Shown: positions 1-62,280 of the stretch, piece by piece
How positions within the stretch are numbered: the stretch's first letter is position 1
How the letters are laid out: the number at the start of each line of letters is the position of its first letter
Source of the DNA: Candidatus Yonathbacteria bacterium RIFCSPLOWO2_01_FULL_43_27
GTDB lineage: Bacteria; Patescibacteriota; Minisyncoccia; Phycocordibacterales; UBA1550
NCBI GenBank assembly: GCA_001823545.1
Contig: MHUV01000001.1
Coordinates: 37,849-100,128 of the forward strand
Length of the DNA: 62,280 bases
Reading direction: 5' to 3'
Notes under the pieces: generated by a model
Databases searched by the model: none
What the model saw: only the letters and a program-made list of their open reading frames with translations
What the model was told of the DNA's origin: nothing
Made by a program: the position numbers and the translations under genes

Positions 1-2
1 AC

Positions 3-314
3 GTAACCTCCAACCAAAAAATAGAATTTGAAGACCAATATGAACGACCGAGCGGATATTACAACCAGAAGAAGACATCAAAAATCATAGCATTGATAAT
101 AAAATTTTCTGGTGGACATATTAAAAATGAACAACAGGCAAATTATGTATTAATAATATTTGCAGTAGCAGCAATAATAATTTCAATCATTTTGTTTTCT
201 CGCCTTAGCCCTACCTCGCCTAAAGCGGTTCAATTTCGCGAGGATATTCCGCTAGAACTAAGGAAGAACCTCTCTCCTGAAGTATTGGAAACTATTCCCT
301 CAAAATTTAAATGA
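3..314 (+). CDS. small single-pass membrane protein, N-terminus cut by window edge; paralog of 892..1158
   Basis: Frame is open from base 3. [27 protein letters not shown] plus a hydrophobic helix aligns with KTSKIIELAIKYSGGIIKDEQQASYVV of 892..1158. The stop overlaps the next start (ATGA at 311-314). Confidence 0.6.
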
Positions 315-781
315 AATTCAACACTAAAACAAACAAAAGAGGATTTACTCTGATAGAGCTTTTGGTGGTCATCGCCATTATTAGCCTGCTTTCTTCAGTG
401 GTTTTGACCAGCCTTAACTCGGCGCGAGATAAAGCAAGGTATGCGCGGGCTAAAATGGATATCAAGCAGTTAAAAATAGCGATGTTAGCTTACAAGCTAG
501 ACAACGGTCAGCTTCCCCCACCCGGCGATAACTGTTCAGCATGTAGTGAACCACCTAGTGGAGCTTGGCTTAATGTAATAAACGCATTAGTTAGTGGTAA
601 TTATTTAAGTGGACGTATTGATAGAGATCCGTGGGGGAATTATTACGCCTACGACGATAATGACTGCAGTAGTGGTGCCCCTCCCGTAATGACATCTTAT
701 TTATTTACTACCGGCGCAGATAAAACAAGATTCACAGCAGATGATTACCGAGTCACCATTACCCAAGGTTGCGCAGATTAG
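311..781 (+). CDS. type IV pilin / GspG-like pseudopilin with prepilin N-terminal methylation motif
   Basis: N-terminus [23 protein letters not shown] is a class III signal (G|FTLIE) plus hydrophobic helix. [10 protein letters not shown] resembles the GspG-type core. Confidence 0.85.
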
Positions 782-827
782 ATATCTATAACTTTACTTA
801 CAATAATTCAAAGTAGCGACACGCACC

Positions 828-866
828 AAAACCTACCACGGACTCACTGTGGTGGGTTTTGTTTTT
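828..866 (+). terminator. intrinsic terminator after pilin gene
   Basis: aaaacctaccac / gtggtgggtttt stem followed by a T-run. Confidence 0.7.
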
Positions 867-891
867 CCTAATTATTCTTTATAATTATGTT

Positions 892-1158
892 ATGGACAAC
901 AATAATAACTCTAAAGTAGAATTTGAAATTCAAGGGGAAACGCCGAAAGGTTATTACGGCCAGAATAAAACATCAAAAATTATAGAGCTAGCAATAAAAT
1001 ATTCCGGTGGTATTATTAAAGATGAACAGCAGGCATCCTATGTCGTATTGATTGTCTCAGTATTAATTACTGTCATCTCATTATTTTTTCTTTTTAAGGG
1101 TGAGGGTGCGCCGAATATTCCGCCACCAGCAAATTATCCACAGCTTCAAAACAGATGA
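892..1158 (+). CDS. small single-pass membrane protein (paralog of 3..314)
   Basis: ATG at 892 (MDNNNNSKVEFEIQ...), conserved KTSKIIELAIKYSGGIIKDEQQ block and TM helix. The stop overlaps the downstream pilin start (ATGA at 1155-1158). Confidence 0.6.
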   Translation: MDNNNNSKVEFEIQGETPKGYYGQNKTSKIIELAIKYSGGIIKDEQQASYVVLIVSVLITVISLFFLFKGEGAPNIPPPANYPQLQNR

Positions 1159-1664
1159 CATACTACAAAAATAAGGCAGGTTTTACATTGATAGAACTCC
1201 TTGTGGTTATAGCCATAATAAGCCTTTTGGCTTCGGTGGTTATGGCGAGCTTGAATTCAGCTCGATCAAAAGCCCGCGATGCACGAAGAGTCTCTGATGT
1301 AAAACAATTTCAATTGGCGTTGGGTCTTTATTACGATAAATATGGAAGATATATAGACACCATGGCCGCAGGGCCAATAGGCATCCCAACAGACGCTTCA
1401 ACCGCACTCGCACCTCTTGTCGCCGAAGGGTTTATCCCCTCAATTTCTACAAACCCAAACTCTCTTTCTTGTGGTTATTGGGGAAATTCAATATATGTTT
1501 ACGGTTCATCAGTTTGGGATCTCCCCGGAGCCGTCTGCCCACCGACTGCAAACAATAACTCATACGCCATAGAATTTTGCCTTGAAAACTCGAGTAACTT
1601 GTTTGGTACACCCTACCCTAGTGACGGTTGTGGAAGATATTGCTATGCAAAATGTGTGTATTAA
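1155..1664 (+). CDS. type IV pilin-like protein (prepilin N-terminal methylation motif)
   Basis: [39 protein letters not shown]. Cys-rich C-terminal half. Confidence 0.85.
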   Translation: MTYYKNKAGFTLIELLVVIAIISLLASVVMASLNSARSKARDARRVSDVKQFQLALGLYYDKYGRYIDTMAAGPIGIPTDASTALAPLVAEGFIPSISTNPNSLSCGYWGNSIYVYGSSVWDLPGAVCPPTANNNSYAIEFCLENSSNLFGTPYPSDGCGRYCYAKCVY

Positions 1665-1754
1665 TACGTAAATCATACAAAAGTGAATACAAACTAAAAG
1701 CATTCCTAAATAGCGAAAAATTTTGTACAATATAGGTATAATCAAAACAACATT

Positions 1755-2285
1755 ATGAAAATACTCAAAATAGTTCTTGCGATAATCGTTATCTTGCTTC
1801 TTATTGTTTTGGCATGGCTTTTTGTTACTAACAAAATAGGGAAAGAGAAGATCACTCCACCTGATACGTCATTGAATACCGACGTACCTTCAAAAACAAC
1901 TAATGAACAGCTTTGCTACATCTGGAACACTGAAGCTGGTGACCGCGCAAAACTTTCTATAGATGTACGTGAAAATAAGGCTACGGGAGATTTCTATTGG
2001 CTCCTCGCAAAAAATGAACCTAAAACAGGAATTTTCATCGGAACTGTCTCGCCTATTGATACGAAAACAATGAAACAAACTATTGTCGCGCTATGGGATT
2101 CAAAAAAAGGTACCAAAACAAGAAAAGAGGAAATAGTTATCATTTTTGGTAAAGGGATTGCAAACGTAGGTTTCGGAGAAATGAAAGACAGAGGTGATGG
2201 TGTATATGAATATACAAACCCAGAAAAATTGTCATTTGAACCCAATCTTCAACAAACTGATTGCAATGACGAGGCAATGAGGTAA
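1755..2285 (+). CDS. hypothetical membrane-anchored protein
   Basis: 176-aa ORF with N-terminal TM helix (KILKIVLAIIVILLLIVLAWLFV). No recognisable domain. Confidence 0.6.
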   Translation: MKILKIVLAIIVILLLIVLAWLFVTNKIGKEKITPPDTSLNTDVPSKTTNEQLCYIWNTEAGDRAKLSIDVRENKATGDFYWLLAKNEPKTGIFIGTVSPIDTKTMKQTIVALWDSKKGTKTRKEEIVIIFGKGIANVGFGEMKDRGDGVYEYTNPEKLSFEPNLQQTDCNDEAMR

Positions 2286-2311
2286 GTTACACAAACTATT
2301 ACAAAAGTTGT

Positions 2312-2340
2312 TTGACAAATTGGTAAAAATATACTATACT
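2312..2340 (+). promoter_or_regulatory. sigma70-type promoter (TTGACA-17-TATACT)
   Basis: ttgaca at 2312-2317, 17-nt spacer, tatact at 2335-2340. AAGGAGG lies just upstream of the ATG at 2402. Confidence 0.7.
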
Positions 2341-2401
2341 GTATATAGAATTTACGGAACGCACATTGAGGTAAACAAAAAAACTTAAGGAGGTATGCCA
2401 G

Positions 2402-3328
2402 ATGCTTTTCATTGGAGGAGATTCTATCCGTTTCAGAGGTCAATATTTCAAGGCACACGTAGGAATCAAAGAAAGTAAACCTTTCCTGTGCACCCCCATC
2501 GTCTATAATGATGAGGAAAATTGTGGCGTAGGAATAATTGTGGAGTGGAACAGGGTGCAAAAGTGGGGAATGTACGAACCACGCGATTACATCGCCTCGT
2601 GGCGTGCGGGTGAAATTTTACGTGAACTCAGACACATAAACTCCATCACCGTACGTGGGGCGTATTTCGCAGCAAGCCGAAGCCTCAACAGTAAAGAAGA
2701 GCAGTATTGCACCACACCTGTTATCGAGGGAATTGGAGAAGAGAGCTACCACAAAATTATGTCTCTCCCAATTCCGAATAAAATAGTACAGGTGGTACTC
2801 GACGACAGGAAGAATAAAAGCCTGAATCCAAACCTCTACCCTCTTACTGAAGAGATAGAGGCAGGGACGCTTGCGTGGCGGGGTGAGTTTTCCGAAGCTG
2901 GTGTCCTCACTCCAGAGCAATTCAGGACCAACAAGAAAAGACATGAAGAAATAAAGCTCGAGACGGACAAACACCTGCGTTCGATGATTAATGACATCAA
3001 AAATATTGACCTGACGGACATAGGAATATGCATAATAAGGAGTACCCTCGCGACACTTTTTGAGAAAAAAGTTAACGAGGAATACCCTCACTATGTCCTC
3101 GTCGCCTTTGCGGTCATTATGAGCGATGCCAAAGTCGCACATATCCAAAGTCGCGCGGGCTACAAGATGTTCGAGAAGATATCCCGGTGGGTATCACGCA
3201 CTTCAGGATATCCACGATTTAGCCCTTTCAACATCGTTCCTAAAAAAAAGGGCGTACTTTCTCCTCAAGAATCGTTTGACCTCCTTCAGAAATTAGTCAG
3301 CCAATATTACCCGGCTGATAAAAACTGA
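2402..3328 (+). CDS. hypothetical protein (308 aa), no recognisable domain
   Basis: Long ORF with its own consensus promoter, SD and terminator. Confidence 0.65.
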   Translation: MLFIGGDSIRFRGQYFKAHVGIKESKPFLCTPIVYNDEENCGVGIIVEWNRVQKWGMYEPRDYIASWRAGEILRELRHINSITVRGAYFAASRSLNSKEEQYCTTPVIEGIGEESYHKIMSLPIPNKIVQVVLDDRKNKSLNPNLYPLTEEIEAGTLAWRGEFSEAGVLTPEQFRTNKKRHEEIKLETDKHLRSMINDIKNIDLTDIGICIIRSTLATLFEKKVNEEYPHYVLVAFAVIMSDAKVAHIQSRAGYKMFEKISRWVSRTSGYPRFSPFNIVPKKKGVLSPQESFDLLQKLVSQYYPADKN

Positions 3329-3347
3329 CGGTGCTTTAAAAGTTCAC

Positions 3348-3388
3348 CTCGCGCTCCAGTTCTTGTGGAGCGCGAGTTTTTTGTTTTT
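3348..3388 (+). terminator. intrinsic terminator
   Basis: ctcgcgctcca / tggagcgcgag stem followed by ttttttgttttt. Confidence 0.8.
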
Positions 3389-3452
3389 ATCACTCAGACA
3401 TAATTTTATATTGTTACAGATACTTCTCACGTGCTACAATAAACATAACAGT

Positions 3453-3932
3453 ATGGAAGAATATCACATCACGTGGCACGCACCTGAACACGAGCATCGC
3501 GAGCATACCGCCGACTGGTACTGGGCAGTCAGTATTATTACCATATCACTGGCAATTGCGTTTATTCTTTTAGGAAACATCCTCCTCTCACTTATTCTTG
3601 TTATTGGTATCGGTTCTCTGCTTTTGCATTCAAAAAACCCTTCTCGCATGATCGAGCACGAAATATCACGCAAAGGTATTCGTTCAGGCGATAAACTTCG
3701 CCCATGGCACACGCTTGAAGCATTTTGGATTCTCGAAGAACAAACAATTCACAACATACACATTTCACCAAAACTTCTTTTGATCTCTGAGAAACCCTAT
3801 ATGCCACAAATAGTAATACCTCTTGATAATGCGCCCCTAGACGAAATTCATCAGATTCTTTCAAAAAAGCTCGAGGAAGTGCCTCAGGCTGAACCTTTTG
3901 CAAGTCGTCTTATGCGCACATTTGGATTTTAG
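3453..3932 (+). CDS. hypothetical two-TM membrane protein
   Basis: Internal ATG at 3453 (MEEYHITWHAPEHEHREHTADWYWAVSIITISLAIAF...). The upstream part of the listed ORF looks like noncoding leader. Confidence 0.55.
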   Translation: MEEYHITWHAPEHEHREHTADWYWAVSIITISLAIAFILLGNILLSLILVIGIGSLLLHSKNPSRMIEHEISRKGIRSGDKLRPWHTLEAFWILEEQTIHNIHISPKLLLISEKPYMPQIVIPLDNAPLDEIHQILSKKLEEVPQAEPFASRLMRTFGF

Positions 3933-4027
3933 GTTTGCAAACAACACAATTCCCCGTAGACGGTAGTTCTCTCATTTTTTGCTTTTTCCTGATTTTGTGG
4001 TAATGTGTAGAGGTTCAAAACATAGCC

Positions 4028-4099
4028 GTCCTCGTCGTTCAACGGATAGGACACGAGATTGCGGATCTCGTAATTGAGGTTCGATTCCTCACGAGGGCA
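4028..4099 (+). tRNA. tRNA-Arg (anticodon GCG), no encoded CCA
   Basis: Manual cloverleaf: acceptor GTCCTCG/CGAGGGC, D arm GTTC..GGAC, anticodon arm CGAGA-TTGCGGA-TCTCG, T arm TGAGG-TTCGATT-CCTCA, discriminator A. Confidence 0.85.
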
Positions 4100-4107
4100 C
4101 AAGAAAT

Positions 4108-4140
4108 AAAAGCACCCATTAGGGTGTTTTTATTTTATTT
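4108..4140. terminator. bidirectional hairpin terminator between tRNA-Arg and the convergent element
   Basis: gcaccc-atta-gggtgt stem flanked by an A-run upstream and a T-run downstream. Confidence 0.6.
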
Positions 4141-4263
4141 GTGCCCTCGTGAGGAATCGAACGTGAAGGGGGTCGGGGAAACATCTGTTTCTCCGTGGAG
4201 GAAGGCTTGGGAAAACCGTGGGTTTCCCAGGAGTGAGATAGCGAAGCGTCCTCACGAGGGCAC
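4141..4263 (-). repeat. tRNA-Arg minihelix-mimic element (copy A1), candidate structured RNA
   Basis: Perfect 14-bp terminal inverted repeat gtgccctcgtgagg (4141-4154) / cctcacgagggcac (4250-4263). The minus-strand 3' end gttcgattcctcacgagggcac equals the last 22 nt at the tRNA-Arg 3' end. The core is shared with 18858-19004 and 48473-48617. Confidence 0.6.
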
Positions 4264-4302
4264 CATAAAAAATACCCCCTTAATGTGGGGTATTTTTTAT
4301 GG
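4263..4302. repeat. 16-bp-stem palindromic hairpin
   Basis: ccataaaaaatacccc ... ggggtattttttatgg. Confidence 0.7.
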
Positions 4303-4348
4303 TGCCCTCGTAGCAAGGCGCCTGCGCGCCTTGCGTGAGGAATCGAAA
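4302..4348 (-). repeat. second inverted copy of the tRNA-Arg 3' end, interrupted by a 24-nt GC hairpin (copy A2)
   Basis: gtgccctcg [tagcaaggcgcctgcgcgccttgc] gtgaggaatcgaaa. Confidence 0.55.
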
Positions 4349-4645
4349 GACGGAGTATGTTTTGTTTAGCAAAACAAAACTACGAGTCGAGTGAGAAGCG
4401 AATACCTGGAGCTTCGCAAGATCGGAAATTATTTTTCTAGCAAGAAAAATAATTGAGAGGGGGTCGCGACTTTTGTAAGACGACGGTCGAGCAAAAAGTT
4501 GTGACCACGGAATTTTGTGAGTGACGACGAACAAAATATCTGTGACCGAGACGAACAATTATCTTCGACCGTCATTGCATTTATCTCAATAGTATAGTAG
4601 AAAACAAGAGGATAAGTTACTAAAAAAATCTATAGGAGGAATGGT

Positions 4646-5594
4646 ATGCCTAAAAGAAATTTCTGGAACCTCATCGAAAACAGGTGGGGTGACAACAAAT
4701 TCGTCTGTGTAGGACTCGACAGCAATATTAAAGAGATCCCCCGCTCCTTCTACGGCACGGTTGGAGTACCCGATGTTGTCTCCACAACCATTCAGATTCA
4801 ACAAAGTGATAGTAGAGGCAACAGCAGGTCTCGTATCTACCTACAAACTGAACTCTGCCGACTACGAAGCCTCGGGACCAGAAGGCTACGCCGCTATGAA
4901 AGGAACGATCGAGATGATTCATCAGGTCGAACCAGAAGCTGCTGTTATCATCGATGCCAAGCGCGGAGACACACACGATACCAATATCGACTACGCATGC
5001 GCACTCTTCGATGAGATGCAGGCAGACGCGATCACTATCAACCCGTATTTTGGAGAGAAAGCCTTGCGACCGTTTCTCGAGAGAAAAGAAAAAGGTATCT
5101 TTGTTCACTGTCTTTCTTCCGACGAGGGAGCAGAAGAGTTTCAATATCAACCGGTCTCGCTGAGAAGAAATGAACTCGACGAGATCGAGAAGCTTTTAGG
5201 ACACGCGACACACTATAACGGCGTTCCTTTGTACGAGTATGTTGCCTATAAGGTGGCACACTCGTGGAACAAAAACCATAACTGCGGTCTTGTGATCGGT
5301 GCAACACGTTCAGACGAACTCCGTGAAATCCGTAAAGTTATCGGCGATAATATGCCGATCTTGAGTCCCGGCATCGGCGCGCAGGGTGGCGACACCTACC
5401 AAGCATTCAGTGCCGGGAAAAACAAACGCGGAGAAGGACTGATCCTCAGCTCCTCGCGAAGCATTATCTTTGCATCGACCGACAACGTAGCTGAAGCAGC
5501 GCATCGCGAGACAAAAAAGATCGCAGAGGAAATTCATCGCGCGCGCCTGAAACACAGTTGTCGTCTTAGTGAAGGGCAGGCAAGTCCTCTGTAA
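4646..5594 (+). pseudogene. pyrF: orotidine 5'-phosphate decarboxylase (type-2 PyrF) with a one-base reading-frame break near 4735-4790
   Basis: The N-terminal VCVGLDSNIKEIP motif is in the frame of 4646. The rest of the type-2 PyrF pattern is in the frame of 4761: FRFNKVIVEATAGLVSTYKLNSADYEASG...IIDAKRGDTHDTN...DAITINPYFG. A C5 run lies at 4738-4742. Confidence 0.6.
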
Positions 5595-5618
5595 TATATC
5601 AGTACACTTGCAACACAA

Positions 5619-5649
5619 AGTTCGCCGTCAAATGACGGCGAACTTTTTT
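5619..5649 (+). terminator. intrinsic terminator after pyrF
   Basis: agttcgccgtc-aaat-gacggcgaact followed by ttttt. Confidence 0.8.
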
Positions 5650-5714
5650 ATTAGCGACGTAGAGCGAGTGAAATGAGAAAGTAATCTTCCTCATTTCTGA
5701 GCCGAGGAGCTAAT
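5650..5714 (+). repeat. R-element copy 1 (ATTAGCGACGTAGAGCGAG-hairpin-GAGCCGAGGAGCTAAT)
   Basis: Same flanks as 49764-49828 and 62183-62247. Central stem is GAAATGAGAAAG/CTTCCTCATTTC. Confidence 0.75.
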
Positions 5715-5809
5715 ACAAGGGTTGAATACCCCGCCCCTCTGGGGCGGTAAATGTGTGAACGAAGCGAACACATTTTGACCGTGGTTTTGCCACGGGGCAA
5801 ATACCGCTT

Positions 5810-7315
5810 TTATTCTCTGTTTTCGCTTGGTAAAGTTTTGAGATAATTTTTTACAATTACAATGGTGATCACGATGTATGAAATAATGAGTTCAAAAAAT
5901 GAAAATGATATTTTTGAAATCGTTGCAAATGGAATGTGTGAAAAAAGTGAAACTACAGAAATAATGTACGAGAGAAGAATATGTGCAACAGAAGACAAGA
6001 TTGTTCCTAAAAATGGAACCCACGAAAGTAGTGCGACGAGCGCGGTAAAAAACATTACAAGCGGTATGACGGGAAGGATAAAAATATTTGCGATAAATGA
6101 AATGAGCGAGAGACTTCCTGTCTGATACAAAATGAGGGGCAGTACAAAAATTTGTGTTGCGAATGTGGTGGTCACAATTTCTTGAAGCATGCTCTGACGA
6201 ATCCATAAAAAATATTTATTGAGTACGGGTGCGAACACGACGAGTGCAAGTGTCGCCATAAACGAAAGCTGAAATGAAACATCATGAAAGAGAATGAGTG
6301 GGTTCAAAAAAATCATCACACCTCCTGCAAGTGCGAGCGCGCGAAGTGCGCTCCCCTCGCGTCCCATCGCGCGTGCAAGAATAACGACGAGCACCATGAT
6401 CGTCGCGCGCACCACCGTCGCGCCACCACCGACCATCAGCGCAAACAATATCACTGTACCGACACTCATACTCACGCGAAGAAAAAATGGGAGGACCACG
6501 AGTGCGCGTGTCGCACCACTTGCAACGATGGCGATGTTGTACCCAGAGAGTACGACAATGTGCGCCACTCCTACGTCACGAAATTTTTGCAGCAGTTCAC
6601 TGCCGAGCGATTGCTTCTCCCCGAGGAGGATGCCACCCGCGAGCGATGCTTCTGGTTCAGGAATTGCACGAAACATATTTTCAAAAAGCCATGCTCTCAT
6701 GGCAAACAATTTTTCATATAAAAAATTTCCGTGACCACGAGCGACCACGGTAACTTCTGGAAAAAACATTTGATAAAAATTTTTTTCTTTCGCAAGATAC
6801 GCTCGATAGTCGAATGCGCGCGCTCCTTCCTTTGGTGCAAAATTTTTAGGGATTGCTAATTCTCCTTTCAGAACGAGTTCATCTCCATAGTAAAGTTTTG
6901 GGTGCGCTTGTGTGCGCACAAGGACATGCACAGGGCGCTCAAGGACATCGTGCGCCCCACCATAAAAGACATCTCTCGCCTCAAGGACAATGTTGGTATA
7001 TTCTTCTCGGACATCAGGCTGTGTAACAACCATTCCACCCACACGGACCGACGTTCCTACAAACACATCTAATATATGTGCGTTCTGTATATTCGATGAA
7101 ACATCGACACAAAGAACCCCAAGTGCGCATGAAGCAAGAACAAATGAAACAAAGAAACTACGCTGATGCGACGACACCACATTCACCAAGAGGATAAGAA
7201 TGAATGCAAGTACCAGAAATAAAACTGTAAACGAATATCCAAAATTGAAAATGCTTTCAATCGAAACCCCAAGGATGAAACCAAGAATGAAACCAAAAAA
7301 ATATTTCGATGACAT
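5810..7315 (-). CDS. comEC: ComEC/Rec2 family DNA-uptake channel protein (no beta-lactamase domain)
   Basis: 501-aa polytopic membrane protein. The N-terminal OB-like region, the DYRAYLAKEKNFYQMF motif and the multi-TM competence domain match the ComEC pattern. Confidence 0.75.
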   Translation of the reverse strand: MSSKYFFGFILGFILGVSIESIFNFGYSFTVLFLVLAFILILLVNVVSSHQRSFFVSFVLASCALGVLCVDVSSNIQNAHILDVFVGTSVRVGGMVVTQPDVREEYTNIVLEARDVFYGGAHDVLERPVHVLVRTQAHPKLYYGDELVLKGELAIPKNFAPKEGARAFDYRAYLAKEKNFYQMFFPEVTVVARGHGNFLYEKLFAMRAWLFENMFRAIPEPEASLAGGILLGEKQSLGSELLQKFRDVGVAHIVVLSGYNIAIVASGATRALVVLPFFLRVSMSVGTVILFALMVGGGATVVRATIMVLVVILARAMGREGSALRALALAGGVMIFLNPLILFHDVSFQLSFMATLALVVFAPVLNKYFLWIRQSMLQEIVTTTFATQIFVLPLILYQTGSLSLISFIANIFILPVIPLVMFFTALVALLSWVPFLGTILSSVAHILLSYIISVVSLFSHIPFATISKISFSFFELIISYIVITIVIVKNYLKTLPSENRE

Positions 7316-7372
7316 ACAAAAAATTCCGAAAAAAATTTTATGGATACTACTCCTTAAAAACTTTTTTCGGAA

Positions 7373-8113
7373 CTATGCTATTCCCCATGCTTTTATAATT
7401 TCGCGCTCATCATCTGCACTTACTGCCTTTTTGAATTTCGTGTCCTTTACACCCTTGACCCGCTCCTCACACTCCGCCCATGTGGTATGTCTCATAAGTT
7501 TTCCATTTACCAAACTCAGATAGGAATATGCTTTTGCTTTTTGTCGTGTTTTTTCTGCAGGCGTTTTTTTTATTTTTTTTGATTCACCTATTGGTGCATT
7601 GGAAACGAGATCGATGCCATACTGCGTGCGCTCATCATCAAAAAGTTTTATATTTTTTTCATCCGCATACGCAGTTGCAATTTCATCCGCGCGCTCATTC
7701 CCTGGAATACCCGAATGTCCCGGTGTATAGTTCCATAAAATTTTTGCGCCACTCATTTGTACATCCGCCACTACACATGCGAGTGCTTCCCACAACTCAC
7801 GATTCGCCACTTCTTCTTTTTGTGTATTTCGCCAGCCATTTTTTTGCCATCCAAAAATCCACTTGGTGATGCCGTTGATCACGTAGCGCGAGTCCGCGCG
7901 CATATCAATCGTGCCGACAATTCCCAGATCGCACACAAACCGAAGTGACTCGATTGCTGCCATAAGTTCCATCTTGTTGTTCGTAGTGAGACGCGTTCCA
8001 CCACCGAGTTCCACTACACGTTCACGTGTAGCAACAATCGCTCCCCATCCACCCGGACCAGGGTTGCCTCGTGATGAACCGTCGGTGTAAATGATAATTT
8101 CAGATGCTTTCAT
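7373..8113 (-). CDS. rnhA: ribonuclease HI with a C-terminal hybrid-binding (RNase H1 / caulimovirus-VI type) domain
   Basis: IIYTDGSSRGNPGPGGWGAIV...TNNKMELMAAIESL...GHSGIPGNERADEIA, then C-terminal YSYLSLVNGKLMRHTTWAECEERVKGVKDTKFKKAVS. Confidence 0.85.
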   Translation of the reverse strand: MKASEIIIYTDGSSRGNPGPGGWGAIVATRERVVELGGGTRLTTNNKMELMAAIESLRFVCDLGIVGTIDMRADSRYVINGITKWIFGWQKNGWRNTQKEEVANRELWEALACVVADVQMSGAKILWNYTPGHSGIPGNERADEIATAYADEKNIKLFDDERTQYGIDLVSNAPIGESKKIKKTPAEKTRQKAKAYSYLSLVNGKLMRHTTWAECEERVKGVKDTKFKKAVSADDEREIIKAWGIA

Positions 8114-8118
8114 GTATG

Positions 8119-9792
8119 TTAGTTTACCACGTTTACGATACGGAGACGAAGCTCACGCGCACCGCGAAACGTGTTGAGCTCCATCACCGCGACGAGATTG
8201 ATAGTATCCCCTGAAGAAATTTTTAAATATTTTTCTTCCGCAAAAAATGAAATTGCTTTCACGCGCGAATTTTCAAAACGGAGCTCGAGGTGCGTGCGCT
8301 CTTTCCCAAATTTTTTTACTTCTGCTATACGCACGGTTTCAAATAAAAATGTTGGCTTCGGATTGCCGACACCGAACGGCGCGAAACGTTCGATGATGCT
8401 CCACGTTGTCATGGTCACGTCACTAAGTGTCAGTGTCGCATCGATCATCTGTGTTTCTATTTTTTTAATTTCGATCTTTGACTGATACACACGCACGAGT
8501 TCGTTTTCGAGATGATGCACGCCATCATGCTCTAGAGAAAATCCTCCTGCACGTGCATGACCACCGATATCAAGAAACATACCGACACGAACGTTGGTCA
8601 TCAACTCCACCACATCACACGCACCATCCGAACGACATGAACCTTTGATTACGCCGTCTTCAGCTCTCCCCCACACAAACACAGGACGTGCATATGCTTC
8701 TGCAAGTGTACCCGCGACGAGACCCGCGAGTCCCGGCATCCACGACGGGTTGCCGATGACAATCACTTCACGAAGAGCGCCGTCGACAATGCGCGCTTCC
8801 AAATGTTTGCGCGCTTCCTTCACCATACTCGCCACGAGCCCCTTGCGTGTTTCATTCAAGTGTACGAGATGCTCTGCGAGTCCTTCTGCTTCTTTCTCAT
8901 CTGTTGTTGCAAGCAATCGAAACGCATCCATCGGAATTCCCATACGACTTGCTGCATTGATGCGTGGCCCGATAGTAAAACCAATATCATCTTCCGTAAG
9001 TGATGTTTGTATGGTTCCTGTTTTTTCTAAAATTTTTTTCAACCCAATGCGTCGTGAGAGACGAAGTACTTTGAGTCCAAAATATGCGAGCGCGCGATTT
9101 TCATTTTGCAAAGGTACCATATCAGCGATCGTCGCCAGACCCGCCATATCGAGAAGCCATTTTTCGTACCCCTCGGAAACACTCCATTTTTCACGTCCGT
9201 GCACAAGGAGCGCGCACACTAGTTTCCACGCGACCCCCGCACCGCAGAGCATCACATCAGGATACGTATCTCCTTGTTGTTTTGGATTCACGATCACATA
9301 TGCTGACGGTAACGTTTCCCCAGGAAGATGGTGATCGGTAATAATGACTTCCATACCGAGCTCGTGTGCACGCGCGACTTCTTGTACTTCGGTGATACCA
9401 CAATCAACCGTAATCAAGAGTTGAGACCCCTGTTCTGCAAGTGTTTCAATAGCGGGGATATTCATACCGTATCCTTCGTTGTGCCGATGTGGAATATATA
9501 CGTGCACATTGTCATACCCAATTTTTTTAAAAAAATCGTGAAGGATGACCGAACCAGGGATACCATCACAATCATAATCACCAAAAATGACAATCTTCTC
9601 CTGTGTTTCCATCGCCTTAAGAATGCGCAGAACAGCGCGTTCCATCCCCTGCATAAGAAAAGGATCGTTCACATCTCGCTCATAACTTGGATTCAAGAAC
9701 CTATCAGCATCATCCTTGGTAGTAATACCGCGGTTCCGGAGAAGTGTTTGTGCGAGTTGTGGATAGTGAGCAAATTCGTCCTTGGTATTCAT
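8119..9792 (-). CDS. recJ: single-stranded-DNA-specific exonuclease RecJ (DHH/DHHA1)
   Basis: IVIFGDYDCDGIPGS, ITVDCG, ITDHH, GGHARAGGFS motifs. Confidence 0.9.
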   Translation of the reverse strand: MNTKDEFAHYPQLAQTLLRNRGITTKDDADRFLNPSYERDVNDPFLMQGMERAVLRILKAMETQEKIVIFGDYDCDGIPGSVILHDFFKKIGYDNVHVYIPHRHNEGYGMNIPAIETLAEQGSQLLITVDCGITEVQEVARAHELGMEVIITDHHLPGETLPSAYVIVNPKQQGDTYPDVMLCGAGVAWKLVCALLVHGREKWSVSEGYEKWLLDMAGLATIADMVPLQNENRALAYFGLKVLRLSRRIGLKKILEKTGTIQTSLTEDDIGFTIGPRINAASRMGIPMDAFRLLATTDEKEAEGLAEHLVHLNETRKGLVASMVKEARKHLEARIVDGALREVIVIGNPSWMPGLAGLVAGTLAEAYARPVFVWGRAEDGVIKGSCRSDGACDVVELMTNVRVGMFLDIGGHARAGGFSLEHDGVHHLENELVRVYQSKIEIKKIETQMIDATLTLSDVTMTTWSIIERFAPFGVGNPKPTFLFETVRIAEVKKFGKERTHLELRFENSRVKAISFFAEEKYLKISSGDTINLVAVMELNTFRGARELRLRIVNVVN

Positions 9793-9881
9793 TGCGGTAT
9801 TTTATCATAAAAGGGCCTTTCAAAACTTCCTTATTTAGCAACACGATAAAGCCCCCACATCTATATCTCTGCTAAAGATAC

Positions 9882-9919
9882 CCTAACGTATAAAATGCTA
9901 TAGCATTCTATACGTTAGG
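9882..9919. promoter_or_regulatory. 38-bp near-perfect palindrome downstream of the PaaX/Cas2-like gene (terminator or operator)
   Basis: cctaacgtataaaatgcta|tagcattctatacgttagg, one mismatch. The core ATGCTATAGCAT is shared with 10551-10606. Confidence 0.6.
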
Positions 9920-9963
9920 ATACAAAACTACTTACTTTTTCGGATTACTTAAATCTTGATATT

Positions 9964-10515
9964 TCACAAAACACCAAAATGACGCTTTATGTTATCAGCC
10001 CCCTCAATGTAAGTCGCTTCAATGTAGATAATATTTTTTCTAACACCAAACATTTCACCAACAAAGTCTATCTCGTCTTTGCATGGATACGGAAAAACAA
10101 ATACCGACTTTTGGATTGGATGCATGCCGATATCTTTGATCTTGAAACTTATCGCATTCCGTACGCGCTTTTTTTGCTCGGGTATATCAAACATCACGAT
10201 GCGCCATTTTCCATCCCATTTCTCCTTACGAGCAAGTTGCATAGTCCCTAATTTATATTCGAGAACTTTCCTCTTCCCTAACTCGGTGATCTCTACGATA
10301 TCTTTCCCATTTTTATTAGTGATACGTACAAGTTTCTTTTTCTGAAGTCGCTGGACTGCTTGTCTAACGCGACAGTGATCACGCCAACCTCGCGAATTAA
10401 AAAGGTTTGCCACTTGTGCCAAGTTTGGTATCGCAATACAACCAATAATAAACCCGCCGAGTGCCAAGCCCTTCAATATCTCTTTCGCTAATTCTCCGTG
10501 TTCATAATTTTTCAT
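9964..10515 (-). CDS. PaaX-like wHTH regulator with Cas2-like ferredoxin-fold domain
   Basis: wHTH-like QAVQRLQKKKLVRITNKNGKDIVEITELGKRKV, followed by WDGKWRIVMFDIPEQKKRVRNAISFKIKDIGMHPIQKSVFVFP (PaaX/Cas2-type motif). Confidence 0.6.
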   Translation of the reverse strand: MKNYEHGELAKEILKGLALGGFIIGCIAIPNLAQVANLFNSRGWRDHCRVRQAVQRLQKKKLVRITNKNGKDIVEITELGKRKVLEYKLGTMQLARKEKWDGKWRIVMFDIPEQKKRVRNAISFKIKDIGMHPIQKSVFVFPYPCKDEIDFVGEMFGVRKNIIYIEATYIEGADNIKRHFGVL

Positions 10516-10550
10516 AATATTTTTAATAACAATTACTCTCGTATTGTCTA

Positions 10551-10606
10551 GTATATACCCCTCACGTAAGATATGCTATAGCATATCTTACGTGAGGGGT
10601 ATATAC
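10551..10606. promoter_or_regulatory. perfect 56-bp palindrome upstream of the PaaX/Cas2-like gene (candidate operator)
   Basis: gtatatacccctcacgtaagatatgcta|tagcatatcttacgtgaggggtatatac, 36 nt upstream of the start at 10515. Confidence 0.6.
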
Positions 10607-10769
10607 ATAAATGACGAGCGGTACTCCCGACACTATTACTCCCTACACTTCTCTAGTATTGTTTCTCAAACTTCAAAACTGGTTCCGGTGGTAATACAAT
10701 AGAGTACTGTCCTTTGCAATTTTCAAAGGAGGGGCTTTGTTGTATTAAATGAGGGTGTATACTATATAT

Positions 10770-11183
10770 ATGAACGACATCTGCCTTTTCTGTAAAATCA
10801 TCGCAAAAGAGATCCCGAGCTCAAAAGTCTACGAGGATGAGAATTGTTATGCATTCCTTGATCTTCATCCTGTAAATATCGGGCATACCCTTCTTGTGCC
10901 AAAAAAACATTCGGCAAATCTTTATGAAATGGACAATGAGACCCTTGCAATACTGGCTCCTGTTATAAAGAAAGTAGCAATTGCAGTAAAAAGCGCCCTT
11001 AATGCCGATGGTATTAATATAGAAATGAATAATGACCCTATTGCAGGGCAGATCATTTTCCATTCTCACATACACATTGTCCCCCGTTTTGAAGGCGATG
11101 GGTTCCGCCACTGGCGTGGTGCGCGCGACTACCGCGAAGGAGAAATGAACGAAGTAGCACAGAAGATTTCTTCAACAATATAG
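10770..11183 (+). CDS. HIT-family (histidine triad) nucleotide hydrolase
   Basis: CLFCKII...HPVNIGHTLLVPKKH...HSHIHIVPR. ATG at 10770 lies 6 nt after a TATACT box. Confidence 0.85.
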   Translation: MNDICLFCKIIAKEIPSSKVYEDENCYAFLDLHPVNIGHTLLVPKKHSANLYEMDNETLAILAPVIKKVAIAVKSALNADGINIEMNNDPIAGQIIFHSHIHIVPRFEGDGFRHWRGARDYREGEMNEVAQKISSTI

Positions 11184-11186
11184 TAC

Positions 11187-11220
11187 CAACAAAAAAGCGC
11201 CGATTGGCGCTTTTTTGTTG
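11187..11220. terminator. bidirectional terminator
   Basis: caacaaaaaagcgcc-gat-tggcgcttttttgttg between convergent genes. Confidence 0.8.
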
Positions 11221-11234
11221 GTATTTTTTTAAAT

Positions 11235-12083
11235 TTACTTACAACAAGCCATCAAATTAAGTGTTGCCATAGGAGAAGCAAGGACACAGGTACTATCACC
11301 AGCTACCCTGTTCCCCACCGCACACATATCATGAGCATGAGAACCAACATAAAGACCTAAAGAATTCCCCGTAAAACCAGCTGGGCATGCGCCACCTGCG
11401 CGCAAAATACAATAATTACCAGCGGGCCATGGTGCCGCTGTTGTTTGTACTGTCCCATCAGCAAACTTAATTCCACTCGTGCCTCCAGGCCCCGCCTTAG
11501 TTTCTATAACTCCTCCTACCGTCAAAGCCTCAGTCGGTGATGAGGTATTAATGCCGACCGTACCATCCCAGTCCACGACAAAACGATCTACGAGAGTTCC
11601 TTCAGTTCCTGGATCAAACCCTCCATTACTTTTTGTTGCAATTCTAAAATCCGTATCACCAGTAGTTCCTTCTGTCGAAATAGTTGCTTCAGCAGAAAGA
11701 AGACCGTTCGTGAAGGCAATATTCGAGCTTGCCCAGTTAGTGTTTCCTACCGCAAGATCAGGGATCGTATTTGGATCATATTGATTTTCAACGGTAAGTT
11801 TTGCCCACGGAGATTCTGTCCCAATCCCCACAAGACCAGTGACTGTTGCAAATGTTGCTTTACCAAAAGCTTCAATACCCGAGACACCATCAACCCTTGA
11901 AAGAACGAGCGTTCCTTCTTTTCCTTGCATAGTAGAACCAGTACTAAGCGGTGCTGTTGAATTACCACCTGTCGGCGCAACCGTTGGCTCTGTCCATGCA
12001 TAAACGAGAGAAATTCCAAAAGAAAGAATGATTGCGAGTGAAATGATTTTTGCCGTTTGCGTAATACCTTTTAAATTGGTCAT
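11235..12083 (-). CDS. secreted/anchored hypothetical protein with AWTxPT..P..GN leader module and Cys-rich C-terminus
   Basis: Start taken at MTNLKGITQTAKIISLAIILSFGISLVYAWTEPTVAPTGGNSTAPL. The N-terminal module is shared with 22622..23440. Confidence 0.6.
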   Translation of the reverse strand: MTNLKGITQTAKIISLAIILSFGISLVYAWTEPTVAPTGGNSTAPLSTGSTMQGKEGTLVLSRVDGVSGIEAFGKATFATVTGLVGIGTESPWAKLTVENQYDPNTIPDLAVGNTNWASSNIAFTNGLLSAEATISTEGTTGDTDFRIATKSNGGFDPGTEGTLVDRFVVDWDGTVGINTSSPTEALTVGGVIETKAGPGGTSGIKFADGTVQTTAAPWPAGNYCILRAGGACPAGFTGNSLGLYVGSHAHDMCAVGNRVAGDSTCVLASPMATLNLMACCK

Positions 12084-12165
12084 TGGGTTGTAGATAATAT
12101 AATAATTAATATGTAAAACGTACTTCAAATATTATACCATGAACACAAACAAGGAAGTCAACATT

Positions 12166-12870
12166 TTATTCCACCAAGGCAAGAGTGAGCGCAACCACCG
12201 CTGCGGTTTCTGCACGAAGAATTGTCTTCCCTGTACAAACAATAGAAATATTATGCTCGCTAAAAACCAAAATCTCTTCCTCGGTAAAACCACCCTCTGG
12301 GCCAATAATAATTCCCAGTTTTTCCAAGGTCCGATCTTGGATATCACGAGCTGATAGCGTGCCTCGAGGATCAAAGGCAATAAGTGGTACATGATTTTTT
12401 TTTACAGCATCGAACAAACGAACCTCGTCATCAAGCACCGGAACTGTCGTGCGTCCTGATTGCTCGGTCGCCTCGCGAAGAATTTTTTCTGAACGCTCAC
12501 GATTCATCCCTTTCTTTTCACTGCGTGCTGTTTGAATAGGCACAATACGCGAAACGCCAAGCTCGGTTGCTTTTTGTAGCACGAGTTCAAAATTATCTCG
12601 TTTAATGAGCGCCATAAAGAGTATGATTTCGCGCGTGGGAACGATACCTTTGCGATACTCAACAACGGAAAGCATTGCAGACTTTTTCTCAAGCTGATCA
12701 ATCGTACACACCGCTTCCTCTCCCCTTCCGTCAAACGCAACAAGCGTGTCGCCCACATCCATACGAAGCACCTTACGCCATTGGTTTAAAAGATTTTCAT
12801 CAGTCACCGTAAAATCGCCCGACGACGGCACGGGGGTAGGTATAAAAAATCGATGAAGACGCATATGCAT
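12166..12870 (-). CDS. rsmE: 16S rRNA (uracil1498-N3)-methyltransferase RsmE
   Basis: MHMRLHRFFIP N-terminus and IIIGPEGGFTEEE C-terminal SPOUT motif. The listed ORF extends upstream into a hairpin and was trimmed. Confidence 0.8.
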   Translation of the reverse strand: MHMRLHRFFIPTPVPSSGDFTVTDENLLNQWRKVLRMDVGDTLVAFDGRGEEAVCTIDQLEKKSAMLSVVEYRKGIVPTREIILFMALIKRDNFELVLQKATELGVSRIVPIQTARSEKKGMNRERSEKILREATEQSGRTTVPVLDDEVRLFDAVKKNHVPLIAFDPRGTLSARDIQDRTLEKLGIIIGPEGGFTEEEILVFSEHNISIVCTGKTILRAETAAVVALTLALVE

Positions 12871-12906
12871 TATTATAGTATACACAAAAACTCTAATTTT
12901 CAATTT

Positions 12907-12951
12907 CGCCAAGCCCCGCCCTTGGCAACTTGCCAAGGGCGGGGCTTGGCG
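12907..12951. repeat. perfect 21-bp-stem, 3-nt-loop GC-rich hairpin in the rsmE/clpP divergent region
   Basis: cgccaagccccgcccttggca-act-tgccaagggcggggcttggcg. Confidence 0.8.
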
Positions 12952-13019
12952 AGGGCACCATTAGAAATCACGTTCCTAGAAATTTTTACAAATACAAAAG
13001 TTCGTGGTAGTATACATTT

Positions 13020-13613
13020 ATGTCATATTTAATTCCTACCGTTATTGAAAAATCGCCTCTTGGCGAACGTGCGTACGATATTTATTCACGCCTTTTAAGA
13101 GAGCGCATTGTGTTCCTCACGGGCCCTATTGATGATGGCGTTGCCAATATTACTATTGCACAATTTCTCTTCCTTGAAGCAGAGGATCCTAAAAAAGATA
13201 TTTACCTCTACATCAACTCCCCAGGAGGATCAGTAACCGCAGGACTTGCTCTTTACGACACTATGCAACACATCAAGCCCGATGTTTCTACTATTTGCGT
13301 AGGTATCGCAGCATCGATGGCTGCAGTACTCCTTTCTGCTGGTGCAAAAGGAAAACGCTTCATCCTCCCTAACGCAGAAGTAATGATCCACCAACCGCTT
13401 GGAGGAACCGAGGGTCAGGCATCCGATATTGCAATCACTGCAAAGCACATTTTGAAAACGCGCGAAAACCTCAACAAAATTCTTGCAAAAAACACAGGTA
13501 ACCCACTTCCGCAAGTAGAAAAGGATACTGATCGTGATTTTTATATGTCTTCTGACGAAGCAAAGAAATACGGGATCGTGGACGAAATCTACAAACCAAA
13601 GAATCCAAGATAG
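13020..13613 (+). CDS. clpP: ATP-dependent Clp protease proteolytic subunit
   Basis: [26 protein letters not shown]...INSPGGSV...GIAASMAA...MIHQPLGG. Confidence 0.95.
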
Positions 13614-13631
13614 CGCATAAAAAATACATCG

Positions 13632-13670
13632 TGCACAAAAAAGTCGGGTCCCTACCCGACTTTTTTGTGC
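13632..13670 (+). terminator. intrinsic terminator after clpP
   Basis: gcacaaaaaagtcgggt / acccgacttttttgtgc. Confidence 0.8.
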
Positions 13671-13871
13671 ACTGGACATTTCACCAAAACAAAGGTAGTA
13701 TTAAAGTGTTCTTCTTATATATTAAATTTGAAATTTTACCAGACCATTAGCCTCCCGTGACACCCTAAAAATGTTATTTTAAGCACGCATGAATACACAG
13801 AAATATCTAACCCACACAACGACAGAAACGAATAAGAAGTAATATTTTCAAGGGGAAATGGGCACGTAGTT

Positions 13872-15404
13872 ATGAACATCAATATTGCACTCACGCTTGG
13901 TGGCGTAGTGGCAATCCTTATCGGGGTAACCATTGGATACTTTTTGCGACTCTTTGTCGCTATCGGCAAAAAGGGTTCCGCAGAACTTGAAACAAAACAG
14001 ATCCTCCTTACCGCCAAAGAAGAAGCGCAAAGGATTACCGAAGAAAGCGATAGAAAAGCCGAGGTGCGCGAAGCAGAGTTACGAAAAGAGGAGAAGGAAT
14101 TTGAAGACCAATACAAAAAAACAACAGACCGTCTTGCAAAGAAAGAAGAATTTCTCGACAAGCGCCAAACAGAAATAGACAAAGACGCAGAACACGTCAA
14201 AGGAAAAGTAGAGGAGATAAAAAATATTAGGGAGCGAACACAGAGGGAAAAAGAGCTCGCCATTCGCGAACTTGAGCGCGTTGCGAGCCTCACCATCGAG
14301 GATGCGCGTGAAGAAATACTGAAAAGTGTTGCAAAACGTTATGAGGACGATTTTTTGACGCGCGCCAAGAAACTCGAACTTGATGGAGAAAAACGCCTTA
14401 CCCGTATGGCGCAGGACATTCTCGCATCCACTATTCAGCGCCTCGCAACATCGAGCGTATCGGAAATGATGTCGACGACGGTTCCCATCCCCTCAGATGA
14501 GATCAAAGGGAAAATTATCGGCAAGGAAGGGCGCAATATTCGCGCATTTGAGCGCGCATCGGGAGTTGAGATACTCGTAGACGACACGCCGGGCTCTATC
14601 CTCATTTCCTCATTTGATCCTATTCGTCGACAGATAGCTCGTGTTGCCCTCGAAGCACTCATTCTTGATGGACGCATTCAACCTGCAAAGATCGAGGAAA
14701 CGGTAGACAAAGCTCGTGAAGAGGTTAATACAATACTCAAAGAAAAAGGCGAACAGGCGGTATACGAGTGTGGCATCATCAACCTTGATCCACGCGTAAT
14801 AGCAATTCTTGGACGTCTCTGCTTCCGTACGAGTTATGGACAAAATGTGCTTCAGCACTCTATTGAGATGGCACATATCGCAGGAATGCTCGCCGAAGAA
14901 CTTGGTGCCGATGTCTCTATTGCAAAAGCGGGGGCACTCCTTCACGACATTGGTAAAGCAATCGATCATGAAGTACAGGGAACACATGTGGAAATTGGGC
15001 GTCGTATCCTTCAAAAATTCAATGTTGACGAGCGCATCATTAAGGCAATGCAAGCGCATCACGGAGAACATCCTTATGAAACGCTTGAATCCATCATCGT
15101 ACAGACAGCAGATGCTATATCAGGTGGTCGCCCCGGCGCACGCCATGATTCAGTAGAAAATTATATAAAACGCCTTGAAAACCTTGAGGCAATTGCAAAA
15201 TCCTTCCCTTCTGTTGAAAAATCCTACGCAATCCAAGCAGGTCGCGAACTCCGCGTCTTTGTAAAACCAGAAGAAATAACCGATATGGAAGCAAAAAACC
15301 TTGCACGAGAAATAGCTACCCGCATCGAAGAAGAGCTCAAATACCCAGGTGAAATAAAAGTTGCCGTCATCCGAGAATCCCGCGCAATCGAATACGCACG
15401 ATAA
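13872..15404 (+). CDS. rny: ribonuclease Y (TM anchor, coiled coil, KH, HD)
   Basis: N-terminal TM, Lys/Glu-rich coiled coil, KH motif GKIIGKEGRNIRAFE, HD motif LLHDIGKA. Confidence 0.95.
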   Translation: MNINIALTLGGVVAILIGVTIGYFLRLFVAIGKKGSAELETKQILLTAKEEAQRITEESDRKAEVREAELRKEEKEFEDQYKKTTDRLAKKEEFLDKRQTEIDKDAEHVKGKVEEIKNIRERTQREKELAIRELERVASLTIEDAREEILKSVAKRYEDDFLTRAKKLELDGEKRLTRMAQDILASTIQRLATSSVSEMMSTTVPIPSDEIKGKIIGKEGRNIRAFERASGVEILVDDTPGSILISSFDPIRRQIARVALEALILDGRIQPAKIEETVDKAREEVNTILKEKGEQAVYECGIINLDPRVIAILGRLCFRTSYGQNVLQHSIEMAHIAGMLAEELGADVSIAKAGALLHDIGKAIDHEVQGTHVEIGRRILQKFNVDERIIKAMQAHHGEHPYETLESIIVQTADAISGGRPGARHDSVENYIKRLENLEAIAKSFPSVEKSYAIQAGRELRVFVKPEEITDMEAKNLAREIATRIEEELKYPGEIKVAVIRESRAIEYAR

Positions 15405-15479
15405 ATTTTCCAAGGGTACACCTTGGAAAATTTGAGCGTTGTGATGTAAAAAAAAAGGGGGGGGTTATGGAAACAGTAA

Positions 15480-15512
15480 AGAAAAAAGGCCCGAACGTGA
15501 AGTTCGGGCCTT
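15480..15512 (-). terminator. intrinsic terminator of cassette 1
   Basis: ggcccgaac-gtga-agttcgggcc, with a T-run on the minus strand. Confidence 0.8.
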
Positions 15513-15539
15513 TGTGGTATGAGGTTACATTATCATACC

Positions 15540-16028
15540 TTAGTCAGGTCCCGGGCCACCTAATGGTGGATTGACGGGACCGCCTGCATTGAGCGCCATG
15601 GGGACACTGACTATCTCGCGATCTTCAGAAACAAAGAAGGTCTCTCCCTTATTGTCAGTTGTGACGATTGTGTTCATAGGCAAAAGATACGTTTTCTTGC
15701 CTACTCGTTCGACCTTATACCCTTTCATCGGGTACTCAGCGAGAACGTCCGCCTTTTCCTTGTTTCCGTCGAGGTCGACGGCGTAGACAAGGGTTCCAAC
15801 ATTTGGAACCAAAGTTGTAGCTACTATTTCATAGTTACTACCCTCTCCTACGATCCTTGATTCAAGGACACCTACTGCCTTACCGTGACCGACTAACCAA
15901 GTTAAGATGAGACTTGCAAAGAAAAAGACACATCCTTTCAAAATCCTACCACTTCCTGAATTAATCGGCCCCGAGAGCGATACGATTATAAGAACTACTG
16001 CTATAACAACTAAATAAGCGAACGGCAT
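15540..16028 (-). CDS. two-TM protein, tandem paralog family member 1
   Basis: Shared motif GTLVYAVDLDGNKEKADVLAEYPMKGYKVERVGKKTYLLP. Confidence 0.7.
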   Translation of the reverse strand: MPFAYLVVIAVVLIIVSLSGPINSGSGRILKGCVFFFASLILTWLVGHGKAVGVLESRIVGEGSNYEIVATTLVPNVGTLVYAVDLDGNKEKADVLAEYPMKGYKVERVGKKTYLLPMNTIVTTDNKGETFFVSEDREIVSVPMALNAGGPVNPPLGGPGPD

Positions 16029-16071
16029 ACCTAAACCTCCTTAAGTTTGTTTTCAATTAAACTCTACATAT

Positions 16072-16100
16072 AGTATAGCATATTCGGTATATTTTGTCAA
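16072..16100 (-). promoter_or_regulatory. consensus promoter TTGACA-17-TATACT (cassette 1)
   Basis: Plus strand: tgtcaa at 16095-16100, agtata at 16072-16077. AAGGAGG SD at 16037-16043. Confidence 0.75.
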
Positions 16101-16221
16101 TATTTTTACACTATACAAAAAATTTTTCACTCCGCGAAGGACTGTCCTTCACGGAGTCAGGAACCGTCCTTGGGAAAAATTTGAGTGTTGTGTTGTAAGG
16201 ATTTATAGATATAGTGATAAT

Positions 16222-16254
16222 GAAAAAAGGCCCGAACATGAAGTTCGGGCCTTT
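16222..16254 (-). terminator. intrinsic terminator of cassette 2
   Basis: ggcccgaac-atga-agttcgggcc plus T-run. Confidence 0.8.
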
Positions 16255-16265
16255 GTGGTGCGAGA

Positions 16266-16913
16266 TTATTTTTTCGAATTGAATGGTACGAGGACCGTTA
16301 ACGTCCTCTCCTGCCCGTATGTAGCAACGAGTAGAGCCTTTTCCTCGCCCTCGCCTGGGATCTCATCTTCAGGGAAAGACACCGGGGGTTCGACCCCAAC
16401 CCAGAACTGTGTGAGCTGGATCTCTGTTTGACTGAAAGGAGGGCGTATCATCATCCTCTTTACTTCAAGACTATTTGACGCAATGGGTGCAGTGACGGCT
16501 TCTCCTTCTCCAGAGACAAAGACGATTACCTCATCCTCTTCATACGCTACGCGTGTATCCTCAGGAAGAAGGAATGTTCTTCCTCCTATCTTCTGAACTT
16601 TGTACCCTTTCATGGGGTACTCAGCCAGAATGTCTGCTTTCCCTTTATCCCCGTCGAGGTCGACGGCATAGACGAGAGTTCCCTCTTTTGGAATTGAGGT
16701 AGTGGTTACTACCTCATAGTAGTTACCTCCTCCTGAGATCTTTGATTCATTAACACCTGTATAGTTAGCCCAGAGGACCAACACGATTACAAAGCCGCTT
16801 GCCAGCATAAAAACGACGTGCCTTCCCGTAGTTTTACCACTTTTCCCTTCCAGATAACCAACGAAGTTGATTACCAGCAAAGCAGCAAATACGAAAATTA
16901 CCAATATCCACAT
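16266..16913 (-). CDS. two-TM protein, tandem paralog family member 2 (longer C-terminus)
   Basis: GTLVYAVDLDGDKGKADILAEYPMKGYKVQKIGGRTFLLP. Confidence 0.7.
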   Translation of the reverse strand: MWILVIFVFAALLVINFVGYLEGKSGKTTGRHVVFMLASGFVIVLVLWANYTGVNESKISGGGNYYEVVTTTSIPKEGTLVYAVDLDGDKGKADILAEYPMKGYKVQKIGGRTFLLPEDTRVAYEEDEVIVFVSGEGEAVTAPIASNSLEVKRMMIRPPFSQTEIQLTQFWVGVEPPVSFPEDEIPGEGEEKALLVATYGQERTLTVLVPFNSKK

Positions 16914-16961
16914 ACCAAAACCTCCTTAAGATTTTTTTGTTTTCAATTAAACTCTATATAT

Positions 16962-16990
16962 AGTAGAGCATATTCGGTATATTTTGTCAA
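16962..16990 (-). promoter_or_regulatory. promoter TTGACA-17-TCTACT (cassette 2)
   Basis: tgtcaa at 16985-16990, agtaga at 16962-16967, SD cctcctt at 16921-16927. Confidence 0.7.
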
Positions 16991-17059
16991 TATTTTAAAA
17001 ACTGGGAGAAATCATTACCACGTACGATTCAATTCTTCCAAGGGGTCCCCTTGGAAATG

Positions 17060-17091
17060 AAAAAAGGCCCGAACATGAAGTTCGGGCCTTT
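17060..17091 (-). terminator. intrinsic terminator of cassette 3
   Basis: ggcccgaac-atga-agttcgggcc plus T-run. Confidence 0.8.
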
Positions 17092-17119
17092 ATGGTGCGA
17101 GATTCTGAATACTGAATAC

Positions 17120-17572
17120 TTATTTTTTAAATACAAAATCGGGCGGTACATTAAACGCTTTTCCATTGTAAGGAATAAAGACGGTTTCTCCTCCCTTCGT
17201 GTACGCTACACGCGTACTCTCGGGAAGAAGAAACGTTCTCTCTCCTACCTGCTCGATTCCATACCCCTTGAGAGGATATGCGTTAAGAATGTCTACTTTC
17301 TCCTTGTTCTCATTAAGATCAACCGCGTAAACTAACGTCTTCCCATTGTGTGGAAATGGCATAATGGCCACTATTTCATAGTAGTGCCCACAACCTACGA
17401 TCATCAGTGATTTTTTTTCTGTATTAGCCACTTGAAACAGCGTCATAATAAACAGAAAGATACCCAGAAAGCCCAGCACAACGGTCTTAAAGATGCGCCT
17501 TTTCACAAAAAAGTACGTAGCTGATCCAAAGACCCCAAAAAACAAAACTGAAAAGATGACAATTCCCCGCAT
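17120..17572 (-). CDS. two-TM protein, tandem paralog family member 3
   Basis: KTLVYAVDLNENKEKVDILNAYPLKGYGIEQVGERTFLLP. Confidence 0.7.
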   Translation of the reverse strand: MRGIVIFSVLFFGVFGSATYFFVKRRIFKTVVLGFLGIFLFIMTLFQVANTEKKSLMIVGCGHYYEIVAIMPFPHNGKTLVYAVDLNENKEKVDILNAYPLKGYGIEQVGERTFLLPESTRVAYTKGGETVFIPYNGKAFNVPPDFVFKK

Positions 17573-17612
17573 ACCGTACCTCCCTCTTTATGTTTTAGCT
17601 CAAATCTAATTA

Positions 17613-17641
17613 AAGTAGACCATATTCGACACATATTATCA
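17613..17641 (-). promoter_or_regulatory. promoter TTGATA-17-TCTACT (cassette 3)
   Basis: tatcaa at 17636-17641, agtaga at 17613-17618. Confidence 0.6.
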
Positions 17642-17692
17642 ACATTTTAAAAATGCCTTGTTTTACCAAGGACTCTCCTTGGATAAGAAATA

Positions 17693-17726
17693 AGAAAAAA
17701 GGGTCGAGCGTGAAGCTCGACCCTTT
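17693..17726 (-). terminator. intrinsic terminator of cassette 4 (stem sequence changed, pairing kept)
   Basis: gggtcgagc-gtga-agctcgaccc plus T-run. Confidence 0.75.
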
Positions 17727-17746
17727 GAGTGTACTTTTGGCTATTC

Positions 17747-18196
17747 CTACATCTCGTCGTCGATGATTAGTGCATTCATTCCCGGTGAGACGATTATCAC
17801 CTTCCCTTCCTTGGTTTCCCCGACCTGTGCGTACTCGGGAATAAGGAGCAATATCTTTTCAGTTTGTTCGAAAACATACCCTTTTGGAGGGTATTTTTGC
17901 AACACCCCTGTCTTTATCTTTCCTCCGTCCGTGTAGTCAATGACCTGGGTCAACCTTCCACCAGTTAAAGCAGGGGTAGAAGTGAGGACACCGTAATAGC
18001 TACCGTCGGCTTTAATCTCTGCCGACTTAACCCCAGATTCAAAGGCATAGAAGATCGAGGCGCTCATTATAATGATACTCAAAATACTCATAAGTATCGC
18101 CGAACCTTTACCCTCCTTCTTTCGAATGAAAGGTACCATCAATGCCCCTCCCCACGAAATAGCAGCCATTGCATAAAAATACCAAAGTATTTCCAT
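17747..18196 (-). CDS. two-TM protein, tandem paralog family member 4 (most divergent)
   Basis: GRLTQVIDYTDGGKIKTGVLQKYPPKGYVFEQTEKILLLIP aligns with the family motif. Confidence 0.65.
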   Translation of the reverse strand: MEILWYFYAMAAISWGGALMVPFIRKKEGKGSAILMSILSIIIMSASIFYAFESGVKSAEIKADGSYYGVLTSTPALTGGRLTQVIDYTDGGKIKTGVLQKYPPKGYVFEQTEKILLLIPEYAQVGETKEGKVIIVSPGMNALIIDDEM

Positions 18197-18242
18197 ATCC
18201 TGCCTCCTTAAAAAGGTTTGTTTTATGTACTAAACTATATAA

Positions 18243-18271
18243 AGTATAGCATTTTTAGTATATTTTGTCAA
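18243..18271 (-). promoter_or_regulatory. promoter TTGACA-17-TATACT (cassette 4)
   Basis: tgtcaa at 18266-18271, agtata at 18243-18248. Confidence 0.75.
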
Positions 18272-18473
18272 TATTTTAAAAAACCCTTGTAGGTATTGCA
18301 TAAAAATGTATAGGGGGTATACTATTAGGCAGGCGGTCAAGGTGTTGTCGAATACCTAAAAGGCTCTGTTTAGTTCCTATCCTAAGGTACCTATCACAAA
18401 TATGTTATCTTGGGCGGGACTTAAGCAGAGACAGACCTTGTTTAATATTAGAAGTTAATCAAATAATTATTAT

Positions 18474-18746
18474 ATGAACAAAGCAGCTATCGTCGATATC
18501 GTTCACGAGAAAATGGGTGGTACGAAAGTCGGCGCAGAACAGACTGTAGACGCAATTCTTGAGTCAATCGTAAAGACACTCAAGGTAGGCGGTGAAGTAT
18601 CAATCGCTGGACTTGGTATTTTTTCAGTAAAGCCTCGCGCAGCACGCACAGCACGTAACCCAAAGACAGGAGAAACCGTTCAGGTTCCTGCAACAAAGGT
18701 TCCAAAGTTCCGCGCAGCAAAGGCACTCAAGGATGCAGTAAAGTAA
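18474..18746 (+). CDS. hup: HU-family DNA-binding protein
   Basis: MNKAAIVDIVHEK...GLGIFSVKPRAARTARNPKTGETVQVPATKVPKFRAAKALKDAV. Confidence 0.95.
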   Translation: MNKAAIVDIVHEKMGGTKVGAEQTVDAILESIVKTLKVGGEVSIAGLGIFSVKPRAARTARNPKTGETVQVPATKVPKFRAAKALKDAVK

Positions 18747-18762
18747 TTTCATAAAGTTACTC

Positions 18763-18798
18763 AACAAAAAAACACCGTGTAAACGGTGTTTTTTTGTT
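18763..18798 (+). terminator. intrinsic terminator after hup
   Basis: aaaaaaacaccgt-gtaa-acggtgttttttt. Confidence 0.85.
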
Positions 18799-18820
18799 TA
18801 CCCTGAGTTTATTGAAGAGT

Positions 18821-19004
18821 GCGGGATGGGAGATCGGTCATGAGTTACATTGTAAGAGGATGGGAGACGCTTCGCTATCGAACTCGTCGCTTCGCTCCTC
18901 TTTAGAAACCCACGGTTTCTAACGTTCGCTTCGCTCACTGTTTTCCTCCACGGGGAACCATAGGTTCCCCGACCCCCTCCTGAGTTCGATTCTCCCATCC
19001 CGTC
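18821..19004 (+). repeat. tRNA-Gly minihelix-mimic element (copy B1), candidate structured RNA
   Basis: 5' GCGGGAT-GGGAG equals the acceptor-5' plus T-stem-5' strands of tRNA-Gly(UCC). 3' GAGTTCGATTCTCCCATCCCG equals the tRNA's T loop, T-stem-3' and acceptor-3' strands. The core is nearly identical to 48473-48617 (reverse complement). Confidence 0.6.
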
Positions 19005-19049
19005 AAAAAATGCACTCTAAAATGTTGCACATTTTCTCGTATTTTTTGT

Positions 19050-19186
19050 GCGGGATGGGATCTCGGTCACGAGTTACTAAGTGTGCTCGGGTGGGTACAC
19101 CCTGCGCGCACTAAGTACTCTCGACCCCGCCTCAGCGACCCGCTTTGCGGGTGCCCGCTTCCGGCTTTCGATTCTCCCATCCCGTC
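19050..19186 (+). repeat. tRNA-Gly minihelix-mimic element (copy B2) with a different GC-rich insert
   Basis: 5' gcgggatggga ... 3' ttcgattctcccatcccgtc. The insert shares ggtcacgagttactaagtgtgctc with 48199-48224 (reverse complement). Confidence 0.55.
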
Positions 19187-19230
19187 AAAAAATGCACTCT
19201 AAAATGTTGCACATTTTCTCGTATTTTTTG

Positions 19231-19301
19231 TGCGGGATGGGAGAATCGAACTCCCCACCTCAGTTTGGAAAACTGATGTTTTACCAATAAACTAATCCCG
19301 C
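19231..19301 (-). tRNA. tRNA-Gly (anticodon UCC), no encoded CCA
   Basis: Minus-strand cloverleaf: GCGGGAT/ATCCCGC acceptor, anticodon arm TCAGT-TTTCCAA-ACTGA, T arm GGGAG-TTCGATT-CTCCC. Confidence 0.85.
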
Positions 19302-19341
19302 ATATGGTGATATGTGACACAGCACCACCCGTAGACCACTT

Positions 19342-20232
19342 CTAGCCAACGACAGAATGTACCTTAGCAACTATTTCATCAAGTGTAAAGTTTGCCTTTA
19401 CCATAAAGTCTTTTGCGCCAAGGGCCATTGCCTTCTCAAGGTCATCTTTTTGTCCTAGATTACTCAAGATAATTACAGGGATATTTGCAATCTTTGGGTT
19501 TGCCTTAATGCGTGTAAGGATCTCAAAACCATCAACGCCAGGGAGAATGAGGTCGAGGAGAATGATATCAGGGGTTCGTTCAGCAAGAACAGCGAATGCA
19601 ATTTCTGCGTCAATCGCATTTTTGACCTCGAAACCTTCACCAGAAAGCTTGCGCACCAGAAGTTCACGAAGGAATTTATCATCTTCTATTACCAAAACAA
19701 AGATCTTCTTCCCCGTGGGTGTAGAAGAAGGTGCAGAACCAACAGATTCTTCCTTTGAGGCTGGCGCTGTTTCTTCTGGAAGAGAAACGGCCCCTGTTGC
19801 GGTAACATTTTGTCTACGCATAATATCATTCCCTTCATTAGACGCTGAGGTATTACCCTCCTCCAGTACACGGCGCACTTTTTCGAGTACCTCGCTAGGA
19901 TCAAACACAGCCTTAATCAAAAAATCACGTGCACCCAACTCGCGCGCGCGAGCTATCTCTACTGGTTGTCCTGAATTTGAAATGATAATCGTCGGAACAC
20001 CCTTAAGTGCTGGGTCCTGACTCATTTCTTCAAGAACTTCAATGCCACCCTTGCGAGGCATCAAAATATCGAGAAGGACACAATCGGGGGTCACTTCTCT
20101 CATTTTTGCGAGCGCAACAATGCCATCTTCAGCGCGATCAACAATGTATCCATTTTTTACCAACTTTCCCGCAAGAACGTCGCGGAGTACGACGTCATCT
20201 TCTGCAATAATAATTCTCTTTTGCCCTGACAT
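19342..20232 (-). CDS. response regulator with two receiver (REC) domains and no output domain
   Basis: Two CheY-like modules (IIIAEDDVVLRD...DCVLLDILMP...K and VLVIEDDKFLRE...DIILLDLILP...K) joined by a Ser/Pro/Thr-rich linker. Confidence 0.85.
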   Translation of the reverse strand: MSGQKRIIIAEDDVVLRDVLAGKLVKNGYIVDRAEDGIVALAKMREVTPDCVLLDILMPRKGGIEVLEEMSQDPALKGVPTIIISNSGQPVEIARARELGARDFLIKAVFDPSEVLEKVRRVLEEGNTSASNEGNDIMRRQNVTATGAVSLPEETAPASKEESVGSAPSSTPTGKKIFVLVIEDDKFLRELLVRKLSGEGFEVKNAIDAEIAFAVLAERTPDIILLDLILPGVDGFEILTRIKANPKIANIPVIILSNLGQKDDLEKAMALGAKDFMVKANFTLDEIVAKVHSVVG

Positions 20233-20440
20233 AATATTGTTTGTATTGTACTACAAAACAGTAAATTTAGTAATACCTAAAAATTTCTTTGTTCTTACCG
20301 CAATTGTATCAGTTTCAAGAATGATAGTAAAACGTATATTAGCAGATCGTATTACGATCATTATAAAAATAGGTATGATATACTATTTGCAGAAGTGCAC
20401 ATACGATATTTAACCGTTAGCCCGACAAAAGGAGGTGCTT

Positions 20441-20605
20441 ATGGTAGGTCTGTGCAAAAAACCCGATTGCGGAGTTTTAAAGGACAACAAGGATGCAAGC
20501 AGAGAAGTTACATCAGAACAATATCTCGAACACTGCCGTAAATGTCCCGAACTTCTCGGCGCAACAAGAAACGGAAAAGATTCCCATACGGCACGTCACC
20601 GATAA
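20441..20605 (+). CDS. 54-aa CxxxxC...CxxC zinc-ribbon-like small protein (below ORF-track cutoff)
   Basis: AAAGGAGGTG SD 5 nt before the ATG. MVGLCKKPDCGVLKDNKDASREVTSEQYLEHCRKCPELLGATRNGKDSHTARHR. Followed by a hairpin terminator. Confidence 0.5.
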   Translation: MVGLCKKPDCGVLKDNKDASREVTSEQYLEHCRKCPELLGATRNGKDSHTARHR

Positions 20606-20640
20606 ATATGAAAGACTGCGAAGAAGCATTGTCTTCACTA

Positions 20641-20670
20641 GCCCCCTCTAACAAAGGGGGCGAATTTTTT
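20641..20670 (+). terminator. intrinsic terminator after the small ORF
   Basis: gccccct-ctaacaa-agggggc followed by gaatttttt. Confidence 0.7.
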
Positions 20671-20708
20671 GTATTGCTTTTCCTACCTATTTTCCTTACT
20701 ATAGTTAT

Positions 20709-22196
20709 ATGAACTATCTTTCTTGCCCGACGGTCGATGACATCTGCGGACTTATGCGCTCCACCTCTGAAGATGACCGTAATCTTATCCAAAAAGCATA
20801 TACCTTTGCTGAGAAAAATCACGAGGGGCAGTTACGTCGTTCAGGTACACCTTATTTTTACCACGTGGCACACACAGGGTATAACCTCGCCAGCATTCAA
20901 ATGGATGCTACGGTTATTGCCGCGGGGATACTCCACGACACAATAGAAGACGCTGCCGTCTCTCCTGAGACTATTGAAAAGGAATTTGGGAAGACTATTC
21001 GTACACTTGTTGAAGGAGTTACTAAATTGGGTACCCTTAAATATCGTGGCGTAGAGCGCCATGTAGAAAGTTTACGCAAATTCTTTGTCGCAATGGCAGA
21101 TGATGTACGGGTACTCATTATCAAACTTGCCGACCGTATGCACAACATACACACGCTTGAATATCTTCCTAAAGACAAACAAGAGCGTATCGCACTCGAA
21201 ACCCTCGAAATCCACGCGCGCCTTGCTGACCGTTTTGGTATGGGGAAATGGAAAAGTATTTTTGAAGACGCCTCATTCCCCTACGCATACCCCGAAGAAC
21301 ACGCGAAAGTTCTCGCTATTATCAAGAAAAAACGTACTGCAGACGAAAAATATGCAGAAAAAATGTTTCGCAGTATTCAGAAAGAACTCGTAGCAAATGG
21401 GTTAACGACCGCGCACGTTGACTATCGCGTAAAAAATCTTTACAGTCTCTGGCGCAAGCTTGCCCGTAAAGACATGGACCCTGATAAAGTATTCGATATT
21501 CTCGCGGTTCGCGTTATTGTAAAATCGGTAGAAGATTGCTATCGCGCACTCGGCATTATTCACAAACACTGGCGTCCTGTCCCCGGAAGAATCAAGGATT
21601 ATATTGCGGTTCCGAAACCAAACGGATACCGTTCGCTTCATACCACGATTTTTCGTGGCGATGGTGGTATTATAGAAATACAAATTCGCACCGATGAAAT
21701 GCACAATGAGGCGCAGTACGGTATCGCCTCACACCTCAGTTACAAAGAAAAGCATACAAAAAAGGAAGATATCGAACGTGCAACCGCATGGCTCAAAGAC
21801 CTCGCACGTTGGCAAAATGAAGTTTCTGGCACTGAAGATTTTCTTGAGAACCTCACGATGGACTTCTTTAACCATCGCGTATTTGTGTTTACACCCAAAG
21901 GCGACGTGATTGACCTCCCTGACGGTTCAACGCCCATAGATTTTGCTTATTCCATTCACTCGAACATTGGCAATCATATTGCTGGGGCAAAAGTGAATAG
22001 CAAACTCGTAACTCTTGAAACCAAACTCAAGAATGGTGATATTGTAGAAATAGATACCAGAGAAAGCGCTACACCAAAACGAAAATGGCTTGATTACACC
22101 AAAACCACACTCGCAAGACGCCATGTTCGTGCCCACCTTGAAAAGACAAATCCTATCGAAGAGGCGGCACGAAAATTCTTTAGTAAGAAGAAATAG
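20709..22196 (+). CDS. rel: RelA/SpoT-family (p)ppGpp synthetase/hydrolase (HD + synthetase + TGS, no ACT)
   Basis: HD motif GILHDTIED, synthetase region YRSLHTTI...EIQIRTDEMH, TGS region VFVFTPKGDVIDLPDGSTPIDFAYSIHSNIGNH. Confidence 0.9.
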   Translation: MNYLSCPTVDDICGLMRSTSEDDRNLIQKAYTFAEKNHEGQLRRSGTPYFYHVAHTGYNLASIQMDATVIAAGILHDTIEDAAVSPETIEKEFGKTIRTLVEGVTKLGTLKYRGVERHVESLRKFFVAMADDVRVLIIKLADRMHNIHTLEYLPKDKQERIALETLEIHARLADRFGMGKWKSIFEDASFPYAYPEEHAKVLAIIKKKRTADEKYAEKMFRSIQKELVANGLTTAHVDYRVKNLYSLWRKLARKDMDPDKVFDILAVRVIVKSVEDCYRALGIIHKHWRPVPGRIKDYIAVPKPNGYRSLHTTIFRGDGGIIEIQIRTDEMHNEAQYGIASHLSYKEKHTKKEDIERATAWLKDLARWQNEVSGTEDFLENLTMDFFNHRVFVFTPKGDVIDLPDGSTPIDFAYSIHSNIGNHIAGAKVNSKLVTLETKLKNGDIVEIDTRESATPKRKWLDYTKTTLARRHVRAHLEKTNPIEEAARKFFSKKK

Positions 22197-22249
22197 CACG
22201 GGGACACTATGCACATGTATATTGTAGAATGATGTGGTACCATTAAACA

Positions 22250-22600
22250 ATGGAACCAAAAAGCACACATCAATCAGGTAACAGGAAGGGGCTCCTAATA
22301 ATCACACTTGTTATGATTATACTTGCCACAGGCGCTTTAGGAGGGTATCTTTTAATACAAAAAAATACACCTACAAAAGAAACTGTGAATACCGCCCAAC
22401 CAATTGATCAAGAAAAGAAAGTTTACACGCAAACAGAAAAAGAAGAAATACTGAATCGAATCACTATTGCTTCGTCTAGCAGTAAAGAAGAGCAGGTAAA
22501 AAAATTGATCCTTTTAAGGGAAATACCTGTAAAGCAATCGACAACCACGCTTTCAAATAATCAAAAATTTCAGTTACTGAATGCTGTTCAGGTAAAATAA
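22250..22600 (+). CDS. hypothetical membrane-anchored protein
   Basis: 116-aa ORF with TM helix LLIITLVMIILATGALGGYLLI. Confidence 0.5.
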   Translation: MEPKSTHQSGNRKGLLIITLVMIILATGALGGYLLIQKNTPTKETVNTAQPIDQEKKVYTQTEKEEILNRITIASSSSKEEQVKKLILLREIPVKQSTTTLSNNQKFQLLNAVQVK

Positions 22601-22621
22601 TAGAGTAATAAATTAAAAAAT

Positions 22622-23440
22622 ATGAAAAACATTATTCAATTAACAAAGATTATAGGTCTCGCAATAGTACTTTCGCTCGGACTTTCTTATGCGTATGCGT
22701 GGACAGCACCGACAGCCATACCTCCAACAGGTAACGCTGATGCTCCTATTAATACAAGCGGAAGTGACCAAACAAAAACTGGGATTCTCCGAGTTACAGA
22801 TTTAGTTACAGGCAAGATTACATTCACCGACGGGAGTTCTGTGACAACTGCACCAACCCCTCACGGGAAGCAACTATTCACTTCGAATGGTACTTTTACG
22901 GTTCCTATGGGAGTAACCAAAGTTTACCTCACTGGTTCAGGTTCTGGTGGCACAGGTGGTTCTGGTGCAAAGGGTACTTCTTGGGGCGGTAGTGTCGGCG
23001 GGATAGGGGCTACAGGTTACGGTATTGGCTCCAATGGTGCTAGAGGTTCAGGATGTGAAGCTTGGCTTGGTGGTATCGGTGGTATCGGACCCGGCTATTC
23101 TTCTGCCAAGCCAGCCGTAAATGCTACTGGTTCTCCTGGTGGTGGTGGAGGAGGTCTTGGACAAAGTGTCTACAATAAGGAAGTCGCTGTAACGGAAGGG
23201 CAATCATATTCAGTTATACTTGGAGCAGGTCTCCCAACATCTTTTGGAACTGTGTTTTCTCTTGCAAAGGGCGGTAATGGTGGAAATGGATCCGGAATGA
23301 CTGGCGGGGTAGCTGGAACAAACGGCGCGCAAGGACTCCCTGTTTTTGGAAGTTCTGGCGGCGGTGGTGGCGGTGGTGGTTGTCTTACTGGTGGCGCTGG
23401 TGGTGCTGGTGCTCCAGGATATCTTCTCGTCGAGTGGTAA
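22622..23440 (+). CDS. secreted glycine-rich-domain protein with AWTxPT..PP.GN leader module
   Basis: TKIIGLAIVLSLGLSYAYAWTAPTAIPPTGNADAPINTSG, then FTSNGTFTVPMGVTKVYLTGSGSGGTGGSG and further Gly runs. Confidence 0.7.
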   Translation: MKNIIQLTKIIGLAIVLSLGLSYAYAWTAPTAIPPTGNADAPINTSGSDQTKTGILRVTDLVTGKITFTDGSSVTTAPTPHGKQLFTSNGTFTVPMGVTKVYLTGSGSGGTGGSGAKGTSWGGSVGGIGATGYGIGSNGARGSGCEAWLGGIGGIGPGYSSAKPAVNATGSPGGGGGGLGQSVYNKEVAVTEGQSYSVILGAGLPTSFGTVFSLAKGGNGGNGSGMTGGVAGTNGAQGLPVFGSSGGGGGGGGCLTGGAGGAGAPGYLLVEW

Positions 23441-23457
23441 AAACTTTAAGATTTCAT

Positions 23458-23496
23458 AAAAACCACGTCTATTCGACTGAATAGACGTGGTTTTTA
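23458..23496 (+). terminator. intrinsic terminator
   Basis: ccacgtctattc-gact-gaatagacgtgg followed by ttttt. Confidence 0.85.
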
Positions 23497-23520
23497 TGTT
23501 TGTGAAGATTTAAATACCTC

Positions 23521-23549
23521 TTGTAGATTTTGCGATAGTAAGGTATAAT
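23521..23549 (+). promoter_or_regulatory. promoter TTGTAG-17-TATAAT
   Basis: ttgtag at 23521-23526, 17-nt spacer, tataat at 23544-23549. Confidence 0.55.
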
Positions 23550-23555
23550 ATATTT

Positions 23556-23767
23556 AGATCGTTTGGTGAATGCAATGCTCCACGTTTGACCTCGTGTGGT
23601 CTGAAACAAAATACGTAGGGCTCTCGCACATCAAGCTTCAATCCTTTCTTTTGAGTGTTCCACACACCAAAGAAAATCTTCGTCGTTCTTACCCCTTCTC
23701 TATACCTCGTGAATACGAGGTACCCATCTTCAAAAGACCCCCTTTCATTTAGGAAGGGGGTCTTTTT
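23556..23767 (+). ncRNA. candidate ~210-nt promoter-to-terminator transcript (ncRNA, or a 60-aa sORF at 23570..23752)
   Basis: Bounded by the promoter above and the terminator aaagaccccctt/aagggggtcttt at 23733-23767. The only ORF lacks a usable SD and has no recognisable sequence features. Confidence 0.3.
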
Positions 23768-24118
23768 CTATTCCTATTCCTGATAATTTGACAGTTGTGG
23801 CGGTTGAACCACTACGTTACTGTTGAATATGATTATATTGAAAAGTTTTCCACAGGTTTTGCTTGCGTACAACAAAGAGGAACGTGTATAATAGCAACAG
23901 ATCAGGATTGATTGAAAAAATAAAGGACACGACCACCTTATGGTCTTATAAAAACGTTTTTTCAAACACTCCCCCAACAGTACCTTGCGCAATATACCGC
24001 GCCACGGACACAATTATTATTTTAGTCCGTTTTATAGATAGTTCTTTCGTTTCTCGTTTCTCTTTTCAAAAAGGCTTCCTCATGGAAGTCCTTTTTTTAT
24101 TTATGTACAACTTATTTT

Positions 24119-24832
24119 TTACGCTAATCGTAAAATAAATCTTTCAAGTGCAATATGCATCGGCTCACCGCCACGATGTGCCTCGTGATAGATAGTCATC
24201 AGTGTGCGTGAAAGTTCCACGATCTCATCCATTGAATATTTTTTTGCAAACGTGCGTGCCTTTTGTGCCACGAAGGGGTTGAGGTCAGCATTATTACCGG
24301 AGGGTGTATTTTTCATAAGCGCCATATTTTTTACAGTCCAAAATAGTGTATTGCAAATTTCCTCAGACTCTAACCCTGCGAGAACGGCTTGCTGATAGCG
24401 TACCCATAGCTCTTTTTTATTTCTCTCACCAAGTGCATCACCTAGAGAAAATATATTGAATGCTGGCCGTTCATCCATTTTTTTTACACTGCAGTCGATC
24501 ATTTCTTTCGCTCCTTGGCGCGCCTCATCAGCAAATTCTTTTATGAGCACTGGTTCAAAAATGAGAAAATGATTTGGCGACTCTGTAAGCAAGGAAACCG
24601 TACGCGCAACAATTTCTTGATCTTCTTTCTTCTCAAGTGCTCCATCAAAAACAAAAACGGATACTTCACCAAAAAGCCCACGGGTAACCGCCTGTCCAGA
24701 AAGTGTTTCTTTTGAGACAGAACCTTCGGGTACCACCACAATATTTTCTCCGTGTGCCGAAAGCGCACCGCGTAGTTTCGTAAACTGTGCGCGTCCTTTT
24801 TGTCGATCGTTTCCGTGGATAATATAAAGCAT
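24119..24832 (-). CDS. holA: DNA polymerase III delta subunit-like protein
   Basis: MLYIIHGNDRQKGRAQF N-terminus and helical C-terminal domain, located just downstream of polA and tsaE on the minus strand. The call rests on family resemblance only. Confidence 0.55.
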   Translation of the reverse strand: MLYIIHGNDRQKGRAQFTKLRGALSAHGENIVVVPEGSVSKETLSGQAVTRGLFGEVSVFVFDGALEKKEDQEIVARTVSLLTESPNHFLIFEPVLIKEFADEARQGAKEMIDCSVKKMDERPAFNIFSLGDALGERNKKELWVRYQQAVLAGLESEEICNTLFWTVKNMALMKNTPSGNNADLNPFVAQKARTFAKKYSMDEIVELSRTLMTIYHEAHRGGEPMHIALERFILRLA

Positions 24833-24853
24833 AATGTTTCTTTGTACTGCGCG

Positions 24854-27229
24854 CTACGCTACACGTAGAGATCCCCACCTCTCCCCTTCTTTCACACTCA
24901 CCGTCGTCGGAACAGGGAAATCACATGCATGTTCCATAGCATTTTTAATAACCGTGCGCGCTGTTTCTACCGCGCTCTCCTCTACTTCAAACAAAAGTTC
25001 ATCATGAATTTGAAGAAGGAGGTGCGCTTTTTGCGAAAGCTCTGCTTCGATAATACCATCGTGTACTTTCTTCATCGCCATTTTAATAATATCTGCAGCG
25101 GTACCTTGGAGTGGCGCATTCATTGCCATACGCTCTGCACTTGCGCGAATATACGGAATCGGCGAGATGAGCCCCGCAAAGAAACGACGGCGGCCAAAAT
25201 AGGTCGTCGTGTACCCATCTTTTTTTGCGCGGGATTTTACGTCTTCAAAATACTGTCCAATTTTTGGGAACGTAACAAAATAATTATCATAAAATTCTTG
25301 TGCTTCTGCGCGTGTGGAACCGAGGTTATCTTTAAGTGCATTCACCCCCATCCCATACACGATGCCAAAGTTGATAACCTTGGCACGACGACGCATTTCA
25401 GAAGTTACCTCGTGCGGAGCTACCTTGAACACACGTGACGCTACCGACGTATGTACATCAGCCCCTGTACGAAAAACTTCTTTGAGATTTTCATCATCCG
25501 AAAGTGCCGCAAGAACGCGCATTTCTATCTGCGAATAATCAAACGCAAGGAGGACGCTTCCCTTTGGCGCCACAAAGGCATTTCGTACGTCTTCGCCGTA
25601 CCCACCGCGCACGGGAATGTTTTGTAAATTAGGATTCGTTGATGACATACGTCCTGTCGTGGTACCTGCCTGATTGAGCGTCGTGTGGAGGCGCCCATCG
25701 GTATCGATCAGCGTTGACAAATTATCAACGTACGTAGAAAGTAATTTTTGAAGCTCGCGATAATCCAAAATCTCAGCAACAACAGGATGCGCGTCGCGTA
25801 GTTTCGCAAGCTCTGACTCACGGGTCGAACGTGCCCCTCCTTCTGTTTTTTTGAGACCCTTTGCGGTGAGCCTGAGTTTATCAAACAACACTTCGCCTAG
25901 CTGTTTTGGTGAATTAATATTAAATTCCATACCCGCCATCTCATAGATACGCGCGGTGCTTTCATCAAGCTTCTGATGATATGTTTCAGAAAGTTTTTTG
26001 AGATGTGTGGTGTCCACAAGAATACCATACGCCTGCGCTGACTCAATAATAGGAATGAGCGGAAGTTCTATGTCGCGATACACACCACCAAGTCCTGTTT
26101 GTTCGATGCGCGCTTCAAGCTCACGGTATGCCTCTGTAAAGTTTTTCTTTTTTGTGTAGTGGATCATATCATCGAGCGATGGTGTAGTGAGATCAGAATT
26201 GAGGAGCCACAATGCAATCTGTGCTTTTTTAAAGAGTGCAGGAGATGGCACTTCTTCTATTTCTTTTGATGCAGATTCTTCATCGCTTGAGGTACCATTT
26301 TTCGAAACTTCCTTCAAACGTTCTTTTAATCCACGAAACTCAAGTTCTGCAAAAAGTTTTTCTGCGCGCGCAGGTTCGAAGTTTTCCTTCCACTCTTTTT
26401 CAGGGAGCGCAAAATCAATCGGTGCGTCACGACGTACCGTTGCCAGTGTTTTAGAAAAAAGCGCCTCATCTTCTCCCTCTTCGAGTAGTTTTATAATGCG
26501 TGGCGAAATACCTGCCTTACGAAATGTTTCGTATTCTTTTGACGCATCTTTTTTAAATTTTTTATAGATTTCTTCCACGGAACCAAAGGCAGTAATGAGG
26601 GTGGTTGCGGTCTTTTCTCCAATACCCGCAATGCCAATAATATTATCCGATGGATCACCACGAAGTCCTTTGTAGTCGGGTAACAGCTTTGGAGTAAAGC
26701 CAAATCTCGCGACGACAGCTTTTTCATCGTACAAAATAGTATCATTCAATCCTTTTTTAAGGGTGTACACGAGTACGCGGTCGTCATCAACAAGTTGCAG
26801 GGTGTCCATATCACCTGAGGCAATAATAATACGAAGGTCTTTCTTATCCTTCATCTTTTCAACAATCGTTGCCAAGAGATCGTCTGCCTCGAACCCCGCA
26901 AGCTCATATGCGGGGATACCGAGTGCGGAGAACACATCACGAGAACGCTTGATCTGATGCACGAGTGCGTCCTCTGCCTTGGCACGCCCCATCTTGTAGG
27001 CATCGTATGCTTCGTGACGGAATGTTGGTTGAGGTAAATCAAAACAACCGGCAATATAATCGGGCTTCAACTCTTTAATAATTTTAAGCAACATTGTAGA
27101 AAGCCCGTACGTTGCTCCTGTTGGCTCGCCCGTACTTGAAACAAACTCGGGCAGTGCATGGTATGCACGATGCAAAATCGCATGCGCATCGAGAAGGACA
27201 AGGGTTTTCATGGGGGAAGATTTCTTCAT
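24854..27229 (-). CDS. polA: DNA polymerase I (5'-3' nuclease + polymerase domains)
   Basis: LLDAHAILHRAYHAL and GIAGIGEKTA (5' nuclease/H3TH). DYSQIEMRVLA, RRRAKVINFGIVYG and QIHDELLFE (family A polymerase motifs A, B and C). Confidence 0.95.
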   Translation of the reverse strand: MKKSSPMKTLVLLDAHAILHRAYHALPEFVSSTGEPTGATYGLSTMLLKIIKELKPDYIAGCFDLPQPTFRHEAYDAYKMGRAKAEDALVHQIKRSRDVFSALGIPAYELAGFEADDLLATIVEKMKDKKDLRIIIASGDMDTLQLVDDDRVLVYTLKKGLNDTILYDEKAVVARFGFTPKLLPDYKGLRGDPSDNIIGIAGIGEKTATTLITAFGSVEEIYKKFKKDASKEYETFRKAGISPRIIKLLEEGEDEALFSKTLATVRRDAPIDFALPEKEWKENFEPARAEKLFAELEFRGLKERLKEVSKNGTSSDEESASKEIEEVPSPALFKKAQIALWLLNSDLTTPSLDDMIHYTKKKNFTEAYRELEARIEQTGLGGVYRDIELPLIPIIESAQAYGILVDTTHLKKLSETYHQKLDESTARIYEMAGMEFNINSPKQLGEVLFDKLRLTAKGLKKTEGGARSTRESELAKLRDAHPVVAEILDYRELQKLLSTYVDNLSTLIDTDGRLHTTLNQAGTTTGRMSSTNPNLQNIPVRGGYGEDVRNAFVAPKGSVLLAFDYSQIEMRVLAALSDDENLKEVFRTGADVHTSVASRVFKVAPHEVTSEMRRRAKVINFGIVYGMGVNALKDNLGSTRAEAQEFYDNYFVTFPKIGQYFEDVKSRAKKDGYTTTYFGRRRFFAGLISPIPYIRASAERMAMNAPLQGTAADIIKMAMKKVHDGIIEAELSQKAHLLLQIHDELLFEVEESAVETARTVIKNAMEHACDFPVPTTVSVKEGERWGSLRVA

Positions 27230-27231
27230 AA

Positions 27232-27684
27232 TTAAAATGTTATGTTTCTTGTGTGCTCGTCTACATATTCAAAAAAAAGTGAAAAGGTTTCCTGTGGCAT
27301 TACCTCAGCAACCTGTTCTGGCCATTCTATGAAAATAATATTTTGGGGGTCGTGAATGATTGTACCCCAATCCAGTGCATGCATTTCATTGCCAGACTCT
27401 AAACGATACGCATCAATATGGATGAATCGTGAGAAACGCTCACCAAAAATTGGATTTTTTGAAATGGTATATATTTTTTCCAAAATAAATGTAGGACTCG
27501 TGATAGTTTCTTGTATGCCAAGAATATCCGCGGCACACTTCACAAATGCCGTCTTCCCTGCACCGAGGTCTCCCGAAATCCCGACTACCGTTGCCTGATC
27601 TGCCGTCCGGGTACGAGCGATTTTCCGCAATATCTCCTCTGTAATATTGCGCAATTCTGCCACACTGTGAGCCGTCTTTATCAT
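27232..27684 (-). CDS. tsaE: tRNA t6A37 biosynthesis ATPase TsaE
   Basis: ISGDLGAGKTAFVK Walker A, SPTFIL, HIDAYRL. Confidence 0.85.
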   Translation of the reverse strand: MIKTAHSVAELRNITEEILRKIARTRTADQATVVGISGDLGAGKTAFVKCAADILGIQETITSPTFILEKIYTISKNPIFGERFSRFIHIDAYRLESGNEMHALDWGTIIHDPQNIIFIEWPEQVAEVMPQETFSLFFEYVDEHTRNITF

Positions 27685-27777
27685 TGGTTCATCTTACCAT
27701 AGCGTTACAGAACTCAGAACATAATAAAACCCCCTCCCGTTGTTGCGGAAGGGGGTTAAAACTGTTGTGCGTTAGGC

Positions 27778-28308
27778 TCAAGGGATCTTATAAGCAAACC
27801 CTCCTTCGGAGTTCCAGGAATCATAATCCTTGGCTCCGTGGGCGCAAATCCACTCCTTGTCACCATAACGATCAACGCACAGCGAGATCAGGCTATCCTC
27901 GAAACTCCGTACTGGTGCATGCATTACGGCAATCCACCAGAGCCCCATTTCCTCGAGCTCCTTGTTTGAAAATTTTTCCCGAAGAAGAAAGGTTACCTCG
28001 ATTTCCGGTATGGCTAAACCTTTTATGTGGCCGATTTCATGAGCGCTAATAGTATAACGCTCATTCGAAGGAAGGATTGTGCTCTTGAAGATGACAAGCT
28101 CGGTTTGAACACCAAGGGTAGGAGTAAACCTTGGAGACAGGAGGATTTTCTTTGTCTCGCTACAAACAAATCCCCCTCGGCTCTCGAAGCGTTCAATCCA
28201 CCTTTCTCCCGTCACACCCCTGGAAAGTACCGAACAATGAATGACTCCTCCTTCGTCGCGCCATTTTGGCTCCATGTCCGACGTGTTAGCCCCATGATGG
28301 TCTTCCAT
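27778..28308 (-). CDS. hypothetical protein, paralog of 33743..34264
   Basis: ATG at 28308 lies 6 nt after GGAGG. VIHCSVLSRGVTGERWIERFESRGGFVCSETKKILLSPRFTP aligns with RYHCFVQSYGITGKEWIGILTQKGFPVEPSAKSVLCSPDFKV. Confidence 0.6.
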   Translation of the reverse strand: MEDHHGANTSDMEPKWRDEGGVIHCSVLSRGVTGERWIERFESRGGFVCSETKKILLSPRFTPTLGVQTELVIFKSTILPSNERYTISAHEIGHIKGLAIPEIEVTFLLREKFSNKELEEMGLWWIAVMHAPVRSFEDSLISLCVDRYGDKEWICAHGAKDYDSWNSEGGFAYKIP

Positions 28309-28493
28309 CGACACCTCCTCGCCTCACGTTTTTTATTTTTTAAAACTCTTCTATAAGAATGCTCTTTCGATGAGGATTTGTCAACAAAAAAAAGCTATCC
28401 ACGGTATGTTGTGGATAGCCCACTTTTTGTGCCCAGCTGTAGTAAAACTACGTGAGCACAAAAGTCCTGATTTTTCAGGATTAAAAACGATTG

Positions 28494-29414
28494 TTACAAG
28501 ACAAAAGCCGAGATGAAACCGGCAAATTTACTGACGTCGTGGTGGTATCGGGTAAGCAACCTTACACCGCCGTCATAGAAAATAAAGGACAGTGCATACG
28601 AGAAGTCACCATCGCCGGACGGAGCAAATTCATCACCAATACAGACCATGTCCAGTTGCTCCCAGCGAACAAGTCGTTCAGGGTGAACCAACGCGATCGA
28701 ACCGACTGCGAGACTTCCCAGACCAAACTCATTGGGTACGAAAGCTTCACAGGCGTGATGTATAGAACGACCACGGTACCGCATACCAAGCTGAGCAGCA
28801 ACGATATGGATGTCGCCCGGCTGTTTCTTTGCGATAAGATCGAATGCTTGCGCCGTACGTGCAGAAACCCGTAACCGTTTCGGCGTAAGGTGATTACCCC
28901 GGTAGTGATAAAACGATCGCGTCGCCGCGATCTTTCTATGTACAAATTGTACGGCATGACAGTACTTATCGGCAGGATCGAGCACTTTCGGGAAATGCTT
29001 CTCGGCAATGGCGTCCACGGAAGGAACCGCAAACCACCCAACCCACTCCTCGGTATCATTAGGAAGCTGTGGTAGATTCTTGGCGAACTCGAGCGCATTA
29101 CTCGGGTCAAGATCGAAGTTTTCGGCGATTATCTTAATTTGGTCGATAATCGGCCGAGGTCCCTTGTATTCCTTCGGGTACGAATAACTAAAGCAAACTT
29201 TCTCGTTCGTGCACTGATTTGAGACCAAGAATTCCTTGATGCACGTAGTAACGCACGTTTGAAACTCATCACCATTCTCAACAAGCTTCTGCAACCCATC
29301 TTTGCCAAGCTCGGCTTCCAGCAAGGCCTTGTTCGCAGCATCTTCTATGTATTGCTTGTATTTTTCCCGCTGTTCATCGGTGATCGGCTGTACCGTCATC
29401 GTCTTTGACATCAT
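28494..29414 (-). CDS. hypothetical protein (306 aa), no recognisable domain
   Basis: Long ORF with AAGGAGG SD. Three consecutive hairpins lie downstream at 28385-28485. Confidence 0.6.
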   Translation of the reverse strand: MMSKTMTVQPITDEQREKYKQYIEDAANKALLEAELGKDGLQKLVENGDEFQTCVTTCIKEFLVSNQCTNEKVCFSYSYPKEYKGPRPIIDQIKIIAENFDLDPSNALEFAKNLPQLPNDTEEWVGWFAVPSVDAIAEKHFPKVLDPADKYCHAVQFVHRKIAATRSFYHYRGNHLTPKRLRVSARTAQAFDLIAKKQPGDIHIVAAQLGMRYRGRSIHHACEAFVPNEFGLGSLAVGSIALVHPERLVRWEQLDMVCIGDEFAPSGDGDFSYALSFIFYDGGVRLLTRYHHDVSKFAGFISAFVL

Positions 29415-29562
29415 TCACCTCCTTTTGCTTGAACTACCTGAATCGCTCAGGCCAGCGTCTGCCTCGATACGAGACGAGAGCACTAGGTGTAAAATTTACA
29501 CCCCATGCTCTCGTCTCGTAGTTATCGCAGATTCAAAGAACTAAGATTGACCATCTCAAACA

Positions 29563-31665
29563 CTATATTCTCCTTACTGACATTCTACCATAAAGTGTAT
29601 TACCAAGAAGAACCAAAGCGAGGATAAGGATAAGAAGGAGGAGCCATCCAAAAAGTGATGTGGGGAGAAATGCTCCGCTATCAAAGATACTTGCACCAAG
29701 TACGTTCTGTGTGTAGCCTCCATGCTGGGTAACATACGCAACGGCATCACCCTGAATATTTTTTGCAGTGGTGTACACCATATGTACCGTTACAACAATG
29801 AGCTCCCCTTGATTAAGGGTGCGTGAGGCAATTGCGCTCACAAAGATATCACCATTATCTCCCGGAGCAAGGGTGCCAAGTTCTACTGCTACAGAATTAT
29901 CTGAAGGAGAAATACTTCCTCTATCTGTACTACGTACGATCATCTGCTGAGGAAATGCAACACGAAGTACGACATTTTTAAGTGTCTGTGTGCTTTTGTT
30001 TTCCCACGCAATACGGTAGCCACGTTGTTCACCGCGCGCAACAGTTTCAGAACCACCATCAATCGTAAGTGAAACGGGAGATGAAACACCCTCACCTGTC
30101 GTTATGGTAGTCATTTTTTTGTAAACAGTCGGAGCTTTATAGACAGGAGTCACCACCACAGGGGTGTATTGTGTTTGTGCTACAAAACTTACAATCGTTC
30201 CGTATGCTTTACCATTAACATTTTCTGCAACCGCGCGATAGTAATACGTTTGACCGTTTGAAAGTCCCGAGATAACATCCGAGTGCTTGTATGAAGGAAG
30301 AGATCCGATATTGGCTGTTTGTGTTTTAAATCCAAGACCTGTTGTAGTACCCCACTCAAACCATGCATTTGATGATTGATTTTGAGAAGCAAATACCAAA
30401 CCATTAAGCTTTGCCGTAGTGCCGGTCATTTCTGTTGCAAGAAGTGTTGACACAACAGGAGCCAAACCTCCAGGATATGGACTTCCACCAGAAACCGTCG
30501 TAAAGCTAAGCGTGTTCCCATAGACCGTACCCTGTGAATTGCGGGCAACGATGCGGAAATAATACGTAGTATTCGCCATAAGGCCCGTCAACGTTGCGCT
30601 TGAGTTTGAAGCACTTGTCCCCTGACTTGCGTATGAGGTTGAATTACCAAGATTAGTAGTCTGTCCCCATTCAAACCATCGCGTTGTATCGCTCGTGCCA
30701 CGTGGGTCAACATATCCATTTAAAACTGCGTAATCAGTATACACATTTGCACTGTTGGTACTTACAACAGGAAGATTACTAGAGGGATACGGATATGAGC
30801 TCTCAAGGGTGGTGAAACTAACCTGATTTCCGTACACGATACTACCTTGAGTATTTTGTGCTACAGCACGATAGTAGTACGTTGTGCTTGGAGACAAACC
30901 AGAGAGCGTTGATGAAAAATTAGTAGATTGAGTTCCGTATGAGATCTGTGACGTTGAATTACCAAAAGATGAAGAAGTAGTTCCCCACTCAAACCAGACA
31001 TTTGAAGAAACTCCATTGCTATTGATATACCCATTGAGCGTAGCACTATTCGCCATAATGTTCGTAGCTCCATTTGTCGTAACATACGGTGTTCCACTAA
31101 TTGGACCCGTTGCTGAAACCTGGAAACTTACTGTAACCGATCCTTGTGATGGCCAGCCAGGGGAAATGGGACCGAGATTAAGTCCTGTTCCATTAAAAAG
31201 TTCTGCACCTGTCTGTCCATAAAGAAGACCTGTAGATGTTAATCGTTGGTTTGCATACCAATTTACACTACCAGGAATATAAGAAAGTGACTGTGATGAA
31301 TTAAGATGCACGGTTGCCGATCCGATAACAGACGGAGCGTTGTCGGCGGTTACTGTTGCCGTAAACGAATGTGTTGTTCCTGAACCAGTAGTCTGTGGCG
31401 CCAAACGAACACGCACGTTGTTTGCCGTGTCAGAGCTGGTCGTATGGTAGTAGATTGCAAAAGAGACAACTTGTCCCTCTGTCGCAGATGCCGAACTTGC
31501 CCACGCAGTCGTCGTACCAGCGGGGTTTGTTGTCTTGTTTGCCACGCGAAGCGTTGCAAAGTCCTGTGGATCATTATTAAGCGTTGCGGCAAATGACGCA
31601 AGAGGCGCAATAAAAACCACTGCCACGATGAGTGCTCCTATAGTTTTTTTGATAAGATTTTTCAT
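29563..31665 (-). CDS. cell-surface protein with three Fn3-like WFEWG repeats, signal peptide and C-terminal TM anchor
   Basis: Repeats such as NVWFEWGTT...LSGLSPSTTYYYRAVAQN...VSFTT occur three times. N-terminal signal, C-terminal LLLLILILALVLLG. Confidence 0.75.
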   Translation of the reverse strand: MKNLIKKTIGALIVAVVFIAPLASFAATLNNDPQDFATLRVANKTTNPAGTTTAWASSASATEGQVVSFAIYYHTTSSDTANNVRVRLAPQTTGSGTTHSFTATVTADNAPSVIGSATVHLNSSQSLSYIPGSVNWYANQRLTSTGLLYGQTGAELFNGTGLNLGPISPGWPSQGSVTVSFQVSATGPISGTPYVTTNGATNIMANSATLNGYINSNGVSSNVWFEWGTTSSSFGNSTSQISYGTQSTNFSSTLSGLSPSTTYYYRAVAQNTQGSIVYGNQVSFTTLESSYPYPSSNLPVVSTNSANVYTDYAVLNGYVDPRGTSDTTRWFEWGQTTNLGNSTSYASQGTSASNSSATLTGLMANTTYYFRIVARNSQGTVYGNTLSFTTVSGGSPYPGGLAPVVSTLLATEMTGTTAKLNGLVFASQNQSSNAWFEWGTTTGLGFKTQTANIGSLPSYKHSDVISGLSNGQTYYYRAVAENVNGKAYGTIVSFVAQTQYTPVVVTPVYKAPTVYKKMTTITTGEGVSSPVSLTIDGGSETVARGEQRGYRIAWENKSTQTLKNVVLRVAFPQQMIVRSTDRGSISPSDNSVAVELGTLAPGDNGDIFVSAIASRTLNQGELIVVTVHMVYTTAKNIQGDAVAYVTQHGGYTQNVLGASIFDSGAFLPTSLFGWLLLLILILALVLLGNTLYGRMSVRRI

Positions 31666-31807
31666 AATTTTTTTTTACTAATTATTAATATATCAACGCT
31701 GTACGTTCAACCGTTTGTACATTTTCAAATTTTCGAATCACATTCATTTCAAAAACTTGAAAATATAGGGCGCGATGTTCTGCGCCCTAAGTTGTAAAGA
31801 ACTGTTA

Positions 31808-32704
31808 CTACCACAAAGGAGGACTGACTGGACCACCAGAGAGTGGCGGATTAGCAGGTGCTCCGCCTCGAGGAGAACCTCCATCCCCCCACTTTATGAG
31901 ACCAGCAATAGGACCAATAATGCATCCCGTCCAGCCCCAGTTCTCTCCACCAAGTCGGCGTCCGAAGTATGTTCCTCCAGCGCCAGCTGCAGCACCAGTG
32001 ACCGCTCCCGTTGCCCCGCTTCTTGAGTAGCCAACAAGGCCACCCGCTAATGGACAGAAGACGTACTGTGCGATAGCTGTACCTTTGCCTGGAGTAGAAA
32101 CCTCAACCTTTGCAGCGCACGAGGCACTTCCGTCAGGGTGTATCGCTTCAATAAGGCCAGGAAACGACTTTCCGCTGGCACTATCGGTCGCAGTACATGG
32201 ATCCCCAACACGATAGACTGGAGTTGCCGGAGTTGAAGGAAAGAGTGGAGCCTGTTGTACTTCCACTTTTTTCTCCGCCTCTGGAGCCTCTGGAAGCTTC
32301 GGCGTGGGGTACGAGATTGAATACACTTTATTCCCGCAATCATGGCGAGCATATGGTGTATCCTTAAGGGTCCCATCCGCATTTTTTTTAAAGCGGAATT
32401 CTGTCCCCTCTGCCTGAGGAACAAACCTTCTGCCAGCCGTTGTGTCCATTTCAACACAACCCACCCCTTCGAGTGGCGCCACCACGCTGTTGATATTATC
32501 AACGGGGTTCTTCTTGTGCCTATTAAAATACCTGGGAGTGTAAAACTTATACGCTTCCTCGCCGGCATTGACCGCCGACCAACACGCCTCCTTTGTTTCA
32601 AATATCGAAGGAGTTGCCCCCGTCGCATTCGCAACCTCTGCGAAGATCGTGAACATGATTACAACGCACACAAGAACCAAAGAAACCTTACTATTCCGTG
32701 CCAT
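31808..32704 (-). CDS. secreted hypothetical protein with C-terminal glycine-zipper-like segment
   Basis: ATG at 32704 lies 5 nt after GGAGG. Signal/TM VSLVLVCVVIMFTIFAEVANA. C-terminal GATGAVTGAAAGAGGTYFG...IIGPIAGLI. Confidence 0.6.
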   Translation of the reverse strand: MARNSKVSLVLVCVVIMFTIFAEVANATGATPSIFETKEACWSAVNAGEEAYKFYTPRYFNRHKKNPVDNINSVVAPLEGVGCVEMDTTAGRRFVPQAEGTEFRFKKNADGTLKDTPYARHDCGNKVYSISYPTPKLPEAPEAEKKVEVQQAPLFPSTPATPVYRVGDPCTATDSASGKSFPGLIEAIHPDGSASCAAKVEVSTPGKGTAIAQYVFCPLAGGLVGYSRSGATGAVTGAAAGAGGTYFGRRLGGENWGWTGCIIGPIAGLIKWGDGGSPRGGAPANPPLSGGPVSPPLW

Positions 32705-32856
32705 AGGCACCTCCTTGTATTTTTTTGAGGGCTTTTCCCCTCACGACTTATCTGTGTGCATTATATCATTTTCATACAAAAAGTCAACCCTCTTCTTGCC
32801 TAAGAAGAGGGTTGACTTTTTGTAGCACGATATTGAAGTACGATGAGTATATTTTC

Positions 32857-33600
32857 TTACGCTCCAGCGTTACGTGCTTTCTTTTTTGCTTCTTCAAGTA
32901 ACTTGCGTTCTTGGTTTGATTTGTAGACCATATGTGCAAGCAACACTACTACAAAAACTAAGATAAAAACAAGAACCCACCCAACGAGCGTCGCTGGAAG
33001 AATACCACCTCCAATGACTGATGCACTATTTGCATTCGTTGCTGTCGTCGTAACTTCACTTTTATTAGTGTTCGTGGTGCTTTTTTGTGCAACCTTACTG
33101 GACGCAACAACATTCTTTTTTGCCGTAACCGACGTTTTTGTCGTCTGCGTCGTATCCTTATATGGAGCAGGCGATACAGACGTAGTTACTACGACCGGTG
33201 TTACCACCGCTACCGCCTGCGTACTTTTCGTAGTGAACGAAACCGTAGATGAAGTTATCTTGTTCCCATCTCGATCCATTGCCACTGCGCGAAAGTAATA
33301 CACTGTCTGAGGTTTTAGATCACTAAGACGTGCATAAAAGGTTCCTGCTGTAGGAATGGTGGTCATTCCTGCTACCGGTTTTTCAAGCGCCTGAGTTTCT
33401 CCCCACTCAAACCATACGGAAGGATACCCCCACCCCTCACTCGTTACGCGCGCAACGAGATCTACTGAAGTCTCTGAAACAGTCGTTACTGTTGCAGGCG
33501 TTAATACAAGGCCTGCGGCAAACGCCGTATATGCATACGAAAAAAGACCCAAAACGATAATAGAACCGTATTTAATGATAGGAAAAATATTATTGTTCAT
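32857..33600 (-). CDS. surface protein with one Fn3-like WFEWG repeat and C-terminal TM anchor
   Basis: VWFEWGETQALEKPV...LSDLKPQTVYYFRAVAMD...VSFTT. Start set to the ATG at 33600 because a TTGACA-17-TAACAT promoter (33609-33637) overlaps the upstream ATG. Confidence 0.6.
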   Translation of the reverse strand: MNNNIFPIIKYGSIIVLGLFSYAYTAFAAGLVLTPATVTTVSETSVDLVARVTSEGWGYPSVWFEWGETQALEKPVAGMTTIPTAGTFYARLSDLKPQTVYYFRAVAMDRDGNKITSSTVSFTTKSTQAVAVVTPVVVTTSVSPAPYKDTTQTTKTSVTAKKNVVASSKVAQKSTTNTNKSEVTTTATNANSASVIGGGILPATLVGWVLVFILVFVVVLLAHMVYKSNQERKLLEEAKKKARNAGA

Positions 33601-33742
33601 AGGTGTATATGTTAGCATATTTTAATATGTTTGTCAAGCCAAAAACACCCAAGGACTCTCCTCGAAAAATTTGAGTGTTGTAGCACAAAGATAATACAAA
33701 ACCCCTCCTGGCGGACCAGAAGGGGCTGTTTTACAAGGTCTA

Positions 33743-34264
33743 TTACCTTATTTTTACATAGGCGTATCCGTCAACGCCGTGGAGCTTGCCGTTTCCTTTG
33801 TCGGACAAGGACGAAAGTCTCTGACCGTGTGTGCCATAACAAACAACAAGCACCCGCGGGAGACCATCATGAGCAACAATAGGTTCATGCCCGATGGCAA
33901 GCCTTTCGATCCTTAATGCCTTTAACTCGGGACCTTTAAGCTTGTCGCGGAGCATAGGAGCCATTTCGGCAGTTGGTGGAGCGTAGTTTTTAAACTCAGG
34001 AGTGTTAATGACCTTCTGCAGCGCATTAAGGTTGAAAATCACAATGATACTCCTCTCCCCTGACGTTACTTTAAAATCGGGAGAACAAAGCACGCTCTTT
34101 GCGCTCGGTTCGACAGGAAAACCTTTCTGTGTAAGAATTCCGATCCACTCCTTCCCTGTGATACCATAGCTCTGTACGAAACAGTGGTAACGCCCATCTT
34201 TTACAGCACCTTCCTGAAGCGCCTCTTTGAGTGGGGCAACATTCTTTGCCTTCCCCTTCACCAT
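33743..34264 (-). CDS. hypothetical protein, paralog of 27778..28308
   Basis: ATG at 34264 (MVKGKAKNV) with AGGAGGT SD. See the alignment under 27778..28308. Confidence 0.6.
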   Translation of the reverse strand: MVKGKAKNVAPLKEALQEGAVKDGRYHCFVQSYGITGKEWIGILTQKGFPVEPSAKSVLCSPDFKVTSGERSIIVIFNLNALQKVINTPEFKNYAPPTAEMAPMLRDKLKGPELKALRIERLAIGHEPIVAHDGLPRVLVVCYGTHGQRLSSLSDKGNGKLHGVDGYAYVKIR

Positions 34265-34399
34265 CGATATACCTCCTATATTTATTATTATGTGTTGTCG
34301 ACGAATTCCAACAATGAATATACTCTTGAAAATGACTATTGTCAAAAAAAACAGAGCAGGAATCCGGAGATTCCTGCTCTGTACAATAAACGTGTGGGG

Positions 34400-34801
34400 T
34401 CATTTCCATATAACCCCACGGGAGTTTCCTATGACACTCCCTCCGACACTCCGGCCATGATGGCCGTAACGTTCGTCGGTCGGCTTCTGCCCGAGGATAC
34501 TACGACAATCGTCGTAGTCAAGGTAGTTGTTCGATGCCCTCCTCATCTCGAAGCAAGCATCGTCCCAGACCTGCTGGTCCTTGATCAACTTTTTGCCGAT
34601 TGCGCGCGCCTGTATAACAAGAAGATCTTCCTCAACGACAGGAGGTATCCGGTATTGCTGTGGCACCACGATAGTTGTCGTAGGTGCAACAGCTACCGAT
34701 CCCGGAGGGGCCAACGAACTACGAACCGTTATTTCCTTTGTACCCGCACACCCGACAACAAGGGGCGCTAGAACGAACAGTGCCAACAAGAATTTCTTCA
34801 T
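34400..34801 (-). CDS. lipoprotein, function unknown
   Basis: MKKFLLALFVLAPLVVGCAG lipobox. Confidence 0.65.
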   Translation of the reverse strand: MKKFLLALFVLAPLVVGCAGTKEITVRSSLAPPGSVAVAPTTTIVVPQQYRIPPVVEEDLLVIQARAIGKKLIKDQQVWDDACFEMRRASNNYLDYDDCRSILGQKPTDERYGHHGRSVGGSVIGNSRGVIWK

Positions 34802-34951
34802 AAGGCCTCCTTTTCACATGAGTTTTCGCTCTGTGGAACTATTTTTTTTGAGAACTACCTTCTAAGTACATTATAACAAATCAATAGAATTTGTCAAGTA
34901 GTATTCTCTCTTCAAAAAACGTACAATATCAAGAGTTATATCGTCTTACTT

Positions 34952-36631
34952 ATGTTCAAATTCGCCTCCGATACTACCAAAGATGAAAAAATTGCTGAGC
35001 TCCGCAAGCAAGAAGAGGAGGAGTTTCAACAAATAATGGCGCAAAAGCACCAGCTCCCCTACATCAACCTTTCTGCTACCACGATCGATATCTCTGCAGT
35101 CGGTCTCATCAAAGAAGAAACAGCACGCACGGCAAATATTGGACTCTTTAATCTCGAAGGCAAGAAACTTCAGGTCGTAGTGTATACTCCTACCCAAAAA
35201 GAAACACAGGAAGTCATTACTGAACTTACCGAGCGCGGATATACGATAGAAGTATTCCTTGCTTCACATGCAAGTCTTGAAAAGATATGGGAACGCTACC
35301 AAGAAATTTCTGGCGCCACCAAAAGTGAAGTGGGTGTCGTAGATGTTTCTGAAGAAAATCTTGATGCACTCATTGAGCGTTTTAAAACCATCGAAGATGT
35401 GGTCACTTCTCTCAAAGAAACGTTTGTTAATAAAGACGCTCGTTATATTTCAAGGGTTTTCAATATAATTCTTGCTGGATCAATTGGTATTCACGCTTCA
35501 GATATCCATATCGAGCCTGCGGAAGACGTTATTCATATTCGCTATCGTGTTGATGGTGTTCTCCATGAAGTAGGCACGCTCCCTCATAGCTCGTATCGCT
35601 TGTTCAATTCACGCTTGAAACTGATGTCGGGGCTCAAACTCAACGTCGGCACCGAGAGTCAAGATGGACGTTTTACTATTAAAATTGCAGGGCTTAATAT
35701 TGAAATCCGTGTATCGGTCATTCCGAGCGCGTACGGCGAAGGCGTAGTGATGCGTATTTTGAATCCCCTTTCGCTCAATGTTACCCTTGAAGACCTTGGT
35801 ATGAGTAGCCAACTCCTCACTATTATGGAGCGCGAAATCGCAAAGCCTCATGGTATGATTTTGAACACCGGCCCTACAGGATCAGGAAAAACCACGACCT
35901 TGTATGCCTTTTTGAAAAAAATATTCTCTCCTGAGATCAAAATGATGACGATTGAGGATCCTATCGAGTACCATATGCAGGGCGTTTCCCAAACACAGGT
36001 TGAATCCGAAAAAGGATATACCTTCCTCGAAGGACTTCGTTCGGCAATGCGCCAAGACCCTGACGTTATTATGATCGGTGAGATCCGTGACGGCGAAACG
36101 GCAAAAGTTGCTATTAACGCTGCACTTACGGGACATATGGTCTTTTCAACCCTCCACACCAATACTGCCGCAGGTGCCATTCCCCGCCTGATAGATATTG
36201 GCGTTACCCCAAAAATTATTGGTTCATCACTCACCGTCGCCCTTGCGCAACGTCTTGCACGCAAACTTTGTACTGAATGCAAGAAAGAAGATACACCAAA
36301 CGAACGCGAGAAAAAGATTATTGACGAGGTGGCTGTTCTTATTAAAGAAAAAAACGGCACCACTGTTCAAACAGAACATATCTGGCGCTCAGTCGGCTGT
36401 AGTGCATGTAACAATACCGGATTTAAAGGACGTGTCGGTATTTTTGAGGCAGTGTTGATGACTCCAGAAATCGAAGCGCTCCTTGATACGATCCCGAGCG
36501 AGCGCGAGATTAGCGAAGTGGCAAAGAAACAAGGAATTCTCAATATGCGCGAGGATGGTATCGAGAAAATTATGAACGGTATTACGTCATTTGACGAAGT
36601 TGAGCGCGTGGTAGACCTTGCACGAGCATAA
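34952..36631 (+). CDS. pilB: type IV pilus / type II secretion assembly ATPase (PilB/GspE family)
   Basis: Walker A NTGPTGSGKTT, Asp/His box region MIGEIRD...TGHMVFSTLHTN, tetracysteine CTECK...CSACNNTG. Confidence 0.9.
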   Translation: MFKFASDTTKDEKIAELRKQEEEEFQQIMAQKHQLPYINLSATTIDISAVGLIKEETARTANIGLFNLEGKKLQVVVYTPTQKETQEVITELTERGYTIEVFLASHASLEKIWERYQEISGATKSEVGVVDVSEENLDALIERFKTIEDVVTSLKETFVNKDARYISRVFNIILAGSIGIHASDIHIEPAEDVIHIRYRVDGVLHEVGTLPHSSYRLFNSRLKLMSGLKLNVGTESQDGRFTIKIAGLNIEIRVSVIPSAYGEGVVMRILNPLSLNVTLEDLGMSSQLLTIMEREIAKPHGMILNTGPTGSGKTTTLYAFLKKIFSPEIKMMTIEDPIEYHMQGVSQTQVESEKGYTFLEGLRSAMRQDPDVIMIGEIRDGETAKVAINAALTGHMVFSTLHTNTAAGAIPRLIDIGVTPKIIGSSLTVALAQRLARKLCTECKKEDTPNEREKKIIDEVAVLIKEKNGTTVQTEHIWRSVGCSACNNTGFKGRVGIFEAVLMTPEIEALLDTIPSEREISEVAKKQGILNMREDGIEKIMNGITSFDEVERVVDLARA

Positions 36632-36906
36632 CAGAGTTTTGTTTTTATTTGTAAAACCCGATAGAATGAATATTGTTCCACGGGCACAAAAAAATCCCAC
36701 ACATAAACCCCAGACTGTTCTCGGAACAACAAGGAACCGAGTGAGGAGACGATCTAAGGATAATTTCAGCGCTCTTTACATAAAGCAAAGTACCGAAATG
36801 TCCTCGTCCGCGACCATGTAAATCCCGAAGGATCCAACCGCAAGAGGCTTATGTATAGGATCTTTAAATGTTCAACCTATGTCTAGTGTAGCACATAACT
36901 ATTTTT

Positions 36907-37959
36907 ATGTCAAGTCCCCAATCAAATTCACCAGATTATTCCGACGAAACCCTTGATAATAAAGGGGTTAGTAGGGACTTCTCTTTTTTGGACCAAACCT
37001 TGCGTCCGAATCGTTTTGTCGATTACGTAGGGCAAGAAACGATCAAAAAGAACCTTAAAATATTGCTTCAAGCAGCAAAGGAACGTGCCCACCCACCTGA
37101 ACATATTCTATTTTACGGACCTCCCGGCCTTGGTAAAACGACATTGGCGCATCTTATCGCAAACGAAATGGGCTGTCAAGTCAAGTCAACCTCGGGTCCA
37201 GCCATTGAAAAAGTGGGTGATTTAGCATCAGTCCTCACCAATCTTTCCCCAGGTGACGTACTCTTTATCGATGAAATTCATCGTTTGAACAAAATGATTG
37301 AGGAAGTACTCTATCCTGCAATGGAGTCGGGTGTGCTTGATATTATCATTGGCAAAGGCCCAAGCGCACGCACGATCCAGCTCGATCTTCCGCCTTTTAC
37401 CCTCATTGCGGCAACCACCCGCATCGCACTTCTCTCTTCACCGCTTCGTTCACGTTTTTCGGGTGGCACCTTTCGTCTTGAATTCTATACGGATAAAGAA
37501 GTAGAGAAAATCGTACATCGTTCTGCGGAAATACTTGGTATTCCTCTTTCTCAACCAGCCGCAGAGGAAATTGCAAAGCGAAGCCGTGCGACACCTCGCA
37601 CCGCAAACTATCTTTTGAAACGTGCGCGTGACTTTGCGCAAGTTGAACGCGGTGAACTTACGCCGAAGTCTGTTGCTGAAGCACTCTCGCTCCTTGAAAT
37701 CGACGAGCTTGGACTTTCAGCAGTCGATCGCGCTATTCTCGACGTCATTATTGATAAATACAAAGGTGGCCCCGTGGGACTTTCCACAATTGCCGCAGCA
37801 CTCTCTGAAGAAATGGCAACCATTGAAGAAGTGAATGAACCGTATCTTCTCAAACTTGGACTTATTGAACGCACGCCACGAGGTCGCACCGCTACGCGTC
37901 GCGCCTATGAGCATCTTGGTTTTGATTATCCCGAAGATTCTCAAGGACGTCTGATCTAA
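36907..37959 (+). CDS. ruvB: Holliday junction branch-migration helicase RuvB
   Basis: [39 protein letters not shown]-like [18 protein letters not shown]. Confidence 0.95.
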
Positions 37960-38098
37960 CAACACAACGATCTACGAAAAATTCCGTTCTTTATAAATTT
38001 CAAAGGGCGGAATTTTATGTAAGTAAATGAAAGTTTACACGTCTAAAGCAGTATGGTAAGGTAAGAAAAGATAAAATTTCGGAAGGAGAAAGGTACTA

Positions 38099-38206
38099 AT
38101 GTTCGCTTCAAGATTCATCTGGACTACGCTGTACCTCACGGTCAACGTAAGAATGATCGTGATGGCAGCAGGGTTAACAAGAAACCTGCTGGAAAACTCG
38201 CTATAA
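38099..38206 (+). CDS. possible 35-aa hydrophobic peptide (below ORF-track cutoff)
   Basis: GGAAGGAGA SD 9 nt before the ATG. MFASRFIWTTLYLTVNVRMIVMAAGLTRNLLENSL. Confidence 0.25.
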   Translation: MFASRFIWTTLYLTVNVRMIVMAAGLTRNLLENSL

Positions 38207-38285
38207 AAAGCGAGGTGGTTGCAACACCCTGCCATGCTTGTACAAGCCTCTGGCAGGGGTGTTAGCACAACAGAAGGAGCTGGAG

Positions 38286-38531
38286 ATGGAAATTCTTTCA
38301 ATTCTTACCGCGCTAACCTGCTTTGTTTTTGGTTTGCTGGGAATCATTATTTCACTAATCGAGTTAACGAAATTTGTTTCAGCAACAAGAAAAGCTCGCG
38401 CATTAGCGGATACCGAATTAATGTCGCCTGCGGTGTCTCGAAGAATGGCAAACGCACACCTTGGCGAATTTTTTCATGTTCTTTCCATTGCTATTTGTCT
38501 TATTTTTGTGTCGCTTTTGGGCGTCAAATAA
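38286..38531 (+). CDS. small two-TM membrane protein
   Basis: AAGGAG SD 6 nt before the ATG at 38286. MEILSILTALTCFVFGLLGIIISLI...FFHVLSIAICLIFVSLLGV. Confidence 0.5.
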   Translation: MEILSILTALTCFVFGLLGIIISLIELTKFVSATRKARALADTELMSPAVSRRMANAHLGEFFHVLSIAICLIFVSLLGVK

Positions 38532-38707
38532 AATAAAAGCGGTATTTACCCCGGGGCAAGCCCCGGACAAGTGTGTTCGCTTCGCTGTCACGGGTCTTTT
38601 TCCGCTGAAAAAGCCCGCTACCCCACCTCGCGTCGTCCTAGAGCGTTCGTGCGAACGCACGGAGTAGCTCGCGCTCCGGTCTTGCGAAGCTCCATGCATT
38701 CGCTTCT

Positions 38708-38767
38708 CACCTCGGCTCGGAAATGAGAAAGATTACTTTCTCATTTCACTCGCTCTACGTCGCTAAT
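38708..38767 (-). repeat. R-element copy 2 (reverse orientation, 3' flank replaced by another module)
   Basis: Reverse complement reads attagcgacgtagagcgagtgaaatgagaaagtaatctttctcatttccgagccgagg. Confidence 0.7.
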
Positions 38768-38818
38768 AAAGATGTGTAGCACCCGCGGCAAGCCTCTCAT
38801 CGAGGCTTGCCGCTTTTT

Positions 38819-40210
38819 TTAATTTTCTTCAGACTCTTCAAGAATCTCAAACTCATCAACGAGTGTTTTCTTGCTTCGTATCAAGAGAAGCCCTACGAGT
38901 GCGAACGAGGCCAAGAAAAAAATACCCACATACCATGCCCACATTTTTTCGTTATGACTACCAAGTATGTAATCAGTTTGTGGAGAAGCATCTTCGATTA
39001 CATCAACCAAGCGTGCCTGTTGTGTAGGTACTACGGATGCTACCTTCTGTACTGCCATTACTGAATTTGTATTATTATGGACTGATTCTGAAATGATAAT
39101 GGGCGTAGATGAACTAGTGTTTTGAGACTCAGATGCCACAAGAGACACACGCACACCATTTGGGTAAAAAAGTTCAGGACGTGATTCTTTATCTCCTGCG
39201 AGTAATGTTATTTCGGAAGGAAACGCAACACTTTTCTTTGCGCTAATAATAGTCATAGGAAAGGTGAACGTCTTGCCCTCAAGAGAAAGTCTCCACCCCG
39301 AAAGATCGAGGTCTTCGTGCATACGATTTTCAATGATAATAGCGGAACGCCCACGATAACCATCTACACGAACTGCTATTTCTGGCATGATCGCACGAAC
39401 CCTCACACGCGAAGACGTAGTAAAGAAAGCAGGGAGATTAAGAACTACATTATATTCCCCTGGATAGTGATAGGTATGCGTAACATTGGCAATCCCCCAT
39501 CCCTCTGCTACCGCACCATCACCAAACGACCATTTCATTTGTGTGCTCTGAATCGGTTTCTTGTCAGTTCCTTCGATACGTCCTTCAAACGTAGTCGGTT
39601 GCCCCACAAGGACAACACGCTCTTTGGGTCCTATATCAATTGCAATTTTTTGATTATTTGAAACAGCTGGTGCGCCAATCACCACTGGCGTAGTCATCCC
39701 CTCTTGCACAAGTGCAGGCGACGATACCTCACCTTTCTCGCTATTTTGTGCGCGTGGGGTGCTTTGCCCTATCACCCACTCACCTGTTGAAAGTTTTTGA
39801 TAACTTCTTCCTTCACTGACTGTTTCCCATGCAATCTGGTCAACAACTTCTCGTTCAGGATTTTTAAGATGAAGCGTATTGGATTCTGTAAGAGACAAGG
39901 TATCGAGCACGATATCTGAGTAAGGAAGTGTACTACGTGAAATTAAAAAATATCCACGTGCAGGAATTATTTTATTTTCAAATTTTGAACTTGATACGAG
40001 TGAACCAAACGTGCTTCCGGTGGCGGTTTTCCTTTGCACATACCACCCCGTAAGGTCAACATCTGCATCACCTGAATTATATAGTTCTATAAATCGCTCC
40101 TCAGTGGGAGAAAGCGTAACTTCATTAAACAATATTTGTGCGAACGCAACGGATGGAAGAAGAAACAATATCGCGACAACAAGAATGCGCATAGTAAGTG
40201 AGTGAAACAA
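38819..40210 (-). CDS. secreted protein with two lamin-tail (LTD) domains and a PKD domain, C-terminal TM
   Basis: ILFNEVTLSPTEERFIELYNSGDADVDLTGWYV (LTD), KWSFGDGAVAEG...THTYHYPGEYNVVL (PKD), IIENRMHEDLDLSGWRL (LTD). Confidence 0.75.
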   Translation of the reverse strand: MFHSLTMRILVVAILFLLPSVAFAQILFNEVTLSPTEERFIELYNSGDADVDLTGWYVQRKTATGSTFGSLVSSSKFENKIIPARGYFLISRSTLPYSDIVLDTLSLTESNTLHLKNPEREVVDQIAWETVSEGRSYQKLSTGEWVIGQSTPRAQNSEKGEVSSPALVQEGMTTPVVIGAPAVSNNQKIAIDIGPKERVVLVGQPTTFEGRIEGTDKKPIQSTQMKWSFGDGAVAEGWGIANVTHTYHYPGEYNVVLNLPAFFTTSSRVRVRAIMPEIAVRVDGYRGRSAIIIENRMHEDLDLSGWRLSLEGKTFTFPMTIISAKKSVAFPSEITLLAGDKESRPELFYPNGVRVSLVASESQNTSSSTPIIISESVHNNTNSVMAVQKVASVVPTQQARLVDVIEDASPQTDYILGSHNEKMWAWYVGIFFLASFALVGLLLIRSKKTLVDEFEILEESEEN

Positions 40211-42145
40211 TTAATCTTCTCCTTGAAGAATTGCGGTCAACACATCTTCAGGAACTTCACGAACTTTTTCTTCTTGAGGAATTTCAACAGGTGGTTTTTC
40301 TTGTACTTGAGGTTCTGCCACCGGGCGCACAAGGATAACAGGTTCTTCTTTTTTAATTTCCACGGGCGCGTCTTCTTTCTTTTTTTGCTCAACTTCTTTT
40401 TGTGGGGCAGTTGGTGCTTCAACCTTCTTCTCTTTGTGCTCTTTAAGCACATCGGCAAGTGCTGATTTTAATACGCTGGTACCTTTTTGTGGAGGTGTTT
40501 TTATTGCAGAAGAAGCAGGTCGCATCACGCTAGGCATTTTCTTTTCTGCGAGCACCGAAAGCGGTACTGAAGGAGAAGGAGAAACTGATGCAGGCGCAGA
40601 CGGTTTCGAGATAATTTCTTTTTCTATATTTTTAAATGCTTCGGCAAAAGGTTTTTTAGTTTCTTCTTTGGGAGGCATAGTATCCCTTTTGAGAGGAGCA
40701 GGGCGACGAACATCCTCGCCGTTTCGTGTTATTTGCGCGGTAGGGGAATATGATGTTCTTTGTTGTGCTGGTGGTACTTCTTGTCGCGCAGGCATTCTCG
40801 CTTCTTCACGAGACGTTTCTTCAGGCACACGAGGTGCACCATTTTCTGCTGTGATATACCAATCTGCAATATTTTTTTCTACTTCCGTACGTGAACGCGC
40901 ATACAACTGACGCGATGAAGCAATGACGTCGTCTTTGCTTGATTTTTCGGGAGGAAGAATAGGAGGCATGGTCACTGCAGAAAATGGGTGTGATGCGACA
41001 CCATCGATCATCAATTTCAAATAAATTTGCGTGAAGCCAAGGTTAACCATGTCTTCTGCGGTAAACACGGGTGCATATTCTTTCTCAAGCACCTCCGCGT
41101 CGGTTGCGCCTACGCGAAACATTATCTGTGTACCCACGTTACCAAACACCGCAGCGCGTACTTTTTCATCCATCTGTTCGATGTATTGATGCGCCATAAT
41201 GAGCGCGAGCTTGTACTTGCGTGCCTCGGACAAAATATCGGCAAATGCTTCGTTGGCGAACGACTGGAATTCGTCCACATACATATAAAAATTCGGAAGT
41301 TTTTTGAGCTCAGGCTCAGTAAGTTCTGCGCGCGACATTGCGGCAAGATATATCTTGGTGATGATCATACCACCAAGAAGATTGGCATTACCCTCCCCCA
41401 TTTGTCCTTTAGAAAGATTTACGATGAGAATCTTTCGTTCATCCATCGCTTTACGTAAATCAAAACTCGAGTGTGCCTGTCCAATAATGTTTCTAATGAG
41501 TGGATTGGAAGTGAACTGTCCGAGCTTATTTTGAATACCAGGGACCGCTTCTTTTGCATACTGCTCGCTATACTTTGCAAATTCATCAACCCAATACGAT
41601 TTCACTGACGGATCTTTTATATTATCTACTACCTTTTTTCGATATGTCTTGTCCGTAAGTACTCGACTAACCCCGAGGAGCGTTGATCCTGGATATTCAA
41701 GGAGCGCGAGTAAGGCATTCATGAGAATGTACTCCATACGCGCCGACCACGTTTCTGGTCCCCAGATTTTTTTGAACGCACTCATAAGACCGTTCGCCAC
41801 CAAGTGGCGTTTGTCCGCACCGACATCCTCCATCACATTGAATGATATTGGATTTTCCATATCGAACGGCGCAAAGTAAATAACGTCCTTCACGCGCTCT
41901 GGTGGAATGTATTCAAGAAGCAGTGCTGCAGATTTTCCGTGCGGATCAATGAATGCGAATCCTTCGCCGTTCTTTATATCTTGCACTGCCATATTCTCAA
42001 TCGCCGTAGACTTACCCATACCCGTCTTTCCGATGATATACATATGACGCGTGCGATCTTCGGCCTTGATACCAAAAGGAACACGCTTATTGCGACGATC
42101 TGTTTCCGCAAAATAGGTGATACGATTTTTGTCGTAAAGGTGCAT
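40211..42145 (-). CDS. type IV secretion coupling-protein-like ATPase (TraD/VirD4/DUF87 class) with long Lys/Glu/Pro-rich tail
   Basis: Walker A IIGKTGMGKST, Walker B-like YMYVDEFQSF. C-terminal ~230 aa are low complexity. Confidence 0.7.
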   Translation of the reverse strand: MHLYDKNRITYFAETDRRNKRVPFGIKAEDRTRHMYIIGKTGMGKSTAIENMAVQDIKNGEGFAFIDPHGKSAALLLEYIPPERVKDVIYFAPFDMENPISFNVMEDVGADKRHLVANGLMSAFKKIWGPETWSARMEYILMNALLALLEYPGSTLLGVSRVLTDKTYRKKVVDNIKDPSVKSYWVDEFAKYSEQYAKEAVPGIQNKLGQFTSNPLIRNIIGQAHSSFDLRKAMDERKILIVNLSKGQMGEGNANLLGGMIITKIYLAAMSRAELTEPELKKLPNFYMYVDEFQSFANEAFADILSEARKYKLALIMAHQYIEQMDEKVRAAVFGNVGTQIMFRVGATDAEVLEKEYAPVFTAEDMVNLGFTQIYLKLMIDGVASHPFSAVTMPPILPPEKSSKDDVIASSRQLYARSRTEVEKNIADWYITAENGAPRVPEETSREEARMPARQEVPPAQQRTSYSPTAQITRNGEDVRRPAPLKRDTMPPKEETKKPFAEAFKNIEKEIISKPSAPASVSPSPSVPLSVLAEKKMPSVMRPASSAIKTPPQKGTSVLKSALADVLKEHKEKKVEAPTAPQKEVEQKKKEDAPVEIKKEEPVILVRPVAEPQVQEKPPVEIPQEEKVREVPEDVLTAILQGED

Positions 42146-42186
42146 ACGTTAGGTATATTGTACCACGCAATTTAATTTTTTCTCTA

Positions 42187-43338
42187 TCAATTTTTGCGAA
42201 TCGTAGAAAGAACTCCAATACCAATAAGTACAAAACACCCCGCAACAATGAGCGCGCTCATTGGGCTCACAAATTCCCATAAATATCCGCCACCAATACC
42301 AGCAATCATAAGCCCAAATCCTGTCACCGCATTTACCAAGCCGTATGCACCACCACGCTGATTCTCTGGTGAAAGCTCTGCAGCAAATGCGCGTGCAACT
42401 CCATCAGTGAGTGCAGGGAAAAGACCAAGAATAAAGAACCCTATCGCAAGAGTAACTGCCCCCTCTGCCATAAAAACAACAAGGTACCCAACAATAAGCG
42501 CAAGATAACCCATACGAAGCACGACGCGCGCACCGATATGGTCACTAAAATGTCCTCCTGCATACGAAAAGACCGCATACGAAACACTGTAAAACATATA
42601 AAAGAGTGGTATTGACGCAAGTGCGAAACCAAGATGTTGTGTTTTTAGGAGAAGCACGGCGACTGGAATACTGCCAATAGCAAGGAAAAAGAGCGCAATG
42701 AGATATCTCCTGAAACTTTTGGGGAATACCGCAAGTTTTTTGAACGATAAACCATTGCCATTCAATGAACCACGCACATCTTTAATAAAAAAGAGTGACG
42801 CCACTGCAAGAAGCCCTGCAACAAATGCAGTAAGGAAAATAATATTAAAACCTCCAGGATATGCACGCAAAATAAAATATGCAGTGAGAGGACCAAGGAT
42901 TCCTCCAAACGTATCCATCGCACGATGAAACCCAAACGCGTGCCCCATATGCTCGGGTGGTGTCGAAAGCGAAATGACTGCATCGCGGGCGCCATCACGA
43001 ACTCCTTTCCCTATACGATCGGCAAAGCGTAATCCTAATACACCGCCCACCGATGACACAAGCAAATAAAGAGGACGTGTTGCAGTAGAAACCACATACC
43101 CAAGAACTATAAAAGGTTTGCGTCGCTCTAGTTTGTCAGAATAGCGCCCTGCGTAAATTTTGATGACATTTGCAGCACCGTCAGCAACACCCTCTACCAG
43201 CCCGAGGGCGCCAGCACCCGACTTCAACACTGATGTAAAGAAAGCAGGAAACACCGAAAGCGTCATTTCAGACGCAAAATCATTCAGGAAACTCGTAACC
43301 CCCAGCAAGAACACGTTACGTGGCGGACGATATTTCAT
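42187..43338 (-). CDS. MFS transporter
   Basis: Roughly 12 predicted TM helices. GRYSDKLERRKP loop motif between TM2 and TM3. Confidence 0.8.
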   Translation of the reverse strand: MKYRPPRNVFLLGVTSFLNDFASEMTLSVFPAFFTSVLKSGAGALGLVEGVADGAANVIKIYAGRYSDKLERRKPFIVLGYVVSTATRPLYLLVSSVGGVLGLRFADRIGKGVRDGARDAVISLSTPPEHMGHAFGFHRAMDTFGGILGPLTAYFILRAYPGGFNIIFLTAFVAGLLAVASLFFIKDVRGSLNGNGLSFKKLAVFPKSFRRYLIALFFLAIGSIPVAVLLLKTQHLGFALASIPLFYMFYSVSYAVFSYAGGHFSDHIGARVVLRMGYLALIVGYLVVFMAEGAVTLAIGFFILGLFPALTDGVARAFAAELSPENQRGGAYGLVNAVTGFGLMIAGIGGGYLWEFVSPMSALIVAGCFVLIGIGVLSTIRKN

Positions 43339-43404
43339 ACGCTATAGTATATCAAACCAACCACCATAAAAGTAAAACCCCACCTTTGGAGATGGGGTTT
43401 TATA

Positions 43405-43668
43405 TTATGCGATCTTTTTTGCGAGTGCTGAAAGACGTGATTTCTTGCGTGAAGCGGTGTTCTTTTTGATAAAATTGGTCTTTGCTGCCTTGTCGATAGC
43501 CTGATATGCCTTGGACAATGCTGCTAAAACAGCTTTTTTATCCTTTGATGCAACGAGTGCACGGACTTCTTTTACTGCTTCTTTGAGTGCTTTTTTGCGA
43601 CGGTCGTTAAAAACCTTCTTGCGCTCCGAGCCGCGAATTGCCTTTTTTGCTGATGTGGTAATTGCCAT
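43405..43668 (-). CDS. rpsT: 30S ribosomal protein S20
   Basis: MAITTSAKKAIRGSERKKVFNDRRKKALKEAVKE... Confidence 0.9.
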   Translation of the reverse strand: MAITTSAKKAIRGSERKKVFNDRRKKALKEAVKEVRALVASKDKKAVLAALSKAYQAIDKAAKTNFIKKNTASRKKSRLSALAKKIA

Positions 43669-43864
43669 AGTTCACCCACCATACCGTGTTTTTAACTTTT
43701 TTGCAAGCCCCGACCCCTATAATGCCATGACTTTTTGTTTCGCGAAGAAAATAAGAAGTTATACAACTATAATTAACAAGGAAGGCAACTCGTCGTCGGC
43801 CTGTTGAAAAAGTGGAACAATGGCATTATAGGTGTAGGGGCGAGTTTCTTGTTACAATACCAAT

Positions 43865-44806
43865 ATGGATCTCCAGACTCTCAAACGTCAATTTTTTGAA
43901 CATCTAGAAATAGAAAAAGGACGTAGCCTTAAAACAATAGAAAACTACGAACGCTATCTCGAGCGTTTTTTATCTTTTGCGAAAATTTCCAATCCAAAGG
44001 ACATCACCGATGACACCGTACGAGAATTTCGCCTGTGGCTCAATCGACAATCGAGCGGTACGCGCGAGGATGGACGGGTAGAAACACTCAAGAAAAAAAC
44101 ACAGAACTACTATTTGATTGCGCTCCGTAGTTTCCTCAAATATATGCGCAAGCGTGGCATCGAGTCACTCTCCCCCGAACGTATTGAACTTGCAAAAGTT
44201 GCAGAGCGCGACCTTGACCTTATTTCTGAAAGTGATCTCAAGCGCTTACTCTCCGCACCAGATGGCAGTGATATAAAAAGTTTGCGCGATCGTGCAATGC
44301 TTGAATTATTTTTTTCAACAGGGTTACGTCTTTCAGAACTCTGTTCACTTTCACGAGATCTCGATCTCAATAAAGACGAATTTTCTGTGCGCGGAAAAGG
44401 AGAGAAGGTTCGTGTCGTCTTTTTGTCTGACAATGCACGTGATGCTATTCGTACCTACCTTGCAAAACGCACTGATATGGAAAACGCACTTTTTGTGAAT
44501 CTTGGCCGTATGCCAAAAGCCGAACCCCGCCAAGGGCGAGGCTTATCGGATTCCAATATTTCACGCCTCACGCCACGCTCTATTGAACGCATCGTAAAAC
44601 ACTACGCCATCAAAGCAGGTATTTCAAAAAAAGTTACCCCGCATATTTTGCGCCACTCTTTTGCCACTGACCTCCTTCAAAATGGTGCCGATATTCGCTC
44701 GGTACAAATGATGCTCGGCCACGCCAATATTGCCACCACACAAATCTATACCCACGTCACCAACAAACAACTAAAAGACATTCACAAAAAGTTCCACTCA
44801 AAGTAA
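43865..44806 (+). CDS. tyrosine site-specific recombinase XerC/XerD
   Basis: ATGLRLSEL-like STGLRLSELCSL, HILRHSFAT, LGHANIATTQIYTHV. Confidence 0.9.
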   Translation: MDLQTLKRQFFEHLEIEKGRSLKTIENYERYLERFLSFAKISNPKDITDDTVREFRLWLNRQSSGTREDGRVETLKKKTQNYYLIALRSFLKYMRKRGIESLSPERIELAKVAERDLDLISESDLKRLLSAPDGSDIKSLRDRAMLELFFSTGLRLSELCSLSRDLDLNKDEFSVRGKGEKVRVVFLSDNARDAIRTYLAKRTDMENALFVNLGRMPKAEPRQGRGLSDSNISRLTPRSIERIVKHYAIKAGISKKVTPHILRHSFATDLLQNGADIRSVQMMLGHANIATTQIYTHVTNKQLKDIHKKFHSK

Positions 44807-44846
44807 AAGACAATCCTAATATTTTTCGTGCTACAATAATTATGTT

Positions 44847-45614
44847 ATGAACATCATCTCATGGAATGTAAACGGATTACGCTCCCTATATAAAAAAGGA
44901 CATTTCGCTGAAATCCTTAAAGAACATCCGGACATTTTATGCTTGCAGGAAACAAAAGCGGAAGCCGAGCAACTTCCTGAAGACGTGCGCAATTTTCAAG
45001 GATATTTTTCATATTTTAGTCATTCTAAAAAACGTAAAGGGTATAGTGGTGTTGCGGTGTATACAAAACAGGAACCAGAAAAGGTAGAAGAAGGTTTAGA
45101 TATAAAGGACATGGACCAAGAGGGTCGCCTTCTTGTCCTTTACTACCCTCGTTTTGTCCTTTTGAATTGCTACTTCCCCAACGGTGGTCGCGGACCCGAG
45201 CGATTACAATACAAACTCGATTTCTATGACGCCTTTTTGTCTTTTATAGAAAAACTTCATAAAAAAGGACACAAAATAATCATTTGTGGTGACATAAATA
45301 CCGCGCATGAAGAAATTGACCTTGCGCGCCCAAAAGAAAATGAAAAGAATACGGGATTTCTTCCTGAGGAGCGTGCATGGATTGACGAGCTTATCTATCA
45401 CGGCTATGTGGATATCTTTCGCACAATGAACCCAAACACTCGTGAGGCCTACACCTATTGGGATATAAAAACTCGCGCACGTGAGCGCAATGTTGGTTGG
45501 CGTCTTGATTATTTCTTTGTAAGTTCTGATTTCACTTCTTCCGTAAAAAACACAGCGATTCTCTCTCACATCTACGGCTCCGACCACTGCCCTATTGTAC
45601 TTACACTAAAATAA
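44847..45614 (+). CDS. xth: exodeoxyribonuclease III
   Basis: IISWNVNGLR, CLQETK, NTAHEEIDL, SDHCPIVL. Confidence 0.9.
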   Translation: MNIISWNVNGLRSLYKKGHFAEILKEHPDILCLQETKAEAEQLPEDVRNFQGYFSYFSHSKKRKGYSGVAVYTKQEPEKVEEGLDIKDMDQEGRLLVLYYPRFVLLNCYFPNGGRGPERLQYKLDFYDAFLSFIEKLHKKGHKIIICGDINTAHEEIDLARPKENEKNTGFLPEERAWIDELIYHGYVDIFRTMNPNTREAYTYWDIKTRARERNVGWRLDYFFVSSDFTSSVKNTAILSHIYGSDHCPIVLTLK

Positions 45615-45652
45615 AGCCCCCGCCTGTTACACAGACGGGGGCTTGGTGAGTG

Positions 45653-46171
45653 CTAAATGCCAGCCTTGGCATCCCCACTCTCCTCGTTCAAGAAGAACAT
45701 AGTGGGTCGTCCAACGCTTTCGGGGTCAGGATCTGGCGTCATTTTTTTAATATTGACGCTGGTAACCTTTGCCGGCTCGTGAGAAGGCTCACTAAGAGAC
45801 TCTATCTCCTCCCAAGCCTTCTCATTCAACAACTTCTTCCCTTCTTCTGTAACAATCTCTGAAAAAGGGATGTTGCTTGCTGCTTCCCTGTAAGCATCGA
45901 GGACAGTGTTGAAAACGTGGTCTCCTGCCTCATCAACGCTTAAAATGAAGTGCTTTGAGGGGTTACGGTATCGTTGATAGTTTATGTTGACCTCCATTTC
46001 AAAAATCCGGTCTTCTTTCGAGGCTACATCAAAAAATACTTGAGCAGTGTTTATCTTTTCCTCGGCAATATATACATCCTTCTGCCTGAAAAGGTGCGAA
46101 AACAAGAGGCCTGCGGAGATTAAAACAACGATAACAAAAAACGCTACTTTTATTTCTAACTTTCCAGTCAT
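45653..46171 (-). CDS. hypothetical membrane-anchored protein
   Basis: Start taken at MTGKLEIKVAFFVIVVLISAGLLF. A TTGACA-17-TATCGT promoter lies upstream. Confidence 0.5.
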   Translation of the reverse strand: MTGKLEIKVAFFVIVVLISAGLLFSHLFRQKDVYIAEEKINTAQVFFDVASKEDRIFEMEVNINYQRYRNPSKHFILSVDEAGDHVFNTVLDAYREAASNIPFSEIVTEEGKKLLNEKAWEEIESLSEPSHEPAKVTSVNIKKMTPDPDPESVGRPTMFFLNEESGDAKAGI

Positions 46172-46312
46172 AATCCCTTTCTCCCTTTCAAAGTTCTTGT
46201 TTCGCACAATGCGAAAATCCTTAAATACTATCTATAACAACGATAGCACGCACAGCCCGTATTGTCAATCATTTCCGCGTCTATCCAAAGCCAGGATTTG
46301 GATAGATTGCTT

Positions 46313-47815
46313 CTATTTAACCCCGTATTTTTCTCTAATTTCCGCCAACTCTTTCTCTTCTTCTGCTTCTTTTTTCTCCTTCCCTGCTTCGCCGAGTTTT
46401 TTTAACTCCTCGATGGGTAGTTCTGCAAGCTCAATTGCCCGTTTCACGAGAAACGCTTCATTGTTATTTTCAGGAAAATCAAACACTTCTTCGAGGAGCG
46501 CATGAAGAATAAACCCTATTTTAGGGCTTGGTTTTTCACGTGTAACATCCATAACCTTGGCGCCATCAATCTTGAGCATCCCTACAGACACCGGAGAACG
46601 CATTGCCTCCTCGATCATTGACTCATACTTTCGCAAACGATATGGAGTTTCTTTTGGTCGTCCCATGCCAATACGGTCACATCCGCGAAGTTTCATAAGA
46701 TCCCATACATTTTCTGGTCCTACGTTACGCACAATACGGCGCACCGCTGAAAGAGTTATTTTCTCAATATCTGAGAAGAAAAGATGGTACCGTACCAACG
46801 TTGATACCACATCAACCATCTTTTTTGAGTATTTCAAACGCTCAAGAGCTTTTTTTGTTACACGCCCCCCTACCACATCATGCCCATAGAATGTCCAATC
46901 ATTCTTTTCCTCTGACCAACGACGTGTTTCTGGCTTTGAAATATCATGCATAAGTGCAGAAAGGCGTATATGGAGTGGCCAATCACGATCTGCCGAATGT
47001 TGCACAGCACGCAAATTATGCTCCCATACCGTATAAATATGTGAACCATTTTGTTTAACATCAATCCCCCGCCTCAATTCAGGCATAATATACTCAAGGA
47101 GTCCAAGCTTTTCACACATAACAATACCTACCATTGGGTCTTTTGACATCACCATCTTGGAAAACTCGGTATTAATACGCTCCATAGCAATCTCTTTGAG
47201 ATTAGGCGCAGTTTTAATGATAGCCTCTTGAGTCTCGATGTTAATCGTGAAACCTAAATCCGTCGCAATACGTACCGCCCGTAAGATGCGGAGGGCATCC
47301 TCGTGAAAGCGATCATATGGGCTTCCTACCGTCCTCAAGACTTTGTCCTTTATGTCCTTTATTCCATCATATGGGTCAACGACGTGTCCTTTAGACAGTC
47401 CCATAGAATCATCATAAGCAATAGCGTTAATAGTAAAGTCCCTTCTTTTAAGATCGTCAGGTAGTTTCGCATGAAACGAGACACTGTCAGGACGACGTTT
47501 GTCACTATATACCCCCTCTGTACGATACGGCGTTATTTCCACAACCTTTACGGTTTCGTCGTCTGTTTCACTTACCACACCGACAGTTCCATATTCATTT
47601 TCATAAAATGTCTCTGTAAAGAGTTCCTGAATTTGTTCAGGTTTCGCATCTGTCGTTACATCCCAATCTTTTGGTTTTCGTCCTATTACCATATCCCTTA
47701 CGCACCCACCCACTAAATATGCTTCAAAACCAGCATCTCGTAATGTTTTGGTTATTCGTGAAACCTCTTCAGGAATTTGGTAGTTAAGTGTTATTTCCTT
47801 TGGTGTGTGAGGCAT
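46313..47815 (-). CDS. cca: CCA-adding tRNA nucleotidyltransferase / poly(A) polymerase family with HD domain
   Basis: AYLVGGCVRDMVIGRKPKDWD, RRDFTINA, HD region HDISKP. Start set at MPHTPKEI. Confidence 0.85.
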   Translation of the reverse strand: MPHTPKEITLNYQIPEEVSRITKTLRDAGFEAYLVGGCVRDMVIGRKPKDWDVTTDAKPEQIQELFTETFYENEYGTVGVVSETDDETVKVVEITPYRTEGVYSDKRRPDSVSFHAKLPDDLKRRDFTINAIAYDDSMGLSKGHVVDPYDGIKDIKDKVLRTVGSPYDRFHEDALRILRAVRIATDLGFTINIETQEAIIKTAPNLKEIAMERINTEFSKMVMSKDPMVGIVMCEKLGLLEYIMPELRRGIDVKQNGSHIYTVWEHNLRAVQHSADRDWPLHIRLSALMHDISKPETRRWSEEKNDWTFYGHDVVGGRVTKKALERLKYSKKMVDVVSTLVRYHLFFSDIEKITLSAVRRIVRNVGPENVWDLMKLRGCDRIGMGRPKETPYRLRKYESMIEEAMRSPVSVGMLKIDGAKVMDVTREKPSPKIGFILHALLEEVFDFPENNNEAFLVKRAIELAELPIEELKKLGEAGKEKKEAEEEKELAEIREKYGVK

Positions 47816-47951
47816 ACAAAATGATAGGTCAAATAGGTTATAGTGTTTTTGGCTCCTTTTCGCCAATGAAACACCATCAATCTTCGTTTCTCATAGTGTA
47901 GAGTATTTTTGGTTTTTTTACCAATATGCGCTATGGTTATATGAAGTACAT

Positions 47952-48023
47952 GCCCCTGTGGTGAAATGGATATCATCCCTGCCTTCGAAGCAGTTGTTCC
48001 AGGTTCGAATCCTGGCGGGGGCA
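47952..48023 (+). tRNA. tRNA-Arg (anticodon UCG), no encoded CCA
   Basis: Acceptor GCCCCTG/CGGGGGC, anticodon loop CTTCGAA, T arm CCAGG-TTCGAAT-CCTGG. Confidence 0.8.
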
Positions 48024-48069
48024 CAAAAATAAAGGAGTAAGATGCGGAGCATTTTACGAGTATTATTTT

Positions 48070-48092
48070 GTGTCCATGCCAGGATTCGAAAA
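48070..48092 (-). repeat. degenerate inverted copy of the tRNA-Arg(UCG) 3' end
   Basis: tgtccatgccaggattcgaaaac compared with the reverse complement of the tRNA end, tgcccccgccaggattcgaacct. Confidence 0.45.
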
Positions 48093-48358
48093 CGAACGCG
48101 GGGTACCCATCGAGCACGATGGGTCGCGCGAGTAGGGCCGAGCGGAGTGAGGAGCGACGGCGACAAACGAGCGCTTGGCCGAGCATCCTTCATCCCTGAG
48201 CACACTTAGTAACTCGTGACCACAAGAGAAACATGTAGTGCGGTAGACTTAGTAACTCGTGACCACAGAAAGCAATATGTGTAGCAAATATAATTAATAC
48301 CCTGTACACATCTTCCCAAAACATAAAAAATCTGTATAGTATAAGAGATAGAAAGTTT

Positions 48359-48429
48359 GCGGGTATGGTTTAGTGGTAGAACACGTCCTTGCCAAGGATG
48401 AGACGGGAGTTCGATTCTCCCTACCCGCA
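48359..48429 (+). tRNA. tRNA-Gly (anticodon GCC), no encoded CCA
   Basis: Acceptor GCGGGTA/TACCCGC, anticodon arm CGTCC-TTGCCAA-GGATG, T arm GGGAG-TTCGATT-CTCCC. Confidence 0.9.
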
Positions 48430-48472
48430 CAAAAAAATAGAATACGAAGTATTCTATGAATACTTTTTTGTA

Positions 48473-48617
48473 GCGGGTAGGGAGAATCGAACTCAGGAGG
48501 GGGTCGGGGAACCTATGGTTTCCCGTGAAGGAAAACAGTGAGCGAAGCGAACGTTAGAAACCGTGGGTTTCTAAAGAGGAGCGAAGCGACGAGTTCGATA
48601 GCGAAGCGTCTCCCATC
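48473..48617 (-). repeat. tRNA-Gly(GCC) 3'-end-mimic element (copy C2); same core as 18858-19004
   Basis: gcgggtagggagaatcgaactc is the reverse complement of the last 22 nt of the adjacent tRNA. By eye the remaining ~120 nt differ from copy B1 at only about two positions. Confidence 0.6.
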
Positions 48618-49014
48618 TTTTGTATTATATACCGCACCCTTCGACAAACTCAGGGCAGGCAATAAAAAAACTCCCTAGAGGGGAGTTTTTTGTTTAGAAA
48701 GCCTTAAAAGGACATTTTGGCAAAAGTGGTCAATATGTCTTATTAAGGAATGATCATAATAATTGATAACGAGAATGTTCGATTAAAGGACACCACTATA
48801 TTAGGCTATTATTTCACAACATACTGTCAACTACGCAAATCGCAAAAATATGGGTATAACTGTGCAAAACTGTGGATAACTCTGGGGATAGTGTTAATAA
48901 AGGACAAAAAACACTAAACTTGACAGCTGTTTATTGTTAGTAAAAATAAAGGACATTTGTATTAAACCTATATTTATCAATGGTTTTATACAAAAACGGT
49001 CCAAAATACTGTTA

Positions 49015-49055
49015 AACACCCTAAATATGTTACTAAGTAACATATTTAGGGTGTT
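49015..49055. promoter_or_regulatory. 41-bp palindrome (20-bp arms) upstream of yraN
   Basis: aacaccctaaatatgttact-a-agtaacatatttagggtgtt. Confidence 0.6.
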
Positions 49056-49126
49056 AAACATGAAACATGCCTTATTTTCTTGAAAAACGTCTAAAATTGG
49101 AGGATCTATATGTTAATATTTAACAA

Positions 49127-49534
49127 ATGACAAAAGATACTGAATCCCGAGGTATTGGTAGGCTCGGAGAGGATATCGCTGTAAAACACCTTGAAAACAA
49201 GGGTTTTACAACTATTGAGAGAAATTACCTTAAAAAATATGGGGAAATTGATATTATCGCCAAAAAGGGGGATATCCTTCATTTTATTGAAGTAAAGAGT
49301 GTTTCATGTGAAAATAACCCCTCAAATGTTCCGCGGGCAACAACCGATAATTATAGACCAGAAGACAATATTCACACCCAAAAAATCAAAAGGTTGTCAC
49401 GCACAATCCAAGCGTATTTATTAAGTAATTATCAAAATAAAGAACCTGCGTGGGTATTCGATGTAGTAACGATAAAAATTGACATGATCAACAAACGAGC
49501 GTATGTTAAGTTCCTTGAGGATCTTGTTTTGTAA
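49127..49534 (+). CDS. yraN: YraN-family (UPF0102) endonuclease
   Basis: GRLGEDIAVKHLENKGFTTIERNYLKKYGEIDIIAKKGDILHFIEVKS. Confidence 0.8.
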   Translation: MTKDTESRGIGRLGEDIAVKHLENKGFTTIERNYLKKYGEIDIIAKKGDILHFIEVKSVSCENNPSNVPRATTDNYRPEDNIHTQKIKRLSRTIQAYLLSNYQNKEPAWVFDVVTIKIDMINKRAYVKFLEDLVL

Positions 49535-49595
49535 AACTACAAATTTCTCAAAAAAGACATATTGTGTTAGTATTTCGTATGGTTTCCTAAGAAAA

Positions 49596-49666
49596 CGGGG
49601 TGTAGTATATCGGTAGTACGTCTGCTTTGGGAGCAGATAGGCCGAGTTCGATTCTCGGCACCCCGA
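49596..49666 (+). tRNA. tRNA-Pro (anticodon UGG), no encoded CCA
   Basis: Acceptor CGGGGTG/CACCCCG, anticodon arm TCTGC-TTTGGGA-GCAGA, T arm CCGAG-TTCGATT-CTCGG. Confidence 0.85.
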
Positions 49667-49763
49667 CTCGAGTGTGTTAAAAAAATAGAAACATAAAATA
49701 AAAGTGGTATTTACTCTTTGTAAATACCACTTTTATTTTATGTTGTGGTGCTATGTATTTATT

Positions 49764-49828
49764 ATTAGCGACGTAGAGCGAGAGGAATAAGAAAGTACTC
49801 TTTCTTATTCCCGAGCCGAGGAGCTAAT
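49764..49828 (+). repeat. R-element copy 3
   Basis: attagcgacgtagagcgag-aGGAATAAGAAAGtactCTTTCTTATTCC-cgagccgaggagctaat. Confidence 0.75.
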
Positions 49829-49903
49829 ATAGGTCAATACCCTGCGGTCTCTGCCGCAGGGGCCTATATTTTGCATTTGCGGTGTTTTCCTTTATGATAG
49901 TGC

Positions 49904-49923
49904 ATATCCACAAGTTATCCACA
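49904..49923 (+). promoter_or_regulatory. DnaA boxes upstream of dnaA
   Basis: atatccaca (49904-49912) and the perfect ttatccaca (49915-49923). Confidence 0.7.
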
Positions 49924-50011
49924 CGTTTAACACTGTTTTATCCGCTTGTTTACATTTTTTATTTGTAGGCTTGGGAATATAATAGGGATACCTTCTTTCT
50001 TTTAACTTCTT

Positions 50012-51370
50012 ATGACTGACAATACACAACTTTGGGAATACGCACTTCGTGACCTTGAAAACAGTCTTTCACGAGCAAACCTTAGTATGTGGTTTAAAAA
50101 CACCTCTATTATCAAACAAGAAGAGGGGATGGTGGTCATAGGAGTTCCAAATGAATTTGTAAAGGATTGGCTCCAAAACAAGTTCCACAAGATGATTTTG
50201 AAGTCTCTTCGTAATCTCGTGGAAAACACTCGTGGTGTAGAATATACGGTATGTAAAGTTGAGGAACCTAAAAAGGAGGAGAGGGCGGTAAAAGAAGAAT
50301 TTAAGGGTGGTTCAGAGCTTCCTATTGCCGACCTTTATATTAACCGAGAAGACGGGTTAAATCCTCGCTATGTGTTCGATAATTTTATTATTGGGCCCTT
50401 TAATGAGCTTGCGTACGCTGCATCACAGGCAATTTTGAAGAAAGTAGGTACCAATGTATATAATCCACTCTTTATTTATGGAAATACTGGTTTGGGGAAA
50501 ACACACCTCATTCAAGCAATAGGAAACCATATTAAGAAAAATTACCCCGGAAAGAAAGTGTTTTATATCACTTCTGAAAAATTTTCTGTTGATTACATCA
50601 ATTCTGTACAGCAGGGAATTAAGGCAATGAATGTTTTTAAAGAGAAATATCGTAAATATGATCTATTTGTTATGGACGATATTCAGTTTCTTTCTAATAA
50701 AGAAAAAACTCAAGAAGAGCTTTTTCATGTCTTTAATGAGCTTTACCACAACAACAAGCAGATTATTTTCTCATCTGATAGACACCCAAACTATATTCCT
50801 GCCCTTGAGGACCGTTTGAAGTCACGCTTTGGGTCAGGAATGATCGTAGATGTGCAAGAGCCGGATTATGAGTCACGCCTTGCTATTCTTCGTGCAAAGG
50901 CACAGGCAAGCCAATTTTGCCCCCCTGATGACATCATTAATTACCTTGCTTCTTCTGTACAAGGCAATGTTCGTGAACTTGAAGGGTTGCTTAATGGTGT
51001 TATTTGCCAGTCTCAGCTTAAAAATAGGCATTTAAGTCTTAATGAAATTAAACCATTTATTAAAAATACAGCAAAACCAAAGAAGTTGCTGTCTGTTAAG
51101 GAGGTGGTGAAAGTTATTTCAGATTATTATAATATTCAAGAAGGGGATATTTATGAAAAAACTAGAAAAAAAGAGGTTCTAAAACCACGACAAATTGCTA
51201 TGTTTATCTTACGTGAGGATTTTAATATCTCGTTTCCTACAATAGGCCAGAAGCTTGGCGGCCGTGATCATACAACCGTAATGCATTCTTGTGAAAAAGT
51301 AGAGAAAGATATGAAAGATGATCTTTCTTTAATGCAAGAGATTGATCAGCTCCGTGCAATGCTTTCATAA
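50012..51370 (+). CDS. dnaA: chromosomal replication initiator DnaA
   Basis: YNPLFIYGNTGLGKTHL, FVMDDIQFL, C-terminal PRQIAMFILRE...GGRDHTTVMHSCEKV. Confidence 0.95.
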   Translation: MTDNTQLWEYALRDLENSLSRANLSMWFKNTSIIKQEEGMVVIGVPNEFVKDWLQNKFHKMILKSLRNLVENTRGVEYTVCKVEEPKKEERAVKEEFKGGSELPIADLYINREDGLNPRYVFDNFIIGPFNELAYAASQAILKKVGTNVYNPLFIYGNTGLGKTHLIQAIGNHIKKNYPGKKVFYITSEKFSVDYINSVQQGIKAMNVFKEKYRKYDLFVMDDIQFLSNKEKTQEELFHVFNELYHNNKQIIFSSDRHPNYIPALEDRLKSRFGSGMIVDVQEPDYESRLAILRAKAQASQFCPPDDIINYLASSVQGNVRELEGLLNGVICQSQLKNRHLSLNEIKPFIKNTAKPKKLLSVKEVVKVISDYYNIQEGDIYEKTRKKEVLKPRQIAMFILREDFNISFPTIGQKLGGRDHTTVMHSCEKVEKDMKDDLSLMQEIDQLRAMLS

Positions 51371-51412
51371 GAAAGAGGTGTGGAAAACATGGGGAAAATT
51401 TTGTTTGTAGTA

Positions 51413-51584
51413 TGTGGATAAGATTGAAATAATACGTTAATAAAAGGTTAATAAAATATATGATAAAAAGTTATTAAAATTTTATCCACTTTTTATGAAT
51501 ACTTATCCACATATTAGAAATAAAAGAAGTAGAGAATATAGTGTTATTAAATAAAGGAATTATAAGATTATCCACATATCCACA
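51413..51584. other. candidate oriC: DnaA-box cluster plus AT-rich stretch in the dnaA-dnaN spacer
   Basis: tgtggataa at 51413-51421, ttatccact at 51482-51490, ttatccaca at 51503-51511 and 51568-51576, atatccaca at 51576-51584. An AT-rich run lies at 51422-51480. Confidence 0.7.
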
Positions 51585-51630
51585 GGTATAGTAACTATAA
51601 TAAGATATAAATATATAATAATACACATAT

Positions 51631-52731
51631 ATGCACTTCACTTGTAATAGAGAGACTCTACAAAAATACATATCGCAAGCAGAACGAGTGACAGGGAAAC
51701 ATCTCTCACTTCCTATTCTCGGATCTGTGTTATTAGCGACCAATAATAAGATGGTTATTATTCGTGCAACAAACCTTGAGGTTGGGGTTGAGTTTCAAAT
51801 TCCGGCAGAAATAAAAACAGAAGGAAGTATTGTGCTTCCTGGAGCCCTCCTTGCAAATACCCTTGGAAGTATACCCGACGAAAAGGAGATTAGTCTTATA
51901 GCGTCAAATGGCGTATGTAAAATTACTACAAAGAAAAAAACATTAAATATTAAAGGGTTTTTACCAGATGATTTTCCTACTATCCCTATTATTCATAATG
52001 GTGAAGGTTTTATAATGTCTTCAGCGAAGTTTATACAAGGAGTAAAAAGTGTAGTAATGAGCGCGGCTATTTCTGATATTAAGCCTGAAATAGTAAGTAT
52101 TTATCTTTATCAAAACGGTGATTCTTTAATTTTTGTAGCTACTGACTCTTTTAGGCTTGCAGAAAAGAAGATTAAACAACAAGGAGTTACTTTATCACAA
52201 GGAGTTATTATTCCTGCAAAAAATATCATTGAAATGGTACGTATTTTAGAATCAGAGAGCGGGGACATTAATTTTTTAATTACTAAAAACCAAATTTCGT
52301 GCACAGGAAAATCACTCTACTTCACTTCTCGTGTAATACAAGGTATTTACCCTGATTACGAGCAAATACTTCCTAAAGCACACACTACAGAAATAACCCT
52401 TTTAAAAGAAGATTTAGTAAATAACCTTAAATTATCAACCTTTTTTTCTGATAAATTTAATAAAGTAACACTTACTATTAATCCGCAAAAGAAAATTTGT
52501 ATTATTTCAACAAAAAATATAGAAGTGGGAGAAACAGAATCAAATATTGATGCAATGCTTACTGGTGATCCTGTTGAAATATCCCTTAATGGAAAACATC
52601 TTTTTGATTGTCTTTCTGTAATAGAAAAAGATAGTGTAGTAATACAGTTTAATGGCGCGGATAAACCAGTGGTAATACGAGGACTAGGTGATAATTCCTT
52701 TACGTACCTTACCATGCCTCTTACACGTTAA
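51631..52731 (+). CDS. dnaN: DNA polymerase III beta sliding clamp
   Basis: Position after dnaA, 366 aa, three-domain clamp pattern (SLPILGSVLLA..., ATDSFRLAE...). Confidence 0.9.
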   Translation: MHFTCNRETLQKYISQAERVTGKHLSLPILGSVLLATNNKMVIIRATNLEVGVEFQIPAEIKTEGSIVLPGALLANTLGSIPDEKEISLIASNGVCKITTKKKTLNIKGFLPDDFPTIPIIHNGEGFIMSSAKFIQGVKSVVMSAAISDIKPEIVSIYLYQNGDSLIFVATDSFRLAEKKIKQQGVTLSQGVIIPAKNIIEMVRILESESGDINFLITKNQISCTGKSLYFTSRVIQGIYPDYEQILPKAHTTEITLLKEDLVNNLKLSTFFSDKFNKVTLTINPQKKICIISTKNIEVGETESNIDAMLTGDPVEISLNGKHLFDCLSVIEKDSVVIQFNGADKPVVIRGLGDNSFTYLTMPLTR

Positions 52732-52751
52732 AAATCTTATATTATAACCCT

Positions 52752-53009
52752 ATGCTCCAACTCTCAGACCTCCTCTCTCGTTTTAAGGGTATATCAAATA
52801 CTGAAAAAATAAAAAAAGAAGTAGCGGGTCAAGAAATTACTACTATAATTGGTGTTCCTGTTACTTATCAACAAATAGCTATTTCAAAAAATACACTTAT
52901 TCTTAAAGTTCAACCAATAATAAAATCAGAAGTAATGTTGAAAAAAGAGGAACTTCTTCAAAAAATAAAAAATATACCAGGGTTAGAGCATATTACCTCA
53001 ATTCAATAA
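52752..53009 (+). CDS. small DUF721/DciA-like protein (tentative)
   Basis: 85 aa immediately after dnaN. NTLILKVQPIIKSEVMLKKEELLQKIK resembles the DUF721 pattern. The call rests on position and a weak motif only. Confidence 0.35.
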   Translation: MLQLSDLLSRFKGISNTEKIKKEVAGQEITTIIGVPVTYQQIAISKNTLILKVQPIIKSEVMLKKEELLQKIKNIPGLEHITSIQ

Positions 53010-53073
53010 TTTATCCCCATTTTGATAAGAATAATATTTTTGTTGTGATATAATATTTACAACAACTATTCTT

Positions 53074-53811
53074 ATGGATGAGGATATTACTATTATTTTT
53101 AAAAAACAAGCAGAAGTACTACCTTCAGAAATAAGGAGGTATATTGCTTCTGGTGAATGGGAACAAAAAATTAATACGCTTACTCAAAAGTTTAATTTAT
53201 CAGAAGAGACCGCAGGTGTTCTTGGACGTGAGGTAATGCTCGTATTGGCTGGTCTGGTGCACCCAGGAGTGTTCCGTGGTGAATTTGCGAGTGATATTAG
53301 TGATATTGATGACACCACGATAGATGCAATTGTTTCTGAAGTAATGAGTTCTATATTTCAACCAATACTCCCGATTCTTGAAAAATTTTTTAAAGAGCAA
53401 GACGCTACACCAGAACCTGAAATTGAACCTCAAAAAGAGAAAGAAAAAATTACTATTCCTGCACCACCTTCGTTAATAGAAACACAAAGAGTATGGGAAA
53501 AGAGACCTGAAGTGGTACCAGATAATCTACCAACCGGAGAGGTTGTGGGTCAAAATATCGTGCCTATACGTTCTGAAAATAACATACCTTCTTTCTCTAC
53601 ACCTGTTCCTCATGAACAAACAATAAACAATACGCTAAACAAAGATGGGCAAACACACCCTTTTGAGGAAAAAATGAAAAAGGTATTTACGGGTGGGGTG
53701 GTGGATAGGGGAGGTTTAGTTATTGATCAAAAATCAGAAAATAATTCAGTATTACCCAATATTCTTTCTGGGCGCCCTGCTCATGATCCTTATCGAGAAC
53801 CAATAGAATAA
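53074..53811 (+). CDS. hypothetical protein
   Basis: 245-aa ORF, no recognisable domain, first gene of the T4SS-like block. Confidence 0.5.
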   Translation: MDEDITIIFKKQAEVLPSEIRRYIASGEWEQKINTLTQKFNLSEETAGVLGREVMLVLAGLVHPGVFRGEFASDISDIDDTTIDAIVSEVMSSIFQPILPILEKFFKEQDATPEPEIEPQKEKEKITIPAPPSLIETQRVWEKRPEVVPDNLPTGEVVGQNIVPIRSENNIPSFSTPVPHEQTINNTLNKDGQTHPFEEKMKKVFTGGVVDRGGLVIDQKSENNSVLPNILSGRPAHDPYREPIE

Positions 53812-53858
53812 CATTGTTTGATAAAGTATTATTGGTTTTTAGTTTAAATAATGAACAT

Positions 53859-54491
53859 ATGCAATTCCATTTTCCTCAATACATAGACATAGAAGATAAG
53901 TTGTTTGGCCCGCTCTCTCTCAAGCAAGCAATTTATACCGCAGGAGGTATTGGAGCCGTATATGCGGTGTATGTATATATTCCTTATTTGTTCCTTTCTG
54001 TACCGATTATTGTGAGTATTGGAGTACTGACATGGGCACTCGCATTTTATCCAAAGGAAAAACTTGGAAGACCATTTATAGAAGTTCTTGAAGCGGGTTT
54101 TTATTATTTATTGCGCGAGAAGCTTTACACCTGGAAAAAAACAACAAAAGAGCCAGTCTTGGGACAAGTAGAAAATTATACACCCACACAAGCGCCGTTG
54201 ACACCCGTTATTCCGCAAGGAAAACTTTCATCTTCATCGTTTGGTATTGATATAAAAGGTCCAGAAATAGAGCGAGAGCGTGACGATGAATTGGTGGTAC
54301 GAGGGAAGAGTAGTATTCTTTCAGGTCCTGCTTCTGCTGAAGCAGGCACACTGTCAGTTGATTCATATATTCTTCAACAAAAAACACCTAAGGTAGATAC
54401 GTTTGTGACACCAAAAAACGCAGAACACTCGCCATATAAAACACCACCATCGCCATCAGCGAGTGCAACAAAAACAGAAATTAAAAAATAA
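53859..54491 (+). CDS. PrgI-family membrane protein (T4SS-associated)
   Basis: MQFHFPQYIDIEDKLFGPLSLKQAIYTAGG followed by two TM helices. Confidence 0.6.
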   Translation: MQFHFPQYIDIEDKLFGPLSLKQAIYTAGGIGAVYAVYVYIPYLFLSVPIIVSIGVLTWALAFYPKEKLGRPFIEVLEAGFYYLLREKLYTWKKTTKEPVLGQVENYTPTQAPLTPVIPQGKLSSSSFGIDIKGPEIERERDDELVVRGKSSILSGPASAEAGTLSVDSYILQQKTPKVDTFVTPKNAEHSPYKTPPSPSASATKTEIKK

Positions 54492-54581
54492 AAGCACCGC
54501 GTACGTTTGTGGTGGTTAACTTTATTTTTTGTGTGATATACTAAAGTCAGTAGATATTTTTAAAATATCTTTGCATACCAC

Positions 54582-55247
54582 ATGGCAGTAACATCGAAAG
54601 CGGCGCAAGATTTTGTGCCCATAAAAGAAATAAGAGATGGCGTGGTCATTTTAAAAGATGGCACCATGAGAATGCTTCTTATGGCATCTTCGGTAAATCT
54701 CGCGCTGAAATCTGGTGATGAGCAAACTGCGGTGCTCATGCAGTTTCAGAGTTTTTTAAACTCTCTTGAGTTTTCTACACAAATATTTATTCAATCCCGA
54801 CGTTTAGATATTCGTCCATATTTGCGTCGTCTCGAAGATCGTCATAAGGCAGAAATGAATGACCTTTTAAAAGTTCAAATACGCGAGTATATTAACTTTA
54901 TTAGGACCGTGACGCAGATGACTAATATTATGAACAAATTGTTTATAATTGTAGTTCCTTTCTCTCCAACAAAGTCGGTTACCGCAACTACTGAATCAAA
55001 AAATGGAGGCATTTTGAATAATTTACTAGGAAAGAAAAAAAACGAGAAACCCGTCGTTTCTCAAGGAGCACTTGAGGCGTTTGAGGAGGCACGTTCTCAG
55101 CTCGAACAACGCGTAGGTATTGTAAGTCAAGGGCTTTCACGCACTGGCGTGCGCGTCGTTTCACTAGGAACGGAAGAAATAACAGAGCTGTATTATCATT
55201 TATTTAATCCCGGAGAAGATGAGAAGAGGGTTGCGGTTAATGAATAA
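54582..55247 (+). CDS. hypothetical T4SS-associated protein
   Basis: DFVPIKEIRDGVVILKDGTMRMLLMASSVNLALKSGDEQ resembles conjugation-module proteins that precede VirB4. Confidence 0.45.
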   Translation: MAVTSKAAQDFVPIKEIRDGVVILKDGTMRMLLMASSVNLALKSGDEQTAVLMQFQSFLNSLEFSTQIFIQSRRLDIRPYLRRLEDRHKAEMNDLLKVQIREYINFIRTVTQMTNIMNKLFIIVVPFSPTKSVTATTESKNGGILNNLLGKKKNEKPVVSQGALEAFEEARSQLEQRVGIVSQGLSRTGVRVVSLGTEEITELYYHLFNPGEDEKRVAVNE

Positions 55248-55265
55248 CGTATTTAATAAATAATT

Positions 55266-57095
55266 ATGTTGGATTTTTTTACCAAAAAACAAGATTCTCT
55301 CCAAAAGGAAAACACCATCCCTGTTCTTCCTCAAGAGTTATATAGCGATACGGGATTAAACCTCGCAGATATTATCGCACCCTCGGCGGTAAAGGTTAAT
55401 TCTAAGCACCTTAACTTAGGTGAAAAGGTGGTGCGTTCGTTTTTTGTGACGTCGTACCCAAGCGTGCTTACGGATAATTGGCTTACCCCGCTCATTAATC
55501 TTGATAAAATTTTCGATATTTCAATTTATATTCATCCTGTCGATACAGCGGAAATAATGAAAAAGTTTGAGAAGAAGGTAGCCGAGGTTCAAAGTCAAAT
55601 AAGTGTGCGTGAAGAAAAAGGGTTTGTGCGCGACCCTATGCTTGAGGGTGCTTACCGCGACCTCGAAGATCTGCGTGATCGTCTGCAACAAGCACAAGAA
55701 AAAATGTTTGACGTTGGGTTGTATCTCTCGCTCTATGCAGATTCAGAGGAAGAGCTCGGTCATATTGAGGCAGAAATTAAATCAATGCTTGAGTCACGCT
55801 TGATTTATCTTCGCCCTGCATTATTTCAGCAAGAGACAGCCTTTCAAAGCATCCTTCCACTCAATGACGACAAGATTGAGGTTACCAAGAAAATTAATTC
55901 AGAACCACTTTCAAGCTTTTTTCCATTTGTGTCGTTTGACCTTACTTCAGACAAGGGTATTTTATACGGTATTAATCGCCATAATTCCTCGCTTGTTCTG
56001 TTCGACCGCTTTTCACTCGAAAACTATAACTCGTTGACGTTTGCAAAGTCTGGTTCTGGAAAGTCATATGCAACAAAACTTGAGATCTTGCGTAGTTTGA
56101 TGTTTGATACTGACGTTATTGTGATCGACCCCGAGCGTGAATATGAATCAATGGCAGAAGCGGTAGGCGGGCGCTATTTCAATATCTCGCTCAATTCCAC
56201 GCACCATATCAATCCATTTGATCTTCCCGTACCTCGCGAAGATGAATCTCCTGCGGACGTGCTTCGCTCTAACGTTATTTTGCTCGTAGGACTTTTCCGT
56301 TTAATGCTCGGTGGTTTAACAAGTGAGGAGGATGCGATCGTTGATCGTGCAATTTCAGAAACCTATGCACTCAAAGACATTACACCAGACTCTGATTTTA
56401 CGGCAATCGAACCACCGCTTCTTTCGGATTTTGAAATGGTGCTTTCTGGTATGGAAGGAGCAGAATCAATCCTTACACGACTTACCAAATACACGCGTGG
56501 TTCATGGGCGGGATTTTTGAATCAACCTTCTAATGTTGATATTAATCGTAAGTTTATTGTATTTTCAGTTCGTGATATGGAGGACGATTTGAAGCCGGTG
56601 GCGATGTATATCGTGATGCACTTTATTTGGAACGCAATTCGTCGCACCTTGCGCAAGAGACTTTTAGTGGTGGATGAGGCGTGGTGGATGATGAAATCAG
56701 AGGATACTGCAAGTTTCTTGTATGCGCTCGCAAAACGCGGACGCAAATACTATTTAGGTGTTTCAACTATTACGCAAGACGTTAATGATTTCTTAAAATC
56801 TCCGTATGGTCTCCCTATTATGACCAACTCGTCTATTCAACTTCTCCTCAAGCAATCACCCACCAATATCGACGCCGTACAAAAAGCATTTAATTTAACT
56901 GACGAGGAAAAATTTCTCCTTTTGGAATCAGGTGTGGGGGAGGGAATCTTTTTTGCAGGGATGAAACACGTTGCGATTAAGACTATTGCTTCCTATACAG
57001 AAGATCAAATTATTACGTCTGATCCCTCGCAACTTCTTGCGATCAAAAAAGCAAAACGTGAATTATCGGAAGCGGAAGACGGCGGTAAGGCATAG
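55266..57095 (+). CDS. VirB4/TraC/TrsE-family type IV secretion ATPase
   Basis: Walker A FAKSGSGKSYATK, Walker B LLVVDEAWWMM, typical N-terminal region VRSFFVTSYPSVLTDNWL. Confidence 0.85.
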   Translation: MLDFFTKKQDSLQKENTIPVLPQELYSDTGLNLADIIAPSAVKVNSKHLNLGEKVVRSFFVTSYPSVLTDNWLTPLINLDKIFDISIYIHPVDTAEIMKKFEKKVAEVQSQISVREEKGFVRDPMLEGAYRDLEDLRDRLQQAQEKMFDVGLYLSLYADSEEELGHIEAEIKSMLESRLIYLRPALFQQETAFQSILPLNDDKIEVTKKINSEPLSSFFPFVSFDLTSDKGILYGINRHNSSLVLFDRFSLENYNSLTFAKSGSGKSYATKLEILRSLMFDTDVIVIDPEREYESMAEAVGGRYFNISLNSTHHINPFDLPVPREDESPADVLRSNVILLVGLFRLMLGGLTSEEDAIVDRAISETYALKDITPDSDFTAIEPPLLSDFEMVLSGMEGAESILTRLTKYTRGSWAGFLNQPSNVDINRKFIVFSVRDMEDDLKPVAMYIVMHFIWNAIRRTLRKRLLVVDEAWWMMKSEDTASFLYALAKRGRKYYLGVSTITQDVNDFLKSPYGLPIMTNSSIQLLLKQSPTNIDAVQKAFNLTDEEKFLLLESGVGEGIFFAGMKHVAIKTIASYTEDQIITSDPSQLLAIKKAKRELSEAEDGGKA

Positions 57096-57131
57096 TTGTT
57101 AATTGTTGGCGAACCGCGGTATACTATCATT

Positions 57132-58229
57132 ATGAAACTTAGGCACATCCTAATTTTATCCCTCTGTTCTTTTTTGCCGATGTTTGTGTTTGCAGCAGCT
57201 ACAACAACAATGGGTCGTACCGTAGAAGAGGACCAACTCATTAAGGGTCTTCAGGATCAAGTGAGCAACCTCTTGAGTCCGAAACATATTCGTCAAAACG
57301 CTATCGCAGAATATCTCAAAGTCTCTACAAGTCCTCAGAGTCCAAAACCCGGCGAGACGGTGCGCGTAACCATTGAAAGTTACCTTTCGGATTTAAGTAG
57401 GGCAACCATCACGTGGTCGGTAAATAATAAAATTATCGAGAAGGGGATTGATAAAACCTCGTTTTCTTTTAAAGTCGGACCTTCCGGAGGATCGACACGT
57501 CTCGGTGTGCTGATTGTGACTAATGAGGGAGAAGAAGTGTATAAGGAATATAGTTTTAATCCACTTGGACTTACGATACTTTGGGAGGCTGATACCTATA
57601 CGCCACCTTTTTATAAAGGAAAACCTCTTGCTACTTATCAGTCGCATGTTCGTGCCGTGGTTATTCCTGACGCGGTAAAGGCAGGAGGAGCCTTTGATAC
57701 CAGCGCTCTTTCGTATACTTGGAAGCAAAATGGTTATGCGATACCCGAGGCTTCGGGATATGGGAAAAACTCATATACTTTTACCGCACCACGTCCTTAT
57801 GAAGAAACAAGAGTTGGCGTGAGCGCATCACCCTTAAAAGAAGGAGCGCGTTCTGAGTTTGCGCTCAATCTCCCCATTACGAACCCGTTCATTTTTTTCT
57901 ACGAGGTACATCCACTGCTTGGGGTGAGATACGAGAGACCTCTTGGTAGCGAAGTTGCGCTTTCTCAAAAAGATATTTCACTACGCGCAGAGCCATTCTT
58001 TTTTTCGAATGGAAAAAATGAAGCAGAGTCAATTTCATACACATGGGCGCTCAATGGTAAAACCATCGTTAATCCAGGGCGCGCGATTACATTGCGAAAT
58101 ACTGAGGGTATAAAAGGAGAGTCGCAACTTTCCCTTGGTATGTACGGAATTAAAAAAACATTTCAATCTGCAAGTCAGATGATTAGGCTTAAGTTTGATG
58201 AAGAAAGTGCGGGGGTGCCAACGTTCTAG
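57132..58229 (+). CDS. secreted hypothetical protein
   Basis: Signal peptide MKLRHILILSLCSFLPMFVFAAA. Confidence 0.55.
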   Translation: MKLRHILILSLCSFLPMFVFAAATTTMGRTVEEDQLIKGLQDQVSNLLSPKHIRQNAIAEYLKVSTSPQSPKPGETVRVTIESYLSDLSRATITWSVNNKIIEKGIDKTSFSFKVGPSGGSTRLGVLIVTNEGEEVYKEYSFNPLGLTILWEADTYTPPFYKGKPLATYQSHVRAVVIPDAVKAGGAFDTSALSYTWKQNGYAIPEASGYGKNSYTFTAPRPYEETRVGVSASPLKEGARSEFALNLPITNPFIFFYEVHPLLGVRYERPLGSEVALSQKDISLRAEPFFFSNGKNEAESISYTWALNGKTIVNPGRAITLRNTEGIKGESQLSLGMYGIKKTFQSASQMIRLKFDEESAGVPTF

Positions 58230-58267
58230 TTTCGGGGTGTTCTGTTTTTTTGATATAATATACCCAT

Positions 58268-59170
58268 ATGTTTTTTTCTAAATATTTTTCCGCAGCACTT
58301 GCACTTGCATCGATCATTTTTTTTAGTGGAACACTCGTTGCAGTCGCTGCTAATACGATGGATATTCCGTATACCGCACTCGCCCCACTCCCCCTTGGTG
58401 AAGGAGGTACCATGCTCAAGACGTACACCATTTCCACGTATCTTTCAGGAATGTTCAAGCTTATCATTGCGCTTGGCGCCGCATTTGCCGTGCTCATGGG
58501 GATTACGGGTGGTATCCAATATGTTGCTTCAGGTATTGCACCGGCAGCACGAAAAGGAGCAAAAGAGCGCATCACGAATGCTTTGCTAGGTCTTGTGATT
58601 ATTCTTACGTCCTATCTTATTTTGAATACCATTGACCCTAAATTGGTTGCGTTTAATTTCGGTCTCCCCCCTATTGAGGGAACACGCGCTGTCGCCTTGA
58701 CGCCACTTGAGTTATTGGGGTTTGGAACCACGAGCGAGAGATGGTGTGTGCCACCACAAACAGGTACAGCATGGCCTAGTGATGCATATGAAAGAGGGGT
58801 TTTATATAAAAAAAACATCCTTGTGAATAAAGCTAATTGTACTGCTGTTGGTGCAAGTGGTTGTACAAGCGTCTGTGGTCTCAAACCTGATGTTATTGAT
58901 GCACTTGGAGAGCTTAAAAAAAATTGTGATAACAAAATGGGGAAAATGTGTGCTGTTTGGGTTACAGGGGCCACAGAACATTGGTTGCATAAATCTCATA
59001 ACAACAACCGCAATGTGGACTTGGGGATGAGCCAAACGTTTGATGCATATGTTAGAAAATCGATATACCTAGGGACAGGACATAGTTGTGGAATTTATAG
59101 TGCTCCTCATTGGTCTGTTGATTCACACATTTTTGTTGACGAAGGAGATCACTGGCATACGTGCTTTTAA
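58268..59170 (+). CDS. T4SS pilin-like (TrbC/VirB2-type) membrane domain fused to a putative LAS-family zinc peptidase domain
   Basis: Signal plus two TM helices (LIIALGAAFAVLMGITGGIQYV, ALLGLVIILTSYLILNTIDP). C-terminal SHNNNRNVDLG and EGDHWH resemble the SxHxxxxxxD...ExxH (peptidase M15/VanY) pattern. Confidence 0.5.
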   Translation: MFFSKYFSAALALASIIFFSGTLVAVAANTMDIPYTALAPLPLGEGGTMLKTYTISTYLSGMFKLIIALGAAFAVLMGITGGIQYVASGIAPAARKGAKERITNALLGLVIILTSYLILNTIDPKLVAFNFGLPPIEGTRAVALTPLELLGFGTTSERWCVPPQTGTAWPSDAYERGVLYKKNILVNKANCTAVGASGCTSVCGLKPDVIDALGELKKNCDNKMGKMCAVWVTGATEHWLHKSHNNNRNVDLGMSQTFDAYVRKSIYLGTGHSCGIYSAPHWSVDSHIFVDEGDHWHTCF

Positions 59171-59190
59171 TGTTCCGAATACACACTTTT

Positions 59191-60537
59191 ATGAACCGCA
59201 AACAAATCATCATTCTCGTTGTCGTAGGAGTACTTCTAGCTCTTAGTACTATTGGGCTGTTGTTATACACAACAAAATCACCAATACTTCAGATGGTTGG
59301 ACTTTTCCCTGGAGAAGGGCAATTCGTTACACCGGGTGAAAACAGTGAAGGCGGTGAAGAAACAAATATTCCTATTTTTGTTCCCGGCGAAGGTGAGGAG
59401 GGTGATTATACACGACTCTATGAGCTTCATAAGGCACCGGTTGCAGGTGTCGGGTTTTTTGAAGTGAAGGGAGTTACTGCAAAGATCGGTAAAGCAAAAA
59501 CTTCATCAACGGTAACCCCACGCATTCTTTCCGCACGTTATATCGAGCGCGGACTCGGGCATATTTACGAGACGTCCCTTGCAACTTTTAGTGAAGCGCG
59601 CATTGTGAATGAAACACGCCCACGTATTGCCGAGGCATTTTTTGGCAACAATAGCAAAAGTGTTGCCGTTCGTTATCTTGAAGAAGAATACGGAAATGAA
59701 TTAATTGAGTCCCGCGTTCTTGCGCTCGGAACGGCCACTTCTTCATCTGGGTTTTATAAGACAGAAGAAGTAGTGCTTCCCAAATCCGTTCCCTTTATGG
59801 CTGCTGCCGAGGATGGTATAGATAAATTCTTTTATCTTATAAATGGCTCAGACGCTGCTTCGGGAACACTCGTTACCTCGAAGGGCGTAAAGGCAGGGGT
59901 CTTTTCATCAGCATTTACAGAATGGATTCCACAATTTCCTCATCAAAATCTTGTTACGCTTACGACGCGCCCCTCAGGAAACGTTCCAGGGTATCTGTTC
60001 TTCTTGGATACTACCACTAAAGCTCTCACGAGAGTTTTGGATGGTGTAAATGGGCTAACGACCAACACCAATCGCAATGGAAAGCTTGTTGCCTATACTG
60101 AAACGAAAGAGCGTGTACCAGAATTATTTGTGTTTGATGTAGTAAAAAAGGAATCACGAGGGCTCTTTAAACAAACGCTTCCTGAAAAATGCGCATGGAG
60201 TATAAAGGAAACAAATATTATCTATTGTGCGGTACCGCAAAAGATTTCCCCCGCAGTCTATCCCGATCAGTGGTACCGTGGAACTGTTTCGTTCTCTGAT
60301 AGTCTTTGGAAAATAGATACCACTACATCGTTTGCAGAAAAAATATTAGTTCCTTCTGAGTACCGTGTTTCAGAGCTCGATATCATCAACCCCGTACTCT
60401 CGTCTGATGATTCGTACATTCTTTTCATAAATAAGAAAACGGGTACGCCGTGGATATATCGTATTGTAGAGAAATCTCCTTTTGAAAATACTATCGCAAC
60501 TACCGCAACTTCTTCCGCTAAGATATTAGTGCAATAG
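59191..60537 (+). CDS. membrane-anchored hypothetical protein
   Basis: ATG at 59191 (MNRKQIIILVVVGVLLALSTIGLLLY). Large extracytoplasmic domain. Confidence 0.55.
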   Translation: MNRKQIIILVVVGVLLALSTIGLLLYTTKSPILQMVGLFPGEGQFVTPGENSEGGEETNIPIFVPGEGEEGDYTRLYELHKAPVAGVGFFEVKGVTAKIGKAKTSSTVTPRILSARYIERGLGHIYETSLATFSEARIVNETRPRIAEAFFGNNSKSVAVRYLEEEYGNELIESRVLALGTATSSSGFYKTEEVVLPKSVPFMAAAEDGIDKFFYLINGSDAASGTLVTSKGVKAGVFSSAFTEWIPQFPHQNLVTLTTRPSGNVPGYLFFLDTTTKALTRVLDGVNGLTTNTNRNGKLVAYTETKERVPELFVFDVVKKESRGLFKQTLPEKCAWSIKETNIIYCAVPQKISPAVYPDQWYRGTVSFSDSLWKIDTTTSFAEKILVPSEYRVSELDIINPVLSSDDSYILFINKKTGTPWIYRIVEKSPFENTIATTATSSAKILVQ

Positions 60538-60608
60538 GGGAGAGAATGGTATTACAAATAGGTACAAAAAAACCGTACGCAGTGTACGGTTTTTGGTTAT
60601 TTCTTTGC

Positions 60609-61370
60609 TTAGTTTGAAACTTCCGTAATATGAACCGCTTTTCGTTTTACATAGAGTTCGTGAACGATTGAAAAGAGATTGCTGGTTGCCCAGTAGAGCG
60701 CAACCGCTGCCGAGAGGGAATACGAAACACCAAACACGATTACAGGGAGCACAAAACGCATTTGTGTATTGAGGCTTTTGCTAAATTCGTTTTTGAAAGA
60801 AGGTTTTGCGTCGGCGTCAGCTTTAACGGGAGGGGGTAGTGAGAGTTTGATTTGGAAGAATTGTGTAGCTCCAGCAATGAGCGCGAAGAGAATATTCTTT
60901 TTTGCTGCAAGAGAAAAACCGAGGAACATCATATTGAGTGCTTCTACGGGTGCATGCACAAATGAATACAAGCTTTCAATTCGTAAGTTTGGAAGACCCT
61001 TAAAAAATACAAAATAAAGCGCAAAGATGATGGGGAGTTGGATTAATACCAATACAAGACCAGAAAATGGATTGATGCCGTGCGTGCGGTAAAGTTCCAT
61101 TATTTTGCGTGCCTGTTCTTGTTTGTTGTCTTTGTGCTCCTCTTTTAATTTTTCAATATGAGGGGCAACACTGCGGATCTTGGATTGAGAAACGATTGAT
61201 TTGTGGGAAAGGGGGAGAAGTGCGCTCCTCACAAGGAGGGTGAGAAGGATGATTGCGACACCGACACTTTCTCCGGGGACGACATTAATAATGAAAACCA
61301 ATGCATTGTAAAGCGGTTGATAAAAAATGGTAAAAAAAAGTCCTGATTGCATAATATAATATGGTAGCAC
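60609..61370 (-). CDS. yidC: YidC/Oxa1-family membrane protein insertase (short form)
   Basis: Five TM segments, LPLSHKSIVSQSKIRSVAPHIEKLKEEHKDNKQE...HGINPFSG, located next to rnpA. Confidence 0.85.
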   Translation of the reverse strand: MLPYYIMQSGLFFTIFYQPLYNALVFIINVVPGESVGVAIILLTLLVRSALLPLSHKSIVSQSKIRSVAPHIEKLKEEHKDNKQEQARKIMELYRTHGINPFSGLVLVLIQLPIIFALYFVFFKGLPNLRIESLYSFVHAPVEALNMMFLGFSLAAKKNILFALIAGATQFFQIKLSLPPPVKADADAKPSFKNEFSKSLNTQMRFVLPVIVFGVSYSLSAAVALYWATSNLFSIVHELYVKRKAVHITEVSN

Positions 61371-61394
61371 AGAGGCTTGGTAAAAACTAGTTAA

Positions 61395-61575
61395 AGAGCC
61401 TATCCACTATCTCATACCTAGTCAAAATCTTCAAATTTCGAGCGAAAATCATACAATCCGACGAAGCTCGAGATATTCTGAGGAGGAGTGGATGATTTGC
61501 AGCCGAAATTTGAAGATCTTGGCAGGCAAGCCGTATTTTTCGCCTCCTTTTGCGGTGAGATAGTGAATAGGCTCT
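61395..61575. repeat. ~180-nt nested inverted repeat (long imperfect hairpin) between yidC and rnpA
   Basis: Outer arms agagcctatccactatctca / tgagatagtgaataggctct (19/20). Inner arms aaaatcttcaaatttcg (61424-61440) / cgaaatttgaagatctt (61504-61520). Confidence 0.7.
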
Positions 61576-61584
61576 AGTGAGTTT

Positions 61585-61917
61585 TTAGTGTACCTGTGCT
61601 TTATGAAGTGCGTGTATTATTTCAGATTTTAATACATCAAACGATGCGTCCAATGCTTCAGTTTTAGGGTAAAAAACAATCGTTGCACCGTGAGAAAATT
61701 TCCCAAGGTACTGTTCTATGATTGCGTAAAAATGACGGCGAACGCTGTTGCGGGCCACTGCTTTTGGTGCAGTTTTTTTAGAAACAACTACGGAAACATT
61801 CACTCCTTTTTCTTTTGGGTAAATAACCGCTGAAAAAAGTGGAGAAAAAACACGAATTCCCTGTTTGGAATAAACAGGGAATTCTTTTCTTGATATACGA
61901 TTTTTCCGAGGAAGCAT
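61585..61917 (-). CDS. rnpA: ribonuclease P protein component
   Basis: MLPRKNRISRKEF..., basic 110-aa protein immediately downstream of rpmH. Confidence 0.85.
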   Translation of the reverse strand: MLPRKNRISRKEFPVYSKQGIRVFSPLFSAVIYPKEKGVNVSVVVSKKTAPKAVARNSVRRHFYAIIEQYLGKFSHGATIVFYPKTEALDASFDVLKSEIIHALHKAQVH

Positions 61918-62009
61918 AAAGTTTGTAGCTGTCGGGAGAAGAAGGGATGTAGTAAGAATGTGTTCTTGTTACATCTTGCATACACAGGTAACAATATCCA
62001 CCGTTGTTA

Positions 62010-62147
62010 TTAAACGGTTGATAATTTCTTGCGACCCTTTTGGCGACGTGCCTTGATGATATTGCGTCCGTTTTTGGTTGCACTACGTACAAGGAAGCCG
62101 TGGGTTGTTGCGCGCTTCTTTTTCTTTGGTTGGTATGTTTGTGACAT
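62010..62147 (-). CDS. rpmH: 50S ribosomal protein L34 (below ORF-track cutoff)
   Basis: Minus strand translates to [45 protein letters not shown]. Confidence 0.9.
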
Positions 62148-62182
62148 AATGAGCTATTATACATAAAATAAACAAAAAGTCT

Positions 62183-62247
62183 ATTAGCGACGTAGAGCGA
62201 GCGAAGTGGATGAGTACCCTCATCAACTTCCGAGCCGAGGAGCTAAT
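62183..62247 (+). repeat. R-element copy 4
   Basis: attagcgacgtagagcgag-cGAAGTGGATGAGtaccCTCATCAACTTC-cgagccgaggagctaat. Confidence 0.75.
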
Positions 62248-62264
62248 ATGAGACGAAGTGCTCT

Positions 62265-62280
62265 TATAGCGACGTAGAGC
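62265..62280 (+). repeat. start of R-element copy 5 (cut by window end)
   Basis: tatagcgacgtagagc. Confidence 0.5.

Follow-up and report, generated by a model that had tools for sequence, protein, structure and literature searches.

The element at tRNA-Arg(GCG)

In a 62,280-nucleotide stretch of the contig MHUV01000001.1 (hereafter the window), the tRNA-Arg(GCG) gene is followed by a palindromic spacer and then, on the opposite strand, by a 123-base element, E1 (4141-4263, minus strand), whose parts are given in Table 1. The minus strand of E1 starts with GTGCCCTCGTGAGG and finishes with GTTCGATTCCTCACGAGGGCAC. The 21-mer TTCGATTCCTCACGAGGGCAC occurs at exactly two sites in the window, i.e., at 4080-4100 on the plus strand inside tRNA-Arg(GCG) and at 4141-4161 on the minus strand, and it had no match in 100 shuffles; adding the preceding G makes this a 22-nt match. 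The first-pass annotation, made from the letters alone, had reported the minus-strand reading with these ends as well as the 22-nt exact match to the tRNA 3' end, and both are borne out. Arm A of E1 comprises G53, the T loop, the T-stem 3' strand, the acceptor 3' strand, the discriminator and a C, and the outer arm, viewed on the plus strand, is a direct repeat of 4086-4100. On both strands, the MFE and centroid folds alike pair the two ends over 15 bp (z -5.7, -4.5), in agreement with the perfect 14-bp closing helix of the first-pass annotation, and an insert of ~90 nt occupies the loop position.

Together, the tRNA 3' end, spacer S1 and arm A make up an 84-nt near-perfect palindrome (4079-4162) with a DNA fold of -41.6 kcal/mol (z -17), and a terminator-like site is predicted on the minus strand of S1 (4101-4140). 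On the far side of E1, a 25-bp perfect hairpin at 4254-4310 unites the E1 outer arm with the inner arm of the next element, E2 (z -11.8). On the plus strand, the 9-nt insert between the outer arm and the ATCTCAC box is AGCGAAGCG, with GCGAAGC inside it; subfamilies can be told apart at this junction, which reads GGA followed by CGCTTCGCT and ATCTCAC, GGAATC followed by TCAC, or GGAATCGAAC.

Table 1. Coordinates of tRNA genes, spacers, elements and element parts in the window.
Feature	Position	Strand	Remarks
tRNA-Arg(GCG)	4028-4100	+	ARAGORN; Rfam tRNA 54.4 bits; 3' end (4079-4100) copied in both E1 arms
Spacer S1	4101-4140	.	Palindromic A-run/hairpin/T-run, bidirectional-terminator-like
E1 inner (3') arm A	4141-4162	-	Exact inverted copy of 4079-4100
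E1 pyrimidine tract 2 (CCCCCTTC)	4165-4172	-	Forms a mirror repeat with the hairpin 2 3' strand; triplex-like covariation with hairpin 2
E1 hairpin 2 (GGAGAAAC-AGAT-GTTTCCCC)	4175-4194	-	Followed by GA linker (4173-4174)
E1 pyrimidine tract 1 (TTCCTCC, then AC)	4197-4203	-	Covaries with hairpin 1 pairs (A-T gives T, G-C gives C)
E1 hairpin 1 (TGGGAAACC-CAC-GGTTTTCCCA)	4208-4229	-	Fold and covariation
E1 conserved box ATCTCAC	4233-4239	-	Altered complement of the T loop
E1 9-nt insert (CGCTTCGCT)	4240-4248	-	Precedes the ATCTCAC box
E1 outer (5') arm A'	4249-4263	-	Reverse complement of the tRNA 3' end
Spacer S2	4264-4300	.	Second palindromic terminator-like spacer
E2	4301-~4600	-	Type 2; in tandem with E1; convergent to tRNA-Arg(GCG)
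G1	18820-19004	+	Type 1 (long); arms of tRNA-Gly(TCC); convergent to tRNA-Gly(TCC)
G2	19048-19186	+	Type 2; between G1 and tRNA-Gly(TCC), convergent to the latter
tRNA-Gly(TCC)	19230-19301	-	
tRNA-Arg(TCG)	47952-48024	+	
A2	~48070-48270	-	Type 2; convergent to tRNA-Arg(TCG)
tRNA-Gly(GCC)	48359-48430	+	
G3	48471-48637	-	Type 1 (long); convergent to tRNA-Gly(GCC)

Six elements (E1, E2, G1, G2, A2 and G3) adjoin four of the five tRNAs in the window, and each is set apart from its tRNA, and neighbouring elements from one another, by a spacer of A-run, hairpin and T-run. One core (type 1) is common to E1, G1 and G3; E2, G2 and A2 have a different one (type 2), marked by a CGACCCC box and repeats of the GGTCAC type. 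The two E1 hairpins recur at 18902-18922 and 18952-18970, inside G1, just as the sequence reading had it. G1 also has a 24-nt GGTCATGAGTTAC insert between GGATGGGAGA repeats. The G3 core is ~97% identical to that of G1 when compared by eye, and its two arms have different origins, the inner one matching Gly-GCC and the outer one having Gly-TCC sequence. E2 has a 3' arm composed of TTTCGATTCCTCA, a 25-nt insert with a hairpin and CGAGGGCACCA, i.e., a hairpin interposed between the T-stem part and the acceptor part of the arm; its core has three GGTCAC-type repeats plus CGCGACCCCC, with no clear outer arm. A protein-coding reading was rejected, as the ORFs over the elements are unconserved and are disrupted by indels between copies. 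ARAGORN found only the 5 true tRNAs in the window and no cloverleaf in E1, and RF00005 gave no match to 4141-4263 even at E<=10.

A family beside tRNA and tmRNA genes of CPR bacteria

Using the motif CCCCGACCCCC-N3-9-GTTCGAWTC, we found at least 118 loci in a species-representative genome collection, all but a handful of them in Patescibacteria/CPR, and at least 116 further loci in JGI metagenomes; a scan of viral contigs gave one chance match only, on a reversed tRNA. Among the matches listed are Saccharibacteria, many Parcubacteria/Paceibacteria, Moranii-, Komeili- and Berkelbacteria and Minisyncoccia. A core HMM recovered 137 copies in the genome set and 118 in the metagenome set, both drawn from the listed motif loci. 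The genome and metagenome collections thus hold more than 230 related copies, nearly all from CPR/Patescibacteria, and the family is present in every major CPR lineage sampled. Conservation extends to sequence outside the search pattern, and both the sequence and the structure of the core are kept across very deep CPR lineages.

A convergent tRNA lies within 150 nt beyond the T-loop end in 99 of the 137 genome copies and 87 of the 118 metagenome copies, about 75% overall, so that homologues beside tRNA genes of related CPR genomes, for which the first-pass annotation had proposed to look, do exist. The neighbouring tRNAs represent at least 37 anticodons, the architecture being constant at all of these and at tmRNA, to which copies adjoining smpB are convergent. 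From the tRNA G53 to the element G53, the sequence is typically a palindrome of ~84 nt, with a median spacer of 42 nt and with A- and T-runs in 69/95 cases. The elements are 100-230 bp long and non-coding, and units in tandem arrays have a common arm-spacer-arm junction. They are therefore short, non-coding and multi-copy and have inverted terminal arms (A'/A) as MITEs do, but the arms are target-derived.

Rfam searches, at the gathering threshold and at E<=10, returned only tRNAs and chance miRNA-like matches on the palindromes, and full-text literature searches gave no description of a CPR tRNA-flanking RNA or repeat of such kind, in keeping with the earlier statement that no family of this architecture was known. 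The family, located just 3' of tRNA and tmRNA genes throughout CPR/Patescibacteria, is apparently undescribed.

Arms and closing helix

The outer arm is the reverse complement of the 3' end of the neighbour tRNA, counted from the gene terminus, over 14-22 nt, and at least 10 matched nt are perfect in 82/95 copies; on the tRNA strand it is therefore a far-side direct repeat. Hence, as at tRNA-targeted islands, a direct repeat of the tRNA 3' end bounds the insert and the tRNA is intact. In ~9/60 copies the direct repeat extends at least 6 nt past the tRNA end into the flank, which, judged from these sequences, points to duplication at the DNA level. The inner arm matches the tRNA from G53 over 9-22 nt (mode 10-14), and the match is usually limited to the T loop and T stem. 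It is tRNA-specific nevertheless, with an identity of 7.3/12 to the adjacent tRNA versus 4.4 for shuffled pairings. Both arms thus agree with the proposal that the element ends derive from the adjacent tRNA, although the conserved arm of the family is the outer one.

Because the inner arm matches the tRNA only partly, the closing helix is weak in most copies: the median energy of the closing duplex is 37% of that of a perfect helix, and it reaches at least 80% in only ~6/63 copies. Fully symmetric copies are rare (E1, L076 and L080), and the perfect closing helix of E1 is atypical within the family. In most copies, the outer arm runs on as ATCTCAC or ATCGAAC, able to pair with T-loop bases, so that a closed 7-nt T loop is not predicted. 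The acceptor/T-arm minihelix is a property of E1 and not of the family; on the insertion reading given below, it is perfect in E1 because both arms are undecayed. The suggestion of a family of small RNAs mimicking the top half of tRNA is not supported in this form. E1 belongs to a large family of palindromic, non-coding DNA elements, among which it is an unusually intact copy.

CCA follows the far-end repeat in 11/60 copies versus 7/60 tRNA genes, which is within chance by a hand estimate. The plus strand of E1 reads ...CGAGGGCACCA though the tRNA-Arg gene is without CCA; a derivation of CCA in the far-end repeat from mature tRNA was rejected, being confined to E1 and a few others and, by the same estimate, within chance. 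We also rejected the idea that inner arms are foreign tRNA ends brought from an earlier site, for which there was a weak signal (4.5 vs 5.6 mismatches) and two suggestive cases.

Core hairpins and pyrimidine tracts

Across 37 diverse members, hairpins 1 and 2 are 90.9% paired versus 80.2% in shuffles, and double-sided changes number 71 versus 25 +/- 3.5 (0/500 shuffles as high). Hairpins slid along the alignment as controls scored far lower. The compensatory changes, which had been noted between a few copies of the window, therefore exceed chance. Mutual information ties each hairpin to its downstream pyrimidine tract in parallel direction, with a triplex-like rule by which A-T gives T and G-C gives C; at one triplet there are 71 and 19 cases, and at another 25, 22 and 16, the last being C-G with A. 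Column shuffles of the triplet covariation gave p<0.0005, with a statistic that ignores phylogeny. This hairpin-tract covariation is a signature of an intramolecular triplex, as read from the alignment, and such a putative triplex would be of the pyrimidine motif on the element strand or of the purine motif on the tRNA-sense strand.

Neither strand is singled out by the folds. The whole-core MFE is more stable on the tRNA-sense strand in 80/82 cores, a comparison confounded by G-richness, and that strand also bears the AGCGAAGCG inserts. At unbiased positions of hairpin 1, G.U and A.C number 19 and 22, i.e., there is no strand preference, and an excess of A.C in hairpin 2 is an artefact because the search pattern fixed CCCC.

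Differences between strains and species

Strains were compared using contigs with an identical HU protein. Whole units are gained or lost between them: L130 is without the entire 229-bp G2 unit, and L132 has a type-2 element at the position of G1. In L127, L129 and L133, the 5' part of G1 is joined to the 3' part of G3, followed by tRNA-Gly(GCC); L127 and L133 continue through A2 after this fusion, and in L127 A2 is followed by the reverse complement of tRNA-Arg(TCG) and then by the CCA-enzyme gene. This large rearrangement fits, on the sequence order, a 30-kb inversion through two inverted cores, next to oriC. Cores are also found with other arms, an A2-like core terminating in L129 in an arm that matches a tRNA read by eye as Trp, and a G2-like core in L128 in an arm that matches a tRNA read by eye as Gly-CCC.

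Between species, orthologous tRNA-Gly(GCC) genes bear different element types, and tRNA-Arg(TCG) of L030 is without an element. L122 contains a 2.86-kb three-gene segment between 201-bp direct repeats, each consisting of a tRNA 3' end and an element; a 468-aa protein inside this segment had no Pfam, PHROG or PDB match. Other small repeats were found inserted into elements. With unit gain and loss and core swaps between tRNA loci, the elements behave like mobile, recombining DNA.

Genes near the elements

All 1304 neighbouring ORFs were clustered all-against-all, and the top clusters were searched against Pfam. The recurrent neighbour families are housekeeping only, e.g., EF-G, the CCA-adding enzyme, L19, S2, UPF0102 and DnaX. 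Genes for a transposase, integrase or reverse transcriptase do not recur near the 255 copies, and no autonomous IS relative was found there; ORFs adjoining 'orphan' copies include no recombinase or RT. The elements, being 100-230 bp and non-coding, have no internal integrase gene.

Interpretation

The reading that we favor, and to which we give about an even chance, is that of a non-autonomous, MITE-like or mini-integrative-like insertion element aimed at the 3' ends of tRNA and tmRNA genes and dependent on an enzyme acting in trans. Along the tRNA strand, a unit begins with the tRNA 3' end; next come a spacer of ~42 nt with the character of a bidirectional terminator, which the element itself would supply, the inverted T loop/T stem, the core and finally the direct repeat, i.e., the last 15-22 nt of the tRNA gene. 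Behind each of the two core hairpins stands a mirror-symmetric tract that could engage in a triplex. The repeat may be a target duplication or an att core that arises when the unit inserts at the tRNA 3' end, possibly by staggered cuts ~15-22 bp apart (Cas1/casposase-type or target-primed insertion), or by recombination of a folded single strand, as for the CTX phage attP or integron attC. The enzyme would recognise the folded core, and copies would then spread and be reshuffled by homologous recombination. Since the arms fit every tRNA, conservative site-specific recombination alone is insufficient; a duplicating insertion or a folded single-strand intermediate would, by analogy, fit better.

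Several observations weigh against this insertion reading. Neither a recurrently linked recombinase or RT nor an autonomous relative was found near the copies, and E1 is invariant, the E locus being without polymorphism among 4 strain contigs. A deletion between 75-bp repeats would explain the absence of G2 from L130 just as well. The conservation and covariation of the core are unusual for selfish repeats, which suggests a selected function or frequent horizontal transfer, and the shared bidirectional terminator is also expected of a convergently transcribed small gene.

More tentatively, and with rather more doubt than belief, we consider a wider form of the insertion reading, i.e., that the elements are a new, CPR-wide class whose active form is a folded single strand (DNA or RNA), which writes its own ends by duplicating 15-22 bp of the tRNA or tmRNA end, probably with a host-encoded enzyme, and which spreads by competence. 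If the folded form is DNA, it would be the tRNA-sense strand, with GCGAAGC mini-hairpins and a pair of triplex modules of the purine motif; if it is RNA, it would be the element strand, with U.A-U and C+.G-C triple helices. CPR bacteria depend on natural competence, and spread from lineage to lineage may use it.

An unlikely alternative to insertion, though one with some weight, is that the element acts in cis for the tRNA gene as a 3'-flank module, either as a reinforced bidirectional terminator or insulator or for quality control. Read-through of the inverted arm would join it with the tRNA 3' half in a hairpin of ~40 bp, which would be degraded, or the triplex-forming DNA would stall polymerases. 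Such a module would account for the position immediately 3' of tRNA/tmRNA genes, for the ~84-nt junction palindrome with its A- and T-runs, of which E1 is a strong case, and for the more stable folds of the tRNA-sense strand, but it leaves the far-side direct repeat, the tandem units and the core beyond the palindrome unexplained. Some orthologous tRNAs do without an element, the MFE asymmetry may be an effect of G-richness, and hairpin 1 is without a strand signal.

We also think it improbable that the elements encode a small RNA, transcribed from the element strand, with its end at the bidirectional terminator that element and tRNA share. The first 15-22 nt of this RNA would be antisense to the 3' end of the neighbour tRNA, or would fold back to mimic an acceptor/T-arm, its targets being tRNA 3' ends or RNase P, RNase Z or the CCA-adding enzyme, and the two hairpin-plus-tract modules would stabilise it as U.A-U / C+.G-C triple helices. 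The strong covariation in both hairpins, the triplets that obey the pyrimidine-motif rule on the element strand, the linker sequences, highly conserved across CPR, and the complementarity of the outer arm to the tRNA as the best-kept arm feature are all consistent with such an RNA; element and tRNA, moreover, face each other over a bidirectional terminator in the manner of convergent genes. However, the closing minihelix is unconserved, no sigma-70-like promoter was found in 3900-4800, the 5' arm directly adjoins the T-run of the terminator upstream of it, and hairpin 1 has no excess of G.U on the element strand. At neutral pH, a row of four or five C+.G-C triples is unfavourable. It also speaks against an RNA that orthologous tRNAs may have no element or a different one, that strains differ in their elements, and that a trans-acting RNA needs no adjacency to a tRNA.

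Inert debris, i.e., decayed tRNA pseudogenes or attL/attR scars of integrase islands or prophages, is very unlikely. Integrases that target tRNA genes classically leave direct repeats of tRNA 3' ends as scars, and the loci are rearrangement hot spots, but a specific core of ~75 nt with covarying hairpins, found at all these sites and anticodons in many CPR lineages, would not be common to unrelated island scars, which largely refutes the debris reading, and ARAGORN and Rfam detect no tRNA in the element. A retroelement relation, in which the outer arm is a primer-binding site (the alternative raised by the first-pass annotation) or the element a tRNA-primed or tRNA-templated cDNA, can hardly be right: the complementarity to the tRNA 3' end stands, being exact from the terminus, and E1 has its plus-strand end despite a CCA-less tRNA gene, but TGG is not general, the repeats often run on into the genomic flank and the genes near the elements include no reverse transcriptase.

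The genomes of CPR/Patescibacteria are tiny and leave very little room for non-coding DNA, and despite this scarcity the window devotes ~1.2 kb to six elements. If the insertion reading holds and the elements are mobile, they represent a new mode of tRNA 3'-end targeting, with ends re-templated for each target, and they drive genome rearrangement in CPR; if the folded-strand form of it is true, there would be a new tRNA 3'-end targeting chemistry with a double-triplex recognition core. If transcribed, they would be a family of tRNA-specific antisense or mimic RNAs with a rare double-triplex fold. Public assemblies have spurious 'genes' of 66-81 aa annotated over the elements, which are also likely to interrupt metagenome assemblies where tRNA genes lie; a covariance model would therefore improve CPR annotation.

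Comparison with known systems

Islands and prophages that tyrosine integrases target to tRNA/tmRNA genes resemble the elements in their insertion at the 3' part, the intact tRNA, the direct repeat of the tRNA 3' end (T-loop region through terminus) at the far boundary and the tandem arrays. The elements differ from them in being 100-230 bp long and without an integrase, in adjoining dozens of different tRNAs with arms fitted to each, and in having an inverted partial T-arm copy and a conserved structured core. With MITEs and REP/BIME sequences (Correia elements, Rickettsia palindromic elements, REP with RAYT), they have in common that they are short, non-coding, multi-copy and palindromic, that they lie in intergenic 3' regions, often with terminators, and that they are substrates of rearrangement. 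However, the terminal repeats of our elements are not fixed but copied from the 3' end of the neighbour tRNA, the site is strict (tRNA/tmRNA 3' flank, in fixed orientation), and the family is superphylum-wide rather than limited to one species, with no parent IS or RAYT near the 255 copies.

Casposon and Cas1-type integration takes place next to a 'leader', duplicates a target of 14-37 bp and builds arrays of the repeat-insert-repeat kind; tRNA 3' ends are among the targets of some casposons. The tRNA body could be compared with the leader; this is an analogy only, and neither a cas1/casposase gene nor casposon TIRs were seen.

Folded single-strand recombination sites are known from the CTX phage, whose attP(+) is used by XerCD (PMC3442271), and from the attC sites of integrons (PMC4792948). 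Like these, the inverted target-like copies of an element, ~90 nt apart, could fold into a duplex that mimics the target, the stems conserve structure over sequence, and the units form arrays. The boxes GTTCGAT and ATCGAAC have, by reading, one mismatch each to the attC R' and R'' consensus GTTRRRY and RYYYAAC. In contrast to these systems, a dif-like site is lacking, the loci analysed showed no intI gene, and conservative recombination alone would not duplicate the target.

Among tRNA-like RNAs (minihelices, the tmRNA domain, viral TLS, mascRNA/MALAT1), the likeness lies in the 14-15-bp helix of acceptor plus T type that E1 can form, in the conserved T-loop sequence GTTCGAWTC and, for MALAT1/mascRNA, in triplex-like modules that adjoin a tRNA-like 3' part; the family is nevertheless without a conserved minihelix, D arm, anticodon arm or CCA, and its behaviour is at the DNA level. 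The resemblance to H-DNA rests in the homopyrimidine mirror repeats of the type TTTCCCC-GA-CCCCCTT and in the same pairing rule, A-T giving T and G-C giving C. Unlike in H-DNA, each mirror repeat is joined to an intrastrand complementary purine arm, i.e., a predicted hairpin plus a putative third strand, and the modules form part of a repeat that flanks tRNA genes.

Apparent strain-level inversion and the putative replication origin

Compared with the window, contigs of same-species strains (L127, L129 and L133) show a difference resembling an inversion of ~30 kb. From the sequence comparison, this looks like an inversion between strains with its breakpoints within the near-identical, inverted cores of G1 (window 18820-19004) and G3 (window 48471-48637), two elements found beside tRNA-Gly genes. 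Such an inversion between G1 and G3 would explain why G3 is located at tRNA-Gly(GCC) and yet carries an outer arm with the tRNA-Gly(TCC) sequence.

G3, together with A2 (the element at tRNA-Arg(TCG)) and three tRNAs, directly adjoins a region which is likely the replication origin, judging from its sequence features: dnaA is followed by dnaN, two sites carry TTATCCACA-like boxes, and the cumulative GC skew has a turning point near 48 kb of the window. The gene of the CCA-adding enzyme adjoins tRNA-Arg(TCG). In most of these CPR tRNA genes (those of the window plus 60 from loci L007–L124), CCA is not encoded but the C after the discriminator is; among the 60, the bases after the discriminator are CAA in 25, CAT in 10 and CCA in seven.

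Coordinates and members of the features described
Feature	Location	Strand	Remark
Putative replication origin	window 48650-51370		
TTATCCACA-like boxes	window ~48870-48890; ~49910-49925		
dnaA	window 50012-51370	+	dnaN next
CCA-adding enzyme gene	window 46313-47866	-	
Spurious ORFs	window 4119-4369; 18798-18998		65-81 aa
Repeat-flanked segment	L122:986-4244		DUF1697; nucleoside 2-deoxyribosyltransferase; 468-aa protein
CATGAAAGTAGGGCTGGG / CCCAGCCCTACTTTCATG repeat	L076:2132-2624; L076:3720-4213; L015		
GGTCAC(G/A)... boxes / ATGC(G/T)..GCAT spacers	window 4455-4600; 48190-48270	+	
GGTCAC(G/A)... boxes / ATGC(G/T)..GCAT spacers	window 18836-18850		
CTATAGGGCTTCCGCCCTCTAG subfamily	L010, L027, L031, L037, L097, L098, L119		

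Annotation, taxonomy and a possible tRNA variant

The ORFs crossing elements in the window are spurious; public assemblies annotate ORFs of this kind as genes, and L134 and L130 thereby list products of 76 aa and 66 aa. A few genuine copies (L029, L031 and L037) are found in MAGs named Candidatus Angelobacter or Bdellovibrionales, which probably reflects CPR contig contamination or mislabelled bins rather than true occurrence outside CPR. In the public MAG contig L134 (GCA_001825055.1), the tRNA-Arg(GCG) acceptor 3' strand (cctcaCCagggcac) has C where window position 4093 has G, which would break an acceptor base pair. Neither arm of E1, the element beside this tRNA, has the C; the variant may be an assembly error or real.

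Additional repeats, subfamilies and possible cargo

Several elements in a Yonathbacteria genome contain, between core and outer arm, a second small repeat of ~140 nt with terminal inverted repeats CATGAAAGTAGGGCTGGG / CCCAGCCCTACTTTCATG. In one subfamily, hairpin 1 is exchanged for another hairpin, CTATAGGGCTTCCGCCCTCTAG, while hairpin 2 and the T-loop end are retained. Type-2 cores (E2, G2 and A2 in the window) carry a GGTCAC(G/A)... box that occurs as a direct repeat in two or three copies ~30–50 nt apart, as well as spacers bearing the motif ATGC(G/T)..GCAT, and the same GGTCAC-type boxes are present in the unrelated CPR loci L026, L030 and L124; by their sequence, both boxes and motifs look like candidate protein-binding sites.

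At L122, a 2.86-kb segment lies between 201-bp direct repeats (99% identical), in each of which a spacer joins the tRNA-Gln 3' end to an element. Its 468-aa protein has no match in Pfam, PHROG or PDB. The segment may be a cargo-carrying version of the element, or may have arisen by duplication.

Follow-up and report, generated by a model that had tools for sequence, protein, structure and literature searches.

Candidate insertion elements with tRNA-derived ends behind tRNA genes of Patescibacteria

The two plus-strand units that face the tRNA-Gly(UCC) gene in the window (the whole 62,280-nt stretch of Candidatus Yonathbacteria DNA analysed here) are stacked members of one superfamily of non-coding elements of about 100–250 nt, whose place throughout Patescibacteria (the ultra-small CPR bacteria) is the 3′ flank of tRNA genes, unit 1 being of type 1 and unit 2 of type 2. 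We favour, with a probability of roughly 0.57, the interpretation that they are non-autonomous insertion elements aimed at the T-loop region of tRNA genes, each insertion duplicating the 3′ portion of the gene. On this interpretation the tRNA-like ends did not evolve by mimicry but were copied, at insertion, from the 3′ portion of the host tRNA gene.

The array at the tRNA-Gly(UCC) gene

The tRNA-Gly(UCC) gene, host and target of the array, is intact and lies on the minus strand at 19231–19301 (ARAGORN; Rfam tRNA model, 67.8 bits). Its lower coordinate is given as 19230/19231, and CCA is not encoded. A sequence-only reading of this region had proposed that the gene is faced by two plus-strand units with tRNA-matched ends, and ARAGORN, Rfam and the sequence bear this out. 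Both units open with GTGCGGGATGGGA(GA), at 18819–18833 and 19048–19060, and close with TTCGATTCTCCCATCCCGTC, at 18985–19004 and 19167–19186. The unit starts had been set at 18821 and 19050, which is correct for the GCGGGAT motif, but the repeat begins 2 nt earlier with GT, which is complementary to the discriminator together with the trailer base next to it. The G1–U72 pair and the "discriminator C" of the unit ends are as that reading described them.

Adjoining the tRNA gene is a spacer (19187–19229) made of an A-run, a weak imperfect palindrome and a T-run. It lies inside an exact 76-nt repeat and is identical to the distal spacer copy at 19005–19047. The 76-nt repeat itself, claimed for 18985–19060 and 19167–19242, is exact and bounded on either side, with a weaker similarity reaching 12 nt further leftward (88 nt at 94%). 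The 3′ end of unit 2 (19167–19186, plus strand), TTCGATTCTCCCATCCCGTC, is an inverted copy of tRNA positions 54–73 and belongs to an inverted repeat (I2) of 26 nt whose complementarity to the end of the tRNA is 88%. The 3′ end of unit 1 (18984–19004, plus strand) is an inverted copy of positions 53–73, within an inverted repeat (I1) of 29 nt and 90% complementarity. The middle direct repeat GTGCGGGATGGGA (19048–19060, plus strand; repeat family D2) corresponds to the tRNA 3′ end in reverse complement, beginning at about position 62 and running one base beyond the discriminator. The outer direct repeat GTGCGGGATGGGAGA (18819–18833, plus strand), also of family D2, has the same position in the related contigs L131 and L132. 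The HU gene terminator (18763–18798, inverted repeat I3) is 20 nt away, and in our reading this outer repeat marks where the tRNA gene 3′ end originally stood. At the inner edge of the outer repeat a 24-nt fragment, TCGGTCATGAGTTACATTGTAAGA (18834–18857, plus strand), was inserted. This fragment resembles the type-2 5′ end, precedes a different core in L125 and is absent from L131 and L132. It is flanked by a 10-nt duplication, the partial direct repeat GGATGGGAGA (18858–18867, plus strand; repeat family D3), which is missing from the corresponding unit of L131 and L132.

The two inserts differ, as had been noticed from the letters. Unit 1 carries a type-1 core (18868–18983, plus strand), recognised by a covariance-model match at 18876–18991 (75.7 bits) and by covariation of its hairpins and third strand. 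Unit 2 carries the GC-rich type-2 core (19061–19166, plus strand), delimited from its sequence and from its presence, absence and variants in L119, L120 and L123; it starts with TCTCGGTCACGAGTTAC, contains CGACCCC and has a terminal hairpin, CGACCCGC-TTT-GCGGGTG.

Element arrangements are carried by four of the five tRNA genes of the window, and the covariance model of the type-1 core finds exactly three matches there. Besides unit 1 these are an element behind tRNA-Arg(GCG) (4140–4263, minus strand, 80.5 bits), both ends of which match tRNA-Arg(GCG), and one behind tRNA-Gly(GCC) (48473–48640, minus strand, 69.4 bits). The core of the latter is near-identical to that of unit 1 and its inverted copy matches Gly(GCC), while its inner repeat remnant, GATGGGAGA, is of Gly(UCC) type. 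The claim that the unit 1 core recurs at 4.2 kb and 48.5 kb is confirmed at 4155–4255 and 48485–48600 (both minus strand, 69–80 bits). The Arg(GCG) array has an outer, type-3 element (4301–4556, minus strand, the far boundary being approximate), a type also found at tRNA-Gly(UCC) in L119 and L125. It contains the CGACCCC and TCTCGGTCAC motifs, a hairpin is inserted between the T-stem-3′ and acceptor-3′ segments of its inverted copy, and the direct repeat of the inner element acts as its "3′ end". A type-2 element lies behind tRNA-Arg(TCG) (48071–48223, minus strand), with a T loop and T-stem-3′ segment that match this tRNA and a further fragment nearby at 48245–48266. Unit 2 does share sequence with this 48-kb region, as proposed: the 24-mer GGTCACGAGTTACTAAGTGTGCTC, at 19065 on the plus strand, recurs on the minus strand at 48198–48221, not at 48199–48224.

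The element family and its tRNA-derived ends

The type-1 core pattern was found in at least 117 stretches of genome contigs, nearly all from Patescibacteria metagenome-assembled genomes (MAGs). A phage origin was discarded, the pattern having no match in 2.9 million viral contigs. About 100 of the 117 listed stretches converge on a tRNA gene, whatever its identity, and usually lie 45–65 nt from the tRNA end, so that the convergence reported for this locus is general. The covariance model identifies 115 type-1 copies in 100 loci. Among the matches listed, the same cores are attached to about 20 tRNA identities, which makes the "Gly-type" label once given to the units incidental. About a quarter of the tRNA genes that were not used for locus selection also carry an element.

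Read on the strand opposite the tRNA, an element consists of a direct repeat, namely the reverse-complemented stretch between the T loop of the tRNA gene and a point 1–10 or more nt past the gene end; a 5′ motif, ATCTCAC or (A)TCTCGGTCAC; a core ending in CGACCCC; and an inverted tRNA copy that starts at G53/T54 and is typically about 12 nt long. A spacer (A-run, hairpin, T-run) and the intact tRNA gene follow. The three core types have end motifs in common, and every well-preserved copy is flanked by the direct repeat.

In related loci a direct copy of tRNA positions 61–73 lies downstream of 100 of 224 tRNA genes, compared with 0 of 214 in the upstream control; an inverted copy of positions 54–65 lies downstream of 92 of 224 and upstream of 2 of 214. 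The inverted copy matches the local tRNA over at least 12 nt in 38% of elements and other tRNAs in 1%. It has a sharp start at G53/T54 and in most members ends after the T stem, with a median perfect match of about 11 nt. Over positions 61–73 the direct copy is perfect in 64 of 96 cases; the inverted copy is perfect in 3 of 96. These counts bear on the explanations by chance resemblance or by misassembly of the tRNA gene, to which we assign a negligible probability. An exact 76-nt repeat and near-identical cores can confuse short-read assemblers, and some contigs may be chimeric. However, the upstream controls are essentially zero, the arrangement occurs in more than 100 genomes, and the artefact envisaged for this locus was checked against independent contigs from other samples (L118, with 11 similar places, and L124), which have the identical arrangement.

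The 5′ end had been interpreted as mimicry of the acceptor-5′ and T-stem-5′ strands. It is instead a direct repeat of the reverse-complemented 3′ end of the tRNA gene, together with the discriminator and a stretch of genomic trailer that can reach 10 nt or more. Since the repeats run on into the trailer and not into CCA, a copy of the mature tRNA was rejected as their source; judged from the sequences, the 5′ direct repeat is a DNA-level duplication of the target. The proposal of a minihelix mimic with a closed T arm fared no better. A long-range minihelix-type stem does form in the window's units, and element ends are able to close a 12–20 bp stem on either strand. The inverted copy, however, mostly extends only through the T stem, and the acceptor part is missing or mismatched in most members. 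Among the sequences compared, the full minihelix is therefore an exception, with the window at the well-matched extreme. Positions 49–53 are not copied and pairing to positions 61–65 is no better than in the shuffled control; thus there is no closed T arm. A local T-arm hairpin in the 3′ copy had seemed to be backed by compensatory examples in L005 and L032, which failed to generalise. Selection for pairing of the closing stem was likewise dismissed, its mismatches having no bias to transitions or wobble pairs.

These observations weigh on a rival explanation that we regard as unlikely, in which the elements are small structured RNA genes and their two ends pair into a minihelix of acceptor and T stems, a copy of the neighbouring tRNA. 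Such an RNA would be processed, capped or charged by tRNA enzymes (RNase P, RNase Z, the CCA-adding enzyme, perhaps a synthetase); alternatively, the 5′ segment would be an antisense or primer-binding site for the tRNA 3′ end. The 12–20 bp stem closed by the ends agrees with it, as does a CCA-adding enzyme gene within the window. Perfect preservation is also much commoner for the complement of the tRNA 3′ end than for the inverted copy. Against it stand the full acceptor pairing missing from most members, the unclosed T arm, the closing-stem mismatches unbiased toward wobble pairs and the trailer DNA taken into the repeat.

Core hairpins, third strand and transcription

The type-1 core has two hairpins, which in unit 1 are P1, TTAGAAACC-CAC-GGTTTCTAA (about 18902–18922), and P2, CGGGGAACC-ATA-GGTTCCCCG (18951–18971), followed by a mirror "third strand", CCCCCTCC (18973–18980), all on the plus strand and supported by covariation. 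Together P1 and P2 are 95.4% paired, 15 of 18 pairs have changed on both sides, and none of 500 shuffles was as good. The third strand follows a rule of G to C and A to T, so that G4A3 goes with C5T2, G3A4 with C4T3, and GGAAGGGA with CCCATCCCT. Over 38 unique haplotypes this code gives 145 matches out of 190 (null expectation 120 ± 3.8), a value reached in none of 5000 permutations; one position, the last A before the C-G pair, is systematically off. This is the sequence pattern expected if the third strand formed an intramolecular triple helix with the purine strand of P2. The code would be C.G-C/T.A-T, or G.G-C/A.A-T on the other strand. Wobble-pair counts (17 G.T versus 10 A.C, with pattern-fixed positions and an ambiguous bulge excluded) pick no strand, and an apparent preference for the tRNA-direction strand was attributed to ascertainment bias of the search pattern. 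Such a triplex-coded hairpin is a rare comparative pointer to a triple helix in a bacterial element. Mimicry of the anti-Shine-Dalgarno sequence by the TTCCTCCAC linker was considered and abandoned, as its CCTCC varies (CCGCC, CCTAC, CCGAC, CCTTC).

Covarying hairpins with a triplex-coded strand are what a folded RNA would be expected to have, and conservation of the core across CPR lineages is a further point for an RNA gene. If expressed, the elements would form a large family of RNAs capped like tRNAs. Promoter searches, flanking hairpins and wobble counts gave no support in the sequence for expression, however. A position-specific -10 (TATAAT-like) box was found upstream of the elements in neither orientation, and a simple scan of the locus likewise returned nothing relevant; that no conserved promoter was found counts against an RNA gene. 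Terminator-like hairpins bracket the elements in the window and in some 20 other loci that were read. This is awkward for an RNA gene, as is the failure of the G.U versus A.C counts to pick a strand; hairpin spacers with A- and T-runs could, on the other hand, end convergent transcripts. At Arg(GCG), Gly(GCC) and many other loci the spacers have, by eye, a clear GC-rich hairpin and a T-run on each strand. Against this criterion of hairpin plus T-run, the spacer at tRNA-Gly(UCC) is a weak, AT-rich imperfect palindrome that the terminator scan did not call.

Protein coding was rejected: there is no ORF of at least 90 aa at 18.75–19.34 kb, and the conserved block lies in different frames in different copies. 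Rfam searches at the gathering threshold and at E ≤ 10 returned only tRNAs and hairpin noise (miRNA-like matches on the palindrome). Among tRNA and tRNA-like families (RF00005, tmRNA, YrlA and others), only the five true tRNAs of the window were detected, the units matching none at E ≤ 10. The full-text literature, searched also with the motif string, yielded no published description of the family; its coverage is incomplete and this is no proof of absence.

Proposed insertion, known systems and turnover

In the insertion model that we favour, an element would enter the T-loop region of a tRNA gene, and staggered breaks would be filled in, duplicating the 3′ part of the gene, usually 15–25 nt. 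At the tRNA-Gly(UCC) locus the duplications may have been 10 and possibly 76 nt long. Because the 3′ part is duplicated, the tRNA gene would stay whole while its old 3′ end and flank are shifted outward. Repeated insertions at one tRNA would produce arrays, the youngest unit adjoining the tRNA. The same event could yield the inverted copy, with the target as its source, for instance by snap-back or template-switch synthesis. From the compensatory hairpins P1 and P2 and the strand with a triple-helix code for P2, we infer that the moving form may be single-stranded (ssDNA or RNA). A putative enzyme would act in trans, and the proposed origins of the inverted copy and the spacer are equally conditional. 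Deep conservation of the core across CPR and better preservation of the direct than of the inverted copy would also fit a selected host or RNA function.

A more specific form of the insertion model is tentative. It supposes a Patescibacteria-specific mobile class whose moving form is a single strand folded into two hairpins and an intramolecular triple helix. Such elements would recognise the T-loop region, universally conserved, of any tRNA gene, rebuild the 3′ end of that gene and copy it onto both of their own ends. The class could be either a bacterial SINE-like element inserting by target-primed synthesis or a system of structure-specific recombination with a putative enzyme. The signs of a retro-element are indirect: duplications of varying length, a repeat remnant carried over from elsewhere and one truncated fragment. 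If this specific form holds, the perfectly preserved segment complementary to the tRNA 3′ end would itself serve a purpose, for instance as a primer-binding or targeting site.

A scan of 16 proteins of the window and two related-locus proteins turned up no transposase, integrase or reverse transcriptase. Clustering about 1000 ORFs of the loci gave housekeeping neighbours and no enzyme that recurs by the elements. A 225-aa HTH protein (7 loci) and large serine recombinases (4 of the 117 listed) were set aside as linked enzymes, neither being consistent across loci. Neither an autonomous copy nor a parent transposon was seen in the 117 listed loci or the window.

A known system that resembles the elements in anatomy is that of integrative elements, which reportedly target tRNA genes. 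Tyrosine-integrase att sites in tRNA genes lie in the T loop or the anticodon loop. Like the elements described here, these integrative elements leave the tRNA gene intact, place a direct repeat of its 3′ part (from the T loop to slightly past the end) at the far side of the insert, and form tandem arrays when the same tRNA is reused. Here too the tRNA is intact, and its 3′ part recurs as a direct repeat on the flank of the insert. In contrast, the inserts are only 100–250 nt long and contain neither an ORF nor an integrase, the target has an additional, inverted copy, a single core family is attached to about 20 tRNA identities with locally matching ends, and the repeat length ranges from 10 to 76 nt.

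With MITEs, the double-hairpin elements of Allomyces mitochondria and GC clusters the elements share small size, a non-coding nature and a relatively high GC content in an AT-rich genome; further common traits are inverted repeats at the termini with a direct repeat outside them, a pair of conserved hairpins and a patchy occurrence among strains. End inverted repeats, a direct-repeat duplication and small non-coding size, the features of a MITE, all occur, but here the inverted repeats derive from the target and the duplication is long and variable (10–76 nt). The elements further differ from MITEs in strict targeting to tRNA 3′ ends and in superphylum-wide core conservation, and, unlike for MITEs, we know of no parent transposon. 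Non-autonomous IS200/IS605-type elements (PATE/REP), which have subterminal hairpins, transpose as single strands and make no target duplication, were rejected: the elements do contain hairpins, but they have the flanking direct repeat, and no TnpA or RAYT gene was seen among the proteins scanned. SINE/LINE target-primed reverse transcription has in common with the elements the copy-and-paste of a short non-coding unit, variable target duplications, a carried-over flank of the source copy and 5′-truncated fragments, for which the 24-nt piece may be compared. The elements differ in having no reverse transcriptase among the proteins scanned and neither an internal promoter nor an A-tail. To our knowledge, no SINE/LINE-type target-primed system exists in bacteria.

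As a lead only, integron attC sites and the CTX-phage attP(+) hairpin used by Xer resemble the elements in having imperfect inverted repeats that fold in ssDNA, where structure matters more than sequence, and in inserting by a fixed site to form arrays. There is a loose resemblance between the motifs at the element ends, ATCTCAC or GTTTAAC ... GTTCRAN, and RYYYAAC ... GTTRRRY. The arms of the elements are target-derived, however, and attC/attP(+) systems make no target duplication. The 3′ end of MALAT1/MEN-beta, with its ENE triple helix by the tRNA-like mascRNA, likewise has a triplex-coded segment directly beside a tRNA-like one, but the code of the elements is C.G-C/T.A-T (or G.G-C/A.A-T), in a hairpin and adjacent strand, as opposed to U.A-U and a tail rich in A. 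Minihelices and tRNA-like 3′ tags share with the window's units a 12-bp helix that stacks the acceptor and T stems by a T-loop sequence. In the elements, by contrast, the T loop has no local closing stem, about 100 nt separate the 5′ strand from the T loop, and the acceptor part is mostly lacking. How a 100-nt core behind any tRNA gene acquires the sequence of that gene at both ends is a mechanistic puzzle.

One rival explanation does without dedicated mobility, though we consider it improbable, and more so than an RNA gene. The elements would be a host-side cis module, a tRNA 3′ cassette serving as terminator, insulator or processing site, whose copies arise by replication template switching at T-arm and terminator hairpins, as in an ODIRA-like inverted triplication, and spread by tRNA-locus recombination; the G-rich, triplex-forming core would be a roadblock to read-through from the tRNA gene. 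The order of copies at the loci (direct, which is the tRNA, then inverted, then direct) with hairpins at both junctions is in keeping with this, as are the palindromic T loop TTCGAA, the many near-perfect palindromic spacers continuous with the tRNA-derived arms (L004, L008, L024, L131) and the mobility genes missing from the proteins scanned. Yet template switching alone gives no conserved core, nor near-identical cores at unrelated tRNAs across lineages, and it leaves unexplained the three core types with common end motifs. Moreover, the Gly(UCC)-type repeat remnant on the Gly(GCC) element points, by its sequence, to movement of the element itself.

Elements turn over at the same tRNA among related contigs. 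Presence, absence and type replacement among near-identical strains would be odd for a housekeeping RNA. L119 and L125 have a different element type at tRNA-Gly(UCC). In L131 and L132, where the response regulator is 70% identical and the gene order HU - tRNA-Gly - response regulator is kept, there is only one type-1 unit; in L131 the direct repeat is preserved at 17 of 17 positions while the inverted copy has decayed. L127, with a 93% identical response regulator, has no unit, and the gene downstream of its tRNA differs. None of the related contigs formed a clean empty-versus-filled pair with both flanks conserved. The predicted variation in copy number was found in L123, which is without exactly the 182-nt unit (unit 2); a deletion between the 76-nt repeats could equally account for this difference from the window.

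Elements join different tRNA loci in other strains. Near-identical cores occur at different tRNAs with ends matching the local tRNA, as in L095 at Arg(GCG) and L110 at Gly(CCC), or in L054 and L106 within one MAG. In L120 the unit 2 core is joined to tRNA-Gly(CCC), with an end matching that tRNA. Recombination between copies is seen or suggested in L120–L122 and L126, which is also in line with a cis module, and the junction contigs L120, L121, L122 and L126 may be assembly chimeras across repeats. The elements are frequent in organisms with very small, otherwise repeat-poor genomes, where they shape genome structure and are a source of mis-assembly in metagenome-assembled genomes; whichever explanation holds, the family is a ready marker for CPR genomes. 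Within the window, copies 29.6 kb apart appear to mediate an inversion.

Elements behind tRNA-Gly(UCC) and other tRNA genes of the window

The tRNA-Gly(UCC) gene (19231-19301, minus strand; ARAGORN, Rfam score of 67.8 bits) is faced by two stacked plus-strand elements, units 1 and 2 (about 18819-19186). Three plus-strand copies of GTGCGGGATGGGA(GA), repeat family D2, lie at 18819, 19048 and 19230, the third being the 3' end of the tRNA gene itself, and TTCGATTCTCCCATCCCGTC is found at 18985 and 19167. The segments 18985-19060 and 19167-19242 form an exact 76-nt repeat whose identity ends at both block borders. Unit 2 has an exact 24-mer in common with the 48.2-kb region. The tRNA, the unit ends, the 76-nt repeat and the shared 24-mer described in the sequence-only reading were all confirmed. 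The interval from the HU gene (18474-18746) to the response-regulator gene (19342-20232) contains no ORF of at least 90 aa. A short motif, CGCTTCGCT, is present in three copies in unit 1 (18867-18936) and reappears in variable inserts of many other members of the family.

Of the window's five tRNA genes, four share this layout. Behind tRNA-Arg(GCG), tRNA-Arg(TCG) and tRNA-Gly(GCC), a spacer made of an A-run, a hairpin and a T-run is followed by an opposite-strand element, the near end of which repeats the T loop, the T-stem-3' strand and part of the acceptor-3' strand of its own tRNA. The fifth gene, tRNA-Pro(UGG), carries no element. Downstream of this gene (region 49668-49750) stands a long, AT-rich terminator in the form of a near-perfect palindrome, which indicates that long symmetric terminators occur natively in this genome; more hairpins are present beyond it at 49760-49870.

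A covariance model located exactly three copies of the shared (type-1) core in the window: at 4155-4255 (minus strand) behind tRNA-Arg(GCG), at 18876-18991 (plus strand) in unit 1, and at 48485-48600 (minus strand) behind tRNA-Gly(GCC). A distinct, type-2 core is common to unit 2 and the element at 48071-48223, and the outer element at 4301-4556 represents a third type. Direct reading of the sequences revealed two motifs common to all three types: ATCTCAC or (A)TCTCGGTCAC at the 5' side, immediately internal to the repeat, and CGACCCC shortly 5' of the T-loop copy.

Origin of the tRNA-like ends

The far end of the elements is a near-perfect direct repeat of the tRNA gene 3' end, in reverse complement, whose exact part usually ends about 15 nt into the tRNA gene, at T-loop position 59/60. 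Past this point weak similarity continues across the T loop (ATCTCAC versus ATCGAAC), and some copies retain ATCGAAC. In 17 loci the repeat extends 3 to 10 or more nt past the tRNA end into the genomic trailer, which in one of them (L005) reads ...ACGAA and not CCA. Since the repeat is the reverse complement of the 3' end and can run into the trailer, an origin from the tRNA 5' strand or from a copy of mature tRNA was ruled out, and the far end is a DNA duplication.

The near end is an inverted copy with a sharp start at G53/T54, positions 49-53 being uncopied. It contains no local T stem, its pairing distribution being that of the shuffled control. Perfect matching to the local tRNA extends over a median of about 11 nt, spanning T loop and T stem; matches of at least 12 nt were obtained with the local tRNA in 38% of cases compared to 1% with other tRNAs. 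In 64 of 96 elements the direct repeat shows no mismatch across positions 61-73, compared with 3 of 96 for the inverted copy. The anatomy proposed in the sequence-only reading stands, but its interpretation of the units as minihelix mimics is only partly right, as the 5' end is a DNA duplication and no closed T arm exists.

Direct copies were found downstream of 100 of 224 tRNA genes and upstream of 0 of 214, and inverted copies downstream of 92 of 224 and upstream of 2 of 214. These upstream controls, together with the same arrangement in two independent contigs (L118 and L124), exclude an artefact or chance, and the finding is real. An expressed RNA with a minihelix cap would agree with how deeply the core is conserved and with a complement of the tRNA 3' end that is unexpectedly perfect. 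We nevertheless consider such an RNA unlikely: no promoter was found, terminator-like hairpins flank the elements on both sides in the loci read, most members are devoid of the acceptor part, the closed T arm is absent, and elements are replaced among near-identical strains.

A folded core widespread in Patescibacteria

The type-1 core was searched in one-genome-per-species contigs with the pattern CACGG..TCCCCGACCCCCT..TTCRA, which matched at least 117 stretches. Nearly all of the matches listed are Patescibacteria MAGs (Paceibacterota/Parcubacteria lineages, Saccharibacteria and others); a lone Streptomyces match among them, a GC-rich stretch with no tRNA nearby, looks like chance. A search of 2.9 million viral contigs gave no match. 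The motif and a tRNA gene converge in about 100 of the 117 loci listed, the motif usually lying 45-65 nt from the tRNA end. The tRNA identities comprise Ala, Arg, Asp, Cys, Gln, Glu, Gly, His, Ile, Leu, Lys, Met, Phe, Pro, Ser, Thr, Trp, Tyr and Val. The covariance model found 115 copies, 12 of them not matching the search pattern, in 100 loci, and an estimated quarter of the tRNA genes not used to fetch loci carry an element. Rfam contains no family for the elements, even at E<=10, and no description of them was found in full-text literature searches. They constitute a large, seemingly undescribed family of tRNA-gene-associated elements in CPR. About 10% of type-1 cores are orphans with no tRNA gene within the locus (L003, L006, L036, L053, L066, L071, L083, L089 and L116), which may reflect lost tRNA genes, undetected tRNAs or other targets.

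The type-1 core contains two hairpins, P1 with the invariant top AACC-NNN-GGTT and P2 of the form CGGGGAAAC...GTTTCCCCG. Together the two are 95.4% paired, and at 15 of the 18 pairs some sequences have both sides changed (295 cells). No shuffle among 500 reached this, and every slid control was far lower. The run after P2 mirrors the P2 5' strand, G becoming C and A becoming T: GGGGAAAC is followed by CCCCCTTC, GGGGAAC by CCCCCTCC, GGGGAGA by CCCCCTCT, GGGAAAAC by CCCCTTTC, GGGAGAAA by CCCCACTTT, and GGAAGGGA by CCCATCCCT. Among 38 unique haplotypes this code is satisfied at 145 of 190 positions (null 120 +/- 3.8; 0 of 5000 permutations as high). Mirror repeats allow no Watson-Crick pairing. 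The mirror rule is that of a triple helix, C.G-C/T.A-T for a C-rich strand or G.G-C/A.A-T for a G-rich strand, with one systematic exception, the last A before the C-G pair. We infer that P2 and the following run form a predicted intramolecular triplex, on either strand: wobble counts (17 versus 10) favour no strand and folding energies are alike on both. Folding also indicates that the ends of the window's copies close a 12-20 bp stem. Because the hairpins and the triplex strand covary, the type-1 core is, as judged from sequence, a folded single strand, either RNA or ssDNA.

Turnover and proposed mode of movement

Related contigs were collected by identity of the encoded HU protein (L118-L126), and a second set through the response regulator, whose closest named relatives belong to Yonathbacteria/Minisyncoccia (about 70% identity). 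L118, with 11 similar places, and L124 have the arrangement of the window. L123 contains only unit 1 and misses exactly 182 nt, i.e. the unit-2 core and one 76-nt repeat. In L119 and L125 a type-3 element replaces unit 1 and a type-2 element adjoins the tRNA; L125 retains the outer repeat, the 24-nt fragment and GGATGGGAGA as in the window, followed by a different core. In L120 the unit-2 core is joined to tRNA-Gly(CCC) and its end matches that tRNA. Three independent contigs (L121, L122 and L126) carry the HU side with the 5' half of unit 1, which the identical core connects to the tRNA-Gly(GCC) locus. The near-identical type-1 cores at 18868-18984 (plus) and 48485-48600 (minus) are inverted and 29.6 kb apart, which suggests an 18.9-48.5 kb inversion polymorphism beside the probable origin, or assembly chimeras. 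L131 and L132 (Yonathbacteria CG10; response regulator 70% identical) keep the order HU, tRNA-Gly, response regulator, with one type-1 unit of the unit-1 subfamily and neither the 24-nt fragment nor unit 2; the repeat is perfect (17/17), the inverted copy and core decayed. In L127 (response regulator 93% identical) tRNA-Gly(UCC) has no element, but the gene downstream of the tRNA differs.

Near-identical cores with locally matched ends occur at different tRNAs in L095 (Arg(GCG)) and L110 (Gly(CCC)), and in L054 and L106 of one MAG. At the locus end of L122 (GCA_001002845.1, LCMX01000038.1), the type-2 core that is attached to tRNA-Arg(TCG) in the window abuts a different tRNA gene (3' end ...ATTCCTTCACCGCCCGC) and ends in a copy of it, so that here too one core has an end matched to its local tRNA. 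Within the Arg(GCG) array, the spacer and inverted copy of the outer element have the inner element's repeat as their "3' end", as expected if new elements enter at the tRNA and displace older ones outward. The 48.5-kb copy has an inverted copy and outer repeat matching Gly(GCC) and an inner remnant, GATGGGAGA, of Gly(UCC) type, which indicates that it moved between both Gly genes, carrying part of the old repeat. Both observations fit a history in which unit 1 would be old, the 24-nt fragment would have inserted subsequently at the inner border of the outer repeat, duplicating 10 nt (GGATGGGAGA), and unit 2 would be youngest, either inserted with the 76-nt duplication or lost in L123 by recombination between the 76-nt repeats.

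The elements are strictly tied to tRNA 3' flanks, duplicate their target and leave the host tRNA intact; they have a conserved folded core and no coding capacity, and are polymorphic among strains. A host cis module produced by template switching during replication would account for the direct-inverted-direct order but leaves the conserved core and its spread unexplained, and we regard it as quite improbable. Instead, the elements would be non-autonomous and mobilised in trans, the moving form being presumably single-stranded, RNA or ssDNA. Entry would occur at the T-loop region, with staggered breaks filled in to give the direct repeat. The same event would also produce the inverted copy, with the target as template, through snap-back synthesis or template switching, perhaps aided by the near-palindromic T loop TTCGAA; the fixed G53/T54 start, variable outer end and local sequence fit such copying. 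The chemistry could be reverse transcription, structure-specific recombination or other. We place the elements with two known kinds, insertion elements targeted to tRNA genes and miniature repeats, with a substantial though minor chance that their mechanism is new. Of the window and locus proteins that were scanned, none was a reverse transcriptase, integrase or transposase, and no such enzyme is repeatedly encoded beside the elements.

Seven loci (L015 5475-6161, L020 2022-2714, L039 5197-5874, L100 1715-2380 and three more) encode a roughly 225-aa protein with an HTH at its N-terminus (Pfam HTH_38, weak), which in four of them lies within about 100-250 nt of an element or tRNA. Large serine recombinases (Resolvase, Recombinase and Zn-ribbon domains) 0.2-3 kb from elements in L034 (1624-2958), L036, L053 and L083 are probably part of ordinary integrative elements at tRNA genes. 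All tRNA genes of the window lack an encoded CCA; a CCA-adding enzyme gene (46313-47866, minus strand; PolyA_pol head, RNA-binding and HD domains) lies directly upstream of the tRNA-Arg(TCG)/tRNA-Gly(GCC) cluster. The window also encodes type IV secretion coupling-protein-like (40211-42145, minus), TraG/VirB4-like (55266-57095, plus) and PilB-type (34952-36631, plus) ATPases and ComEC (5810-7315, minus), the usual CPR DNA-uptake and pilus gene set. Boxes resembling TGTGGATAA/TTATCCACA (48840-48880 and 49900-49930) flank the YraN gene (49127-49534) and tRNA-Pro, just upstream of a putative dnaA (50012-51370, N-terminus only) and the next ORF (51631-52731). This region is probably the replication origin, and three element-bearing tRNA genes lie less than 2 kb from it.

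Follow-up and report, generated by a model that had tools for sequence, protein, structure and literature searches.

Elements behind tRNA-Arg(UCG) and tRNA-Gly(GCC)

As listed in Table 1, the locus contains a tRNA-Arg(UCG) gene and a tRNA-Gly(GCC) gene, each followed by an AT-rich spacer, an inverted copy of the 3′ end of the tRNA gene and a GC-rich core. The locus is part of a 62,280-nucleotide stretch of the genome of Candidatus Yonathbacteria bacterium RIFCSPLOWO2_01_FULL_43_27, hereafter the window. The sequence-only reading had placed five tRNA genes in the window, none of them encoding CCA, and had ascribed such an arrangement to all except tRNA-Pro; the gene positions, the lack of CCA and the count of four out of five were all found to be right. 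The degenerate inverted copy that it had seen behind tRNA-Arg(UCG) is also real, with an expectation of 0.00 in 100 shuffles. The spacer of tRNA-Arg(UCG) and the copies flanking it form a palindrome of 42 nt (76%), and the module CTTAGTAACTCGTGACC, repeated further downstream, is the 3′ part of the type-2 core at 19065-19091. The type-2 element is set off from both tRNA-Gly(UCC) and copy B by the same 45-nt spacer L (an 88-nt repeat, 94%). Copy A has an intact 14-bp closing helix made of the tRNA-Arg(GCG) arms, whose 3′ strand is the T-stem plus the acceptor 3′ strand of the tRNA, and it is followed by a second a-L-a′ unit (4254-4345).

Table 1. Features of the locus and related elements elsewhere in the window
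Feature	Position	Strand	Evidence and remarks
cca	46313-47866	-	
tRNA-Arg(UCG)	47952-48024	+	ARAGORN; Rfam 59.1 bits; last ~21 nt are the template (a) of the downstream inverted copy
Spacer L behind tRNA-Arg(UCG)	48025-48069	+	AT-rich; hairpin 48037-48057; inverted-repeat listing
a′ of tRNA-Arg(UCG)	48070-48090	+	Degenerate inverted copy, 18/21; ends at the T-loop (..GGATTCGAA); chance 0.00
Type-4 GC-rich core	48098-48183	+	GCGGGGTACCC-hairpin-GGGTCGCGCGAG..GGGCCGAGCGGAG-hairpin-CGAGCGCTTGGCCGAG; also behind tRNA-Tyr in L027
Possible direct copy, decayed or foreign	48185-48203	+	ATCCTTCATCCCTGAGCAC vs ATCCTGGCGGGGGCAC of tRNA-Arg(UCG); weak, by eye
Module CTTAGTAACTCGTGACC, two copies	48205-48264	+	48205-48221 and 48248-48264; repeat listing
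tRNA-Gly(GCC)	48359-48430	+	ARAGORN; Rfam
Spacer L behind tRNA-Gly(GCC)	48431-48472	+	AT-rich hairpins, T-run; centre of the a-L-a′ palindrome (31 nt, 90%)
a′ of copy C	48473-48494	+	Perfect inverted tRNA-Gly(GCC) end through the T-loop; 20/20 over 48473-48492
Type-1 core, copy C	48495-48608	+	Covariance model match 42.4 bits, E 1.6e-12; covariation
Parts of the copy C core			Junction AGGAGGGGGTC; H1 48506-48524; GTGAAGGAA; mini-hairpin GAGCGAAGCGAACG 48540-48553; H2 48554-48574
3′ parts of the copy C core			Second GCGAAGC module 48578-48591; T-loop-like GAGTTCGAT 48591-48599; third AGCGAAGCG 48600-48608
Direct copy (a#2) of copy C	48609-48617	+	Truncated (TCTCCCATC); tRNA-Gly(UCC) type
Trailer of copy C	48632-48691	+	Homologous to the native trailer of locus B (48632-71: CCGCACCCTTCGACAAACTCAGGG..); repeat listing, B/C comparison
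Terminator hairpin ending the trailer	48664-48691	+	
Type-1 copy B	18858-19004	-	tRNA-Gly(UCC) locus; donor of C; repeat listing, covariance model, B/C comparison
Type-2 element	19050-19186	-	Same Gly(UCC) arms; between tRNA-Gly(UCC) (19230-19301) and B
Type-1 copy A	4140-4262	+	Behind tRNA-Arg(GCG) (4028-4100); repeat listing, covariance model

The cca gene had been said to end beside this locus. It is encoded on the minus strand, and the side turned towards the tRNA is its start. The suspicion that the adjacency is coincidental was borne out: relatives with different cores in their elements keep the same synteny, and elsewhere cca shows no enrichment beside elements. A functional link with cca was thus rejected. 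The Xer-like gene at 43865-44806 also belongs to housekeeping synteny in the relatives.

Architecture and distribution of the family

The general layout is a-L-a′-core-a. Here, a is the last 15-25 nt of the upstream gene (in some cases as many as 60 nt), and L is an AT-rich spacer that forms a hairpin or resembles a terminator (terminator-like before 28 of 45 elements). The inverted copy of a, denoted a′, always stops at the T-loop when the gene is a tRNA. The core is one of several exchangeable structured cores (types 1, 2, 3 and 4, to all of which the layout is common), and the second a (a#2) is a direct copy, after which the native downstream sequence of the site resumes. The inserts are 150-250 nt long, non-coding and without an integrase gene. 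The direct repeats flanking L, a′ and the core vary from 15 to 62 nt; they start at the T-loop or T-stem, end at variable points of the trailer and often extend into the trailer or terminator. A single uninterrupted palindrome, a-L-a′, spans the trailer and terminator, and by construction the hairpins a-L-a′ and a′-core-a exclude each other. At their inner ends, the arms coincide with small local palindromes, namely the T-arm, CTCCAcaaTGGAG in rpsI, and GGAGCTCC. In many elements, a′ retains nothing but its T-loop part (L003, L011, L085, L101), and a-L-a′ is also present without a core (L129/L130).

Is this arrangement common? The type-1 core pattern occurs at no fewer than 117 loci in species-representative genomes, almost all of Patescibacteria. 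The covariance model R1 gave 114 matches in 99 sources, exactly three of which are in the window. About 60 type-1 loci have a tRNA gene nearby, always upstream and co-directional and typically 35-80 nt away, covering at least 13 amino-acid specificities. The same layout was also found at the stop codon of rpsI (L017, L006, L029, L092) and at another conserved feature ending GGAGCTCGCACCCGTCCTCCGCA (L088, L048 and others), to which neither ARAGORN nor Rfam assigned an identity. In 528 kb sampled from relatives, there is about one type-1 core per 75 kb, which extrapolates to roughly ten per genome if a size of 0.6-1 Mb is assumed, and about a third of the sampled tRNA genes carry elements. With gathering thresholds, Rfam recognised only tRNAs in the window and 18 loci; with E<=10, it added in two local regions only spurious long-hairpin (miRNA-like) matches to a-L-a′. 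The searched literature contained no description of such a family in Patescibacteria. In summary, this is a large, modular, non-coding and GC-rich family of Patescibacteria, found neither in Rfam nor in that literature. As a side observation, a 94-nt "tRNA-His" called by ARAGORN in L011 spans a core.

The association with tRNA genes could have been refuted by a scan for inverted 3′-end copies near tRNAs, but the scan showed them to be enriched downstream. Among the 158 tRNAs in the fetched loci, an antisense copy (<=3 mismatches) lies downstream of 37 and upstream of 2, and a sense copy of the last 14 nt (<=2 mismatches) lies downstream of 60 and upstream of none. The controls with swapped tRNAs gave 12/781 (antisense) and 10/781 (sense).

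Origin of the arms and of the switched end of copy C

The outer arms vary with the neighbouring gene (tRNA-Arg, Gly, Thr and others, or rpsI). The constant part of the arms is the inner 9-11 nt derived from the T-loop, which is seen only at tRNA sites. In 47 elements, the arms differ independently from the tRNA at 116 + 37 sites, and only 4 sites are compensated; counts in the arms are 50 for GU and 37 for AC. These comparisons show the arms to be copies of local DNA and not co-evolving partners. Of the origins that the sequence-only reading had offered for the switched end, selection to mimic the tRNA is therefore not supported, the closing helix of copy C being itself mismatched. Templating from the local gene is supported as the general origin of the arms, which often enter the non-tRNA trailer or terminator and have the same architecture at the 3′ end of the rpsI coding sequence. 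Preservation is about three times better for the direct copy a#2 than for a′ (41/51 vs 12/51), so that simple neutral decay is not an explanation, and a#2 could be functional.

For copy C itself, the remaining option, gene conversion or recombination, was supported. Copies B and C are 95% complementary over 152 nt, and, as had been estimated by eye, their cores differ at exactly two positions between GGGAGAATCGAAC and GTCTCCCA: one C/T in hairpin 1, and GTGGAGG vs GTGAAGG. The tRNA-side end of copy C does follow tRNA-Gly(GCC), and the reverse-complement match listed in Table 1 again has an expectation of 0.00 (100 shuffles). Only the outer part of this arm (GCGGGTA) is local; the inner GGGAGAATCGAACTC is common to B. 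Copy C also has the core of B, the Gly(UCC)-type direct arm of B and about 45 nt of the native 3′ flank of B. The left junction is the inner GGGAGAATCGAACTC, within T-arm-derived sequence common to the two glycine tRNAs, and in the comparison of B and C it falls in GGGAGAATCGAAC. These results show that copy C consists of copy B and its 3′ flank, brought into the Gly(GCC) site by recombination. Hence, the tRNA-side end of C matches its neighbour while the far end does not; a#2 was imported from locus B together with the core and hence mismatches the local a′, leaving copy C with a mismatched closing helix.

Site occupancy was compared between species. In L128 and L140, no element occupies the tRNA-Gly(UCC) site, which lies between the response-regulator gene and the HU gene; elsewhere the site is filled by type 1 in L125, L139 and L169, by type 2 in L133, L175 and L176, and by type 3 in L138. 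L125 has an orthologous, partly decayed type-1 element at the site of copy B. L125 and L133 share what comes after the direct copy, namely an orthologous terminator and the HU gene, but L, a′ and the core of one are unrelated to those of the other. The displaced end of rpsI in L006 uses other synonymous codons. Across these species, the sites show the unit [L-a′-core-a] to be an insertion at the 3′ end of a gene that is left intact. They likewise show cores, with or without one arm, to be replaced by recombination through the sequence that the arms have in common (the T-arm part).

Core structure and folding strand

The type-1 core consists of two covarying hairpins and invariant junction sequences. 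In the alignment, 93.5% of the cells are paired and 14 of the 16 pairs show double changes; none of 500 shuffles reached the observed values, and slid controls were 34-77% paired. The core pairs include 59 GU+UG vs 32 AC+CA, and five elements, four of which lack a T-run, are located between co-directional tRNAs. From the pair types and these operons, the folding strand is more likely the G-rich strand, which for copy C is the plus strand, co-directional with the tRNA. The minus-strand sense assigned earlier is thus probably reversed. It follows that the "truncated 5′ closing strand" of copy C is indeed truncated but is the 3′ direct copy. Where elements lie inside tRNA operons, the G-rich strand is necessarily transcribed.

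The conserved core suggests some constraint at the level of RNA or single-stranded DNA. That junctions are invariant and hairpins covary in many candidate phyla-level lineages is as compatible with a functional RNA as with a parasite. In the arms, GUGA(G/A)AU recurs as the T-loop part of a#2, with tandem G.A opposite CGAA (the conserved GUGAGAU faces AAUCGAAC), and inserted hairpins sit in a′ precisely where its acceptor part meets its T-stem part; these two traits look like RNA-level design. Several other candidates were rejected. A GGU/ACC alternative given by RNAalifold on the raw MAFFT alignment was built from invariant columns. A micro-ORF in the core (GGAGGAA..AUG GGA AAA CCG UGG..UGA) loses its frame and peptide through H2 covariation and variable inserts. 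A primer-binding site is contradicted by the lack of a CCA complement, as the inverted copy runs on into the genomic trailer (CACAA/TTGTG) and not into TGG.

Possible origins of the elements

I consider it somewhat probable (about 0.55) that these are non-autonomous elements of a family shuffled by recombination and folded on the G-rich strand, two members of which lie in the present locus. The family would be a selfish cassette, which may spread and turn over via homologous recombination or transformation, with the duplicated conserved gene end providing the homology. The inverted copy might arise by, or serve as, a fold-back extension of the terminator palindrome. The ~4 kb around the cores showed no enrichment of a transposase, an integrase or a reverse transcriptase, so that the primary insertion mechanism stays a proposal. 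ORF clustering in 110 8-kb loci around cores revealed housekeeping synteny only (FtsE/X, RF2, LepA), with neither a transposase-like family nor RAYT among the clusters, and a scan of IMG/VR with the core gave 0 matches and thus no sign of a phage origin. Separately, an ORF with an HTH and a possible LAGLIDADG-like part was seen in eight loci, in three of them directly upstream of a tRNA with an element; Pfam sees the HTH alone, and enrichment is not established.

Could the elements instead be functional RNA genes, each mimicking the acceptor/T-arm minihelix of its tRNA and processed like it (RNase P, RNase Z, CCA addition) to act as a decoy, processing signal or carrier? The 14-bp helix of copy A, the end of a′ at the T-loop, the tandem G.A opposite CGAA, the hairpins placed where acceptor and T-stem meet (a genuine tRNA has its hairpins there too), the very faithful a#2, the core covariation, the transcription of some elements in tRNA operons and the tRNAs without encoded CCA would all suit such a role. 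However, it is rather unlikely, because the rpsI coding end and the other non-tRNA feature have the same architecture with arms that are not tRNA-like, and the repeats extend into trailers and terminators. Moreover, 4 compensated arm differences stand against 153 uncompensated ones, a′ is reduced to its T-loop part in many elements, the arms of copy C are mismatched, most elements lie behind a terminator-like L, and Rfam gave no tRNA-like match. The mutually exclusive hairpins, the conserved core and the position always directly 3′ of a co-directional gene may also remind one of a cis-acting RNA switch or processing device, in which a′ would pair with the tRNA 3′ half (via L) or with a downstream decoy while the core controls maturation, stability or read-through of the upstream gene. 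I find this quite improbable: a′ is often decayed or very short beside an intact core, the orthologous sites in L128 and L140 work without an element, different cores are interchangeable at one site, and the Rfam search (E<=10) recognised no ligand- or protein-binding motif.

Nothing would need to be mobile if palindromes had simply grown by intrastrand template switching at terminator hairpins, the gene end being copied backwards and then forwards with cores trapped at the apex. The continuous a-L-a′ palindrome, the inner arm ends at local palindromes and the coreless a-L-a′ of L129/L130 agree with this, but as a complete account it has little to recommend it. The same cores recur with covariation at unrelated genes in more than 100 species, B and C differ by 2 nt at different loci, and filled sites, empty sites and core replacement between conserved flanks are seen. 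Since homology from core to core across loci was found, palindrome growth is tenable only for the origin of the arms. tRNA-targeting integrases classically leave direct repeats of a tRNA 3′ end that start at the T-loop, and most loci have direct repeats. Nevertheless, it is highly improbable that the elements are attL/attR scars of larger integrase-mediated insertions later deleted to ~200 nt: the repeats have no integrase between them or next to them, the elements of more than 100 species are uniformly small in size and content, an inverted copy and a conserved core are present, the core has no IMG/VR matches, and rpsI and other non-tRNA targets are used.

Similarity to known systems

In PMC4478555, fungal/yeast mitochondrial GC clusters (e.g., GC42) are described as small, GC-rich, hairpin-forming, non-coding sequences scattered in AT-rich intergenic DNA; they are non-autonomous, turn over rapidly by "merger and shuffling" of modules, are exchanged by homologous recombination and are in some cases transcribed. 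The same paper cites GC-rich palindromes flanking Neurospora mtDNA tRNA genes (Yin et al. 1981). So described, the clusters share with the present elements the small GC-rich hairpins in AT-rich DNA, non-autonomy, shuffling, exchange by recombination and partial transcription. In contrast, the present host belongs to the candidate phyla radiation, the arms are the 3′ end of the adjacent gene in inverted and direct copies, and the cores, 80-110 nt long, combine two covarying hairpins with invariant junctions; the comparison is one of descriptions, and sequence similarity is not expected. MITEs, REP/BIME and SPRITE-type repeats are defined as multi-copy, non-coding, highly structured and extragenic (PMC3184786). 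Like these, the elements lie just after genes, sometimes over terminators, as mosaics of modules, and the REP/BIME description of an extragenic mosaic of palindromic modules after gene 3′ ends applies to them. MITEs have fixed terminal inverted repeats of their own and a short fixed target duplication, whereas here the inverted repeats are derived from the target and the duplication is 15-62 nt.

Integrative elements at tRNA or other gene 3′ ends (phage/ICE att sites, free-standing homing-endonuclease insertions) also supply a replacement 3′ end and leave a direct repeat. The target gene stays intact because the inserted element brings a 3′-end copy, and the synonymous differences between the two rpsI ends of L006 and the tRNA 3′-end repeats (60/158 vs 10/781 in controls) agree with this likeness. 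Unlike these integrative elements, the present ones are ~150-250 nt, non-coding, contain an extra inverted copy of the target and have no integrase or endonuclease inside. As a structural analogy only, the imperfect palindrome a-L-a′ would rebuild a duplex target in a single strand, as do integron attC and the attP hairpin of CTX phage (XerCD), and the cores between palindromes would behave as cassettes; conserved recombinase-binding boxes and an integron integrase were not found, and the targets are many and different. Plant mitochondrial t-elements, mascRNA and small RNAs from tRNA 3′ trailers resemble the elements in lying directly 3′ of a gene, in the acceptor-like 3′ strand and in some co-transcription with tRNA. 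Unlike these, the elements have no intact T-loop, sometimes non-tRNA arms, and a helix without compensatory upkeep. The acceptor-T minihelix is intact in copy A and broken in C, and a′ is short or decayed at many loci. A doubtful but broader proposal is a new class of "gene-end cassettes", in which a structured RNA or single-stranded DNA core with an a-L-a′ hairpin that rebuilds the duplex target would integrate by homology at conserved gene 3′ ends, mostly of tRNAs, without disruption. Where co-transcribed, the released RNA might be an acceptor-arm mimic that enters tRNA end-processing and CCA addition.

Significance

Intergenic DNA is scarce in the very small genomes of Patescibacteria. There, the elements mark hot spots of recombination. 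They can mislead the annotation of tRNAs and terminators, and the covariance model is ready to be used for annotating Patescibacteria genomes. If the elements are parasites, they would show how non-coding DNA can settle at conserved gene ends without harm and pass between divergent genomes through homology alone. Should the cores be functional RNAs, they would represent a widespread RNA family, not found in Rfam, in a major uncultured lineage.

Copies of the Element in the Window

As listed in the table, a covariance model found exactly three type-1 cores in the window: copy A behind tRNA-Arg(GCG), copy B at the tRNA-Gly(UCC) locus, and copy C at the tRNA-Gly(GCC) locus. Copy C (48473-48617) is 95% complementary to copy B (18858-19004) over 152 nt, and when placed in the same orientation the two have just two differences between GGGAGAATCGAAC and GTCTCCCA. 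Positions 48473-48492 match the reverse complement of the tRNA-Gly(GCC) 3′ end at all 20 nt, and positions 48070-48090 match that of the tRNA-Arg(UCG) end at 18/21; 0.00 such matches were expected in shuffles in either case. Therefore, the sequence-only reading was correct in describing a core about two positions away from that of copy B, an end matching the adjoining tRNA, and a degenerate inverted copy after tRNA-Arg(UCG).

Features in the window
Feature	Position	Strand or orientation
Type-1 core, copy A	4159-4236	+
Type-1 core, copy B	18895-18986	-
Type-1 core, copy C	48490-48581	+
CCA-adding enzyme gene (cca)	46313-47866	-
dnaA	50012-51370	
dnaN	51631-52731	
Second repeat family	5644-5715	
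Second repeat family	38710-38775	inverted
Second repeat family	49758-49829	
Second repeat family	62177-62248	
Second repeat family, partial	62254-62280	
Tandem-unit ORF	15540-16028	-
Tandem-unit ORF	16266-16913	-
Tandem-unit ORF	17120-17572	-
Tandem-unit ORF	17747-18196	-

All copies share the layout a-L-a′-core-a. Here, a denotes the end of the gene upstream, L an AT-rich hairpin spacer (terminator-like in many cases), and a′ an inverted version of a that makes one continuous palindrome with L. Next come the core and, to complete the unit, a direct copy of a. The type-1 core comprises the junction GAAG-GGGGUC, hairpin H1 (GGGGAA..UUCCCC), GUGGAGGAA, an optional GC-rich mini-hairpin, frequently GAGCGAAGCGA, hairpin H2 (..AACC-GUG-GGUU..), and AGGAG. 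At tRNA sites, a′ always ends in ..GAAUCGAAC, the antisense of the T-loop. In the direct copy, the T-loop portion usually reads GUGA(G/A)AU, which is split by AGCGAAGCG in some cases.

Association with Gene Ends

About 60 type-1 loci have a tRNA gene no more than a few hundred nt away. This tRNA, which may be any of many isoacceptors, lies upstream and co-directional with the G-rich strand, usually 35-80 nt away. Copies of the last 14 nt were counted for 158 tRNAs (at most two mismatches for sense, three for antisense). Sense copies were found 60 times downstream and never upstream (10/781 with swapped tRNAs), and antisense copies 37 times downstream and twice upstream (12/781 with swapped tRNAs), so that among these tRNAs the inverted copies do accompany their own tRNA, as had been proposed. 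Among the 107 tRNAs without a type-1 core, 19 have a sense copy and 15 an antisense copy; these carry cores of types 2, 3, and 4 in the same layout. In a response-regulator-anchored sample, a′ and/or the direct copy was found at 26/68 tRNAs. The layout is not confined to tRNA genes: other instances lie at the rpsI stop codon (loci L017, L006, L029, and L092 of other genomes) and at the end of a conserved non-tRNA feature (L088, L048, L051, L108, and L113). The direct repeats are 15-62 nt in length and include the trailer and terminator in many cases.

The non-tRNA feature, GGAGGGCGGCGGCACTCACATA(A/T)GACTTTCACTTTGGAGCTCGCACCCGTCCTCCGCA, has type-1 elements at its 3′ end (L088 3760-3830, minus strand; L048 6650-6712) and is also present in L051, L108, L113, L005, and L109. 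Neither ARAGORN nor Rfam recognized this feature, possibly a structured RNA that has escaped annotation.

Turnover and Origin of the Arms

The tRNA-Gly(UCC) site, between a response-regulator gene and a convergent HU gene, varies in content among genomes. L128 and L140 have only the tRNA, terminator, and HU gene; L125, L139, and L169 have a type-1 element; L133, L175, and L176 have a type-2 element; L138 has a type-3 element; and the window has type 2 plus type 1. L125 and L133 share the orthologous terminator and HU gene after the direct copy, while their L, a′, and core are unrelated. Therefore, the inserted unit is [L-a′-core-a] or, equivalently, [a-L-a′-core], and it undergoes replacement. 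At the sites on the cca side, the relatives L120 and L121 carry type-3 elements after tRNA-Arg(UCG) and after tRNA-Gly(GCC); the window's own elements there are of type 4 and type 1, respectively. In L006, WSKR-stop is encoded at the downstream rpsI end as well, but by other codons; thus, the two rpsI end copies come from different alleles. The spacer behind tRNA-Gly(UCC) (window 19190-19229) resembles the reverse complement of the tRNA-Arg(CCG) spacer in L121 (minus strand, around 4170-4210), so spacers move between sites and can flip, which is expected for a palindrome loop.

The main rival explanation is that the elements mimic tRNAs. The tRNA end, a′, and the direct copy were compared at 14 positions in 47 elements. 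All three were identical at 494 sites, a′ alone differed at 116, the direct copy alone at 37, and all three differed at seven, while the two arms agreed against the tRNA at only four compensated sites. Arm mismatches showed little GU preference (50 vs 37), and the direct copy was better preserved than a′. The arms are thus independent copies of the gene end rather than co-evolving partners. For the switched end of copy C, the sequence-only reading had offered gene conversion, templating from the tRNA gene, or mimicry; recombination is supported for this copy and local templating for the arms in general, while selection for mimicry is not supported, with only four compensated sites. The B/C homology does not stop at the direct arm but continues into the trailer of B (CCGCAC-YCTTCRAYAAACTCAGGG..), a native sequence of the Gly(UCC) locus (cf. 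the TTCAATAAA trailer of L138). The direct arm of C, TCTCCCATC, is of the Gly(UCC) type. On the left, the homology ends inside GGGAGAATCGAAC, the a′ part common to both glycine tRNAs, and the outer GCGGGTA of C's a′ is local. Copy C is therefore the core, arm, and flank of B, brought by recombination into a Gly(GCC) hairpin that already existed; the closing helix of C no longer matches.

Thus, the elements insert at gene 3′ ends and preserve the gene, their arms derive from local sequence, and their cores are exchanged by recombination. The duplicated conserved gene end would serve as homology for spread, by a Campbell-type event or by double crossover following DNA uptake. The inverted copy may be a fold-back extension of the terminator palindrome; the inner ends of inverted copies fall at small local palindromes (the T-arm, CTCCAcaaTGGAG, and GGAGCTCC). 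ORF clustering around 110 type-1 cores found no enzyme associated with the elements. At eight of the 110 loci there is an ORF family of 200-244 aa with an N-terminal HTH and a LYWAEGSK/GLYWGEGYK-like motif, LAGLIDADG-like by eye only (L012 5475-6158; L037 5200-5874 and L116 1493-2206, both minus strand; L059, L079, L090, L097, and L099). Pfam recognized only the HTH, and in three loci the ORF lies directly upstream of an element-bearing tRNA. The closest in behavior are mitochondrial GC clusters, outlined in PMC4478555 as GC-rich palindromic sequences shuffled and swapped by homologous recombination. Bacterial REP/MITE/SPRITE-type repeats are also similar (PMC3184786), but the own terminal repeats and short fixed duplication that define MITEs are absent here; att-flanked islands carry an integrase, whereas these elements do not.

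Structure and Strand of the Core

In a model-based alignment, whose fitting to the model favors structure, H1 and H2 were 93.5% paired and both sides had changed in 14/16 pairs; 0/500 shuffles reached these values, and slid controls fell to 34-77% paired. In the G-rich orientation, GU+UG exceeded AC+CA (59 vs 32), and tandem G.A is sensible on the G-rich strand only. Two co-directional tRNA genes flank an element in five cases, four of which have no T-run, and thus the G-rich strand must be transcribed there. Therefore, the minus-strand sense previously assigned to copy C is probably reversed.

Type-1 cores in 12 loci (L014, L023, L025, L033, L034, L036, L038, L078, L084, L089, L103, and L107) follow another 5′ hairpin, also conserved, of the form GCGCAGAATTCCCCG-loop-CGGGGATGAATGCGC, whose internal loop is GA-rich. 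A similar second hairpin follows, and gene-derived arms are lacking. This set may represent the RNA in free-standing form.

Genomic Setting

The window covers a stretch of bacterial chromosome around the replication origin, with dnaA, dnaN, and a GC skew turn at about 48 kb. ARAGORN and Rfam identified five tRNA genes, and none of the five encodes CCA, as first read from the sequence. The neighboring cca has homologs 81-94% identical in Candidatus Yonathbacteria and other Paceibacteria MAGs. In relatives, cca lies beside tRNA-Arg(UCG) irrespective of the element present, and it was not a recurrent neighbor in the ORF clusters around the 110 type-1 core loci. The adjacency, already suspected to be so, is coincidental. 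In L118 (cca identity 94%), the sequence after tRNA-Arg(UCG) differs again. In L120 and L121, the HU/tRNA-Gly(UCC)/response-regulator block is less than 4 kb from YraN/tRNA-Gly(GCC)/tRNA-Arg(UCG)/cca, while in the window these blocks (18474-20232 and 46313-49534) are 27 kb apart. Therefore, a rearrangement has occurred; element-bearing tRNA genes lie at the block borders in the window.

A second GC-rich element family of about 70 nt, TTATTAGC-GACGTAGAGCGAG-hairpin-GAGCCGAGGA-GCTAATA, has its own 7-bp closing stem, which is not gene-derived. One copy lies behind the terminator of tRNA-Pro, the tRNA without the a-L-a′ arrangement. Region 15400-18300 resembles an array of paralogous genes. It consists of four tandem units, each about 630-890 bp long, in which a single minus-strand ORF of 150-215 aa is bordered on one side by a conserved terminator (AAAAAAGGCCCGAAC.TGAAGTTCGGGCCTTT) and on the other by an upstream block of 61 nt, also conserved (repeat families D1 and D2). 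Distant intergenic regions share short GC-rich modules (GTGAGAAGCGAATACCTGGAGCTTCGCAAGATCGGA) and 39-nt palindromes (4391-4426/38675-38710; 9881-9919/10559-10598).

Distribution and Annotation

When one genome from each species was scanned for the exact type-1 core pattern, no fewer than 117 loci matched. Among the matches listed, nearly all are Patescibacteria (Parcubacteria/Paceibacteria lineages and MAGs labeled Saccharibacteria). The covariance model found 114 copies in 99 sources, and seven copies in 528 kb of sequence from relatives that was retrieved independently of the core. There were no matches to the type-1 core in IMG/VR, no Rfam family matched the element, and no description of the element family was found in the literature searched. 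The conserved core leaves room for an RNA function. In L011, there is a partial tandem duplicate of tRNA-Leu at 295-345, and the 94-nt "tRNA-His" called by ARAGORN at 392-485 is in reality made up of a type-1 core and a third copy of the 3′ region of tRNA-Leu. Such a call is a pitfall for annotation.
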